NCBI RefSeq assembly: GCF_009914755.1
Contig: NC_060927.1
Strand: one strand, 5' to 3'
DNA: 64,000 nt
Source of the DNA: the human T2T-CHM13v2.0 reference genome, Homo sapiens
Shown here: positions 1 through 64,000 of the stretch, piece by piece
Position numbering within the stretch: position 1 is the stretch's first letter
Layout: each line of letters starts with the position of its first letter
Position numbers and translations under genes: made by a program
The notes under the pieces: generated by a model
What the model saw: only the letters and a program-made list of their open reading frames with translations
The model's database searches: none
What the model was told of the DNA's origin: nothing

Positions 1-3000
1 AACAAACAAAGTCTCCAAGAAATAAAGGATTATGTAAAGTGGCCAAACCTAAGAATAATTGATGTTCCTGAGGGAGAAGAAAAAGCAAAAAGTTTTGAAA
101 ACTTATTTGAGGGAATAATTAAGGAAAACTTCTCTGGCCTTGCTAGACATTTACATATACAAATATAAGAAGCTCAAAGTACTCCCGGGAGATTAATCAT
201 AAAAAAATACTTTAGCAAGGATTATAGTCATCAGTGTATCCAAAGTCAATGAGAAAAAAAGAATACTGAGAAGAGTGAGACAAAAGCACCAGGTAATCTA
301 TAAAGGAAAACCTATCAGACTAACAGCAGACTTGTTACCAAAAAACCCTGCAAGTCAGAAGAGGCTAGGTTCCTATCTTTAGCCTCCATAAACAGAATAA
401 CTCTTAGCCAATAAGACATGAAGGAAAAATAGAGTCATTTTTAACAAACAAATGCTGAGGGAATTTATTACTACTAGAACAGCCCTACAGGAAATGCTAA
501 AGAGAGTTCTAAATCCTGAAGTAAAGAGTATTCACCAATATAGACTCTCTTGAAGGCATAAAACTCACAGGGCCTAAAAAATAAAAACACAGTGAAGAAA
601 TCAAAGTATCTGGGTAATAACTAACATAATGACTGGAACAGTTCCTAAATCTCAGTATTAATGCTGAATATGAATGGCCTAAATGCTCCAGTTAAAAGAT
701 ACAGATTGGCAGAATGGATTAAAAAAAAAATCACGAGCCAAATATCTGCTATCTTCAAGAGACTCACCTAACATGCTAGGATTTATATAAACTCAAAATA
801 AAGGGGTGGAGAAAGATATGCCAGGTAAATGGAAACCAGAACTATAATCTAGAACAAATGGACCTAACAGGTATTTTCAGAACATTCTACCCAAGAACTA
901 CAGAATATACATCCTTCTCATCAGCAAATGGAACATTCTCCAAGATAGACCATACGAAAGGCCACAATACAAGTCTCAATAAATTTAAAATTATCAAAAT
1001 CATATCAAGTATCTTCTCAGACCACAGTGGAATGAAACGAGAATAAACTACAAAAGGAACCCTCAAACCTATAGAAATACATGGAAATTAAGCCACTTGC
1101 TCCTGAATGATTTTTGGGTTAATGATAAATTCAGGATCAAAATTTAAAAATTCATTGAAATGAATAACAATAGAGATACAAGCTATCACAAATTTACAAC
1201 TTAATGTCACACCTGAAGAAACTTGAGAAACAAGAACAAACTAAACCTGAAGCTAGCAGAAGGAAATAAATAACAAAGAGCAGAAATAAATTGAAACAAA
1301 AAAGTAGAAAAAGCAATGAAACAAAACTTGGTTTTTTGAAAAGACAGACAAAATTGTTAGACAATTAGCTAGATTAACCAAGAAAAGAAGAGAAGATTCA
1401 AATAAATTCAATTATAAATGAAACTAGAGACATTACAGTTTATGGTACAGAAATGCAAAAGATTATTTGAGACTACTATGAACACCTCTATGCATGCAAA
1501 CTAGAAAATCTAGAGGAAATGGATAAATTCCTGCAAACATGCAACCCTCCTGGATGAAGTCAGAAATAAATAGAAACTGTGAACAGATGAATAACATGCA
1601 GTGAGATTGAATCAGTAATTTAAAAATTGCCAAGGAAAACAAAAATCCTAGGGCCAGATGGATTCAGAGGTGAATTCTACCAGAGATTAAAAGAAGAATT
1701 TGTGCTGCTCCTAACTGAAACTATTTGAGAAGATTCAGAAAAAGGGAATCCTTCCCAACTCAATTTATAAAGCCAGTATCACCCTTATACCAAAACCAGG
1801 AAACGACATCATAACAACAAAAAAACTACAGACCAATATGCCTGATGAACATAGATGCAAAATTCCTCAACAAAATTCCAGCAGCAGCTCAAAAAGGTAA
1901 TATATCATGATCAAGTGGGTTTTATCCAAGGACAGCAGGGATGGCTTAACATGTGCAAATCAATAAATGTGTTATATCACATAAACAGAATTTAAAACAA
2001 AATCCACAGGAACACCTCAATAGATGCAGAAAAACATTCAATAAAATCCTGCATCCATTTATGATAAAAACACTCAATAAACTAGGAATAGAAAGGACTT
2101 ACCTCAAAATAATAAAAGCCATATATGACAAACCCAAAGCCAAATTTTCCCCATATTACTGAATGGGGAAAAGTTCAAAGCATTCCCCTTGAGAAATGGA
2201 ACAAGACAAGGATGCCCACTTTCACCACTTATAGTCAATATAGTACTGGAAATCCTATCCACAGCAATCAGGCAACAGAAAGAAATAATGAGCATCCAAA
2301 TGGGAAGTCAAATTATCACTATTTACCCATGATGTGATTTTATAGCTAGAAAACCCTAAAGATTCCTTCAGAAGACCCCTAGATTTGATGAACAAATTCA
2401 GTAAAGCCTCAGATTACAAAATCAATGTGCACAAATCAGTAGCATGGCTATGCACTAACAGTGACCAGGCTGATAATCAAATTAAGAGCTCAATCCATTT
2501 TACAACAGCTGCGAGTTAAAAAAAAAACAAAAAACAAAAAAGAACCTGGAAGTATACTTAACCCAGGAGGTTAAAGATGTCTACAAGGAGAACTGCAAAA
2601 CACTGCTGAAAGAAATCACAGATGACACAAGCCAGTGGAAACACATCTTATGCTCATTAATTGGAAAAATTAATATTATGAAAATGATTGTACTGCCCAT
2701 AGCAATTTACAGATTCAATGCAATTCCTTTCAAGATACCAATATCACTTTTCACAAATAGCAAAAACAATTCTAAAATTCGTATAGAAACAAAAGAGAGC
2801 CTGAATAGCCAAAGCAATTCTGAAAAAAGAACAAATCTGGAGGCATCACATTACTTGACTTCAAATTACAGTAGAAAGATATAGTTATCCAAACAGCATG
2901 GTACTGGTATGAAAGCAGGGACATAGACAAATGGAACAGAATAGAGAACCCCGAAATAAAGCCAAATACTTAAAACCAACTGACCTTTGATAAAGCATAC

Positions 3001-4078
3001 ACAAACATAAATTGGGGAAATGACACCCTATTTAATAAACGATGCTGGGAAAATTGGCTAGTCACATGTAGAAGAATTAAACCAGATCCTTGTCTCTAAC
3101 CGTATACAAAAATCAACTCAAGATGGATCAAATACTTAAATCTAAGACAGGAAACTGTTAAAATTCTAGAAGATAACCAAAGAAAACTCTTCTGGATACT
3201 GGGCTAGGCAAAGAATTCATGACTAAGAACCCAGAAGCAAATGCAACAAATAGAAAAATAAATAAATAAATAGGACCTAATTTAACTAGTATAGTAAAAG
3301 TAACAATCATCTGAGTAAACATACAGCCCACAAAATGGGAGAAAATATTCACAAACTATGCATCTAACAAAGAACTAATATCTAGAATCTACAAGAAACT
3401 CAAACAAATTGCAAAACAATTAATAATCTTATCTAAAGGTGGTCAATGATATGAACTGACACTTCTCAAAAGGTATGCAAATGGCCAACAAATATATGAA
3501 AAAATGTTCAACATCACTAATCACTGGGGAAATACAAATTTAAACCACAAAAAGATATCATTTTACTCTTGCAAGAATGACCATTATCAAAAAGCCAAAA
3601 AAGAATAGTTGTTGGCATGGATGTGGTGAAATGAGATCGCTTGTATACTGCTGGTGGTAATGTCAGTTAGTACAACCTGTATGGAAAACATTGTAGAGAC
3701 TTTTTAAAAATTATTTTTTCTGAAACAGAGTCTTGTTCCATTGCCCAGGCTGGAGTGCAGTGGTGATTACAGCTCACTGTAGCCTCGACCTCCTGGGGTC
3801 AAGTATTCCTCCTGCCTCAGTCTCCCAAGTAGCTGGGGCTAGAGACACATGCCACCACACCCAGCTAATTTGTTTGTTTTTTTGTTTGTTTATTTTTAGA
3901 GATGTGGTTTCCCATGTTGTCCAGGCTGGTCTAGAACTCCTGGGCTCAAGCAATACATCAATCTTGGCCTCCCAAAATGCTTGGATTACAGGCTTGAGCC
4001 ACCATGCTCAGCTGAGATTTCTTAAAGAATGAAAAGTAGATCTACCATTCAATCTAACTATCCCACTACTGAGTATAT
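1..4078 (+). mobile_element. Old LINE-1 (L1PB-like): ORF1 3' part plus degraded ORF2, internal deletions, interrupted by an AluJ, 3' end missing
   Basis: ORF fragments MDLTGIFRTFYPRTTEYTSFSSANGTFSKIDH (endonuclease), [14 protein letters not shown] (RT region) and AIYRFNAIP. Colinear with the L1 copy at 45.8-48.9 kb. Many stops and frameshifts. Confidence 0.95.
3711..4013 (-). mobile_element. AluJ inserted in the L1
   Basis: Dimeric Alu on the minus strand with J-type GAACTCCTGGGCTCAAG. Degenerate TSD GAGACTTTTTAAAAA (3696-3710) / GAGATTTCTTAAAGAA (4014-4029). Confidence 0.93.
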
Positions 4079-4859
4079 GGGAAAAAGAAAAATTAATCCA
4101 ACTCAAGATGAGCATTCTATTCCTTGTGAAGGAGATAATTTTTACAAAAGATAAAACTTCACATTTTGAAAAAAAAATTTCTGTATTTCTATTTCTTTCT
4201 CAACAGAATATTATTTTTACTTAAAAATCCTGATTTTTTCCTGTTCTGTTGTAATATCTTGCATTATATAATTATATTCTTAAATAGTTCAGTATTTATC
4301 ACAGGAGTACATTGCCTAACTTAACATGTAACATTTTCACTTTACAACTCTTCAAGTATTTACTTTAAGGGTATTAGGTACTTCCTTTTGTATACATCAT
4401 GGTACAAGGTAAAAATATTATTTTTGAAATGTTAATTTCCAAAAATAAATTAATTTGAAGTAACTTTATGATTTAGATTACATTGGTACCATTGATAGCT
4501 AACTTTTCACCTTTTTGCACATGGAACATATTTGTCTTAAATTCTAATTTTAGTACAAATCATTGAGACACCAACAGTAGGATAATTTTTAATTTAACTT
4601 CATATATACTCAAATACATAAAAATCCATTGATTTATTATTTTAAAACATATTTTTGTCAGGTAAGCATTTTAGTGCTTAATATTCTGAAATGACACCAA
4701 AACTTTCAAAGTTTTATTATAATAATTATATATTATAAAAATGTTAAATTCACTGAGCTTTTAAAATAAGATTTTTAACCTCACAGTAGTAAATTTGAAA
4801 CTTATTTAGATCTTAGTGGTTATCTACTTTAGAAAGATATATAGAAAATGACAGCTATA

Positions 4860-4985
4860 TGAGATTGCTGACATGTTAATTAGTTTAATTTTAATAATCA
4901 TTTCACAATGTATACATATGTCAAAATATCATGTACATCATTAATATATATAATTTTGTCTATTATACTTTATTAAGCTGGGAGA
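4860..4985 (+). mobile_element. Ancient L1M 3'-end fragment
   Basis: ATGTTAATTAG...AATCATTTCACAATGTATACATATGTCAAAA...TTATACTTTATTAAGCTGGG resembles L1MB/MC/ME 3' termini. Confidence 0.6.
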
Positions 4986-5001
4986 GAATAAGAAGAAAAT
5001 T

Positions 5002-5868
5002 AAGAGCAACAAAATCCAGTCTATCATTGTTGGACATTTGGGTTGGTTCCAAGTCTTTGCTATTGTGAATAGTGCCACAATAAACATACGTGTGCATGTG
5101 TCTTTATAGCAACATGATTTATAATCCTTTGGATACATACCCAGTAATGGGATGGCTGGGTCTAATGGTATTTCTAGTTCTAGATCCCTGAGGAATTGCC
5201 ACACTGTCTTCCACAATGGTTGAACTAGTCTACAGTCCCACCAACAGTGTAAAAGTGTTCCTATTTCTCCACATCCTCTCCAGCACCTGTTGTTTCCTGA
5301 CTTTTTAATGATTGCCATTCTAACTGGTGTGAGATGGTATCTCATGATAGACTGGATTAAGAAAATGTGGCACATATACACCATGGAATACTATGCAGCC
5401 ATAAAATATGATGAGTTCATGTCCTTTGTAGGGACATGGATGAAGCTGGAAACCATCATTCTCAGCAAACTATCACAAGGACAAAAAACCAAACACCGCA
5501 TGTTCTCACTCATAGGTGGGAATTGAATAATGAGAACACCTGGACACAGGAAGGGGAACATCACACACCGGGGCCTGTTGTGGGGTGGGAGGAGGGGTGA
5601 GGGATAGCATTAGGAGATATACTTAATGTTAAATGACGAGTTAATGAGTGCAGCACACCTACATGGCACATGTATACATATGTAACAAACCTGAACGTTG
5701 TGCACATGTACCCTAGAACTTAAAGTATAATAAAAATATATATATACATATATATACACATATATATACATATATACACACATATATACACATATATACA
5801 CATATACATATATACACATACGTACATATATACACATATATACATATATATATAAAAGAGCTACAAAA
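5002..5868 (+). mobile_element. 5'-truncated, 5'-inverted L1PA (about L1PA4) with TSD
   Basis: 5013-5345 is antisense ORF2 C-terminus ([27 protein letters not shown]). 5344-5736 is the sense ORF2 end and 3'UTR. TSD AAGAGCAACAAAA (5002-5014) / AAGAGCTACAAAA (5856-5868). Confidence 0.95.
5737..5853. repeat. (TA/CA)n compound microsatellite replacing the L1 poly(A) tail
   Basis: TATATACA/CACATATA units lie directly between the L1 AATAATAAAAA end and the 3' TSD. Confidence 0.92.
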
Positions 5869-8099
5869 AAAGTCAAATAGTCAAACAACGAACAAAGATA
5901 TGCAGGATACATATTTAAGTCAAAACAAAAATAAACAATCCAACAAATATTAACAGATCATCTGTTATATTCCACATATGATACTCAGCACTTACATCAC
6001 ACCTAATAATTGGGAAATATAATTTCGCTCATAAGTATCTTAAAATAAAGCTTCAAAAATATAACTCAATACATAACATAGCAACATAAAGTGCTAAGGA
6101 TTTTTAAATAAATTTTTCAGTAGAATAATACCAAACAAGAGAAATGAGTTAATCTAAGAGTAGTTGATGGGCCATAATGAAGTGGGGACTGAGACATTAA
6201 AGACTAAGTGATTTGTATTTAACAAAAAATGAAAATAAAGCCAATAGATACAATTATTTTGGTTAACTCTTCATTATTATACATGCATGCAAATTTTTTT
6301 ATTAAATGACACAAAGAAATTCTCTAAAATATTTTGTGTTACTATTCCTGGATTTTATTGTCTTTGATTCATTCATATTGCACAATGTACAAATGTCCAT
6401 GCTTCCTAAAGACTCAAGAAAAAAATAAACAATATAAGCTTAGGGGTATCACCAAGTTGACTAGAGGAAGTTTGACCTGGTATCTATTATCCTTGAAACC
6501 ACCAATGGCAATAAAACTCCATTCAGTGGACCATCAGGGTGCATAAACTGCAGGCCTAATTTGAATGTAATAGCTGAACGCCGCCACTCATGACTGGCTA
6601 GCTTAGAAAGTTTTCCCCAATTATTTTCAATAACCTGAAAGTAAAGTCATCCTGCAATTTAAGTGAATGGATACTCTGTTCCTTACTTATCAAGTTACAG
6701 TAAAGTTTTATCTTATTGTGGCATCTCCTCAGTACATCACTTGCAATTTTCTGGGGGATGAAACAATATTTTCTGTTAAGTAAAATGACTAAAAAAATTC
6801 TACTCAAAAATTTTAGGAGTTTAGCCATGTGAGAAAGAATTTTATCTGAAAATCATTTCATAGTAAAGCTTCTCCTACATTTGCAGATAACTTTACATGG
6901 ATTAAATCAATAACATGCTTCTGAATACCAAGTGTAAAAATTATCACATATTTGATGAAACTGACTTCAAAATGTTCAAATTCTGTTAAGTCTAATTTTA
7001 GGAAAGTATTCTTATTTGTAAATGTTTTAAACAATCAGTGCAAGATTCCACCTAATTTAAATTTTATTTGGTGGAGGATTACTTTCTCTTTTATCTTTCT
7101 TTTTTAAAATCACTTTCTAAAGCGACTATTACCATGGTCACAGTTATATTCTGCAACATGAGCAAAAACATTTTTAACTTAGAAATGTGTCCAGTACTAT
7201 CTGTAAAGTCATTAAATATAGACAGTCTTACTAGTAACTTTTTTGTACTCCCTAGGTTTTTCTCTAATGATGAAGAACAGGGTGTGATTTCACTGGAATA
7301 TGGTGATTACAATATTCTCTTACCTGATAAACATGACATGCTATAAATTTGATTGTGTAAAGTTAGAAAAGTTCTACACTTTATCTCATTATATCTTTTC
7401 CTGTAGCTACTCTACTGAAATAAAACCTTCAGTTTTTATATGCACAACTTTTCCATCACTCAAAATCAACTTAAAACTATAAATGTCCTATTTACCATTG
7501 TAAGTTTGAAGAAGAGTCAGAAGCAGTTTACAACTAAGATGAGCTTGAGTTAAACGTTTTTAAGCATTTAATTATTAAATTATTAAATTTTTACACAAAA
7601 TTCCATACATATATACCTACACGTACTGCATCTTTAATAATTATTTAAATAGTTATTTGCAATAAAATCTTAGAAAATGGATTATTCAAGTATACAAGTA
7701 AATTCCACAGAAGTTAATCATCTATGCATCAGGGTTATTACATAACTATAATTATGACTTTCCTAGAAAAATGCTTCAGAGTTAAAATAACCAATATTTT
7801 GAAAAAAAAATTTAAAAAAATCCTCAGAGTAATAAAACATCTATTGAACTTCTTTCTCTAAAAATTGAAATGCACTTAAATTACAGAATCTCATAATTCA
7901 TGTGCAAAAAATACTCAACTATGAAGATTAAATGTTTGTTAAAGGGAAGAATTGGTGTTGGTGGAATAACCACAATAATCTACTTACTTTAAATTACAGG
8001 CTTGAGAAGAGATGAAACAGCTTCTCATCAAAGGTAATTCACGTTCAAATATCCATTCTGGGCAAGCCGAGTGCTCATCTACTTTCCCAGCTAAGATTC

Positions 8100-9472
8100 T
8101 GATGTCAGTGGCTGCTGCCATCGCGCTGACTGCTGCAGGGAGACAGGGTTGGGGCTGCACACTCCGTGGAGCCAGTGGAAGCCCCACCGCTTCTGAGTTG
8201 GGGCAGGAGCTCCCTAGATGCCTCTGCAGCCATCCAAACCATGGATACCGACCCAGGTGTCCTACTCTATGGAGCAGGCAGGAGCCCCACCCTCCTGGGT
8301 GGGGCTGCAGTTGCCCAAACTGTGGCTGTGGATGGGAGCCTCCCTAAGCTCTTGGTAGGGCGCCAGGAGCAGGCAGGGTCTGCCCTCCCAGGTGCAGCTG
8401 CAGCTGCCTCTCCTGTCTGCAGACCTGGGCCTCCAGCTCTAAGGAGAAGGCAGGAGCCCGGCCCAAACTGCTGCTGTGGATCTGAGCCTCCCTGTGCTCT
8501 TCAGGGTGGCTAAGAGCAGGCAGGATATTGCCTCTAGGGTGCAGCTGCAGACGGGGGCCTCTCACTCCACGGAGCAGGAAGGAGCCAGGGACAAACTGGA
8601 CACCCGTCCCTTCCAAGCTGACAGGGCAGGAGCACCCCAGGTGCAGCTGCGGCTGCCCTACCAGGTGCAGGACCCGGGCGTCTCTGCAGCCTTCACTCTC
8701 AGGGTCGGGGAAGGCCCCCAGTCCGGCTTGAGGATGTCTGCTCTCCCTGCCTGGCCTCTCTCCCCTCCAGGAACCTGCTCCAACCTCAAAGCAGGATAGA
8801 GGCTGAGCCCCGGGGCCATGAATGGCAGCTAGAGGAAAACAGATTCCTGGGCGGAAGTAGGCAGGTTCCCAGGAAGCCTCACCTTCAGGTCAGGGAGAGC
8901 CTGAAGGCTGGGGGCTCTGGGCCCACCCATGGCCGCCCATGGACCAATCAACGTGCACTTCCTCCCCTTGAGGTTCATAAAACGCTGGGCTTAGGCAGAG
9001 CAGAGCAGAGGATGGCCAGAGGATGAAGAAGGCAGAGAGAAGACAGGAGTACCAGCTGCAGAGAGGAGCTACTGCTTCTACTAATAGCTGGAGATGACGG
9101 AACAACCAGTTGCAGAGAGGAGCTATCCTCTCTGCTGAGAGCTGCAAAGACCACCTGCTGGCAGAGAGAAGCCACCCTCTCAGGGCCTCCTTTCCGCTGA
9201 GAGGTTGGGACAACCAGTTGCAAAGAGGAGCTACTCTCTCCAGGGCCTCCTCTCTGCTGAGAAATGAATACTTGATGGATGATCTACAGAGAGAAGCACT
9301 ATGGGACTTCTCTGAGTTGTTGTAACACTCAATAAACCTCATCTTCATCTTGTTCTCCCTTCACTTGTCTGCTTACTTCATTCTTCCTGGGTGCAGGACA
9401 AGAACTGTGCAAAGGCACTGTAGCCACAGAAGTTTCTGGCCAGAAAATTGATACCCCAAAGATCCCATTAAA
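8100..9472 (+). mobile_element. Solo LTR, MER52-like (ERV1)
   Basis: Starts TGATG..GGCTGCTGCCATC and ends CCACAGAAGTTTCTGGCCAGAAAA..GATCCCATTAAA. 4-bp TSD ATTC (8096-8099 / 9473-9476). GC-rich body, internal CCAG(C/T)TGCAGAGAGGAGCTA repeats, AATAAA at 9331. Confidence 0.85.
8941..9336 (+). promoter_or_regulatory. LTR promoter and polyadenylation signals: CCAAT box, TATA-like CATAAAA, AATAAA
   Basis: CCAAT 8944-8948, CATAAAA 8976-8982 and AATAAA 9331-9336 in U3-R order. Activity unknown. Confidence 0.5.
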
Positions 9473-9529
9473 ATTCCAGGAGCAAGACCTGTGTGCTGGA
9501 ATAAAACATGGGCGGCAAACTGAGGAGCT

Positions 9530-10395
9530 GTTCTAGACAATAAACTGTTTGAAATGGAGATTTACATGCAGGAAGTTATTGGCTGGAGTTCTCTCTGAGA
9601 AAATAAAAATGTAAGATAGTGAGGGGATTAGGATTAGGCAGAGGCAAAAATTTAACTGAATACACTAAAAATGGAGGCCTCAGAAAATTCTACAGGGAGC
9701 TTTGCTGAGTTGTTTCGATTACAGTAAGAGAGTCAGGTATGGGTCTTTGAATTCCACATATATTGCCCTTTGGACACAGTCTGCCCTGGTTAGGAATGCA
9801 AGGTTAAGTGAGACGCTATTTTCTTCAATGTGTAAGATAAACTTCTACAAGTCTCCAATGTTTCCGTGAGTCTTGTGAGTGAGACACTAATTTTTATTTT
9901 TTTTTTGGACTATCTTTCCAAGGATGTTACTATAGTAAACATTCTTGGAAGATAGAGATTGTATCTCCCTCTGGAGCAAAGAGCAAATATACTTACTGCC
10001 CAGTATAGTAAAGAGAATACTTCCAGCTAGAGCCAAGAACAAGCATGCTAATGCCTATTATAAAAGATTCAATTGTTGAGTCCTTTTATGTGATGCAACC
10101 CAATATATGTACATACATTATCTGTACTGCTTTATGTCACACTTTAAAAGTTGCTGTTGATATTTTGATTCCTGCTGTTACAATGAGTAATAATGTATCC
10201 TTTGTGTCTGAACCAGGAATCTTATGCCTTCTATTAGCAATTATGAAATTGTGGCAGGCTAACTTGCTAGCTTGAAAATAGAGTATAATTTCACACTTTT
10301 CAGGATTCTCGACAGTAGTTAGCAGCAAGCACACTTTTAGTAATTGGGTGAAGAAGTGTCTTGATCCTGGAAGGAAGACCTGTGCAGTGCATCTT
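9530..10395 (-). mobile_element. LTR16-like ERVL LTR, split by an LTR40-like insertion
   Basis: GGAGATTTACATGCAGGAAG...GGATTAGGCAGAGG...GAGGCCTCAGAAAATTCTACAGGGAGC resembles antisense LTR16. The element appears to resume after 10315. Confidence 0.55.
9829..10314 (+). mobile_element. Solo LTR, LTR40-like (ERVL)
   Basis: GGACTATCTTTCCAAGGATG..GGAAGATAGAG..CTCCCTCTGGAGCAAAG..TGTGGCAGGCTAACTTGCTAGCTTG..CTCGACA, with TG...CA ends. Confidence 0.7.
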
Positions 10396-10494
10396 GGAAT
10401 CCATCAAAACAGCCATGAGAAAATCTAGTAGTAAACATTCAGGGAAGAATCAAAATTTGTAATTTAGACTGATAGTGTAAAGAAAACACCAATA

Positions 10495-10606
10495 CAGAGA
10501 AATTCACCTCCATGATCCAATCACCTCCCACCAGGCCCCTCCTCCAACACTGAGCATTACAACTGGACATGAGATTTGACTGGGGATACAAATTGAAACC
10601 AGATTA
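10495..10606 (-). mobile_element. MST/THE1 MaLR LTR 5' fragment
   Basis: CATGATCCAATCACCTCCCACCAGGCCCCTCCTCCAACACTG..CATGAGATTTG matches an antisense MSTA-like start. Confidence 0.8.
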
Positions 10607-10876
10607 CTTACACATAATCAAATATTCATTTGAGTGCTAAGAATAGAATAATATCTTCTGAAATCCTGACTGATAGGTTTTTTCACCACAAAATTATAAC
10701 ATATCAAAAATAATTATATACATAAAAAGGAATGTCAGAAAAAGAATTAGGTGTTGAAAATATATTGACACTTTTATAGAACTATTTTATAATCTGTTTT
10801 TCTATTTGGAATAACTGATTTGGGTTGCGTGGGGTTTTTTTAATAAATATTGTAAAAAGTTAAGGTATTACTTAGT

Positions 10877-11198
<322 letters not shown>

Positions 11199-11423
11199 TT
11201 AGTATTTGTACATATAAAGAGAAGGGTTATATGCATTAATATTTCCCAAATAATAAAAAAGTAAAGTATTTAAATGAACTTTGAACTTAAATTGTGGAAA
11301 AAAATAGACAATGTGAGAAATAGGATATTGAACCTGAGAAAAGCTAATTATCATTTCTGTAGTGAAAATAAGTTTGTAATTACCCAACCAAAATTGTAAG
11401 GGAAACATTTTATTTCAAATTCC

Positions 11424-12019
11424 TGTGGTGGTTAATTTTTGCTGTGAACTTGACTTTTCATCAAATATTCTAGTTGTGTTATGAGGATGTTTCTAGATGA
11501 GATTAACATTTGAATTGGTAGAAGATTGTCCTCCCTAATGTAGGTGGACCTTATGCCATCAGTTGAAAAGCTGAATAGAACAAAAAGGGTAAGAGAGAAC
11601 TCTTCCTACCTGACTGTCTAATCTGGGAAAGCAGTGTTCTGCCCTTAAGTGGAACTTACACCATCCACTCTTGTCCTCAGGTCTTTGTATTCAGACTGCA
11701 ATTGCACCACTGATTCTCTTGGGGCTCCCATTTGCTGACTGCATATCTGGGGATTTCTTAGACTAAGGAATTATGTGGGTAATCCATCTCTTTATAATAA
11801 ATTATATGTGTGCAACTATACATAAGTACATATACAAATGATATCATAATATTATGGGGTATGTAAATTAAATTATAGAATAGAATACATAATATATATT
11901 ATATATCTTAATAGGCTATAATACTATGTATACACTTGTGTGTGTGTGTGTATATATATGTGTGTGTGTATATATATATATATCTTTATTATTGATTCCA
12001 TTTCTTTGGAAAACCCTAA
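11424..12019 (+). mobile_element. MLT2 (HERV-L-type) LTR with internal (TG/TA)n
   Basis: TGTGGTGGTTAATTTT..GATGAGATTAACATTTGAATTGG..GAATAGAACAAAAAGG..TTTCTTTGGAAAACCCTAAC. Confidence 0.8.
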
Positions 12020-13022
12020 CAGGCATATCTCAGAGGTATTGCAGGTTTGGTTCCAGACTACCACAATACAACTAACATAGTAATAAAGAAAATCACACAA
12101 ATTTTTTGGTTTTCCAATGCATATATGTTAGGTTGACATTACATTGTAGTCTATTAAGTTTGCAATAGCATTATGTGTACAAAAACAATGTACATACTTT
12201 AATTAAAAATACTTCATTGCCAAAAACGCTAATGTTCATCTTCGCCTTCACCAAGTCATAATCTTTTTGGTGGTGGATGGTCTTGCCTCTATGTTGACAG
12301 TTGCTGACTGATCAAGGTGATATTTGCTGAAGGCTGGGGTGTCTGTTGCAATTTCTGACAATACGACAACGATGAAATTTGTTGCTTCAATTGACTCTTT
12401 CTTTCATGAAAGATTTCTCAGTAGCATGTGATGCTGTTTAATGGCATTTTACCCATATTCTGAGATTGGGTCAATCCTCTTAAACCCTACTGCTCTCTTA
12501 TCAACTAAGTTTATGTTATATTCTAAATCTTGTGTTGTCATTGCAACAATGTTTCTAGCATCTTCACCAGGAGTATATTCCATCTCAAGAAACCACTTTC
12601 TTTGGTCATCCACAAAAAGCAATTCCTCATCCATTAAAACTTTATTAGGAGATTGAAGCAATTCAGTCACATATTCACATTTCACTTCTAATTCTAGCTC
12701 TTTTGCTATTTCCACCACATCTTCGTTACCTCTTCTACTGAAATCTTGAACCTCTCAAGGTCATCCATGAGAGGTGAAATCAACTTCTTTCAAATTCTTG
12801 TTTACGTTGATATTTTGACCTCCTCCCATGAATCATGAATGTCCTTAATGTCATCTAGAATGGTCAATCTGTTCCAGAAGGTTTTCAATTTAGTTTCCCA
12901 TCAGAGGAATCACTATCTATGGCAGCTACATCCTTAAAAAAATGTATTTGTTAAATAACAGAACTTGAAAGTTGAAATTACTCCTTGAGCCATGGGCTGC
13001 AGAATGTTAGAAGGCATAAAAA

Positions 13023-13790
13023 TGAGAATGAAAAAATGTATAAATACTTTTTATCTGAGGAATGTTTGACTTTTACATTTTAAGGCCCAAAGAGGCATTA
13101 AAAGCAGACAGCAACCATGTCCTACTTCCCATATTGAAACTGCTTATCTCTTGAAATTGCTTGTTAATGCTCGAAGTAGCTACAAATTAAGCTAAGAATG
13201 CCACATGCCAGATACTGTAACCCACTCTTTACAGCTCAACAATGTATGGCCAATCATGAATCAATGTTATTTCTGTAAACCAATGAGAATCCCTGACAAA
13301 TTTATATCAGTCTACTCAGTATTTCTTCTTTTACCTTTAGTTATATTTTATTTATTTATTGTTTGGGGGACAGAGTTTTGCCTTGTTTCCCAGTCTGGAG
13401 TGGCATGAATGCGGCTCACTATAGCCTCAGACTCCTGGTTTCAAATGAACTTCCTGCCTCAGCCTCCCAAATAGTTTGGACTACAGGCATGCACCTCCAC
13501 ACCCAGCTAATTTTTAAAATTTTGTAGAGATGGAGTCTCATCACACCCAGGCTGGTCTCAAACATCTGGGCTCAAGTAATCCCCTCACGCTGACCTTCCA
13601 AAGTGCTGAGATTACAGGCATGATTCGCCATGCCTGGCCTCTTTTGCCTTTAAAAACCTGGTTGTAAGGAAAGACAAATGGAGCACTCTCCAAGGCAACC
13701 TGAAAGTATGTCCAGGTAACTGTCCTCAACCTTGGCCTTTATAAACTCTCTATATTATTTTTTGCCCCAGCTTCTTGCCTTAGATATGTA
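13023..13790 (+). mobile_element. MER4-group ERV1 solo LTR (LTR24/LTR36/MER34-like) nested in Tigger1
   Basis: TG start, TTATCTGAGGAATG, CCAAT motifs, ATAAACTCTC near the end. Tigger1 resumes colinearly at about 13791. Confidence 0.7.
13341..13639 (-). mobile_element. AluJ nested in the LTR
   Basis: Diverged dimeric Alu. TSD TCTTTTACCTTTAG (13327-13340) / TCTTTTGCCTTTAA (13640-13653). Confidence 0.9.
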
Positions 13791-16700
13791 AAGACAATAT
13801 TAATCTCTCTGTACATCTCCACCAGAGTTCTTTTGTGATCATGTGCATTCTCAGTGAGCAGTAATATTTTGAAAGGAACCTTTGCTTTTCTGAAAATTGG
13901 ATCTAAAAAGTAGGCTTAACATTCAGTAAACCATTACGTAACAGATGCGCTGACATCCAGGCTGTGTTGTCCCATAGGCGAGTAGATTTATCATAAATTC
14001 TTAAGGACCCTAAGATTTTCACAACTGAGCATTTAGCTTTAACTTAATATGACAAGCTTCATTAGCTCTAATAAGAGAGTCAACCTGTTCTTTGTAGCTT
14101 TGAAGCCAGGCATTGACTTTTCCTCTTTAACTATGAAAGCTCTAGATGGCATCTACTTCCAATATTAAGCTGTTTAATCTCCATTGAAAATCTGTTGTTT
14201 AGTGGAAAGAGCTTCAATAGTAATCTCAGCTCGACCTTCTCAATAATTTGTTGAAGATTCTACACCAGCACTCGCTCCTTCACCTTGCACTTTTATGTAA
14301 TGGAGGTTTCTTTCCTTAAACCTCATGGACCAACTTCTGTTAGCTTCTAACCATTCTTCTGCAATATTCTCACCTCTCAGCCTTCACAGAATTGAAGAGA
14401 GTTAGGGACTTGCTCTGTAGTTGACTTGGCTTAAGGGAACGTTGTAGTTGGTTTGATCTTCTATTCAGACCAGTAAAATTTTCTCCACATGAATAAAAAT
14501 CTGTTTTGTATAAAGGTTCTACATAGCTTAAAGCCACAATGAGATTAAACTAAATGTTTTTGTTTAATATTTGATACTTTCATATCATTCATGTTTTCAC
14601 TGAGTAGTACTTTTAATTTCCTTCAATAACTTTTCCTTTGTATTTACAACTTGTCTGTTTGATGCAAGAGACCTAATTTTCAGTTCATCTTGGCTTTTGA
14701 CATGCCTTCCGTACTAAGCTTAATTATTTATAGCTTTGATTTAATTTGGGAGATGTGCAACTCTTCATTTCACTTGAACACTTTGAGGCAATTGTAGTGA
14801 TATTCATTGGTCTAATTTCAACATTGCTGTGTCTCAGGGAATAGGGAGGACTGATGAGAGCAAGAGAGATGGGTGAATGGCCAACAGTGGAGCAGTCAGA
14901 ATACACACAACATTTATTGAATAAGTTCACCATCTTATATGGGTCAGGTTGATGGCTTCCCAGAGCAATTGCAATAGTAACATTTAAGATCACTGATCAA
15001 AGATCGCTGTAACAGATATAATAATAATGAAAAGTTTGAAAGATTGTGAGAATTACCAAAACATGACACAAAGGCACTAAGTGAGGACATGTTACTGGAA
15101 AAATGGTGCCAATAGACTTACTTCATGCATGGTTTATGCAAATCCTCAGTTTGTGAAAAAATGTACTATCTGCAAAGCACAACAAAGTGAAGCACAATAA
15201 AAGAGGTACTTTAGTTAGCTTGATATAGAACTGAATATAAGAATTGTTATTTGGGGAAGATTTGAAATGGTCTGTGTTATATAACCTTCAATTAACCTGA
15301 ATGAGTTTTTCAAATAATCTGTTCTTATGAATTGAAACATATTTTTTCAATATTATTAATTTATTGACCACTAAAACCATTAGTTGCTTGCCAAATTGTC
15401 CATTCACAGCTATTTATAATTTCTTTATTTACCCCATTCACTGCATTTTCAGTTTCTAACTACACATAACTTTCTAATTAATATAATATTATCTCCTTAA
15501 AAAGGTACGCAAAAAACATTTTCCATCTCTATGGTTATGGCTTACATCTTTTGATACTGAAATAGGAGGATTTATGTAATACATTTCCAGACAATATTTT
15601 TTTAAATCTCATTGTGACTTTAAGTTATGTAGAACCTTGATATTTTCACAATTACTTACAGAATTATATGTCACACAAAATTTTATACCCATTATTCTGT
15701 AATAGAATATATTTATTTTGTTTATAGTTAACATATAATGTTACTATAATAGCATTTAATATAGTCACAAAGGAAAAAAACGTTTAATATTTGCTGCTGA
15801 TACAAGCACATTTTAATCTCTCTTTCCATATTACTCCAGGCTTCTTTGTTATCACTGTCCTGTAAAAAGAAGTTTGACCTATTTTCAAAAATCCACTGCA
15901 GACTGCATATGCAAATGTCATCTTTGCTGTATTATTTTCATAATCTTCAGATGCTAACACATAGGTTCTCTCACACTTTGCTGAATAAGTTGTACTATGC
16001 ATAGTATTTTAATATAATTATTTTTCATCTCATACTTACGTAGCCTAAGAGGAAGTTAAGAAAACCCAGGTACCACCAAACAAACAAAAAAAATAATTAG
16101 ATGATCTTCTCTCACAGGACAATTTTACATTATGTGTAGGCATACATCTAGTTCCTGTGAGAAACATATGCCTTCTCCTGATCTTGGATAAAGGAGAGTG
16201 TTCTAAGAATGACATAATTGACAAATACTGGTCATTGAAATGCTGGTTTTGTTTTCAAAATGGAGGGAAGCCTTGATTTTAGTTAAGGATCTCATAGTTT
16301 CCTGGGATGCTGAGGAACTTAACAAGAGCTCAAAAGCAAATACACTCAATTATAAAAGGAGAATTGATAACAAATAACTCAGAATTAAATAGCAATCCTA
16401 ATTTCAAATTCCAAAGCCCTATACTTTGGAGATGAGTGGGGTTTTGAGCAAATTTAGTCTTGAGATGATTTTTGTTACACATATTTTGTGCCTTACTCTA
16501 GAACATTCTGAACAGGTGATATTAGTTACTCTATAAATCTCTTTTCACTTACATTGAAAGTTTGAATTTAAGCCATGTTCTCTGAGGTAAAGGATCAAAG
16601 GTTTTATCTACTAAGCCACCAAACCCCTCATTTCAAGTATTTTTGAGTCCGAGTATTTCTTTGTGACAGAAGACACTCATGAGGAATTATATGCTGTGCC

Positions 16701-18089
16701 TGAGGGTGAGGAAGTACAAGAAAGACAGCCTTATTAAGAGTACATGTGCTGCAGACTGACAGATTTTGACCTTCACAATGACACAAAGGCAAAGATGAAT
16801 GCAAAAGAGCCTCACTGCTGTTGAACATTGTAACAAGACAATCTTTAGGACCTAAAAATATAAAATAAAAAAGAGAAGGAAAACTGTTTATGAATATAGG
16901 GAGAATGAAAACAAGTCTACTATTGGTTTGAGAGAAGTAGAAACTCAAAGATAGAAAACTTTAAATACTGTTGGTCAAACAAGATATTAAGGATAGAAGA
17001 AGCAAAAGGGCTGATATTGTCTAGTATTGTCTGACAAATTATTATTTCAACCGCTTTTCTCCTTTTGTAAACAGAAATGATTATTATTCTTCAAGAAGAA
17101 ATCCACTAACAGCATCCTTTTCAGGTAACTTTTTAAACTTTTTAAAATTATATTATCATTGGAAATAAACATACCAAGGCTTAAGCACCAAAGTGAAATC
17201 AGCAAAAATAGATAATAATCAGTTAATTGTACTTTAATTTTAATTAATTTTATTTGTCTTCTTTTTATTGTAATTTGTATTCTAAATTAATGCAACAGTG
17301 TTGTGAAAACAAGTTAGGAAGAACCCACCTGATGTCATATACTCTCTAGTGAGCAAACAGCATTGTGCAGTAGAATTACAACCAGAATAACTCAAACGTT
17401 TAGTTTTAAGTAAAAAATATTGTCACATGTGTCTTTTAATTTTTACTAATGAGTTGCAATAGCCTCCAGATCCTCATTAGCAGAAAGTTGTCTCCTTTTT
17501 CCTGTCTTCTCAACACTTTGCCCAAAGCATCTTGTCTCGGGTTTTGTAATACAGTCTCATCTAAAGTGGTTTAATTCTCCTTTCAAATGCCAGAGAAGAG
17601 ACAACACCAGAAAGCCCACTGGCACCCATTGCTTTTCAACCTGCCAGAGTCCTCATTAGCAGCCACCAATTACAATTACTTACAGTAATCTCTCAAAGAT
17701 ATCTTTTTATCTCAAAATTGAAAAAATATATAAATGAAAACCACCAATATAAACTAGATAAATTTAAAACATAACTAAGCTTAATTCAAAATATATATTT
17801 TAGAAATCCATAATGTTTATATTATGAAATTTCTCAAGAATGGGTTTTTTATTTTTCCATTTTTTTCATTTCCAATAATTTCAATAACATTTAAACAGAA
17901 TAATATTAAATTAGACTCTATTAAAATTTGTTAATAAAAATTTTAATTATTGAAAATCATACTAGTTAGAAGCAGGAATTAATTCTGTATAATGCCTGTA
18001 TAGAAAAATGTATGATCATTTTTACTGGCTAAATATATATCAATTATCCTGTCATAAATAAAGCAACTATCTGTAAATTTAAAAGATAT

Positions 18090-18680
18090 CGAAGGAGTTT
18101 AGAAATTGCCATGCCAAAATATGCCACTTCAGTATATTAATTATTTTTCATTGAAAGCAATCTTTCAGTGCTATTATTAAAGTTGCTACTCAATTATTTG
18201 GAAAGAGCTTGCAGGAAGAAAGAGGACTTAAATTCCACACTCACCTTGCAAAGCGAGTCTTTAAAAAAACAAACTTATGACTCTGAGAGTACCTCAAAGT
18301 CCACCCATTTTTCTTGCCAACCACAAACCCTTCCCTATTTGTCTCCAAATGTTCGTAGATAATATAAAAAGCCAGGACATAGGAACAACAATTATCTTGC
18401 ACTTAAATGAAAAAAAAAATCTTAAATAATCCCTTAGAAACCAGAGCCCTTGGAGAATAATGTTTTCCCCTTCTCTCAGATAATTCCCCATTGATTGAGA
18501 TGGTCATCTAATCCTTCACTGTATACCCAGTACCCACCATTAAACTTAAAATGGAGAATTGGGAATTGGAGTTCTTCATTGACAATGATAAAACTTTTTC
18601 TTCCATCAGTTTAGAAATTTTCTATCTGTCACTTCTAATTTCATTCAAGCTGTGGAATTCTCTGGGCAAGCACTTTATTG
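18090..18680 (+). mobile_element. Old ERV1 LTR with a MER34/MER90-type start
   Basis: GAAGGAGTTTAGAAATTGCC..CCAAAATATGCCACTT..ATTATTTT matches the conserved 5' end of this LTR group. The 3' boundary is uncertain. Confidence 0.5.
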
Positions 18681-19159
18681 CCTATATCTCAGGCTAACCC
18701 AATATCCTCAGGACCTCTCCACATCCATGCTGCCTTTTTAGCTTCAGACTTCTCACCAGCAAATATTTTAAATAGGGATTTGTCATGTAAATGTAATGCC
18801 ACTATACAATGTAATGAGGAACACATTTTTATTTCTCTGCCCTCAGACCAAACCTCAAACTTCCTGCTTTTCCTAATAGAGAACCACCTCAATTTAAAAT
18901 ACTCTAAAATCATGCAACCTTACGAGATGTTCCAGTTATTTCTTGGCCTCACATGCAAATGAGGTTGGATTGCTACTGAGTGCAGAACCCATGAACATTG
19001 TTTAAAAATGGAAAATATGTATTAATAGCTTATCTCCAATATTAAAATTCACAAAATAGTTAGAGTAAGCAGTGATATTGTCAACTTCTTCAAATTCATG
19101 TATAATATGTGAATTAATGTTAATTTGATCATATTAATACCAAATGACAGTCCTTAATA

Positions 19160-19395
19160 CAGTACTTATTACATGCTTAATGGTATGCTAAATTCTTTAA
19201 ATGGATTATCTAATGTTACTCACACAACAACTATATCAATTGATGCTACAATTAGCCCACTTTACAGATAAATTGAAATGCAGAGATATTTATACTGTGT
19301 ACCTTGACCAAATTCACAGTCAATAAATTCAATAATCATTCTTATCTCAAAATACTCTGACTAGTCTGCGTAAGCACTTAACTACCAGGCTGCAA
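19160..19395 (-). mobile_element. MIR SINE
   Basis: Antisense MIR core ATTAGCCCACTTTACAGATAAATTGAAATGCAGAGA. Confidence 0.7.
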
Positions 19396-21573
19396 CTTTA
19401 CTGGTAAAAAAAGAGGTGATGTGGATCTACAATTTCATACAGTTATTAAGAATTAATGTGTGTCATGTAACATCTATAAAAACAGCTAAAATATTATATT
19501 TAATTCTACCCTTTTACAAAGTCACTTAAACATTTAATGGTATGTAAATTTAGAAATGTATTCTGCAACAATCTGGAATAAATAATAAATTTTAGGTTAT
19601 TAGCATAAATAATCACAGAACATTTGGTATTGATAATACTTAGAAAGCCCTTCTAAACAAAGGCAAAAGAAATAAAAAAAAGTAACTGCAGTATTTCATC
19701 CATAACCAGATGGTCAGGCATAACAAATCAGGAGTATGTAAATAACAGCATTGCAAGAACACATGAAAAATGACTAGTTACTCGACATCTACTTATACGT
19801 AGATGATCCCCATGTAGACAAGACAAAAATATGTACTTTTTATTGAGACTAGTGCGGTCCCTGGAGTTGCCAGTGTCATTTTAAAGTTCATTTATATAAA
19901 GGTACGTAAACAGATGTGTGAAGAACATCTGGGTCTTGTGCTAAAATCAACTATAAAATATAGTACATATGCAATTCAAATGCACACAAAATAAAATGGG
20001 AAAATATAGTCGACTGTAAGTTACTGAACTCAGCACCATTATTCTCCATCTTGATGCCTACAGCAAGTATTTTTTTTCTATATATTAGCAAACATTCAGT
20101 AAAAAGTAATGTACAGGCTCCAAGTCAACCAATGCCTTTATAACAACAAAGTAACAATTTTAGAAAGAATACATGGGTACATTTTATATGGAGATAAGTT
20201 TAATAGAGATAGCTATATTCATCCCAACAAAAATTTTATCAAAATATTTGCTTCAAAATAAGCATTTTTGATATATTGAGGAGAGATTTTCAGCCAAAAC
20301 AGGTCACCCACAGCTAATGATATGGCTTTTTTCTTTATGCATATATTATGATTGGCAAGCTGCCGATGGGCTTGTGTAAATAATGAACAAAGCAATGAAT
20401 TTGAAAATTGTAAACCACTGGACCAAGCTGCTGTCTTAATGGCAGAATATTAACTTCCACACCTGGTCCTCATTCTGATAATCCTGAAGTATCTTTATCA
20501 GACTTATTTACATTGTTCTTTCTTAATATTTAACACTAGTCATATAAAAGAGAATTATAATACTTTAATAAAAAATAGGAAGATTAGTTTGGCTGAAGAG
20601 TCACTTGCTTCAGTAAAATTCCACTCTTTAAAAATCACTTCAATTCTTGTTCTACTTTAACTGTTTTCGTGAAATCATTTTCTCTCAGCCTTAACCATAC
20701 TACCTATATCTAGTTTATTTCTGCTGGATTATCCTAACATAACATGAACATATTTTAAGTCAGAAGCCATATCGTGTCTTCCTTTTTATCACTTCTAAAA
20801 GCAGTATGTATACAATGAGCATTCAGATTTCTCCTTTAATGGATCACCTGGTTATGTCATAACTTTAGTTATGATAAAGCAATGGTTTAATGTTCTCTGT
20901 AATACCTTCCATGTACTTTTAAACCTTAATCCCTTTTGTAGTTGTCTTTTCTAAGACAAATTATGCCACCCAATGTAATTGTACTTTTAAAAATTAATTT
21001 TAAAACAGGTGTAACTGCATTTTGCCAATATTTATTAAATCTAGGAGTTATGACTTTGCCATAAAGTTACATTTCTTCCTGTTTTCTATTAAAAAATCTA
21101 AATATTAAATAAATTAATTTTTATAGTTTTTGTATTATTTTAAACATATCTCCCGTCATTGTCATTTAACCTTTATTATATTCTTGACCTTTTCCCTCTT
21201 ATGTATAATAAAACTTTAGGTACATTTGACATTTGTAGACTATTTGGTTTAGCTTTTGTTATAAATGTTCACAATAGATTTCAAACTTTTTATTTACTTT
21301 TAAGTAAACTTAAAGGACAAATCATTTTTAATTAGAGAGACATATTTCAGATATTAATCTTATCCATCTCCTTCTTTTAACTTGTAACAAGAATGCCCCA
21401 CATATGCCATAGCTGCTGTCACTGTAACTTTCTATGCCCACGTTCGGTGCTGCTGACCATCCATCATACTCCCAGATTAGGGCCAAATTTGGCCTTAAAT
21501 TCTTTTCTGTAATGTGACTGAGAAGAGATAATCAATGAATATTATTTTTTATTTTAAACTGATGTTTATAAAA

Positions 21574-21743
21574 CAGTTTTCTAAGGAATCATCTGGAAAG
21601 CTTAGACATAAAATACATTTCTAGTCAGCTCCCTAGAAGTTTTGATTGAATATGAATGGGAATCTGTATTTTAATAAAAATCTCTAATTTATTGAAGAAG
21701 TCAGATCAACAATTATTTAAGGTCCACACTTAGGAATAGCTGG
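21574..21743. mobile_element. MER5-like hAT-Charlie relic
   Basis: GAATCATCTGGAAAGCTT..GGGAATCTGTATTTTAATAA..CCACACTTAGGAATAGCTG. Confidence 0.5.
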
Positions 21744-21846
21744 TCTGAAACATTCAAATTAATGATCATGTCTTTTTATTTTACTTATTTGTTGATATAT
21801 TTATACACTCATTTGGTTTATTATTTGGGTTTATTCATTCAAGTAA

Positions 21847-22258
21847 TGTTACAGGCTAAATGTTTATGTCCCTCCAAAATTCTCATGTTGAAATCCTAAC
21901 CCCAGTGTGACTGTATTTGGAGATGGGGCCTCAAAGGAAGTAATGAATGTTACATGAGGTCATAAGGGTGGAGCCCTCATCCTACAGGGTTAGTTTACTT
22001 ACAGAAAGAGACAGTAAAGAGCTTGCTCACTCCCTCTCTTCTCACTCACACACGCTGGAGGAAGGGCCACATGAGAACAAAGTGAGAAGGTTGCCTTTTG
22101 CTACCCAGAAAGAGAACATTCACCAGAAATCAACTATGCTGCCACCTTGATCTTGAACTTCTAGCCTCCAAACTGTTAGAAAATACCTTTCCATTGCTTA
22201 ACTCATTCAGTCAGATGTATACCACATTTTGTTAGGGTGGCCTGAGCAAACTAATATA
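21847..22258 (+). mobile_element. MLT1A1-like MaLR solo LTR
   Basis: TGTTACAGGCTAAATGTTTATGTCCCTCCAAAATTC...GCAAACTAATATA, with a perfect 5-bp TSD AGTAA (21842-21846 / 22259-22263). Confidence 0.88.
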
Positions 22259-22433
22259 AGTAACAAATTCAGTAGTAATTTCTTTCTATTATTATTTTTT
22301 TTTAATTACCCTATTTATATTAAAGCATCTTATTTCCAAAAAAAAAAAATACATTTTTCCTTCATTTGGTGGTCTGGAAAGATGAAACATATGAAACAAA
22401 ATAAAATAAAATAAAATGGAAAAAAAATGTGTC

Positions 22434-23740
<1,307 letters not shown>

Positions 23741-24499
23741 TAAAGCAAACCAGCATGGAACAAAGAAAACTGCAATTCAGCATTCTCTCCAGGTAAAGGT
23801 TAATTTTCTCCTCTGATTCTTCACAGTAAAATAGAATGTGATAATCAAGTACTAGTTTGGGAATCATAAAAATGGGGGATAATGCTATTTATTCTTCTGA
23901 TAAATATATACCACAATGCAAGTCTGTCAACATTTTCAGGTTAAATATTTTCTGTAAATGAAAAGAGCCTATTAAAATAATCATGGCTGAGGTTCTTTCC
24001 TGGACAAAACTCTGTTATACTCTTTATTATTGTACTTTGCTTCTTTGTTGTCCATAAGCAAAGAAAATCTAAAAGCATGGTAGGCTGTTGGAGTCTTTAA
24101 TATATTAAAGAGGTCTGAGTCAATCAAGTACAATATGCATTGTTTATCCTTGCATCTTGTATAAAACATGCTACTTAAAGCCTTACATTATCCAGCTTTA
24201 TCCCAGAAAAGATTGGCTCTACTAACTCATTCAGGCTTCTGTTCCTCTGCAATACCTAGATCATCTCTGATTATGATATTTCATCAATATACACCCAATT
24301 TTTGAAGCTGTATTTGCAAAAGTCATTACAATGTAGCTGAGTTTAGAAAGTGAGATTTTAATTTTCAAAATTGATGTTAGAGTAAAATGAAGAATCACAT
24401 GCTTTCTCTTAAAATGTCACATTGTGTCAAATAAAATAATGTTTTTTTAATTAAAGGATATTATTGCTATAAGAGATAATAGACAAATGTCTCTTACAG

Positions 24500-25195
24500 A
24501 TGAACCCCCTTAACTTGGGTGAAGATAATCTCCCCTCAAAAAGCTGGAACCATTCCACCCTCTCTTGAATATGTGCTCTGGTTAGTGACTGGCTTTGAAA
24601 GAGTAGAGTACAAAAAGGGGATGGGGTAAAAGGTTACCACGGTTCCAGGGGAGAAAGCTGGCAAACACTGCCTTCGACAGGTAATTGTTAGCATCATTAA
24701 TGATGAGCCCTGTTGATAACATGTATTTCCATATAATGTGCTAAATTTAGTACTTGACCCCATAGTCTTCCTCCCAAACCACATAACCCATATCTAATTA
24801 CAAGAAAAAAAGATCAGAAAAATCCCAACTGAGTGACATTGCACAAAATACCTGACCAGTACAAATTAAAACTGTCAAGGTCATCAAGAACAAGGAAATT
24901 CTGAGAAACTGGTATAGCCAAGAGGAGCCTAAGGAGACATAATGATGAAAAATAATGTGTCCTAGAAGGAATTCTGGAACATAATGAAAACAGGAGGAAA
25001 AACTAGCAAAACTGTTGTAGAAAATGGCATATGGTTAATAGCAACACACCAAATTTGGCTACTTAGTTGAGACATAGGTACCAGAAAAGTTATATAAGAT
25101 GTTGAAAAAATGAGAAACTGGTTAGGAAAATATGGGAACTTTGTACTGTCTTTGCAACTTTTCTATAAATCTAAACCTATTCTTAAAAGGTTATG
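24500..25195 (+). mobile_element. L1MC/L1MD 3'UTR fragment
   Basis: AAAACTGTCAAGGTCATCAAGAACAAGGAAA..GGAACTTTGTACTGTCTTTGCAACTTTTCTATAAATCTAAA. Confidence 0.8.
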
Positions 25196-25734
25196 AAAAT
25201 CATTAGTAGGTTAGGATTGTAATTATTTTATAGATTCATTCACTCAGCAAATATTGAATACTTGCATTTACACACACACATATAAATTTGATTCTTCTCT
25301 TAAAACCCATTGTTTATTGATATTAAGCCTATATTTTATAGTAGTAATTAATTGGATATAATAATGGTTTTTATTTTAGATAGGACAAGGGCCGTCTAGT
25401 TCACCAGAGTTCCCCCCAATCCATTTATCTCATTTGTAACCTATAATCTGAGTAAAGAGACAATATGTTAAAATAAAAGTTGTAATAAAAAATAAATAAA
25501 GCCAAGTATCATAAAAACCATAAAAGAGTGATGTCATGTGAATAAATAAATACTAACTTCTTCACATTTCAATATTCTGATTGTGTTGAATTTATTCTTC
25601 AAAGAAAGTTCATTCTCTGATATGAATAAAAGGGTGGCAGGAAGATACATGGGAATAGAGCAGGATAGACTAAGATGATAACAAGTAGAAGAGCTTGGGA
25701 ATTAGGAAGCTAGCTACAGCTAAGTCATAATAAT

Positions 25735-26402
<668 letters not shown>

Positions 26403-26629
26403 CTATTTAAAGATGAAAATACTATGGAGATATATGCGCACCCAGTGTCCTACTGGTTAACCCAGAAAATGTAACGATTTGACCTTTGATTATTCAATGA
26501 GTTTACTTTTGATTGTGATTAAAGAAAAAGAAAGCATACCTACCTACAGTGTTAATCATTTGATGTTGATTCTGGAGTACTCTGGTCAATGGCTACCTCT
26601 ATATACTTCCATTTTTAAAAATTACCTCA

Positions 26630-26800
26630 TATTTTTGGCATTGTGCTAATGGTTTTGTTTGATTCATAGTGACATTTACGGGGCCAGCATTATTATTTCC
26701 ATTTGAGAACTGAGAAAAATAAGAATGAGAGAGTTTAAATGACCTGATGAACTTGCATTTTAGAAATAAGCTTATTGTGTTCTTCACTCTACAACCTTGG
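26630..26800 (-). mobile_element. MIR fragment
   Basis: ATTATTATTTCCATTTGAGAACTGAGAAAAATAAG..AGAGAGTTTAAATGACCTG. Confidence 0.55.
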
Positions 26801-27317
26801 CTCTTTCAATCATTCAATCCAGATCTGTTTTAACACATCAAATATTTGCTAGTCACTGGAAAATGTGTTTGGGCTGCAAGATAAGACCAAAAAATGAATG
26901 AAACAAGGATATTTTTACTATAATTCAAATTATAATCTGCTGTTGTATTCTAATAATTTTAATAATCATATATATTGGGAGTTTTTTTACCACATGAATT
27001 TCCAAATTCAGATATTATAGAAATGACAATCTACTTTTAAATCCAAGACAGGATCAGATCATCTTTTCCGTGGTTGCGTCTCCTTTAGCATACAAATCTG
27101 GGTTAGTTGGCCTGTGATTGCTCAGAGATAATTGAGAAATTATAGTAATGATTTTTCAGTCAGGTAAAGAAATCACCATTTTGTTGTAAGTGAACTGGCA
27201 TTCTTTCATTTCTTATGTCATCTAGTGTATGAACAAAAAATAATATATTTGGGCAAATGTAAATACTAGTTTTGGAAAATATGTATTGAAACTACAACCT
27301 GACAACAATTTGTACCG

Positions 27318-27870
27318 TGGAAGAGGAAAAACTTATCCTCTTAGGTTCTGTAGCTGGGTCTAAAAACTAAACTAATATAGGACAGATTAAGAAGAGAAAA
27401 TAATACAAATTTTATGGAATATTTTTAAGTGCTCAGCAGAGACATCACAAGAAAAATGGAAAACAAAAGAAGCAGTTAAGACTGATAACATATATTTTTA
27501 ACAACAACAAGAAAAAAAATGGTAACTTTGTGTGGGGGTGTGAAAAGCCACATGGATTTGGTCTAGAAGCAGTAAATTCTGGGAAAGAAACCAGAAAATA
27601 TATGGAAAAACTAATGAAAGATAAAGGTTGTTTTAGTAGGTTTGTTTGTACAGATACATTTGTGTATCTATTCCTAGTGTCTGGTGATGAGAATGTGCTC
27701 TTCCTGATACAGGGTGAGCATTTTCCTAGTGGGAAATTTTATGACCTGCTTTTAGCTAGAGGGGTCAGAGACCCCTTTCCTGCATCAGCTATTTTTCAAA
27801 TGACTTCTCCTCAAAATAATCAATATTCCTAAGTATCATATTGTTTTGGGTCGTGTTCTGAACTCCTTCA
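27318..27870 (-). mobile_element. 3' LTR of a MER34-family provirus
   Basis: Minus strand reads TGAAGGAGTTCAGAAC..GATTATTTTGAG...TTTTCCTCTTCCA. Immediately preceded by the purine-rich tract AGACAGGGGAGG (27871-27882). Confidence 0.85.
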
Positions 27871-27900
27871 CCTCCCCTGTCTGAAACTTCCCAAGAAATT

Positions 27901-29147
27901 TTACGAATTAAAAAACTGAGTTGGTGGATGTGGAAAGGAGAAATAGGTTGGTAGCAGAGTAGTTAAAGATCCACAAAGGGACAAGAGAACACAGATTAGT
28001 ATAAGAATAAGTAAGCGGAAAAAGACCACAACAAAGCACACGTCTCCAAATCCCATTAAAGCAAACTCCCAAACTTGAGAATGGATAAATTCAATAAATT
28101 GGTTGAGCCTCATTAATCTGACAGAGTGTTTATCTTCTTTTTTTAAAAAGTGTACATTAGACACTCTTTATCCTGTCCAATTCACTTGGAAGCAGCATTT
28201 TTTGACAATGATTGCACAATTTTCCCTCCTGCTTGAGGGGCAGTCAGTGTACCCAGGACATGACAATTTTGAAGTACAAGAGCATTCAACTTAAATTCTG
28301 ATTAAAATGCTGCCAACGTTCTCATAGTGGTGTGAAATCTTGTTCTAATATCATGGAAATATTTCGGATTTTTTTTCACACCATAAATTCTAAAAGTTAG
28401 GAGTAAAGAAATAACGTCCTCAACACTGAAAATTACTTAGAGTGGTGATATACAAGAGAGTTTTCTGTTCTGTCTCATGTATTACGTTTATATGGCAATA
28501 ACTTATAAACAAAGGAGCCCAGGCTTGTAATTTGACTAGCATTGAAGGTGGAGTACCAGATGAAGGAAGGAACCAAGTACCCAATTCTACATTGTTCTGA
28601 CCATTTATGTGGGAGTGCTTTATATTCCTTGTCACCACAGAAGATAAAATGACCAGTGTTGTTCATGGGCAAGGTCAGAGTGGAGCCTGCAATCCCACAG
28701 TCCAGTGTGCTTCAACCATGAATACAATATTGCCTTGCTATGTCAGCTAGGAAGGGTCTTGTACCATCCATGTCTGTTTTAAATGCAAAGAAAAAAATTT
28801 CCTTCTAATATTTTTACCTGAGCAAAGGACAATCCTTGAGCTTCCACAGTGGTTTTACTTCAGTCACTTAACTCACTTGAAGAGGTAGACTGACATTGTT
28901 TTCCTGATTGTGGATGCGATTCCCTTTTATTCATCTTCTGTAGTTGATCCACAAAGTGCTCACATTGACAGGAGCAAAAGCTAACTCAGGTTGTTTCTAG
29001 ATGTTGATGTAACCAGCAATCTTATTGACTAGCTAGCATGGCCAGGGGTTGAAAAAGTGGGGTAAGGCAGTGTCAAGTCTGTGCCTGACTTGTTGAGAAG
29101 ACAGTAAGGGTTAACAGAAGTAAGGCAAAGTTTGAAAGTGAGCCCAT
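27901..29147 (-). pseudogene. Retroviral env pseudogene, MER34 type, closely similar to HEMO (ERVMER34-1). Stops, frameshifts and an SU deletion
   Basis: Hand translation gives MGSLSNFALLLLTLTVF (ATG 29147), DCWL, QPELAFAP, EAQGLSFAQVKILEGNF, FIFCGDKEYKALPHKWSEQCRIGYLVPS..NASQIT, IRNISMILEQDF, ISD-like LQNCHVLGTLTA, CX6CC motif CAIIVKKCC (28192-28218) and a hydrophobic TM segment. Confidence 0.88.
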
Positions 29148-29373
29148 ATTGAAGGATCAGAGGAAGAGTAGGATAGATTGAAAAAAAGCAATCTTCATTT
29201 GGTCTTTTAATAAGTGGGCAACAAAGGAAGGTTTTATTTAAACCAAATAAATAAATACTTTTTGTTTTTTAGGATGGAGAGAGACTTCAAAAGAGGGAAA
29301 TTTCTTGATCTGTGATTTTAGGAATAGCAGTCTGCTTTTTTATTTTTTTGACTTCAGAGCCTGGGAATAGCTA

Positions 29374-29781
29374 TGAGTAGTTGGCCATTCTTGCATTGCT
29401 ATAAAGAAATACTCATGTCTGGGCTTAATTTGTCTCACATTTCTGCATGCTGTACCGAAGTGTGGTGCCAGTGTCTGCTTCCGGTGAGGGCCTCAGGAAG
29501 CTTACATTCATGACAGAAGGTGAAGAGGGAGCAGGTGTGTCACACAGCAAGTGTAGGAGCAAGAGAGAAGAGGGAGGAAGTGCCATATTATTTTAAATGG
29601 CTGGATCTTACATGAACTACCAGAACAAGAACTCACGCATTGCTAAAGAGATGACGCTAAGCCATTCATGCGGGATCCACCTCCATGATCCAAATACCTC
29701 CCCCCAGGCCCCACAACCAGCATTGGGAATTGCATTTCAAGATGAGATTTGGAGAGGACAAATAGCCAAACAACCATATAA
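29374..29781 (-). mobile_element. MSTB-like MaLR LTR inserted near the pol/env boundary
   Basis: GGCCATTCTTGCATTGCTATAAAGAAATAC..GAGGGCCTCAGGAAGCTTAC..GAGATTTGGAGAGGACAAA. Confidence 0.85.
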
Positions 29782-29784
29782 CTG

Positions 29785-32655
29785 TGGAAATTCCTATTTT
29801 GAGCTCACCTAAAAGGATGGTCTTCCAATTGCCCTGGTAGTAATTACCTTGGTCTAGTTTAGTGTGGCTTTTATGAAACCAGGAGAATTTTTCTCTCATT
29901 TTGACGGCAGTGTTGGAGTCAGCAGTCCTTTGCAAAGCCCTTTTCAGTGTTTTCGGTACTGCGCAAGGTGACAATGTATGCTTTCTTCTAAAACCCTTTA
30001 GGCACGGCCAACCTCCTGCCTTAAAAGAATGGCAAGTTGATGGAGGCCACACATTTTTTTTCACCTGTTGATAATGTTTCAAATATACCTGTTAGCTCTT
30101 ATATATAGCTAGCCATAGCATCGAATTGTTCACTTAAGTCCCCATCGTGTTCTCTCAATTCAGGAATGGAGGTTTAGAGATGCCAATAGGCATAGGGAGA
30201 CTCAAAATTATTTTACAAGGGGTTTATCTGTGTGTGCTATTTGGAATATTACAGATTTTTATAAAGGCCAGGAGTATGGCTTCTGGCTATTTAAGTGTAT
30301 TTGAGTCTAGATTTTTATATTCCATTTGCCCTGGTGTTTGAGGATAGTACAGAATACCCAGTGTTAATGAGAACCCCAAAGTTATTGTAAGAAAGTAGTT
30401 TATTTGTGCCATAAAATGAAATATCTGATCTGATTCAATCCACGAAGAAATGCCCAAACGAGGAATAATCTAAGTTAATTGTCTTTACTATTGTAGTAGA
30501 ATTAGTATGAGTAATCACCAAACAGTGAGAGGAACCTAAATATGGTGGTAAATCTATAAAATCCATCTGGAGTGGTACTAGGAGCAGCGTAGACCTTGGA
30601 GGATTCTCTGAGGTTTGCTAATTTCCTTGAGAAATGTGAGATTTATAAGTAATGCTTCGGAAATAACTTGGTCATGAATGTCATGATTTTGTGGATGTCA
30701 GGGCAGAACCAATTGTCTTTTAGTCCTTTGTATCCATTTGTGTTTTTCATACTGGTACAGTTGTTTGATAATTAATAAAATTAACCAGGGTTAAAGGCAG
30801 GCTTATAACTTGGGTGGAGAAAGTTTAAGGAAGTCTGTTTTCAATTTCATATTTAGTAGCCTTGTCGGTTCTGCTGCTCCTTAGAGATACAGTATTAGTC
30901 TTCTTAGTGTAGGCAGGTCAGTGAACAACATAGCAATTTTAGTAGGAAGGTCGCATGCAATCAGGCAGCAATTATATGCCCTTTGGCAGTAAGAGTACCT
31001 TCAGAGGTTAAGAATTTGTGGAATTTCCAGACTGTGGCACCACATGACAGACTCCCAAAGCATATCTGGAGTCATTGTAAATAGTGGCAGCTTTGCCCTT
31101 TGGCAGTGTGCAATCTTTAATAAGAGATATGAGGTCAACAGCTCTAGCTGATTTTACAGTGGGCAAAGAGTATGCCTCAAGTGTTTCATGGGAGGAAACT
31201 ATGGTGTAGGCAGTTATGATGTTCCCCTACAAATTCCATTTACAGAAGCCATCACAAAATACAAATAAGTCTGGGTTGTCTAAGAGCTCCTCTGGTGGCT
31301 TTAAAATCATTTCTATAGATGCAAGGTAATCATGTAGAATGAAGTGTAGCTAACCATCATCAGAGAAAGATAGCAAAGTAACTGCATTTAAAGAGCTACA
31401 GTGACATAAGATGATGGAGATATTGGCTAATAGGGCCTATTCATCAGTGATCTGCTGCCATGTAGAGAGTTACTATGTCTTATGAACTTAGAGCAAACAC
31501 AGCATGGAGAACATAGAGGTGAATGGAAGTGTCTCATGTAAGAATACTGGCTTTGTCAATTAGGGCAGCACCTGCTGCTATCACACACAGGCATGGGGCA
31601 TGCCTGATGCCACGGGTCCAATTGACATGAGAAATATGATACAGGACACGTATGAGAGGCAAAAGTTTTGCCCTGCAACAATCACATGAGTTTTATGACA
31701 ATATAGGTGAAAAGGTTTGTCAAAATTAAGTAAACCACGATGCGGGCAATGCTAATTTTAAGACTTCAATGGATGTAATATGTCCCCAAAGGCCAGGGAA
31801 TGAGGTGTCAAATAGTATCTGGGAGGAAGGCATATAAGCATTTAGCAAAGGCTGAAAAATTACTAATCCATTGATAACAACAGCCGGGTGCTCCTAGAAA
31901 TTTTTGTAACTGCTTTTTTTGTTTGTTTTGGAGAGACAGATGGACAAAATTGACTCAAAGCATTTTGTGGGGAGGTTTTGAGTGCTTGCAGATATATCAT
32001 AGTCTAAGTAGGTTATAATCATTTACACACATTGAAATTTATATTAGGAGATTTTATGGCTTTTTTCAGTTAGAACCTTTGGGAGAATGAGGGAGCCTAA
32101 AAGAGCACCCTGCTTAGTTTGGTTATAAAATAAGAGGTCAATAATATGCTGAAAAAGAACGGAGCTTTGGGTAAAGGTTACAGAGTCTGCGTTAGCTTTA
32201 AGGATTTGGAGAAATATTGAAGGGGACTTGCAATATCCCTGGAGCATCCAAGTCCATGTTAATTGTCTTTTTCTAAACATAAATGCAAAGAGGAATCACT
32301 AGTCAGGTGCAATAGAATTGAAAAGACACCTGAGCAGGGGTCAATTACTGTAAAGCCGACTGTGTTAGCAGAAATTGAGGTAAGAATAGTGGTTGGATTA
32401 GGCACTATGAGAAATTACAAAAGGGTTTATAATTCTTGGATGTTGTGCAATCAATAGATTTGGTTTTCTTCCAAATAAAACCTTTTTTTTTTCTACTGAC
32501 AAGATTAGGGTATTGCAAAGTGAGTGAGTAAAGAGCAGCCTACCGTAAGACAGTCTATTATACATTCACTTCCTCATTATGTGTCTCAAGAAAGGGAGTA
32601 TTGCTCTATTTATGAGAAAGGTTTATTGCATATTCTTACTGTGACCCACTTACAA
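29785..32655 (-). pseudogene. Degraded gammaretrovirus-like pol (RT, RNase H, integrase) of the MER34-type provirus
   Basis: RT: CNTLILSV, TVIDPCSGVFSI, TWTWMLQGYCKSPSIF..QHIIDLL. RNase H: FVFCDG..SARAVDL..IYNDSRYALG. Integrase: QMDFIDLP, IIPRLGISSWIESDQ, YYPQTPGQME, TAVK..SWFHKSH. Confidence 0.9.
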
Positions 32656-32810
32656 AATATCACAAGAAATTTGTGATGTCATGTTCTCAATTTTAAAAAT
32701 ATCATTTAAAAGTCTCTTAATGAAATGTCTAAAGCTATATTTATAACAAAGTGTTTTCAAAATTTTGAAAGATATATTTAATAACATTTTGAATTATAAA
32801 GTGAGGTCCA

Positions 32811-33268
32811 GGTCGGGCGCAGTGGCTCATGCCTGTAATCCCAGCACGTTGGGAGGCTGAGGCGGGCGTATCACGAGATCAGGAGATCGAGACATCCTGG
32901 CTAACAGGGTGAAACCCCATCTCTACTAAACAATACAAAAAATTAGCCAGGCATGGTGGCGGGCACCTGTAATCCCAGAACTTTGGGAGGCCGAGGGGGG
33001 CGGATCACGAGGTCAGGAGATCGAGACCATCCTGGCTAACACGGTGAAAACCCGTCTCTACTAAAAATACAAAAAATTAGCTGGGTGTGGTGGCGGGTGC
33101 CTGTAGTCCCAGCTGAGGCAGGCTGAGGCAGGAGAATGGCGTGAACCCGGGAGGCGGGGCTTGCAGTGAGCTGATATTGTGCCACTGCACTCCAGCCTGG
33201 GCGACAGAGTGAGACTCCATCTCAAATAATAATAATAATAATAATAATAATATAAATAAAAAGTAAAA
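32811..33268 (+). mobile_element. Trimeric AluY (left-left-right arms) with a (TAA)n tail
   Basis: Two left arms and two A5TACA6-like linkers. One TSD ATAAAGTGAGGTC (32796-32808 / 33269-33281) flanks the whole unit. Confidence 0.92.
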
Positions 33269-33629
33269 ATAAAGTGAGGTCAAATTGTAGACACTCTCAT
33301 TCATAGGAAATTTACAAATGGTGGATCGTTATCTATACAGCCATAGTGTATTTAATCAATACTCTTATACACATTTCTATGGGCATGTATGTTTAATATA
33401 AATTACTTGATGCTTCCAAGTTGTTTATCATAGTGGTTATGCCAATGCCTAAGAGTTTTGGTTTCTTAACATCCTTGCCAATATTTGCTTTTTAATAGTT
33501 TGCTAATTTTATGTACATAAAATGACAATTAGTTTCAATATGAATTATCCTGATGATTTGTAAGCTTGAGCAGCTTTCCCCACATTTATTCACCACACAT
33601 GTATTATATTCTCAGGATTGTTATTCTAT

Positions 33630-33857
33630 TGGTTAATAGTAGAAACTCTATAGTCATACACACAAGGTATAGACCCCCAGTTGCACATTAGCTTTATAAA
33701 CTTGAGGATATCACTTAAATTCTCTGTTCTTAAGTTTCTTCATCTGTAAAATGAGGATAGTAATAATGCCTGTATCACAGGGATATTCTGAGGGCATAAA
33801 GCATTTAGAATAGAGTCTAGCACAAAATCACCACTTAAAATGTTAGTTATGATTATA
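33630..33857 (+). mobile_element. MIR SINE
   Basis: MIR core GTTTCTTCATCTGTAAAATGAGGATAGTAATAATGCCT. Confidence 0.85.
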
Positions 33858-34957
33858 TTCCTACACGTTGGAAGAGCTTTTTATTTTCAATTAATAACAC
33901 TTCTTATACAAGTTAATGTATAAGTCAATAAAGCATTCTTAGTTATAGAAAGTGAAAACATTTTGTCATATTCTGTGGACTTTATATTTACATGTTACAT
34001 AGTTTCTATTCTGTAGAAAAAATTTCTAATTTAGTCATATATCGGCTTTTGTGCTTAATTTCAGAATTTTTTTTTCAAAATTTCAGGGTGTAATGAGAAT
34101 TTCATGTTTTTCTGCTAAAAGTGAAAAAAATGATTTATTTTTTGTCCAGATTATGTAAACGAGATAAGGTATTTACAAATAAATGGCAAAGTATTCTTGA
34201 ATTATTATAAAAACTCGAACTTTCTCAAAATTTTGCAATGTATTTTCTGCAATGTAGGTAATTTATAGTATAAGCATGGGTATGTGTTCTGCCCATTCTG
34301 TCCACTAGTCAATTTATCTCTTACTTTGCTGTTACCATGTTATTGACTTGACAATTACTATCTAGTTAAGAGTCACCGTCTCTGATCACATCATTGCTTT
34401 CTTTCTTCAAAACTATCTTGAGTATTCTTGGACCTTTGATGTTCCATGTCAGTTTTCAAATTGGCTTCCAATTCCTACTGCCAAATTTACATAGGATTGG
34501 TAATTTCATTAGCTTAGATGTTATAGATTTTTAGGGAAAAAAAAGACACCATTATGATATTATCTTCCCTTCCATAACCAAAGAATTTTCTCCTTGTATT
34601 CAATTGTTTATTCTCCAGCAATATTTAGTAATATTCATAGAATTTATGTGCAGTATTTTTGGTTAAGTTTACTCATAGTTTATTTCTAATTTTGTTGGTA
34701 ATACACATGGATTTTTAAAATGTTGTTCTTGCACCTGATAGCTTTATGTAAAACTGCAGACTGTGAGGAAATCATATTATATGTAAGAAAATAATTTTCA
34801 CTTTTTCCCCACATTGTATATCCTTTCCCCCTCTTTTTCTTGATGTATTACAATGCACTATAAGCCTAGTGTAATTTTAGGTATAGTTGGTAATAAAAGC
34901 CACAGGTCTGGTCTGAAAAGCATAAAATACTCCAGATAGAATTTAATATATGTACTT

Positions 34958-35097
34958 TGTGAGGGTTTAAAAATTACCTGTTGAGTACAGTGTTCACTTC
35001 TTGGGTGATGGGTACACTAAAAGCCCAGACTTTACCATTAAGTAATATACGTATGTAAGAAATCTGCACATATACCCTGTAAATCAATAAAAAAAAT
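34958..35097 (+). mobile_element. Short L1PB/L1MA 3' end with A tail
   Basis: GGGTGATGGGTACACTAAAAGCCCAGACTT..AATCTGCACATATACCC..AATAAAAAAAA. Confidence 0.8.
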
Positions 35098-35169
35098 AAG
35101 AACAGGAGAGTTTTTTTTAACATATTGGAAATTCTCAAGTAAAGAAGGAAAAAGGAGCCTGTCTAGAAG

Positions 35170-35590
35170 GTGCAAAAAAATAATTAGATAACACCTAGAT
35201 ATCAGAAACTTCTACTGGTCCAGGACTAAAATTCAAGAGGCTGCACCTGCAGTTGCTCTGTTGGAGACAGTTATAGTCTGTTCTGGATTTACCATAAAAT
35301 TATTTTCTTAACTAGGGCTTGAATTGATACCTGTGCTTAGAATGCTAGGGTCTGAAATAACCTTCTCCTTGCTGTTCATAACTACCACAAACAGTTGCTA
35401 GTAGCCATGAGGAGGAGAAATTTCCTCTTTTCTTCCTGCCTTCTGATTTCCAACGACTGTTTCCATTAGGCAGAACTTAGGAAGTTCACTGGCAAGGGAT
35501 TCTGGGAACTGTAATTTGTAGGTTTGAAACCCAGTAATACAGAGAAAAGAATATAGATAAGCTCCTTAAACTGAATGACAAATGATAATT
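35170..35590 (-). mobile_element. LTR33-like ERVL LTR fragment
   Basis: CCATTAGGCAGAAC..CTGGCAAGGGATTCTGGGAACTGTAATTTG..ACAGAGAAAAGAATATAGA. Confidence 0.5.
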
Positions 35591-37645
35591 TATTTATGAC
35601 TTTGTTTTCAGGGTAAGGATATTCTCTTCTCTTCTGAGTTTATTATAAATCTCTTTAAGTCATGGATACATGGTGAATTGTAACAAACACTGACTTTTTT
35701 TCTATAAATCTTCAGATAATCAATTTTATTTTAAATTAATGTCCATATGATACATTACTTGAACAGATATTCTGATGTTACAACATCTTTTAACTCCTTA
35801 AATAAATTCACTTGGTAATGATGTATCATTTTTATACAATACTTTATTTGATTTGTCAATATTTTAATTCGTAATTGTGCATATAGTTCACAATTGAGAC
35901 TAGTATATAAGTTATTTTTCTTTCACCAGTTTTCTCCCATGTGTGGATTAACAATTTGCTAGCATGCTAAAATATATTGGGATTCTTCCCCTATGTTATT
36001 ATTCTCTCAAGTAGTTTTATCATACAGAAATATATATTTATTAAATTTTATGAATGGTATTTAAATTCTATGATCTCCATTATAATCAGTGAAATATTTG
36101 ATGACCAAGTTAATTTCTTTAATCTTTTTGTTGTTTTACATATATATTATATGTGAGTTTAAATATATGATATGTGTGTGTATATGTGATATGTAATGAC
36201 ATACCATATATATACACACATACCTATGTTATATATGTGCACATAGAGATATATAATTTCCTCTTTAAAATGTCTTCTAATGCCTTGTCTATCATATTTA
36301 TCAAAGAAAGAGGTTTTGTTTGTTGATCCAATCTGTTCCTTTTGTGATGTATTCTATATTATTTATTTATGCTATATTTTTATTATCACTGACATCTACT
36401 ATATTTAGTTTTACTTTGTTGTCTTTGTTACTATTTTTAGTATATTCTTAGTTTATTATTTGTATTTCTTGTGTGTCTATGTGTGCTATTTAGAGCATTT
36501 AAAGCTCCAAATTGTCTGCTTAATACTGATTTAGGTATGTCCCACGATTTTTGATATGTAGCATATCCACTACCTTCCATCTAAACCCAGAAGTAATGCA
36601 GCATTACATTTTAATTTTTTAAGTATAGGGTTACCATCCCCTACTATATTTGTTGTTTAATTAATTTAAATGCAATATAGAAAATGTGACCTGTATTATA
36701 TATTCTCTTTAATATTTTATTTTATGATCGTTTGAAAATATATTTCTGGTTCTTATTTAAAATACCTCATGTGTTGCTTGTTTACATATGTATATATATT
36801 TATCTATGGTGAATGTATATTCCAATTTTCCTTCAATAATGACTTATTGAGTAAACTCCTGTATTCAAAATGTTTAGGTTCCTTTTGAAGGGATATTTTG
36901 TACCCTATGTTATTATATTTTGAGGTTGGTTTCCAATCTCCCTCTGTCTCTTCTCTCACCCCTGCCCCTCTATGATTTTGCATTTTCCCTACAACCCCAG
37001 CTTTCATCTCTTTCATGTACCCCGGACATTACATCTTCCAGTTGGAGATCCATAGCAGAGGATAGTATGGCTCAGCTTCTGGCCAGGAGCCTGTTTCTGT
37101 TTCTCCTCATTTGGCCCAGCAGTTTGCTAGAGGCTGTAGCTTTGCCTCTTTCAATAAGCAGCTAAGAGTTATCCGTTAATCAGACTCTGAGACTTAAGCC
37201 TGGCTTCAGGTCACTCATCTTGAATGAAACACATTTTTGTCCCATTGCTTATCTCTGATCCTAGAGTCCTCTCCTAGTTTCAATGCTATTGTCCCCATCG
37301 TATGTCTGTCTGTCTTATTTCATTTGTTCATGTTTGTGTTTTTGTTTGCTTTTTTTCTAGTCCACATTGATATTTGAATTATTTGTTCATCTAACCATTC
37401 ATTGTTATTTATGTAGCTATCGACCAAATAGGTCATTAGGGTTTTAACTTACTGTATTTTTGCACCAGAATTTTTTTGTATTATTTTTATAGTATTGTTT
37501 TTCTGCCACATTTTAGTATACTGGATATTGCGAATCATGATAATGTCATTCTGGAGAGATTCATCTACATATAAAAAGCTTTGGATTTAAAGTTTGAATG
37601 ATTAACCTGGAATTAAAATAATGCCATGATCAAAATCTAAATTCT

Positions 37646-37885
37646 TTTTTTTTTTTTTTGAGATAGGGTCTCCCGTTGCCCAGTGATTCTCCTACCTCAG
37701 CCTCCCTAGTAGTGGAACTACAGGTGTTCACTACCACAGCCAGCTAGTGTTTTGTATTTTTCTTTAGAAGAGATGGGGTTTCACCATGTTTCCCAGGCTG
37801 GTCTTGAACTCCTGGACTCAAGCAACCTGCCTGCCTCGGCCTCCCAACATGCTGGGATTACAGGTGTAAGCCACCGTTCCTAGCC
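37646..37885 (-). mobile_element. AluJ with about 60 bp deleted from the right arm
   Basis: GTTGCCCAG joins directly to TGATTCTCC. TSD AAAATCTAAATTCT / AAAATATAAATTCT. Confidence 0.88.
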
Positions 37886-38116
37886 CTAAAATATAAATTC
37901 TAAGATATTATGTTATTTTAGATAGCCTTGAATATAGGGTTTCTTTGTTATAATTCTCAACTTACATCTTGGAGCGATCCTTACATAAATATCTAAACTG
38001 TATTTTTGCCCTGATGATTTTCATATTTTGAAAAATGTCTGCATTACTTTCTTCTTATCAACTATATGTAATTTTGAAATTTATCATAAGGTCCTAGAAA
38101 AATTTAGTGAGAATGT

Positions 38117-38470
38117 GAGGAATTCACTAGAATCTAAAGAATATCTTTTTACATATATATACTTTCTATATATATATACTTTATATATATTATAATATAT
38201 AAATATACATATATAATACATATGTAATATATATTACATATATTATATATTATATATCTCTATATATAGTTTATATATAATATATAAAGTATACATAGAC
38301 AGTATATATATATAAAGTATATATAGAGAGAGTATATATATATTCTTTAGATTTGAGTGAATTCCTCTCTCTATATATACTTTATATATATTATATATGA
38401 TATATATATTTAATATATAATATATATAATATATACATACTTTATATATATATTATATATATACTTTCTT
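38117..38470. repeat. AT-rich low-complexity block containing an about 250-bp imperfect palindrome
   Basis: 38117-38144 is the reverse complement of 38340-38367 (26 of 28 nt match), enclosing (TA)n-rich arms. Confidence 0.88.
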
Positions 38471-40339
38471 ATGTCTCTAATTGTCCAAATATAGTGACAC
38501 CACACTCTTTCATACATAATAATTTTAATCCTAAAGATTATAGTAGTTGTCTTTATTCTCATATTAAATATCATAGTTGTAAAAGCCATTGTCATGAGGT
38601 TTATAGTGACTTGAGGTCCGTTTGAAGATCCTTAGATAAGAAATGATGCTGAATGTGAACTTGGCTCATTGATTACAAGGGATATGAAAAATGTGAATTT
38701 AAACGTGTCTTAAAGACAAATGTGGAATTTTGAACTTTCTTAAGTTAAAGCATCAATTGACCAGTAGAATTCATTGCACAAAATTAATATACTACTTTTG
38801 AAGCCCTGCTTTGATTACCTTGGATACTACCCTACAACTTATATTATCAGCTTACTTCTTGCTATGTATCAAAAATGGACAGAATGTCACAAGTTCTATT
38901 ATATTTTTGAAAATGAAAAAAAATCTTTGAATTGAAAATGAAAAATATTGATGATACAACTTTAACCCTATTTTTTGTTTCAGTAAGTCAGCATTTCCTT
39001 TAGTAAACAAGAATAAATTCCTGTTCTGCAAATCTTAATGAATATGTATTTTAACTAGATTTAAAATCCTGACCAGTATGTAAACAAAAGATGTTATCAT
39101 TACATAAATGGTTACATAAGTAGTGTTGATTATGCTGGGTTAGCATCATAAATTCTTCCTTTCATTTTGCTTGTATGTGAATGTGTGACAAGTTTCAAAG
39201 AGTACCAGATCAGAGAGGATTTTAAAATCTTCATTTTTACCCAGAATTAACAGATAGTGTGAACTAGAGCGTGTGTCTATTTTCTCATCTAAGAAACGAA
39301 CAACTACATTAAATATTACTAGTCTCTTTCTGCTTTATATGTTCTATGTGTGTCTAAGCCTACTTCTGAATAAGAAAAAAAAAGATTCAAAACAATGACG
39401 TATTGGTGAATGCAATATATTTTCATAGAAGCCCAGCGTAGAGAAGTATGAAATGATGAAATAAAGAGGGGAATGGATTTTTAACTATCTCTTTAAATTA
39501 GCAGTAAGACTCTAGATATAACAATGGTTTTAGAAATCAGAATATAATATTGCAGAATGCACTTCTGACTGGAAGGCACATGACAGCAACAGTTGTGAAT
39601 AAAATTCCTACACAGTCTACTACATTACAAAAGAATAACAGAAAATACTGCTAGAATTGCAAAATCTGTCTGCTCTAGTTAGAATTACAACCTAATTTAA
39701 ATGAGTCCAGTGAACCTACAGAAGAAAGAATCCATTTTCATCAAAGTGGATTCAGCTTGTGGCATGCTGTGTGTGGTTGTGGCCGGAGTCAGAGCCCACT
39801 GGGACTGGCAGCCCCTGCCATCAGTGTCTGTCATGGAGCAGACATTTCTCTCTTTATATTATCAACCAGCTCCAGGCTCCTGGGCCGGTCAGGCCGCAGT
39901 GAAACGCTGACAGTGAACTGTTGCACAGAGAGACCTGTAAGAGGCTCTCACTCTGTATTTAAAGAGCCCAGGAGCTGCAGGAAGACAGTGTTCCTGCCTC
40001 TTCTAAGTGGCATGTATGAAGAGACATCTGATTTAGCAGCTCTGACAGCTCACAGGAAACTTGACCCAGACAGAAACAGAATGTGAAATAACAGGAGCTC
40101 TCATCCTTGAATTTAAAAAAGAGGAGTGGGGGACTAAGAATTCTGAGTGTCCCTGGTCGCAAGGCTTTGTTTGGTGAGTTAAATGCACACTTTCATTTAA
40201 CTTACCAAAACACCATGTATGCTTATAGAATTTAAATATTGTATCATTAATCCTGTAGTAAATAGGTAGTTGTGAAGAAAAAAAAAATCTTTTATCATAG
40301 GAACTGAAGCAGCAATTAAAACACAGCAATAAAAACTGT

Positions 40340-40560
40340 ACCCTAGAATTCTGCGACTTAGTTTCAAAATTTGTTTTGACCACTTAGCTGCGATGAGAAC
40401 TTTGACAAGTTTTTAAAATTTTCTGTTCCTCTGTTTTCTTCATCTGAAAATATGCAGATAATGCTCATATTTTGTTGTAAGAGTCAAATAAGATCCTCTT
40501 AATTGCTTAGTCAATTATCTAATGTTTAGTAATGGCTCAGAAAATATTTAAAGTTATTTT
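40340..40560 (+). mobile_element. MIR SINE
   Basis: CTCTGTTTTCTTCATCTGAAAATATGCAGATAAT..GTTGTAAGAGTCAAATAAGAT. Confidence 0.7.
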
Positions 40561-41729
40561 CCATTTGTCATCAAAATCTATGCTCATTCTAAAATGTCAC
40601 TTGACCTCCTGTATTTGAGTGTGCTGGTCATAATATCCATTGAAATATGCTTTTCAATGCTTCTATAATCTGCATATTTATGTATTTGTGGAAACCCAGT
40701 TTTACCTCTACTGATTAAGAGGTACTATTTGATGAGTTTTAAGTAATTCATTATTAAAAATGGAAAAATTAATATGTAGCTTTATAGTATCAGGAATTGT
40801 GACTAAAGAGCAACAAAGACACAGAAAATATTTTGTAAAAGTAAGAAAGATATGAGCTTTAAAAAAGTACAGAAACAGATTAAATGCTTCAAAAAAAAGA
40901 TATATTTGTGTGTCAATAGCTGGAATGACTCACAGGTACCTTGAACTTAATGTATTGAAAAAAAAAGAACCAATATACTTCCCCACTTATACTGCAACTT
41001 GGCTCTTCAGTCTATTTTGTAATGGATTAATAGCCTATTAATATTAATCATCTGTTCTTATTGGAACCAAATCTTTGTGAATTACACAGCATTAGAAAAA
41101 TATGTTTGAAAATGTTTGAAAAATATATTTAAATGTTTTCATACATTGAAAGTTTTTGTTCAACAATATTTAACTAATGCTTACCATGAGCATTCACTTT
41201 TTTTTAACTTTATAAATAACGTTGAACAAAAAGCAATTATTCTTCCCATAAGGAGTTTACAGTCATTGCAGAAAAAAGCAGATCTACACAGAATACAATG
41301 AAAAATTCTAAACACAATAACAATACAAAACAAAGCCAAAAAAGAAGCAGTGGAGATAACTGGAGATTCAAGAAAAACATCCAAGCATTATTTCTGCAGT
41401 CGGTAATACAGCTTCCCAAGATAATTACATTGAGATCATTCACATCTCCCCCAGTTCTTCAAACCCCTGTTCCAATGTTGCCTTCTCAAGTAATCCATGT
41501 AAAATTTTAACACTCCTCCAATGAGAAGAGGGTTGGGCCTACCTTATTAATTTTTCACACTAATGAAATAAGTTTTACTAATTATTAATTATAAATATGC
41601 ATTATATAACATGGTATAAATTTTAATACATAACCTGGTTATTATTACTTATAAATAATTCGATTTATTATTAATACATATCAACAGCTGGTCTACTGCA
41701 TGTTAACATATACATTTTTTTCTATCATA

Positions 41730-41848
41730 CACTAGAATGAAGATCTGAAAAGGAAGAGATTATCTCCTCTTTAATGCTGTATCCCAAAGCCTAGAAGAAC
41801 CAGAGACTTACTAGCTAATCAATAAATATTGCTGAGTAAATAAATGAC
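41730..41848 (+). mobile_element. L2 3' end
   Basis: GCTGTATCCCAAAGCCTAGAA..TCAATAAATATTGCTGAGTAAATAAATGA. Confidence 0.75.
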
Positions 41849-42049
41849 AGACATTTGCATGCAGGCCTCAAGGAGCAGCTGAAGTGATAGAGGTAGAATG
41901 AGGCAATAAATTATTAGCAAAGAGAGCGGAGTATTTACAGGCAGCGATATACTAATGAACCTAAAAATTTGGAGAATATTTGGAAAAATAAAAGAGCTTG
42001 CATCCCTGGAATGCAACGAAAAGAAAAGTGCTCAAAAAGTGATAATATA

Positions 42050-43720
42050 CACAGTGTCAATTTGTTCACTGCTTTTTTGGAATGTTTGAAATTTATTGTA
42101 AGTAGATCATTTATCCATTAGAGTGACTAAGTGTTTTAAGAGTATAGTTCTATAATCCCATTCAATTAGCTTTTATTTAATGGGTTCCTTCTGGTGGTGG
42201 ACATTTGAGTTGTTTACAGTTATTAAGAATAAAACTACTATAAACATATATCAACAAGTCTGTGTGTGTACCTATATTACATTACTCTGGGATAATGAAA
42301 TTGTAAAATAGTTGAGTCATACAATAAATATACTATATTTCTAAATTTATAAGAAATTTCCATAAAGTTCCCTAAAATAATCTCATTCCACATTTCTACC
42401 AGCATTATGTTAGGATTCCACATTTTTCCCATGCTCAGCAAACTTGGTAATTTTAGAATTTCTAGCTGGTGTGTAGTTACACATCATTATGGTTTTAATT
42501 TGCATTTTCTTAATGAGTAATGATGTGTTTATGCTTATTGGTTATTCATATATTTTCTTTTGTGAACTGTCTAAACAATTTTTTGCATATTTTAAGAGAA
42601 ATGCGTATCTTCTATTACTGAGTTTTAACTGTTCTTCATACTTCCTAAACAGAGGTTTCTTTCAATCTTTGGCAATAAATCTGTGTGTGAATTAGAGAGA
42701 GTATTTGAAGTTTGGGACATTTTTATCTCTTGCTTCACAATTAATTCCCCCTGGGCTCTCTTGATTTTGCCTTGCACATGTATATAGTTTTCCAGATAGT
42801 CAGGGATGCATGAGGAGTTATATAGCTTTCTATGCCTCTCTAATTTCAAAGATTCCACTAATTTTTTGGCAGAATTATCACTGACTCAACCAAGATGCTA
42901 ATTCCAGGCCAGCACAGTCATGGGTTTCCTCATTGTTTCTTACAGACTGTGCTTTATTTTCTGACAATGTCACCAGGCATGGGTATTTACCTTCTGCTGA
43001 AAATCAAATCTGCCCTCTTAGCAGTGAAGCTGCTTTTTATCCTTTTCCAGCCCCACTGTAGTAATATTAACAAATCAAACTTGGCAGGGTAGAGGTTTCG
43101 GGTTAAGGGAAGGGTAAATGGAATGGCTTCAGGCAAGAAGCCTACAGATTCCCACTGTTTTCCCCATTATTCAACAGTTTTTCTTGAATAAACACTTACC
43201 AACTTGTAACTTTGTACATTTCCAGGGATGTAAAATTGTGGAGGTTTTCTTGGCAATATTTGCCAGTTTTTAACTTGTATTCTTGGATGGGGGGAGACAA
43301 TTTGCCAATATCTACTGTCTATTATAGCTAGAAATTAAAAGTCTACTTGATGTGTTTGATGCTATTTTAAATATTATTTTAAATTTTCTTTTTTGTTGTT
43401 GTTACTTTTATTAATGCTATTTAGAAATGCCATTAATTTTTAATAATGTAATATCAAGTAAGGTTGTTTAATTTAGTTTTTCATGCTAATATTTCTTTTG
43501 TAGGCTTTTCTAGATTGTGTACTTGCACAGTCATATGACCATGAGTAATGGCAAGGTTATTTCACTTTATTCAATCTCATTCATTTCCTTTTCTTGCATT
43601 TTAGACCATTTAACTTATCAAGTATGACTTTGAATTGAATTAGTGATAACAAGTATCTTTGTCACATTTTTGTTCTTAGAGGGAAATAATTAATACGTTA
43701 TATCAAATTAAGAATGCCTT
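42050..43720 (-). mobile_element. Ancient L1M fragments (3' ORF2, 5'UTR-like and ORF2 pieces)
   Basis: GGACATTTGAGTTGTTT, GGTTTTAATTTGCATTTTCTTAATGAGTAATGATG, TTCTTGAATAAACAC. Confidence 0.6.
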
Positions 43721-43724
43721 ATTA

Positions 43725-46700
43725 GGGGAGTGTGAGGAAGATGGTGGATAGGAGACAGGGCTAATATACAGCTTCCACTTGAACAGAAAGAACAATGTGT
43801 GGAGACTCACACCATGAACTTTTGCTTGAAGAACCACTGCAGGAATATACCAGAAAAAAAAAAAAAAAGAATTCACAAATCCTTTGAAAAAAGTGGCATA
43901 CTGCTGCAAGTTTCATGAGACAGGAGAAAAATGTGAGTTCTAAAAGTGTGAGGGGGGAATCTACCTTTGAACACACATCCTCACTGGGAATCTAAAAATC
44001 CACATCATTGGAGAAGGATTTAATCTGTAATAGAGCTCAAGTGAATATAAAGAGCTGCACAAAATACAAAAGTAGAAGCAGCAGTGGGAAGAGTATTATA
44101 GTCATTCCCAGTCTCCAGCTTGAGACCAGGAAAGCCATCTCTGACTATACCTCACATGGACCCTCAGGGAAGGCAGCCAGCAGAATTCAAAAAAGGGTTC
44201 CAGGATAAAAGAAGTTTCCAACTGAAATTTGTAACAATTTCTACTGGGCACAATTTTTCTTGAGAAGAATCTGGAGCGTGAATGGGAATTACTTCAGATA
44301 TGAATACAGGAGCCTCTGCCATCAGATCTGCCCAGTGTGGGCAGATGGGGAGGGTCAAGGCCTGAAATCCATGCTTGCTTTCTTAGTGGTGAAGCTTAAG
44401 GCCTGGGGCAAGGTCTAAGCAGGGGACTGCAGGAGCAAGACCAGCCTCGCCAACTGCGTGGGAACTGGGTGAGGACCTTTGCTCCTGGCTATCCCCCAGT
44501 TCTCTGGAAAACTATATGACACAGCAGAGACAGCCATAATCCCATCTGGAACATACCCCACTGGCCTGAGAACCACCCCCATAAGAGTGGCTGCAACAAG
44601 CCCCACTCAAGAAGAGTCTGAACCCAGACCCACCCAACCCTGCTACCATCTGATAGCCCTGGTAGCCAAACACAAAAGACATAAACTCTTTGGAGCTTTA
44701 TGGCCCTGCCCATCACCTGAGAAACTAGATTACTTACCCTAACCAACTTAGTGCAAGTTTACATCCCTCTAATACTACCACAGCTGGTGCTCTCTTGAAG
44801 GCACCACCTCCTGGCAGGAGACCAACCAACTCAGGCCATCACAGCAATGCATGACAGAATAACGCTGCTCCCAGGAAAGAGAAAACAACAGCTAGTTCCA
44901 CTGCCTGCAAAATCCTGGCTAACCAGAGTTCCTGAGTTTGTCCATGTGACAACGTCACTGCTAGCATAACAAGCTTTTGAGAAAGCCAGCATGCTAAACA
45001 TTTCTACAACCAAGAATTCTCACAGAGTCTACTTCACTCTCCTGACACTTCCACCAGAGCAGGTGCTGATAACCACAGCTGGGAGACCTGAAGATGGATC
45101 ACATCACAGGACTCTGCAGACATTCCCCAGCACCAGCCCAGAGTCTGATAACCCTGCTGGGTGGTCAGACCCAGAAAAGCAATAACAATCACTGCAGTCT
45201 GTCTCTCAGGAAGCCCCATTCCTAGAGGAAGGGGTAGAGCAACATATCAAGGGATCCCCCCTTGGGACAAAAGAATCTGAAGAGCAGGCTTTGAGTTCCA
45301 GATCTTTCTGCTGAAATAGTCTACCCAAATGAGAAGAAAATAGAAAAGTAATTCTGGTAATGTGACAAAACAGGGTCCGATAACACCCCCAAAAGATCAC
45401 ACTAGCTCCCCAGCAATGGATCTAAGCCAAGAAGAAATATCTGAATTGCCAGATATATATAGAAAGTTGATTATTAAGCTACTCAAGCAGATACCAGAGA
45501 AAGGTTAAAAAAGCAACTTAAAGAAATTAAGAGAAATACAGGATATGGATGAAAAATCCTCCAGAGAAATAGATATCATAAAGAAAAAAAAAATCACAAC
45601 TTCTGGAGATAAAAGACACACTTAGAGAAATGTAAAGTGGACTGGAAAGTTTCGACAATAAACTAGAACAACAAGAAGAAAGAGCTTCAGAACTCAAAGA
45701 CAAAGCTTCTGAATTAACCCAATCAGATGAAGACAAAGAAAAAGGAATCCACCCCCCACCAGAAAAAAAAGAACAAAGTCCCCAAGAAATTTGGGATTAT
45801 GTGAAATGGCCAACCCTAAGAATAATTGGTTTTCCTGAAGAAGAAGAGAAATCTAAGATTTCTGTAAGTTTGGAAAACTTACTTGAAGGAATAATAGACG
45901 AAAACTTTCCTGGTCTTGCTAGAGAGATAGCCATCTAAATATAAGAAACTCACGGAACACCTGGAGAATTTACCACAAAAAGATCATCACCTTAGCACAT
46001 AGTCCTCAGGTTATCTAATGTCAAAATGAAGGAAAGAATTTTAAGAGCAGTGAGAAAAAAGCATCAGTTTACCTGATTAACAGCGGATTTATCAGCAGAA
46101 AACTTACAAGCCAGAAGGGATTGGGGTCCTATCTTTAGCCTCCTGAAACAAAATAATTGCCAATTAAGAATTTTTTTCCAGCAAAATTAAGCTTTATAAA
46201 TGAAGGAGCAATAGTCTTTTTAAGACAAACGAATGCTGAGAAAATTTGCCACTATCAAGCCAGCGCTACAATAACTGCTAAAAGGAGTTCTAAATCTTAA
46301 AACAAAACCATAAAATACACCAAAATAGGACCTCTTTAACCATAAATCTCACATGTTCTATAAAACAATAACACAATGAAAAAAATTAAAAAAAAGATAT
46401 TAAAGCAACAATTAACATGATTAATAGAACGGTGCCTCACATCTCAATACTAACATTAAATGTAAATGGCTTAAATGCTCCACTTAAAAAATACAGAATG
46501 GTAGAATGGATGAAAATCCACCAACCAAGTATCTGCTAACTTCCAGTGTCTCACCTAACCCATAAGGACTCACACAAATTTAAGGTAAAGGCATGGTAAA
46601 AGATATTCCACATAAATGGAAACCTAAAGTAAGCAGGAGTAACTATTCTTATATCAGTCGAAACAGACTTTAAGGCAACAACGGTAAAAAAGATGAAGAG

Positions 46701-48870
46701 AGACATTATATAGTGATAAAAGCATTAGTTCAACAGGAAAATATCACAATTCTAAACATGTGTGCATTCACAATTCTAAACGTATGCATGTAACACTGGA
46801 GTCCACAAATTTTAAAACAATCACTAGTAGAGTTAAGAAATCAGATAGCAAAACAATAGTAGTGTGGAACATCAATACTCCACTGACAGCACTAGACGTT
46901 TCATCAAGTCAAATTTAACAAAAAACAATGGACTTAAACTACACCCTTGAAAAAAATGGACTCAACAGATATTTCCAGAACATTCTACCCAACAACTGAA
47001 GACTACACATGCTTTTCATCAGCACATGGAACATTCTCCAAGATAGGCCAGATGATAGGTCACAAAACAAGCCTCAAAATTTAAGAAAACTGAAAATATG
47101 TCAAGTATCCTCTCAGACTACAGTGGAATAAAAGTGGAAATTTACTCCAAAGGAAACCCTGAAAACTATACAAATACATGAATATTAAACAATGTACTCT
47201 TGAATGATCTTTGGATCAACAATAAAATCAAGATGAAACTGTAAAAATTATTTAAACTGAATAAGAGTGACACAACTTATCACAACCTCTGGGATATAGA
47301 AAAAGCAGTGCTAGCCTACATCAAAGAAACTGAAAGAGCACAAATAGATAACCTAAAGTCACACCTCAAGGAACTAGAGAAACAAGAACAAACCAAACCC
47401 AAACCCAGCAGAAGAAAAGAAGTAACAAAAATCAGAGTAGAACTAAATGAAATTGAAACAAAATAATACAAAATATAAATGAAACAAAAAGCTAGTTCGT
47501 CAAAAAGATAAAATTCATAAACAACAGCATATAAAAAAGATAATATGCCAGGATCAAGTGAGTTTCATATCAGGGATGCAGGGTTTGTTTAACATATGCA
47601 AGTCAATAAATGTAATACATTAGATAAACAATTAAAAACAAAAACCATATGATCATCTCAATAGATGCAGAAAAAGCATTTAGTGAAATCCAGCATCCCT
47701 TTATGATTAAAACATCCAGCAAAATTGGCATTGAAAGAACTTACCTCAAGGTTAATAAAAGCCATTCATGGCAAACCCATGGCCAACATTATGCTGAATG
47801 AAGATAAGTTGAAGGCATTACACCTGAAAAATGGAAGAAAACAAGGATGCCCTGTTTCACTACACCTATTCAACATAGACCTGGAAGGCCTAGCAAGAGC
47901 AGTCACATAAGGGAAATAAATAAAAGGCATCCAAATTGGCAAAGAGGAAGTTAAATTGTCACTGTTTACTAATGATAAGATCATACTGAGAAAAATCCTA
48001 AAGACTCCTCCCAAAGACTCCTAAATCTGATAAATAAATTCAGTAAAGTTGCAGGATACAAAATCAATGTACACAAATCAGTAGCACTGCTATACATCAA
48101 CAACAATCAAGCTCAGAATCAAATCAAGAAGTCATTCCCTTTACAACAGCTGCAAAAAATAAAATAAAATACTTAGGAATATACCCAAGCAAGGAAGTAA
48201 GAGATCTCTACAAAGAAAACTACAAAACATTGCTGAAAAAAATAATCTATGACACAAACAAGTGGAAACACATCCCATGCCCATGGATGGGTAGAATCAA
48301 TATTGTGAAAATGACCACACTGTCAAAAACAATCTAAAGATTCAATGCAATTCTCATAAAACTACCATCATCACTCTTCACAGACATAGAAAAAAACAGT
48401 CTTAAAATTCATATGGAACATAAAAAAAAAGAACCCTCATAGCCAAAGCCAGACTAAGCCAGAACAAATCTGGAGGGAGGAATTGCATTACCCAACTTCA
48501 AATATACTGCAAGGCTATAGTTACCAAAACAGCATGGTACTGGTATATAAATTGGCACATAGACCAATGGAACAGAATGGATAACCAAGAAATAAAGCCA
48601 AATTTAGCCAAAGGATCTTCAATGAAGGAAACAATACCATAAAGTGGGTGCTGGGGTAATTGGCAAGCCACATGTAGAAGAATGAAACTGGATCCTCATC
48701 TCTCACCTTACCAAAAATCTACTCAAGATGGATCAAACACTTAAATCTAAGATCTAAATCCATAAAAATTCTAGAAGATAACATCAGAAAAACCCTTCTA
48801 GACATTGGCTTAGGCAGAGACCTCATGACCAAGAACCCAAAAGCAAGTACCACAAAAACAAAAATAAATA
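43725..48870 (+). mobile_element. L1PB(a)-like LINE-1 with 5'UTR, ORF1 (from about 45329) and ORF2 (from about 46418), internally deleted and 3'-truncated
   Basis: GGGG..GAAGATGGTGGATAGGAG start. ORF2 N-terminus PHISILTLNVNGLNAPLK. About 550 bp missing near 47515 relative to the copy at 1-4078. No 3'UTR or poly(A). Confidence 0.93.
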
Positions 48871-48871
48871 G

Positions 48872-49024
48872 TGTACATCCTCATTGTCTTCATGTTAAGT
48901 AGGCTGAGCAGAAGAGGAACAGAAGGGGATTGGTCCTCCTATCTCAAGGGTGGCAGAGATGGAAGAAAACTTATGTATAATGGGACTTGTGCAGCTCAAG
49001 CTTGTGTTGTTCAAGGATCAACTA
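48872..49024 (+). mobile_element. Tigger2/MER28-type 3' terminal fragment
   Basis: GTCTTCATGTTAAGTAGGCTGAG..GGGTGGCAGAGATGGAAGAAAA..GTGTTGTTCAAGGATCAACT terminal repeat. Confidence 0.8.
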
Positions 49025-49029
49025 AATAT

Positions 49030-49640
49030 TATTTTGGTAATTAAATTTATGTTGAGTTTTATAGAATGATTCTCTCATCAGATAGTCATATTTTTTCTTT
49101 GTATTAATGTGTATATTTATTTCGTTGTTTTTATTGAAATAAGATTGCATTACTCAGTTAAGTCGTACTTGTTTATGAAGTTTTGAATATCTTGTAATTT
49201 TATGTATTTGATTCTTTATTATTATTTTTTAAATTTCAGATTCTATATTTGTGAGAGAAATGGTCCTGTTATCATCTTTTTATTGTGTACCTTTATTAGA
49301 GTTTTGGTATCAAGATTCTATGGGTCTCATAAAATAGTTGAAAAATTGTAATACATGGAAGAGTTATTAAAAACTACTACAATTTTTTTTTCTCTTAAAT
49401 GAATGGATGAATTCAACCAACAAAACCATGTGGGCCTAGAGATTTTTTTGTGGGAAGGTTTTCAACTGAAAGTTTATTTTGCTTATTGGGTATGGACTAT
49501 AGTGGATTTGTGTTTATTCTTGTGTTCATTTGGTAAGTTCTGTTTTATTATGAATTTTTATCTTTTTCATCTAAGTGTATTTAATAAGCTTTTTCATAGT
49601 ATCTTCATTATCTGTTTAACATTTGACACATAGTTGATAC
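49030..49640 (-). mobile_element. Ancient L1M ORF2 fragment
   Basis: TTTTGGTATCAAG..CTCATAAAATAGTTG..GAATTCAACCAACAAAACCATGTGGGCCTAG. Confidence 0.65.
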
Positions 49641-49816
49641 TTCAGTGTCTACTAAGGAAGTTATTGATATACACTAATCTGAATATAACATTTCAGATTA
49701 ATAACAAGTTCTTAAAAAAATAAATGAAAGGCAAAAATATACTGAAAAGTCTTGCTATTCTGAGATATAATCATATATGTAACTAGATCTTCAATTTTTC
49801 AAATTTTCCTATAAAA

Positions 49817-50460
49817 TTTTACATGTTTTAATTTCTTTTTTTTTTTTATTATACTTTAAGTTTTAGGGTACATGTGCACATTGTGCAGGTTAGTTACATA
49901 TGTATACATGTGCCGTGCTGGTGCACTGCACCCACTAACTCGTCATCTAGCATTAGGTATATCTCCCAATGCTATCCCTCCCCCCTACCCCCACCCCGCC
50001 ACAGTCCCCAGAGTGTGATATTCCCCTTCCTGTGTCCATGTGATCTCATTGTTCAATTCCCACCTATGAGTGAGAACATGCGGTGTTTGGTTTTTTGTTC
50101 TTGCGATAGTTTACTGAGAATGATGGTTTCCAGTTTCATCCATGTCCCTACAAAGGACATGAACTCATCATTTTTTATGGCTGCATAGTATTCCATGGTG
50201 TATATGTGCCACATTTTCTTAATCCAGTCTATCATTGTTGGACATTTGGGTTGGTTCCAAGTCTTTGCTATTGTGAATAATGCCGCAATAAACACATGAA
50301 AAAATGCTCATCACCACTGGCCATCAGAGAAATGCAAATCAAAACCACTATGAGATATCATCTCACACCAGTTAGAATGGCAATCATTAAAAAGTCAGGA
50401 AACAACAGGTGCTGGAGAGGATGTGGAGAAATAGGAACACTTTTACATGTTTTAATTTCT
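49817..50460 (-). mobile_element. Young 5'-inverted L1 (L1PA2-like) with a perfect 20-bp flanking direct repeat
   Basis: Antisense 3'UTR and ORF2 end 49837-50294 with GAGATCACATGG, GGAATATCACACTC and GATGACGAG (non-Ta) diagnostics. Inverted segment 50290-50447. TTTTACATGTTTTAATTTCT at 49817 and 50441. Confidence 0.96.
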
Positions 50461-53167
50461 AAGATAATTGAGACACTTTGACTTTTGGCATCTTAAATCA
50501 AAGTTTATATGAAAAAAGAATGGCTTCTAAAAGATATTATTTATGTTTAGAATATTTTGATTTTAGCTTTAGCAAAATAACTATTTTATTAAATATCATA
50601 TTTGATAGTTAATAATTATAGTTTATTAATAACTATCTTATTTTATCTAATTTAATTTCTCACCTTTTATTGTTACTTTATAAGAACATTTTAATTAATT
50701 AGAATGTTTTTATTGCTTGGAATCAACAGTTGTTTATAGTTTGTTAAAAAATTGAAAATATGAGCACATTTTGCATTGAATCACTGATGAATCATTAAAA
50801 TTATAATGCTCCTAAATCATAGTATTATTACAAGAATTTATAAAGCAATTAGACATTATAGGTATTTCATATATATATTATATATTATATATATTATATA
50901 TAACATATAATATTTTCCACCTCAAATGAGTATTCTGAAATTGGATCTTATTAATATTCAGATTAACCCAGGAAACTGAGTCTCAGCAGATTCTAACAGA
51001 ATGGAGGGGCTATTAACCAAGATATGTTATTAAAACCTTTGAGAATATCCAAGCTCATTGCCCCCATGTAATGTATACTTCATAATTAATAGAGGCCAAA
51101 AGAGTGGTTTGAGATGGTGATACACCCTGTAGAATAGGCTCATTCTCTTCCTATGTGGTTTTCTCTTGTACACCAGCTTTGAAACACAAGTAATTAATTT
51201 TTTTTACCTCATTTCAGCAAAGTCACAAACTAGTATGAAAAGTCAGAAATTTTCTGTGTTTCCCAAAGATAGCTAAAACTATAATTGTGCAATCTTTGAA
51301 TGACAACACTACATTCCAAATCCTATTTTATTTTCAGTATAATATGGAAAGAAAAATCTACTTTTATTAATAATTATTTGCATCTCAATGTATTCATGAA
51401 TAAGCAGACTACTCCATATTAATATAATATTAACAACTTTATTATAGTTCATACAAAAGTAACAAATACATCAAAATATTCACAAAATATAAAATTTGTA
51501 TATCTGTGTGTGTATTCATGTATTAATATTTTGGATGTTTCTCTGGAAAGAGGCATTAATCCTTGTCTTACTCTGAATTTAAATCTTCTTCTCTCTTTAT
51601 GGTGACCAGAAGTCAAATTACATTAACAGGACAAGGAAAAAAAAAAAAAAAACTAGTGTGCATAGCTCTTTAAGAGCATCACATCAAATTAGCTGGGCTG
51701 TACTTTCAGTTGCCTATCAAATACATAACTTTTTTACAGTAAACTTGATATACCCTCTTGTGTACTAGAAGGCATAATTGCTTTTATAAATTGAAAAGAT
51801 ATTTCTAACTTCAAACCTCAATCAAAAATCTTTATCTTTACTTGAAACAGTCCCATCTCTCCCGATCCTGCTATCAGTTTCTTTAAATGTTGATATTAAT
51901 AATATAGTTAGCATCGGGCAGTTAACTAGAGACAAGTATGAATATCTGCTACTGTGTGTATTACCATTTATCCTAGAATAGTTTACATTGATGTTTTATA
52001 CTCATTTTAATTGCATCTTCACAGAAACTTTATGTAGCTGTCTCTGACTTATGAAAACCTGATTTACTGATGCCTCCACCCATAAATCATTGCTACTGCT
52101 GCTTCTTCTCTTTCTACTCACTCTTCGTGACCATAGTACCTTTTACCCTTTTACCACAACTATGGAGGCCATATAAAAGCTAGTCAAACAAACAAGAAAA
52201 AAAAAAAAACTAAACACTAAGCACAAAAAAATTCAAAAGATAAATAAAATGCTTTTAAAGAATCAGTGGTAAGAAGTGGAAAAAAACAATAAACAAGGAG
52301 AGAACATTGACAATATTTCTTAAATGGCGGTCACTAGTTCCACTTTTATCAGAATTCTCTCTTTCGATTGTTAAAATGCAGATTTCCAGGTTTTACCTCA
52401 GTTGTATTGAGTCAGATTCTCTAAGCTACACTACCAGAATGTATTAACATTTAAGTTAAAACTCCACTGATGTTGATTTAGAAAATGTAATAACTCAACT
52501 TGATAGACTCAGATGGGAGCCCATGAACCTGCATTTTAAACAATCATTTATTTTAATGAAGTTATTTATTCTGCAAACATTTTTTCTAATACTCCCCAGT
52601 AGAATCAGAGGACTGACAGGCTCGGAATCTTAATTTTTGAAATGGAAAAGTAATTTTAGGAAAATAGCGTTTAGGGGGTGATAATGCTAGCCTGGCTGAA
52701 ATATTATGTGTGACGTTTGCCTGAGGTTACTTTGTCACTAAAAAGATGGATATTCAGACTTGGAATACTTGCATTAACCAAGGGTTGATGCATAAACAGT
52801 GTTAGTCTTCTTCTTAACTTTGGCTTGATGAGAAAATTAAAGATTCTTGTAATATTCTGATAAAAAATAGCCTCCTTTCCCAAGATGCTAGAATATTGTT
52901 TTTCACAAAAATGGAAAATTATTGTATTCCAAATGTAAAAAAAGAACTTTGCAAGTGCACATTTCTAGGAGTTCTTGATCATGGGAATGACATTTTTAAA
53001 GCCCATGCAGAGATAGGGCTTGAGAATATAGGCTTTATGTGAGGGAAGGAGCTGGAGGTGGTTATTTGCATAAAGGAGAGAGTTGAAATACACTACTCTC
53101 TCATCCATAAATGGAAATCCATCTCTGGGTGGACAACCTTAAGAGTGCTATGGATAAGATTAGAACT

Positions 53168-54002
<835 letters not shown>

Positions 54003-55789
54003 AACCCAAACTGTTTCACTATTCTTAGCAGATATAAAGCCTAAACTGAAGTTATCTATGTGTTACAGAAATTTCAGCCCACAGACTTTACTTATGGAGA
54101 TACTAGTTCTAAGCCATTCCCCCTGAGGTAGTCAAACATGCAAGTTATGTAGTACAGCAAAAATACAGCTAGTAAAGGGAATGAGCACAACCTATGGGTT
54201 CTAGCCAAATAGGAGCCATTTTTGTTAGTTTGTTTATTTCCTACTAATCCTTTAAAATTTATTCAATAGAAAGTGCATTAACCTTCCTGTGGCTAAACAT
54301 TTGTTCACTTTCCATGAGATTTCTGATAAATCATAGGTAACAGAAAATTTTGCATTAGCCTTAAATAGCAAACATAATATTTTCTTTTTTTTAATGGCCA
54401 AAGCAGTTTACCAGCTTTTGGCATTTGAGATGAGGGGCACAAGGGAGATAGACGTGGAAAGACAGACTTTCTTCCCTGTCCTTGTTTTTAACTGCTATTA
54501 CTCATTTATTGAAACACAGTAAGGATAAATGGTATTAGGAAAGGGATATCTTTCCTCAACCAGCATTCTTGCAAGCTGGGGAAATGTTTAAATCTCACCC
54601 TTTCTCTTATTCAAACTTGTATGATCTCTTCACAATAGTCCAATTACCTCCTGGATTGGATTTAAGAGAGCTCAGACCAACTCCCTGTTTTGTGTGGTCC
54701 ACATCTGTTCTACATTAAAAACTCACACATTCTCTAGCCCATTATCTTGTAATATGAAGGTAGTTATTTCTTTAATGGAAAGCAATTCAACTTTGCTGTG
54801 ATTTCCCCCAGACATCATGGATTGAACTTAGACTCCGGAGAACATTTCTGAAGTCCTCTGAGTAAGCTTCTTGAAGCACCCTTCACTAGACTAGAGGTAA
54901 GGAGTAGAAAAGAATCCCTGCCCCTTAGGAAGCTGAACCATATTTAGATTCATGGAAATTTGAAGACCCCTCCCAAAGTCTCCTCAAAATTGTCCTCTCC
55001 AATTTCACATTCTAGATTCTTTTACAGCCTCAATCTGTTATGGTGTACATGGACCAACGGTTATAAAATTGTATGTTAAAGGTTAAGCATACAACATCTG
55101 TTTAATTTCAAAACTCAGATCAAAATGCCCATGTTAAGGACTTTATCATAATATATTTGTCTGGCCTGAATGCCATCACCTGCCTTACTCTCATAATGTA
55201 AGAGATATCCAAAATATCCAAAGAGTCTCTCTCTCCTTTTTTTTAAATTCCAAGTTAGAATCTAGATTCCAAAGATAAGCCTTATTTGACTACAAGCCAG
55301 TGATCTCTGGTTACAGACTTTACTTCTGTTCTGGTTATTTCTGTCACTTTCTATTTTTTTGTTTTTATTTTAACTTCTAATGTCTTCTTTTTAGGATGAT
55401 GAATGATTCAAAGTATAACTAATTGAGAAAAATATGTCAAAGAGGGTGAGTTCAAGATAATAGGGGAGAGGCATTGTAATTATTTCAAATATATTGTAAA
55501 CATCACGTATTAGCCCATATTAAGGGCTTAACATTAACTATTAATATGCTTAGGGCTATCTTTCCTTAGATCTTTGCTTGGCTAATCTTTTCATCCTTTT
55601 CAAGTTTTTACTTAAATCTCACCTTGTAAATGAACTTGCTCTTAATAATTTAATACTGTAATCTTTCTCACACCTTCCCCATTTTTTACTCCTAGTATTT
55701 TATATGTTATTCTAGAATTTCCATGCAATATTTATCACCTTCTTATATACTATGTAGTTGATTTCTTTATTAGATCGTATATTATCTAT

Positions 55790-56338
55790 ATTGGGAGACT
55801 GTATATGCAAATAAACAATGGCCAGACCAAATATAAAAATAGAACACTGACTGACACCTGGCAGCAACCTGTCTAGGAAAACATCTCCTTATAATAAACA
55901 GCCCAGGAAGCCAGTCTGCTGTAAATCAGACTTGTAACAATTCAGACTCCTGTCTCCAGTAATGATCCAGGAAACAAAACAATAAATTTCATAGCAAACA
56001 GCCCAAAATGGTCACGACTTAATAACTGACTGTTTATGTAATTTTTATTCTGCTTCCAACTTAGGACCAACAAGAAAAGCCAAACATACATCCCTAATCA
56101 ATCGCACAGAATGCCTGCTTCTCATTAACCCGCCTAGACCTCCCCATGCCCACCGCCTCCAATGAGGTAATACTTGAAGCCTTGCATTTTTTCCACTATA
56201 AATCTTTCCCTGTCTTCTGTCTGCCTTTGATTGTTTGCCAAAATGTAAGCGACAGAGGCTCTTTTACTATAGCAAGGTGTGAATAAATAACATTTAATTA
56301 TTCTAATTTAGTTGGTTGGTCATCATTTATATTTATAG
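55790..56338 (+). mobile_element. MER67-like ERV1 solo LTR
   Basis: GGCCAGACC..AAAAATAGAAC..CAGCCCAGGAAGCCAG..CTTCCAACTTAGGACCAAC..CCACTATAAA..GAATAAATA. Confidence 0.7.
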
Positions 56339-56370
56339 TATCCTTACCCTAAATATCCTCACTTTCTGAA

Positions 56371-56762
56371 CATGATGGTCAATTTTATGTGCCAATTAGT
56401 CTGGGTCATAGTGCCCAGATATTTATTTGGTCAAACATTATTCTAGATGTTTCTGTAAGGGTTTTTTGTTTTGTTTTTTGTTGTTGTTGTTGTTTTTGTT
56501 TTTAAATTAACTTTAAATCAGTGGATTTAAAGTAAAGTAGTTTGTCCTCCATAATGTTGCTGAAACTCATCCAATTAGTTAAAGGCCTTAATAGGACCAA
56601 TGACTGCCCTATCCCAGAGTAAGAAAGAATTCAGGCTTGAATTACAACATCAGCCCTTCCCTGAGTCTCCAGCCTGTCAACCTATCTGGCCAATTTTGGA
56701 CATGTCAACCTCCATAAGCCTCCTTTCTTTGTTTTAAATAACCAATTCCTTAAAATATATTT

Positions 56763-56829
<67 letters not shown>

Positions 56830-56864
56830 GAGTTCTGTTTCTTTAAAGAACCATGATTAATATA
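56371..56864 (+). mobile_element. MLT2D-like LTR
   Basis: TGATGGTCAATTTTATGTG..GGTCAAACATTATTCTAGATGTTTCTGT..GTTCTGTTTCTTTAAAGAACC. Confidence 0.82.
56762..56827. repeat. (TC)n(AC)n compound microsatellite
   Basis: Directly visible inside the MLT2 LTR. Confidence 0.95.
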
Positions 56865-56954
56865 CCAAATACAACAAATCAACCACCCTCCCAATCTGCC
56901 ATGTTGGAATAAAGCTCCATGAAGGAAGGCTTTGGGTCACTTTTGTCCATTGAG

Positions 56955-57306
56955 TGTCTTACTCTATTTGAGCTGTTCTAACAAAGTATCGTAAACTAGA
57001 TAGCTTCTCAACAACAAAAATGTTATCTCTAACAGTTTTTGAGGCTAAGAAGCTCAGTATTAAGGCACTGGTAAATTTGGTGTCTGGCGAGGGCCCACTT
57101 TCTTGTAAATGGCTCCTTCTCCCTGTGTCCTCACATGATTGAAGAGGCAAACAAGCTCCCTCAGGCCTATTTTATAAAAACACTAATCCCATTCCTGAGA
57201 GTGAAGCCCTCATCATCTGATCACCCCCTAAAACCTCACCTCTGAATACCCCAGGTGTTAGGATTTCCACATATAAATTTTGAGGGGATACATTCAGACC
57301 ATGGCA
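56955..57306 (-). mobile_element. MLT1A0-like MaLR LTR
   Basis: TTTGGTGTCTGGCGAGGGCCC..CTGTGTCCTCACATG..CACTAATCCCATT..ACATTCAGACCATGGCA. Confidence 0.85.
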
Positions 57307-58976
57307 CTAATATATCCCAACTGGTTAATATTGTGTCTAGTATATCATAAATAGGTAATGCATAATGGTTGAATAAATATATAACAATCTTTCTGGACTA
57401 TACAGTTTGGTGTTTTAGGTTTGCATCTGTCAAAGATGCTGAAGGAGGAGAAGAAAAAGAGAGAGATAAAAGAAAGAGAGAGATTACACCAGACAGCCTC
57501 TAAACTCCCTTTGATAACCAAGGTCTCATGAGTCCAAGAAATAATCAAATAAAAGCCACTGAATATTGCCTAGGCTTACCTCTGCTTTCTATTAAGCTAC
57601 AAGCAAAATAAAAAGGAAACCAGCATCATACTTCTTATTAATGGAATTTCATGAGCACATTTCATCTCAATTTATATTTCATGGCATCCAGGTGCTAAGT
57701 GCAGTTTCAAGCATACTCTACTCTCCCATAAATTATACAGTAAATCATCACTTGGTAATGGGCACTTTATTTTTCATGCTGATTTCCTTAAGTGCTGCAC
57801 TCTGAGGTCTCTCAGTCATGGCCATATGCTTTTCTTTACTTTCACATATTTGAATATAGAGCCATAGTGATAGCTCCAAGATTTTTTTTTACCCTTTTCT
57901 ATAAACCGTGGGTTACTCAAAATTGTTCTTTCAGATTAAGAACAGAGTAGAAATCTTCTGCAGAAAACTAACATGAAGCACACTGTTTTTTATCCTTTTA
58001 TCACCCCTGCTGAGAGTCATGTGAATAAGATTTTCCTGAAAAAGATGAAAAGAAAGTATGACAACTTTTGATTCAAAAATGCCTTGTAAAGTAGAAACAT
58101 AGTTCAGGAAAAATGTATTTCAATTCCTAAGAACTTTGACACATTAAAATATGTGTTATTTTATTTGTTTTGCTTGGATTGGCTTTTGTTTTCTGTCACT
58201 CTTTTGAGTGTAGACAGACTGGATGTCAGTAGATATGGGATGAATGGTAAATTATGGTTGAAAAATAGACATTATTTAAAATTTCAATGCTATAGACTAA
58301 TAAACTATTCTGTTCCCTCATATTCTTTACAAATATTCATCAAAATTAGTTCATTTCATTGTCACAACCAAATCCCTAGGCGATCCTGGGCTGCTGTCTG
58401 GGAAATGTTTCTCTTTGCTGCTAATTCCTTCTATTGTTTTTTGGCCTATTCCCAACTATTCAATTTTCCTTGCCTCAAACTTTTAGTTGTAATCATTTAG
58501 TTTTCTAACATTCTTCAAAACTACCTTAGAATAAAATATATTTTCCCCTTTAAAATTTTGTTACCTAATTTTCAAATCTCACATGTACCCATTATGTCTA
58601 GTTATGGATTGGCAGGACTTAAACTGTGAGAAGACAGAATGAAGGAATTATTACAACCCATGCTCTCTGGCTTTCTATATGATTTTTTTTCCTGTATTTT
58701 CTTTTTAATATACTTTTAATATTAAGCCAAAAATCAAAACAATTCTTAAGAGTAATTAATAAGAATTTGTAAGAAATGTTACTCTGTGCCCTTGGAGATG
58801 AAAAATATAAGAATAGGTTCTTAGGCAACCAGTGAAGAATGAAAGAAAAGCACCTTTTTTAGAAAAGTTTATGCTTTCACAAGAGATGTATTCATTTGCT
58901 CACATGACAGAGGCTTGAGCAAATATGTGTAACAGATGTTAATCAACATGTTTCAGCTTTATGGCATAACGCTTTT

Positions 58977-59241
58977 GTTTTTGTTTTCTTTTGTTTTGTG
59001 TTTTTTTTTTTTTTTTGAGAGAGGAACACACTCTGCCACCCAGGCTGGAGTGCAGTGGTGCAGTCTCAGCTCACCGCGGCCTTGATTTCCTGGGCTCAGG
59101 TGATCCTCTCACCCCAGCCATCCAAGTAGCTGGGACCAGAGGCACACACCACCATACCTGGCCCATTTATTTTTATTTTTATTTTTGTATAGACAGGATT
59201 TCAACACATTGCGCAGGCTAGTCTTCAAACTCTTGGGCTCA
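58977..59241 (-). mobile_element. 5'-truncated AluJ with TSD
   Basis: Ends inside the left arm at CTCTTGGGCTCA. TSD GCATAACGCTTT / GCATAATGTTTT. Confidence 0.87.
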
Positions 59242-61119
59242 GCATAATGTTTTAAAATAAAATGCAAATTTTTTTTTTTTATTTTAAAGCATATTATTGT
59301 CAATACAATTGAAAATTAATAGTGACATTGCATCACTATTTTTAAGCACATAGATTTCTTAATGTTTTACAAATAAGATAATTTTGAATAATGGACACAT
59401 TATATAAAGCAGAGCAATTTATGTGAAATTTTTGGGAAAAATGACCTTTTACCAAAGTATATCTTACAGGTAATTCTTCAAACTTTCAAAACAACTTTAT
59501 CTGCTGACTTTATGGAAATGTTTCTCCAATATAAGATGCAATACATTGCCTCCTTAATCAGAATATTTATATACTGTATTTCTCTGCCTAGCTGGATTCT
59601 TAGGTCATTTTGAGCATTCTTTTGACAAAACATGAAGAATTAATGACATCAAAAATAAGCAATGTTCTAAACTGCTTGGTGATACTTTGATAGTCCTGAT
59701 TAGGTTTCATTTTTCTCCTTATTCAGTGTTAGAGGAGTATGTTTTAATGTCCATAATATCCTCTCATTCCATCAATACCTTTGAAGGTCCCAAAATGTTC
59801 TTGATCATCATATCACCATGTTAGTTTTAAAAACTGATTATGCATGTACCCCATAATCAAAATTTATCATTAGTAAGATTGATATGGGCTAGTTAATCTT
59901 TAAATTTTTTTTTCCAAATCACTTAGAGATTGTCTTGTTTAGTCAGCTCAGGAACAATTATTCTTATTACCACCTCTTTAGATGTGGTCTTGGAATTAGG
60001 GTGAATTTATATCATATATATTTGTCACCAATAGCCTGAAAAGAGACTGTTAGTGGTATTCCAAAAACAAATATATTTCTCCTGAACATATAAATTGGAA
60101 TTTATCTCTCTTATTTTTTTCTGTTTTTCAGAAGTGTTAGTGTAAGTTATATGTAGAAAAGAGGGAAAACAAATTTCAAACTTCCTTTTTTTAACCTTTC
60201 TTTGACTATGTAAGGCAATACCCATAAATCTCTTCTTATCTTAAAGCCTGGAGATAGTATGCTGCCTGACATACATATCTCAGAATGTAATTCTCTGCTT
60301 TGTTCTACAACTTTTGTTGACAGCATCAGTCTAGCTCCTCTTTTCCTGGTCACTGCTGCTACTGCTCCTTTGTTAAGTGCCTTTAACCCCAATGGGCATT
60401 TTCATTAGGACCTTCATCCGGGAAGCCACAAACATAATATGAGAACATGTACTATTAGCTCAGCATTCCATATGGCACAATTCAGTTGCATGTTCTTTTC
60501 AAGGGTGCAGCACTGTGGTCTGATTCTCCCCTCCAGCCCTGTGCTTTCTTATCTAGCAGACACAGCATCGTGTTATAATGATTAAACAATTCAACAGGTC
60601 TCTAAATTAGTCTAAAATATAGGTAAGTTAGAGGGTGGGGTTTGGTAGGATTATTCATCTGTCTCAAAGTCCTTGCCTTTTTTTTTTTTTAGAATGTTAA
60701 CTATACTACAGGTTTAGTTTGTTAGAATCCAACTTTAACATGCATTAAAATACTACAGATTATTAGTGGAAACTTATTTCACCACTGTTCCTACTGTAAA
60801 ACTGTGTACTTTTTTTAACCATGTATGCTATAATACAATTATTTCTTTTTATATATCTGTATTTATGAGATCCTAAATTGTCTGATGAAGTCTACTTTGC
60901 ATTTGTCTTCATAATACACAATTTTGTTTCAGAGTATACACTTACTATTTGGTTGTTGGATAAATCCATTACATTCATTTATTTTCAATTATACATTTAA
61001 TATATGATACATTGTTATTAAAATACTGAATTAAGATTCCTTTTAATGTAAAAACAAATATTATAAAGTTGCATCATGTATTATTGCTGGTAATATTTTA
61101 TTGAATAAGACTTTATTTT

Positions 61120-61560
61120 CTTATAGAGCTTGCATTCAGTGAGGAAAAATAAAATTCATATATACTCAAATAAAGAATATATTATTTCAGATAATTATTC
61201 TTTGATTAAAAAAATAGAACAGGATAAATGAATCAGGATTTTCCTGGGGGCAAGTAATAAGGATCCTCTTTTAAACTTGAAGGAAGAGAGAAAATATTAA
61301 TATAAAAATATGTGAAGGAAGAATATTCCAGGAAAAGAAACAGGAAAAGCAATCCAAAAAGGAACGTGGGGAGGGGCCAAACAAATAAATAACAATTAAA
61401 AAAGACTGCAACAGAAATGAGGACTAGGTAAAGGGGGAACATGCGATTAGAGAATGAACCGTGAGAAATGATCACATATAACTAACTTTACAGGTCGTAT
61501 AAGTGTATTGGATATTATTCTAAGAAATAGGATTGTGCCTGGGAGAATAAATGTAGATAA
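61120..61560 (-). mobile_element. L2 relic
   Basis: ATAGAGCTTGCATTCAGTGAGG..ATTTCAGAT..ATTCCAGGAAAAGAAACAG, purine-rich antisense L2 pattern. Confidence 0.5.
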
Positions 61561-61799
61561 ATGAGGCTTTCTTGTTTTATTTTTTAACATAAGAAACATA
61601 TTAAATATGTTAGGAAAGAGCTGAGAAAAAGAGTCTCTTACAAAAAGAGACTTAAAAAAACTTGGAAGTGCTAAATTGGTTAAAAGAGTGCTTAGCCTAG
61701 GAAAAGAGATCTCTCCTACGTAATGAGAAGAAACAGAAGATTGATATGTGTGTAAGTGTATGTTTGTAACTATACTCATGAAATTGACTGCTCAGATAC

Positions 61800-62110
61800 T
61801 TCAAGATAGCATTAATTGCCACAGCTGCCCTCTAGCTCAGCATTGGTCTCAGCTATCAACAGCCACTTTGCTCAAAGGAATGGCCTTCTTCTCAGGACAT
61901 CATACATCAATGACTGGTTGAGGCTGGGGTCTATTTTGACTCCACACTGGGCAATTCTGATGGGGCATATATGATTCAGAGTTCTCTATGGAGTCTTCCA
62001 GGGCCACAGTTCTGCTTCTCTCTGCCCAACCCTGCTTCCTTCCCTCTCCTTCAACAGAAGTTGTACTGGAATAAATACTCAGCAAGGCAAACTCTGCTAC
62101 AGAGAACCTC
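61800..62110 (+). mobile_element. LTR16-like ERVL LTR
   Basis: CAATGACTGG..CTTCTCTCTGCCCAACCCTGCTTCCT..AATAAA. Confidence 0.55.
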
Positions 62111-62729
62111 ATCAGCCATAGTTAAGAAACTGAAAAATGTTTCTTCCAATAGATTTTTTTATTTTTGTGTGTGTAAGTTAGAAAACAAAGCCTTCTCTGA
62201 GAATGAGTTATGAGATGCATGTGGGTGTAGGCATGGTGAGTTCAAAGGAAATGTAAATGTTTGAAATAGTTGCTAGGAAAACTGGAGCTAAGAATAGTTT
62301 AAGGAGACAGAAGCACTGCTAGGCTGTCTTGGTAGCCAAATTGAAGTCACAGACCAAGATAACTGTGAACACTGCTTCCGTTTTAAAAAATATCTTCTCT
62401 TGGCTATTTTGAAGACACATATTTATGGCTTTCCTTCTATACGTCTTCCACTTTTTCTCAACTTCCTCTATTTTTTTTTCTTTACTTATCCTGTTAAATT
62501 TAATGTTTGTCAGGGTCTGCCCTGGACTCACTTCACACATTTTTTCCGAAAAGGCTCATTTATTCCTTTGCTTCAGTTTCTCTCCATACACTGATAAATC
62601 CACAAACTCTTTTCGCTGCCCACTTCCCTTTCTTAACTATATGGCCATATATCCACCAGTCTGTTGATCATCTCTAACTGATAATCAATGATCAAGGTGG
62701 AAATCTCACAGGTGCCACAAAAAACATTA

Positions 62730-62743
62730 TCTATCTATCTATC

Positions 62744-62788
<45 letters not shown>
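62730..62788. repeat. Tetranucleotide STR (TCTA)3 TCA (TCTA)11
   Basis: Counted directly from the sequence. Confidence 0.95.
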
Positions 62789-62789
<1 letters not shown>

Positions 62790-63546
62790 ATGATATATAT
62801 ATAATGTAACAAATTGTTTTATGTTTTTTCCCCAAAAAATCCATTCTTCTCACCCTTAATATTGCATTCCATGGCTTAAACCTAAAAAAAAAAAAAGGAT
62901 AAATATCTGTAGGTTTTCTTTCTTAATCACCACATGTGGTCAACGTTGTAGCCTAAATAACATGTACATCTATCTAATATATCCTTCATTATGGCCTCCA
63001 GCATGCCTCACCTATGTTATTGCGGTATCCTGCAAATTGGTCTGCCCACTTCAGTCTTTTTTCTCCAATCCGTTTTATTTTCCCTAAAATAAAATGTAGC
63101 ATTTTTTCAGATCTTCACAAAACTGTCGGAATTGAGAACCAGACATACATTTTAAAAATCTGCAAAAATAAATTCTGAAAGTTCTTTTTGTTTAGGGCAA
63201 GCAGTCGTGGAATAAGCATGTAAACTAGTTAGCTTCTCAAGTATACACAGTGGCTTCTCTGTTTGACGTTACAAGAGTACCAAGTGTCTGTTTTTCTAGA
63301 GCTAGTAGTTGGTGAGTTTTGGCTAGTGTTGAGTCGAATCACAGTTTTAGAAGGATATCTGAGAAAATGTCTCTTCTGCTTAAAATGCCTCAATATTTTC
63401 CCATTGCTATTGTTATAATTACAAATTGTAAATGCCTTAATATGGCTCAAATAGCCCTTCAACACCTAATTCCTGCTTTCTTTCCTGTATTATCTTTTGC
63501 CAACCCCAACAGCTCTGTTCCCATCCCTATCCTATAAATTCTAGGT

Positions 63547-63670
63547 TTACTGAATATATTATACTGAATTTCTTCAGGTTACTGAAATTCTTCAATTATA
63601 CTGAATTTCTTCAAATTCCTAATAGTTATAATAATTTCTTCATATTATACTGAATTTCTTCAAGTTCCTA
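63547..63670. repeat. Imperfect 18-19-bp minisatellite (ATTATACTGAATTTCTTCA)
   Basis: Exact copies at 63558, 63595 and 63644, with variants at about 63547, 63577 and 63625. Confidence 0.85.
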
Positions 63671-63846
63671 GCACATAATGTGTTCCAAGTTTTAAGTCTT
63701 TCCTTATATATCAAATATCAATATCCATAGTAATGCTGTACCACACTAAACATTTCTTTAGTGCTTGAGGCTGTGGTTCTGTAATGTAGGTGGTCTCAGT
63801 TGGATGCACTTAGTTATCTGTAGTGGCCTTGGCTGGGAAGATTATA

Positions 63847-64000
63847 TATGGGAGACTGAAAAAAAGTCCCCCAAAGATATTAGGTTCTAATCTCTGGAAC
63901 CTATAAATCTCCTTATTTGGAAACAGAGTCTTTTCAGGTATAATTAAGGATCTTGAGATGTATGGATCACTCTGAAATTACTAGGTGGGCCTTAAATGTA
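63847..64000 (+). mobile_element. MLT1D/E-like MaLR LTR 5' part, running off the window
   Basis: CCCCAAAGATAT..CTAATCTCTGGAACCT..TAATTAAGGATCTTGAGATG..GGTGGGCCTTAAATG. Confidence 0.8.

What the first reader, a model, noticed from the sequence alone, without database searches (positions are those of the whole stretch)
27901..29147. Fossil env that looks like a close paralog of the domesticated HEMO (ERVMER34-1) gene
Seen: the minus strand translates, across stops and frameshifts, into an env layout running from signal peptide to TM domain: MGSLSNFALLLLTLTVF...DCWL..QPELAFAPVNVST...EAQGLSFAQVKILEGNF...GHFIFCGDKEYKALPHKWSEQCRIGYLVPS..NASQITSL...IRNISMILEQDF...CAIIVKKCC. Recalled: HEMO reads MGSLSNYALLQLTLTAF..NCWLC..QPELVFVP..EAQGLSFAQVRLLEGNF..GLFFLCGNGVYKGFPPKWSGRCGLGYLVPS..NASQITNL. 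Inference: this is a non-coding sister copy from the same MER34 lineage. It is largely hidden from the ORF track and could serve as an outgroup for reconstructing the pre-domestication envelope.
Basis: partly seen in the sequence, partly recalled or inferred. Interest (0 to 1): 0.8.

Follow-up and report, generated by a model that had tools for sequence, protein, structure and literature searches.

The report
Decayed MER34 retroviral envelope, not HEMO's sister
This is the broken envelope gene of a roughly 100-million-year-old MER34 endogenous retrovirus, one of about twenty dead relatives of the human HEMO gene; it is an ordinary genomic fossil, not a close sister copy of HEMO.

Summary
The minus strand from 29147 to 27820 is a decayed retroviral env that matches HEMO (ERVMER34-1) from the start codon to the stop position: tblastn E 1e-22 and 4e-25, and 64% nt identity over 1329 nt.

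- **How it is broken:** 11 stops at HEMO sense codons, about 14 frameshifting gaps, and a private 381-nt loss in SU.
- **Not a close paralog:** at least 22 loci in the genome carry this env type. HEMO ranks 5th of 19 among the window copy's neighbours. In ML trees the window copy sits in a strongly supported 11-copy subclade that excludes HEMO. An AU test rejects window+HEMO as sisters (p = 2e-6).
- **Context:** the env is part of one provirus. On the minus strand lie pol (RNase H at 31032-31271), env and a 3' LTR (about 27322-27870). The protease-side part lies 13.6 kb away on the plus strand (18091-19030). The break points abut, so a roughly 13.6-kb inversion most likely split the provirus.

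The published literature already describes MER34 as a multicopy family in which only HEMO still codes. Verdict: an ordinary, already known kind of relic with no sign of function.

The parts
27820..29147 (-). Decayed MER34-type env, from the start codon to the position of HEMO's stop codon
   Evidence: tblastn with HEMO, E 1e-22 and 4e-25. nt alignment to the HEMO CDS. 11 stops at HEMO sense codons and 40.8% aa identity over 414 codons.
29097..29147 (-). Signal-peptide start (17 codons; 13 match HEMO), followed by a stop at HEMO codon 25
28706..28725 (-). Junction of a private 381-nt loss in SU (HEMO aa ~147-278)
   Evidence: In this interval the window holds 15 nt, against 366-429 nt in 15 of the 19 other copies.
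28192..28218 (-). C-X6-CC motif of the TM subunit, kept
   Evidence: aligned to the HEMO C-X6-CC
27976..28041 (-). Hydrophobic membrane anchor, aligned to HEMO's anchor
27322..27870 (-). 3' LTR, about 550 bp. Its start overlaps the last ~17 env codons. The 3' end is only approximate.
   Evidence: At least 39 other genomic matches at 66-76% end at 27338-27322. 39 matches begin around 27874-27816, most near 27871.
29422..29771 (.). Unrelated ~350-bp interspersed repeat inserted between pol and env
   Evidence: 31 of the 45 non-self matches cover only this stretch, at 74-79% identity. It is absent at this place in the chr2:162.54 Mb copy.
29785..32636 (-). pol remnant (part of RT, RNase H, integrase region)
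   Evidence: 65% over 1415 nt to the chr2:162.54 Mb copy. 70% over 1972 nt to the chrX:42.86 Mb provirus, L041 4884-6809. Other MER34 proviruses.
31032..31271 (-). RNase H domain remnant
   Evidence: Pfam PF00075, E 0.0052, 17.4 bits (below the 25.8 cut-off), on the frame read with X at stops. The homologous part of L041 scores 31 bits.
18158..19030 (+). 5' part of the same provirus (protease-side region), now on the opposite strand
   Evidence: L041 3894-4156 and 4311-4915 match here at 64% and 71%. Good alignment ends near L041 4880, and the minus-strand piece starts at L041 4884. The protease assignment is by eye from the frames; Pfam gave no match.
18091..18159 (+). Stub of the 5' LTR (first ~70 nt)
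   Evidence: Matches the LTR starts of L041 (966-1018, 83%) and L040 (1815-1883, 74%)
19031..32636 (.). Inferred inverted interval (about 13.6 kb), with one break point inside the provirus
   Evidence: Inference from the abutting break points and opposite strands of the two pieces

Best explanation
The stretch is the dead envelope gene of an ERVMER34 (MER34-int type) provirus that entered the germ line of an early placental mammal. It has decayed neutrally since then and does nothing now.

Shown:
- It is homologous to HEMO over the whole env.
- It belongs to a family of at least 22 env loci.
- It lies in a subclade that excludes HEMO.
- It carries many stops and frameshifts and a private 381-nt SU loss.
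- It is flanked by homologous pol on one side and by an LTR with many solo copies on the other.

Inferred:
- The provirus was inserted in plus orientation.
- It lost most of its 5' LTR and gag.
- A roughly 13.6-kb inversion then cut it near the protease/RT border. That inversion turned pol-env-3'LTR, together with 8.3 kb of former 3' flank, onto the minus strand.
- A ~350-bp repeat landed between pol and env.
For: - **Homology:**
- **Family size:** 22 loci with SU-level matches among the 81 matches. This is a lower bound, because only 77 of 708 candidates were scored.
- **Tree:** the 11-copy subclade has support 100/100, 99.8/98 with RY coding and 100/98 with L-INS-i. AU tests: window+HEMO rejected at p = 2e-6; window+chr6 not rejected at p = 0.37.
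- **Decay:** 11 stops; 7 frameshifting gaps in the window and 7 in HEMO within the env; K2P 0.52 to HEMO. The terminal branch is 0.24 or 0.22 changes per site, against a median of 0.17, so there is no sign of constraint.
- **Provirus context:**
- **Split and inversion:**. No other L041 gag-protease homology was found anywhere in the 64-kb window.
- **Literature (passages read):** PMC12704712 and PMC8978518 state that MER34 is a multicopy family about 100 My old in which all gag, pol and env copies except HEMO are defective.
Against: - No RepeatMasker or Dfam run was possible, so the names MER34-int and MER34 LTR come from HEMO homology and the literature, not from a library match.
- Pfam gave nothing for the env pieces. 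HEMO itself scores only 24.5 bits on TLV_coat.
- RNase H scores below Pfam's cut-off, and RT, integrase and protease are read by eye or by nt homology only.
- The inversion is inferred from one assembly. Two independent truncated insertions cannot be formally excluded. No target-site duplication could be checked because the LTR ends are too decayed.
- The age rests on branch lengths and on a substitution rate that I recalled.
Confidence: 0.93

Rival explanations
1. It is a close sister paralog of HEMO. That would mean either a duplicate of the HEMO locus, or the copy that shares HEMO's last common ancestor to the exclusion of the other MER34 envs.
For: HEMO is the best non-self hit of one 78-aa window ORF. 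13 of the first 17 residues are identical.
Against: - By summed local blastn score, HEMO is 5th of 19 among the window's neighbours and the window is 8th of 19 among HEMO's.
- A 100/100 split separates them.
- The AU test rejects the pair, p = 2e-6.
- Grouping the window with HEMO, chr2:208.85 and chr8:89.84 is also disfavoured, p = 0.03.
Confidence: 0.02
2. The two proviral pieces (18091-19030 on plus, 27322-32636 on minus) are two independent truncated MER34 insertions, not one provirus split by an inversion.
For: Old ERV fragments are common. No target-site duplication or outgroup genome was available to prove a single insertion.
Against: - The pieces end and begin within about 5-30 nt of the same point of the chrX reference provirus, L041 ~4880-4915 versus 4884.
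- They do not otherwise overlap in content.
- They lie 13.6 kb apart on opposite strands, which is exactly what a single inversion would produce.
Confidence: 0.1
3. The relic has been co-opted, for example as a regulatory element or as part of the lncRNA LOC105377183.
For: It lies within the span of that lncRNA (hub annotation). The 5' LTR stub is about 1 kb downstream of exon 1.
Against: - The env is antisense to the lncRNA and lies inside intron 1. It overlaps no exon, and RefSeq lists no functional element there (hub annotation).
- Its terminal branch is longer than the median of the dead copies.
- There is no Rfam match in 26500-33000.
Confidence: 0.03

Closest known systems
HEMO / ERVMER34-1 (human chr4; 563-aa ORF, L002:862-2553:-)
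   Same: - Same env family and a collinear alignment from the start codon to the stop position.
- Shared signal-peptide start, CWL motif, SU C-terminal block, C-X6-CC motif and membrane anchor.
- The same short, non-hydrophobic stretch after the furin-site position.
   Different: - HEMO is intact and under selection (literature). The window copy has 11 stops and about 14 frameshifts, and lacks aa ~147-278.
- The two lie in different subclades.
- Identity is 64% nt and about 41-46% aa.
Dead MER34 env copy at chr6:4.95 Mb (L039)
   Same: It is the nearest relative of the window copy: 71.2-71.3% identity over 1196-1299 nt, reaching into the LTR. It is sister to the window copy in the L-INS-i tree (82/80), and that pairing is not rejected by the AU test (p = 0.37).
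   Different: It keeps the SU interval that the window copy lost (372 nt against 15 nt). The sister status is not resolved in the first tree (65/38).
Repbase MER34-int and MER34B-int (HEPSI group of ERV1), as listed in PMC5753468 (passages read)
   Same: These are the two named internal families. The env copies here fall into two deep clades: A, with HEMO and the window copy (14 rows), and B (6 rows).
   Different: Which clade carries which Repbase name was not testable here. No repeat library was available.

Membership tests
ERVMER34 env (HEMO family) | Significant sequence homology to HEMO across both SU and TM, not only generic TM motifs | tested here: met
   E 1e-22 for aa 1-132 and E 4e-25 for aa 283-400. 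The nt alignment runs to the stop position.
ERVMER34 env (HEMO family) | Groups with HEMO-type copies, away from other env families | tested here: met
   Clade A has 100/100 support. Other env families in the genome match HEMO only over aa ~293-533, at 25-31%.
ERVMER34 provirus | Env flanked by homologous pol upstream and by an LTR with solo copies downstream | tested here: met
   RNase H at E 0.005.
ERVMER34 provirus | Match to the Repbase/Dfam MER34-int and MER34 LTR models | not testable with these tools
   No RepeatMasker, Dfam or Repbase library was available.
Sister/close paralog of HEMO | Forms a clade with HEMO to the exclusion of the other copies | tested here: not met
   AU p = 2e-6. 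A 100/100 split separates them.
Coding (domesticated) env gene | Open reading frame of env length | tested here: not met
   20-23 stops per frame and a longest open run of 88 codons. From the ATG the frame closes after 24 codons.
Gamma-type retroviral Env (Pfam TLV_coat, PF00429) | Match to the Pfam model | tested here: inconclusive
   The window pieces and the X-read frames gave no match. Intact HEMO itself scores only 24.5 bits against a cut-off of 22.5.
Gamma-type retroviral Env | CWLC motif in SU, canonical furin site and C-X6-CC in TM | tested here: inconclusive
   The window reads C-W-L-H in place of C-W-L-C. At HEMO 352-355 it reads R-N-T-stop. C-X6-CC is present. The motif definitions are recalled, apart from the furin consensus, which comes from PMC12704712.

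The most novel reading that the evidence does not exclude
The env fossil and the protease-side piece 13.6 kb away may be the two halves of one provirus cut by an ancient inversion. If so, this locus is a dated structural marker: its presence, absence and orientation across mammals would time both the insertion and the inversion. The dead copies together also show that HEMO's short, non-hydrophobic stretch in place of a fusion peptide is a family-wide layout and not a deletion special to HEMO.
Probability: 0.6. Interest if true: 0.25.

Novelty: already known. Interest (0 to 1): 0.12.

Why it matters
It matters little. The literature already describes MER34 as a multicopy family whose only coding member is HEMO, and this locus is one of the dead members.

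Its modest uses:
- **Paralog comparison for HEMO.** At the position of HEMO C352 the window copy keeps an arginine codon. This agrees with the published inference from HEMO orthologues that arginine was ancestral there (PMC12704712, passages read).
- **An example of a provirus split by an inversion.**
- **Subclade structure.** The result that the human MER34 envs fall into distinct subclades tells anyone choosing outgroups for HEMO to prefer the chr2:208.85 Mb and chr8:89.84 Mb copies, not this one.

Tried and rejected
- **Pfam on minus-strand ORFs:** 53 stop-to-stop ORFs (26602-40412) gave no retroviral domain.
- **Pfam on X-read frames:** 33200-42600 gave nothing, and 17900-19100 and 31900-32700 gave nothing.
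- **Search for a 5' LTR:** self-blast of 26350-27950 against 29200-50000 gave nothing better than E 0.002. The missing 5' part was later found on the other strand.
- **HEMO-anchored codon pile-up from tblastn:** abandoned. tblastn reads through frameshifts in the wrong frame, so the identities were depressed.
- **Rfam on 26500-33000:** no match.
- **Papers and earlier findings:** the 2017 HEMO paper (PMC5559007 / 10.1073/pnas.1702204114) is not held. What it says about the other MER34 env copies, or about a family consensus, could therefore not be checked.
- **Flanks of the other copies:** Only three long flanks were obtained, so the proviral context of most other copies was not examined.
- **Rows left out of the trees:** chr2:110.73 Mb, a near-identical duplicate of chr2:110.48 Mb, and chr7:125.24 Mb, where there is only a 67-aa match and no sequence was fetched.
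- **Target-site duplication test for the inversion:** not attempted, because the LTR ends cannot be placed to the base.

Full report
**1. Observation.**
The frame that starts at the ATG at 29147 reads the 17-residue signal-peptide start and closes after 24 codons.

I did not rely on recall for HEMO. I searched the window's own genome with the 78-aa ORF 28475-28711(-). The best non-self hit was an open 590-codon frame on contig C4.

tblastn of that ORF against the window:

| HEMO aa | Window | Identity | E-value |
|---|---|---|---|
| 1-132 | 29147-28767 | 44% | 1e-22 |
| 283-400 | 28693-28331 | 46% | 4e-25 |
| 427-467 | 28245-28126 | 27% | joint with the row above |

No other place in the window scores below E 0.09.

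**2. Anatomy of the env relic.**
A nucleotide alignment with the HEMO CDS runs from the start codon (29147) to the position of HEMO's stop (27822-27820).
- **Identity:** local blastn gives 64.0% over 1329 nt. K2P distance is 0.52.
- **Stops:** of 414 HEMO codons that face an ungapped window triplet, 169 (40.8%) encode the same residue and 11 are stop triplets.
- **Frameshifts:** the alignment has 7 frameshifting gaps in the window and 7 in HEMO within the env. The exact number depends on the alignment.
- **SU loss:** HEMO nt 441-834 (aa ~147-278) are represented by only 13-15 nt, a loss of 381 nt. In the same interval, 15 of the 19 other copies hold 366-429 nt, so the loss is private to this copy.
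- **Still recognisable:** the signal-peptide start; C-W-L followed by H where HEMO has C; the SU C-terminal block; C-X6-CC (28218-28192); and a hydrophobic anchor (28041-27976).
- **Furin-site position:** at the place of HEMO's C-T-Q-G (aa 352-355) the window reads R-N-T-stop.

**3. What it belongs to.**
A whole-genome search with HEMO gave 81 matches (77 of 708 candidates scored, so counts are lower bounds). 22 loci have matches in SU, including HEMO and the window. The remainder match only aa ~293-533 at 25-31% and are other env families.

I aligned 20 of the 22 loci. I left out the near-identical duplicate at chr2:110.73 Mb and the 67-aa fragment at chr7:125.24 Mb.

Local blastn:
- The window's best neighbours are chr6:4.95 Mb (71.3% over 1299 nt), chr14:64.67 Mb (67.4%), chr11:102.49 Mb and chr8:60.21 Mb. 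HEMO comes 5th of 19.
- HEMO's best neighbours are chr2:208.85 Mb (70.2%) and chr8:89.84 Mb (66.3%). The window is 8th of 19.

The ML tree (1678 columns, GTR+F+G4) shows:
- two deep clades, A (14 rows, with HEMO and the window) and B (6 rows), each at 100/100;
- inside A, an 11-row subclade (100/100) that holds the window copy and excludes HEMO, chr2:208.85 and chr8:89.84.

The subclade split persists with transversion-only coding (99.8/98), which guards against parallel CpG decay. It also persists with an L-INS-i alignment (100/98).

AU tests:
- window+HEMO as one clade: rejected, p = 2e-6.
- window with the three HEMO-side rows: p = 0.03.
- window+chr6:4.95: not rejected, p = 0.37.

Hence the copy belongs to the same family but not to HEMO's immediate lineage.

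**4. Proviral context.**
- **3' LTR.** Downstream of env, dozens of genomic loci match a ~550-bp unit. Matches start near 27871 and end at 27338-27322 (at least 39 loci at 66-76%). This is the 3' LTR. Its first ~50 nt overlap the end of env.
- **pol.** Upstream, 29785-31112 matches the stretch just 5' of env in the chr2:162.54 Mb copy (65%) and the flank of HEMO itself. 30727-32636 matches the chrX:42.86 Mb provirus (L041 4884-6809, 70% over 1972 nt) and other MER34 proviruses. Pfam finds a weak RNase H at 31032-31271 (E 0.005, below the cut-off), and the homologous part of L041 scores 31 bits. An RT-like motif near 32230 was seen by eye only.
- **Inserted repeat.** 29422-29771 is an unrelated high-copy repeat of ~350 bp. 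31 of the 45 non-self matches cover only this stretch.

**5. The missing 5' half and an inversion.**
No gag or protease homology lies beyond 32636. Instead, L041 3894-4156 and 4311-4915 match 18158-18416 and 18432-19030 on the plus strand (64% and 71%). In addition, 18091-18159 matches the first ~70 nt of the LTRs of L041 and L040.

Good alignment of the plus-strand piece ends near L041 4880, and the minus-strand piece begins at L041 4884. So there are two pieces with abutting break points, no overlap in content, on opposite strands and 13.6 kb apart.

The simplest history is:
- one provirus inserted in plus orientation;
- loss of most of the 5' LTR and gag;
- an inversion of about 19031-32636 that carried pol-env-3'LTR and 8.3 kb of former 3' flank.

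This is an inference from one assembly. Two independent insertions remain possible, at about 10%.

**6. Function and age.**
The env lies antisense inside intron 1 of a predicted lncRNA and overlaps no exon or RefSeq functional element (hub annotation).

Its terminal branch is 0.24 or 0.22 changes per site, longer than the median of 0.17, so nothing suggests constraint. With a recalled neutral rate of about 2.2e-9 per site per year, this gives roughly 100 My. That agrees with the ~100 My published for the family (PMC12704712 and PMC8978518, passages read).

I therefore take it to be a non-functional fossil.

**7. Comparison with what is known.**
- The two papers by the HEMO group state that MER34 entered as a multicopy family, and that all gag, pol and env copies became defective except HEMO.
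- Repbase lists MER34-int and MER34B-int (PMC5753468, passages read). Clades A and B may correspond to these two, but that could not be tested here.
- The 2025 paper infers, from 39 HEMO orthologues, an ancestral R-T-Q-R furin site that was lost through R352C 30-45 Mya. It also says that reconstructing the 100-My envelope may be out of reach.
- As read today, none of the 12 copies that align over this site shows R-X-K/R-R. The window copy keeps the arginine codon at the first position.
- The stretch between that site and the heptad region is 84 nt in HEMO. It is 84-95 nt in 14 of the 19 other copies, 61-78 nt in three, and missing in two. HEMO's lack of a long hydrophobic fusion peptide is therefore a layout shared by the family, not a deletion special to HEMO.
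- The 2017 paper, which may already say some of this, could not be read.

**8. Verdict.**
This is an ordinary, already known kind of element, and interest is low.

Noticed in passing
window 18091-19030 (+) and 27322-32636 (-): These are two halves of one MER34 provirus on opposite strands with abutting break points. I infer an inversion of about 13.6 kb (19031-32636).
   Followed up: partly
window 29422-29771: An unrelated interspersed repeat of ~350 bp sits between pol and env. It has many genomic copies at 74-79% identity. The same repeat family lies inside the env of the chr8:60.21 Mb copy.
   Followed up: partly
L011 (chr14:64.67 Mb) and L036/L038 (chr14:64.44 Mb): Two MER34 env copies in inverted orientation, 0.2 Mb apart, differ by only ~0.06 changes per site, so they are a later segmental duplicate. 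One of them has since lost the SU interval (65 nt against 380 nt).
   Followed up: no
env copies: The human MER34-type envs fall into two deep clades, 14 and 6 of the 20 rows, separated by ~0.63 changes per site. These may be Repbase MER34-int and MER34B-int. The names were not testable here.
   Followed up: partly
HEMO nt 1066-1149 and the homologous stretch in the copies (window ~28470-28380): The stretch after the furin-site position has nearly the same length in HEMO and in 14 of the 19 other copies (84-95 nt). The absence of a long hydrophobic fusion peptide is therefore family-wide and not HEMO-specific.
   Followed up: partly
L041 (chrX:42.86 Mb): This is a more complete MER34 provirus. 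It has an LTR (953-1514), a weak Gag_p30 match, RT-connection and RNase H matches, and an internal GRKEGRKE-type simple repeat.
   Followed up: no
window 38150-38460: A TA-rich simple repeat that reads as Y-I runs in translation. It is similar to a repeat inside the chr15:22.45 Mb copy.
   Followed up: no
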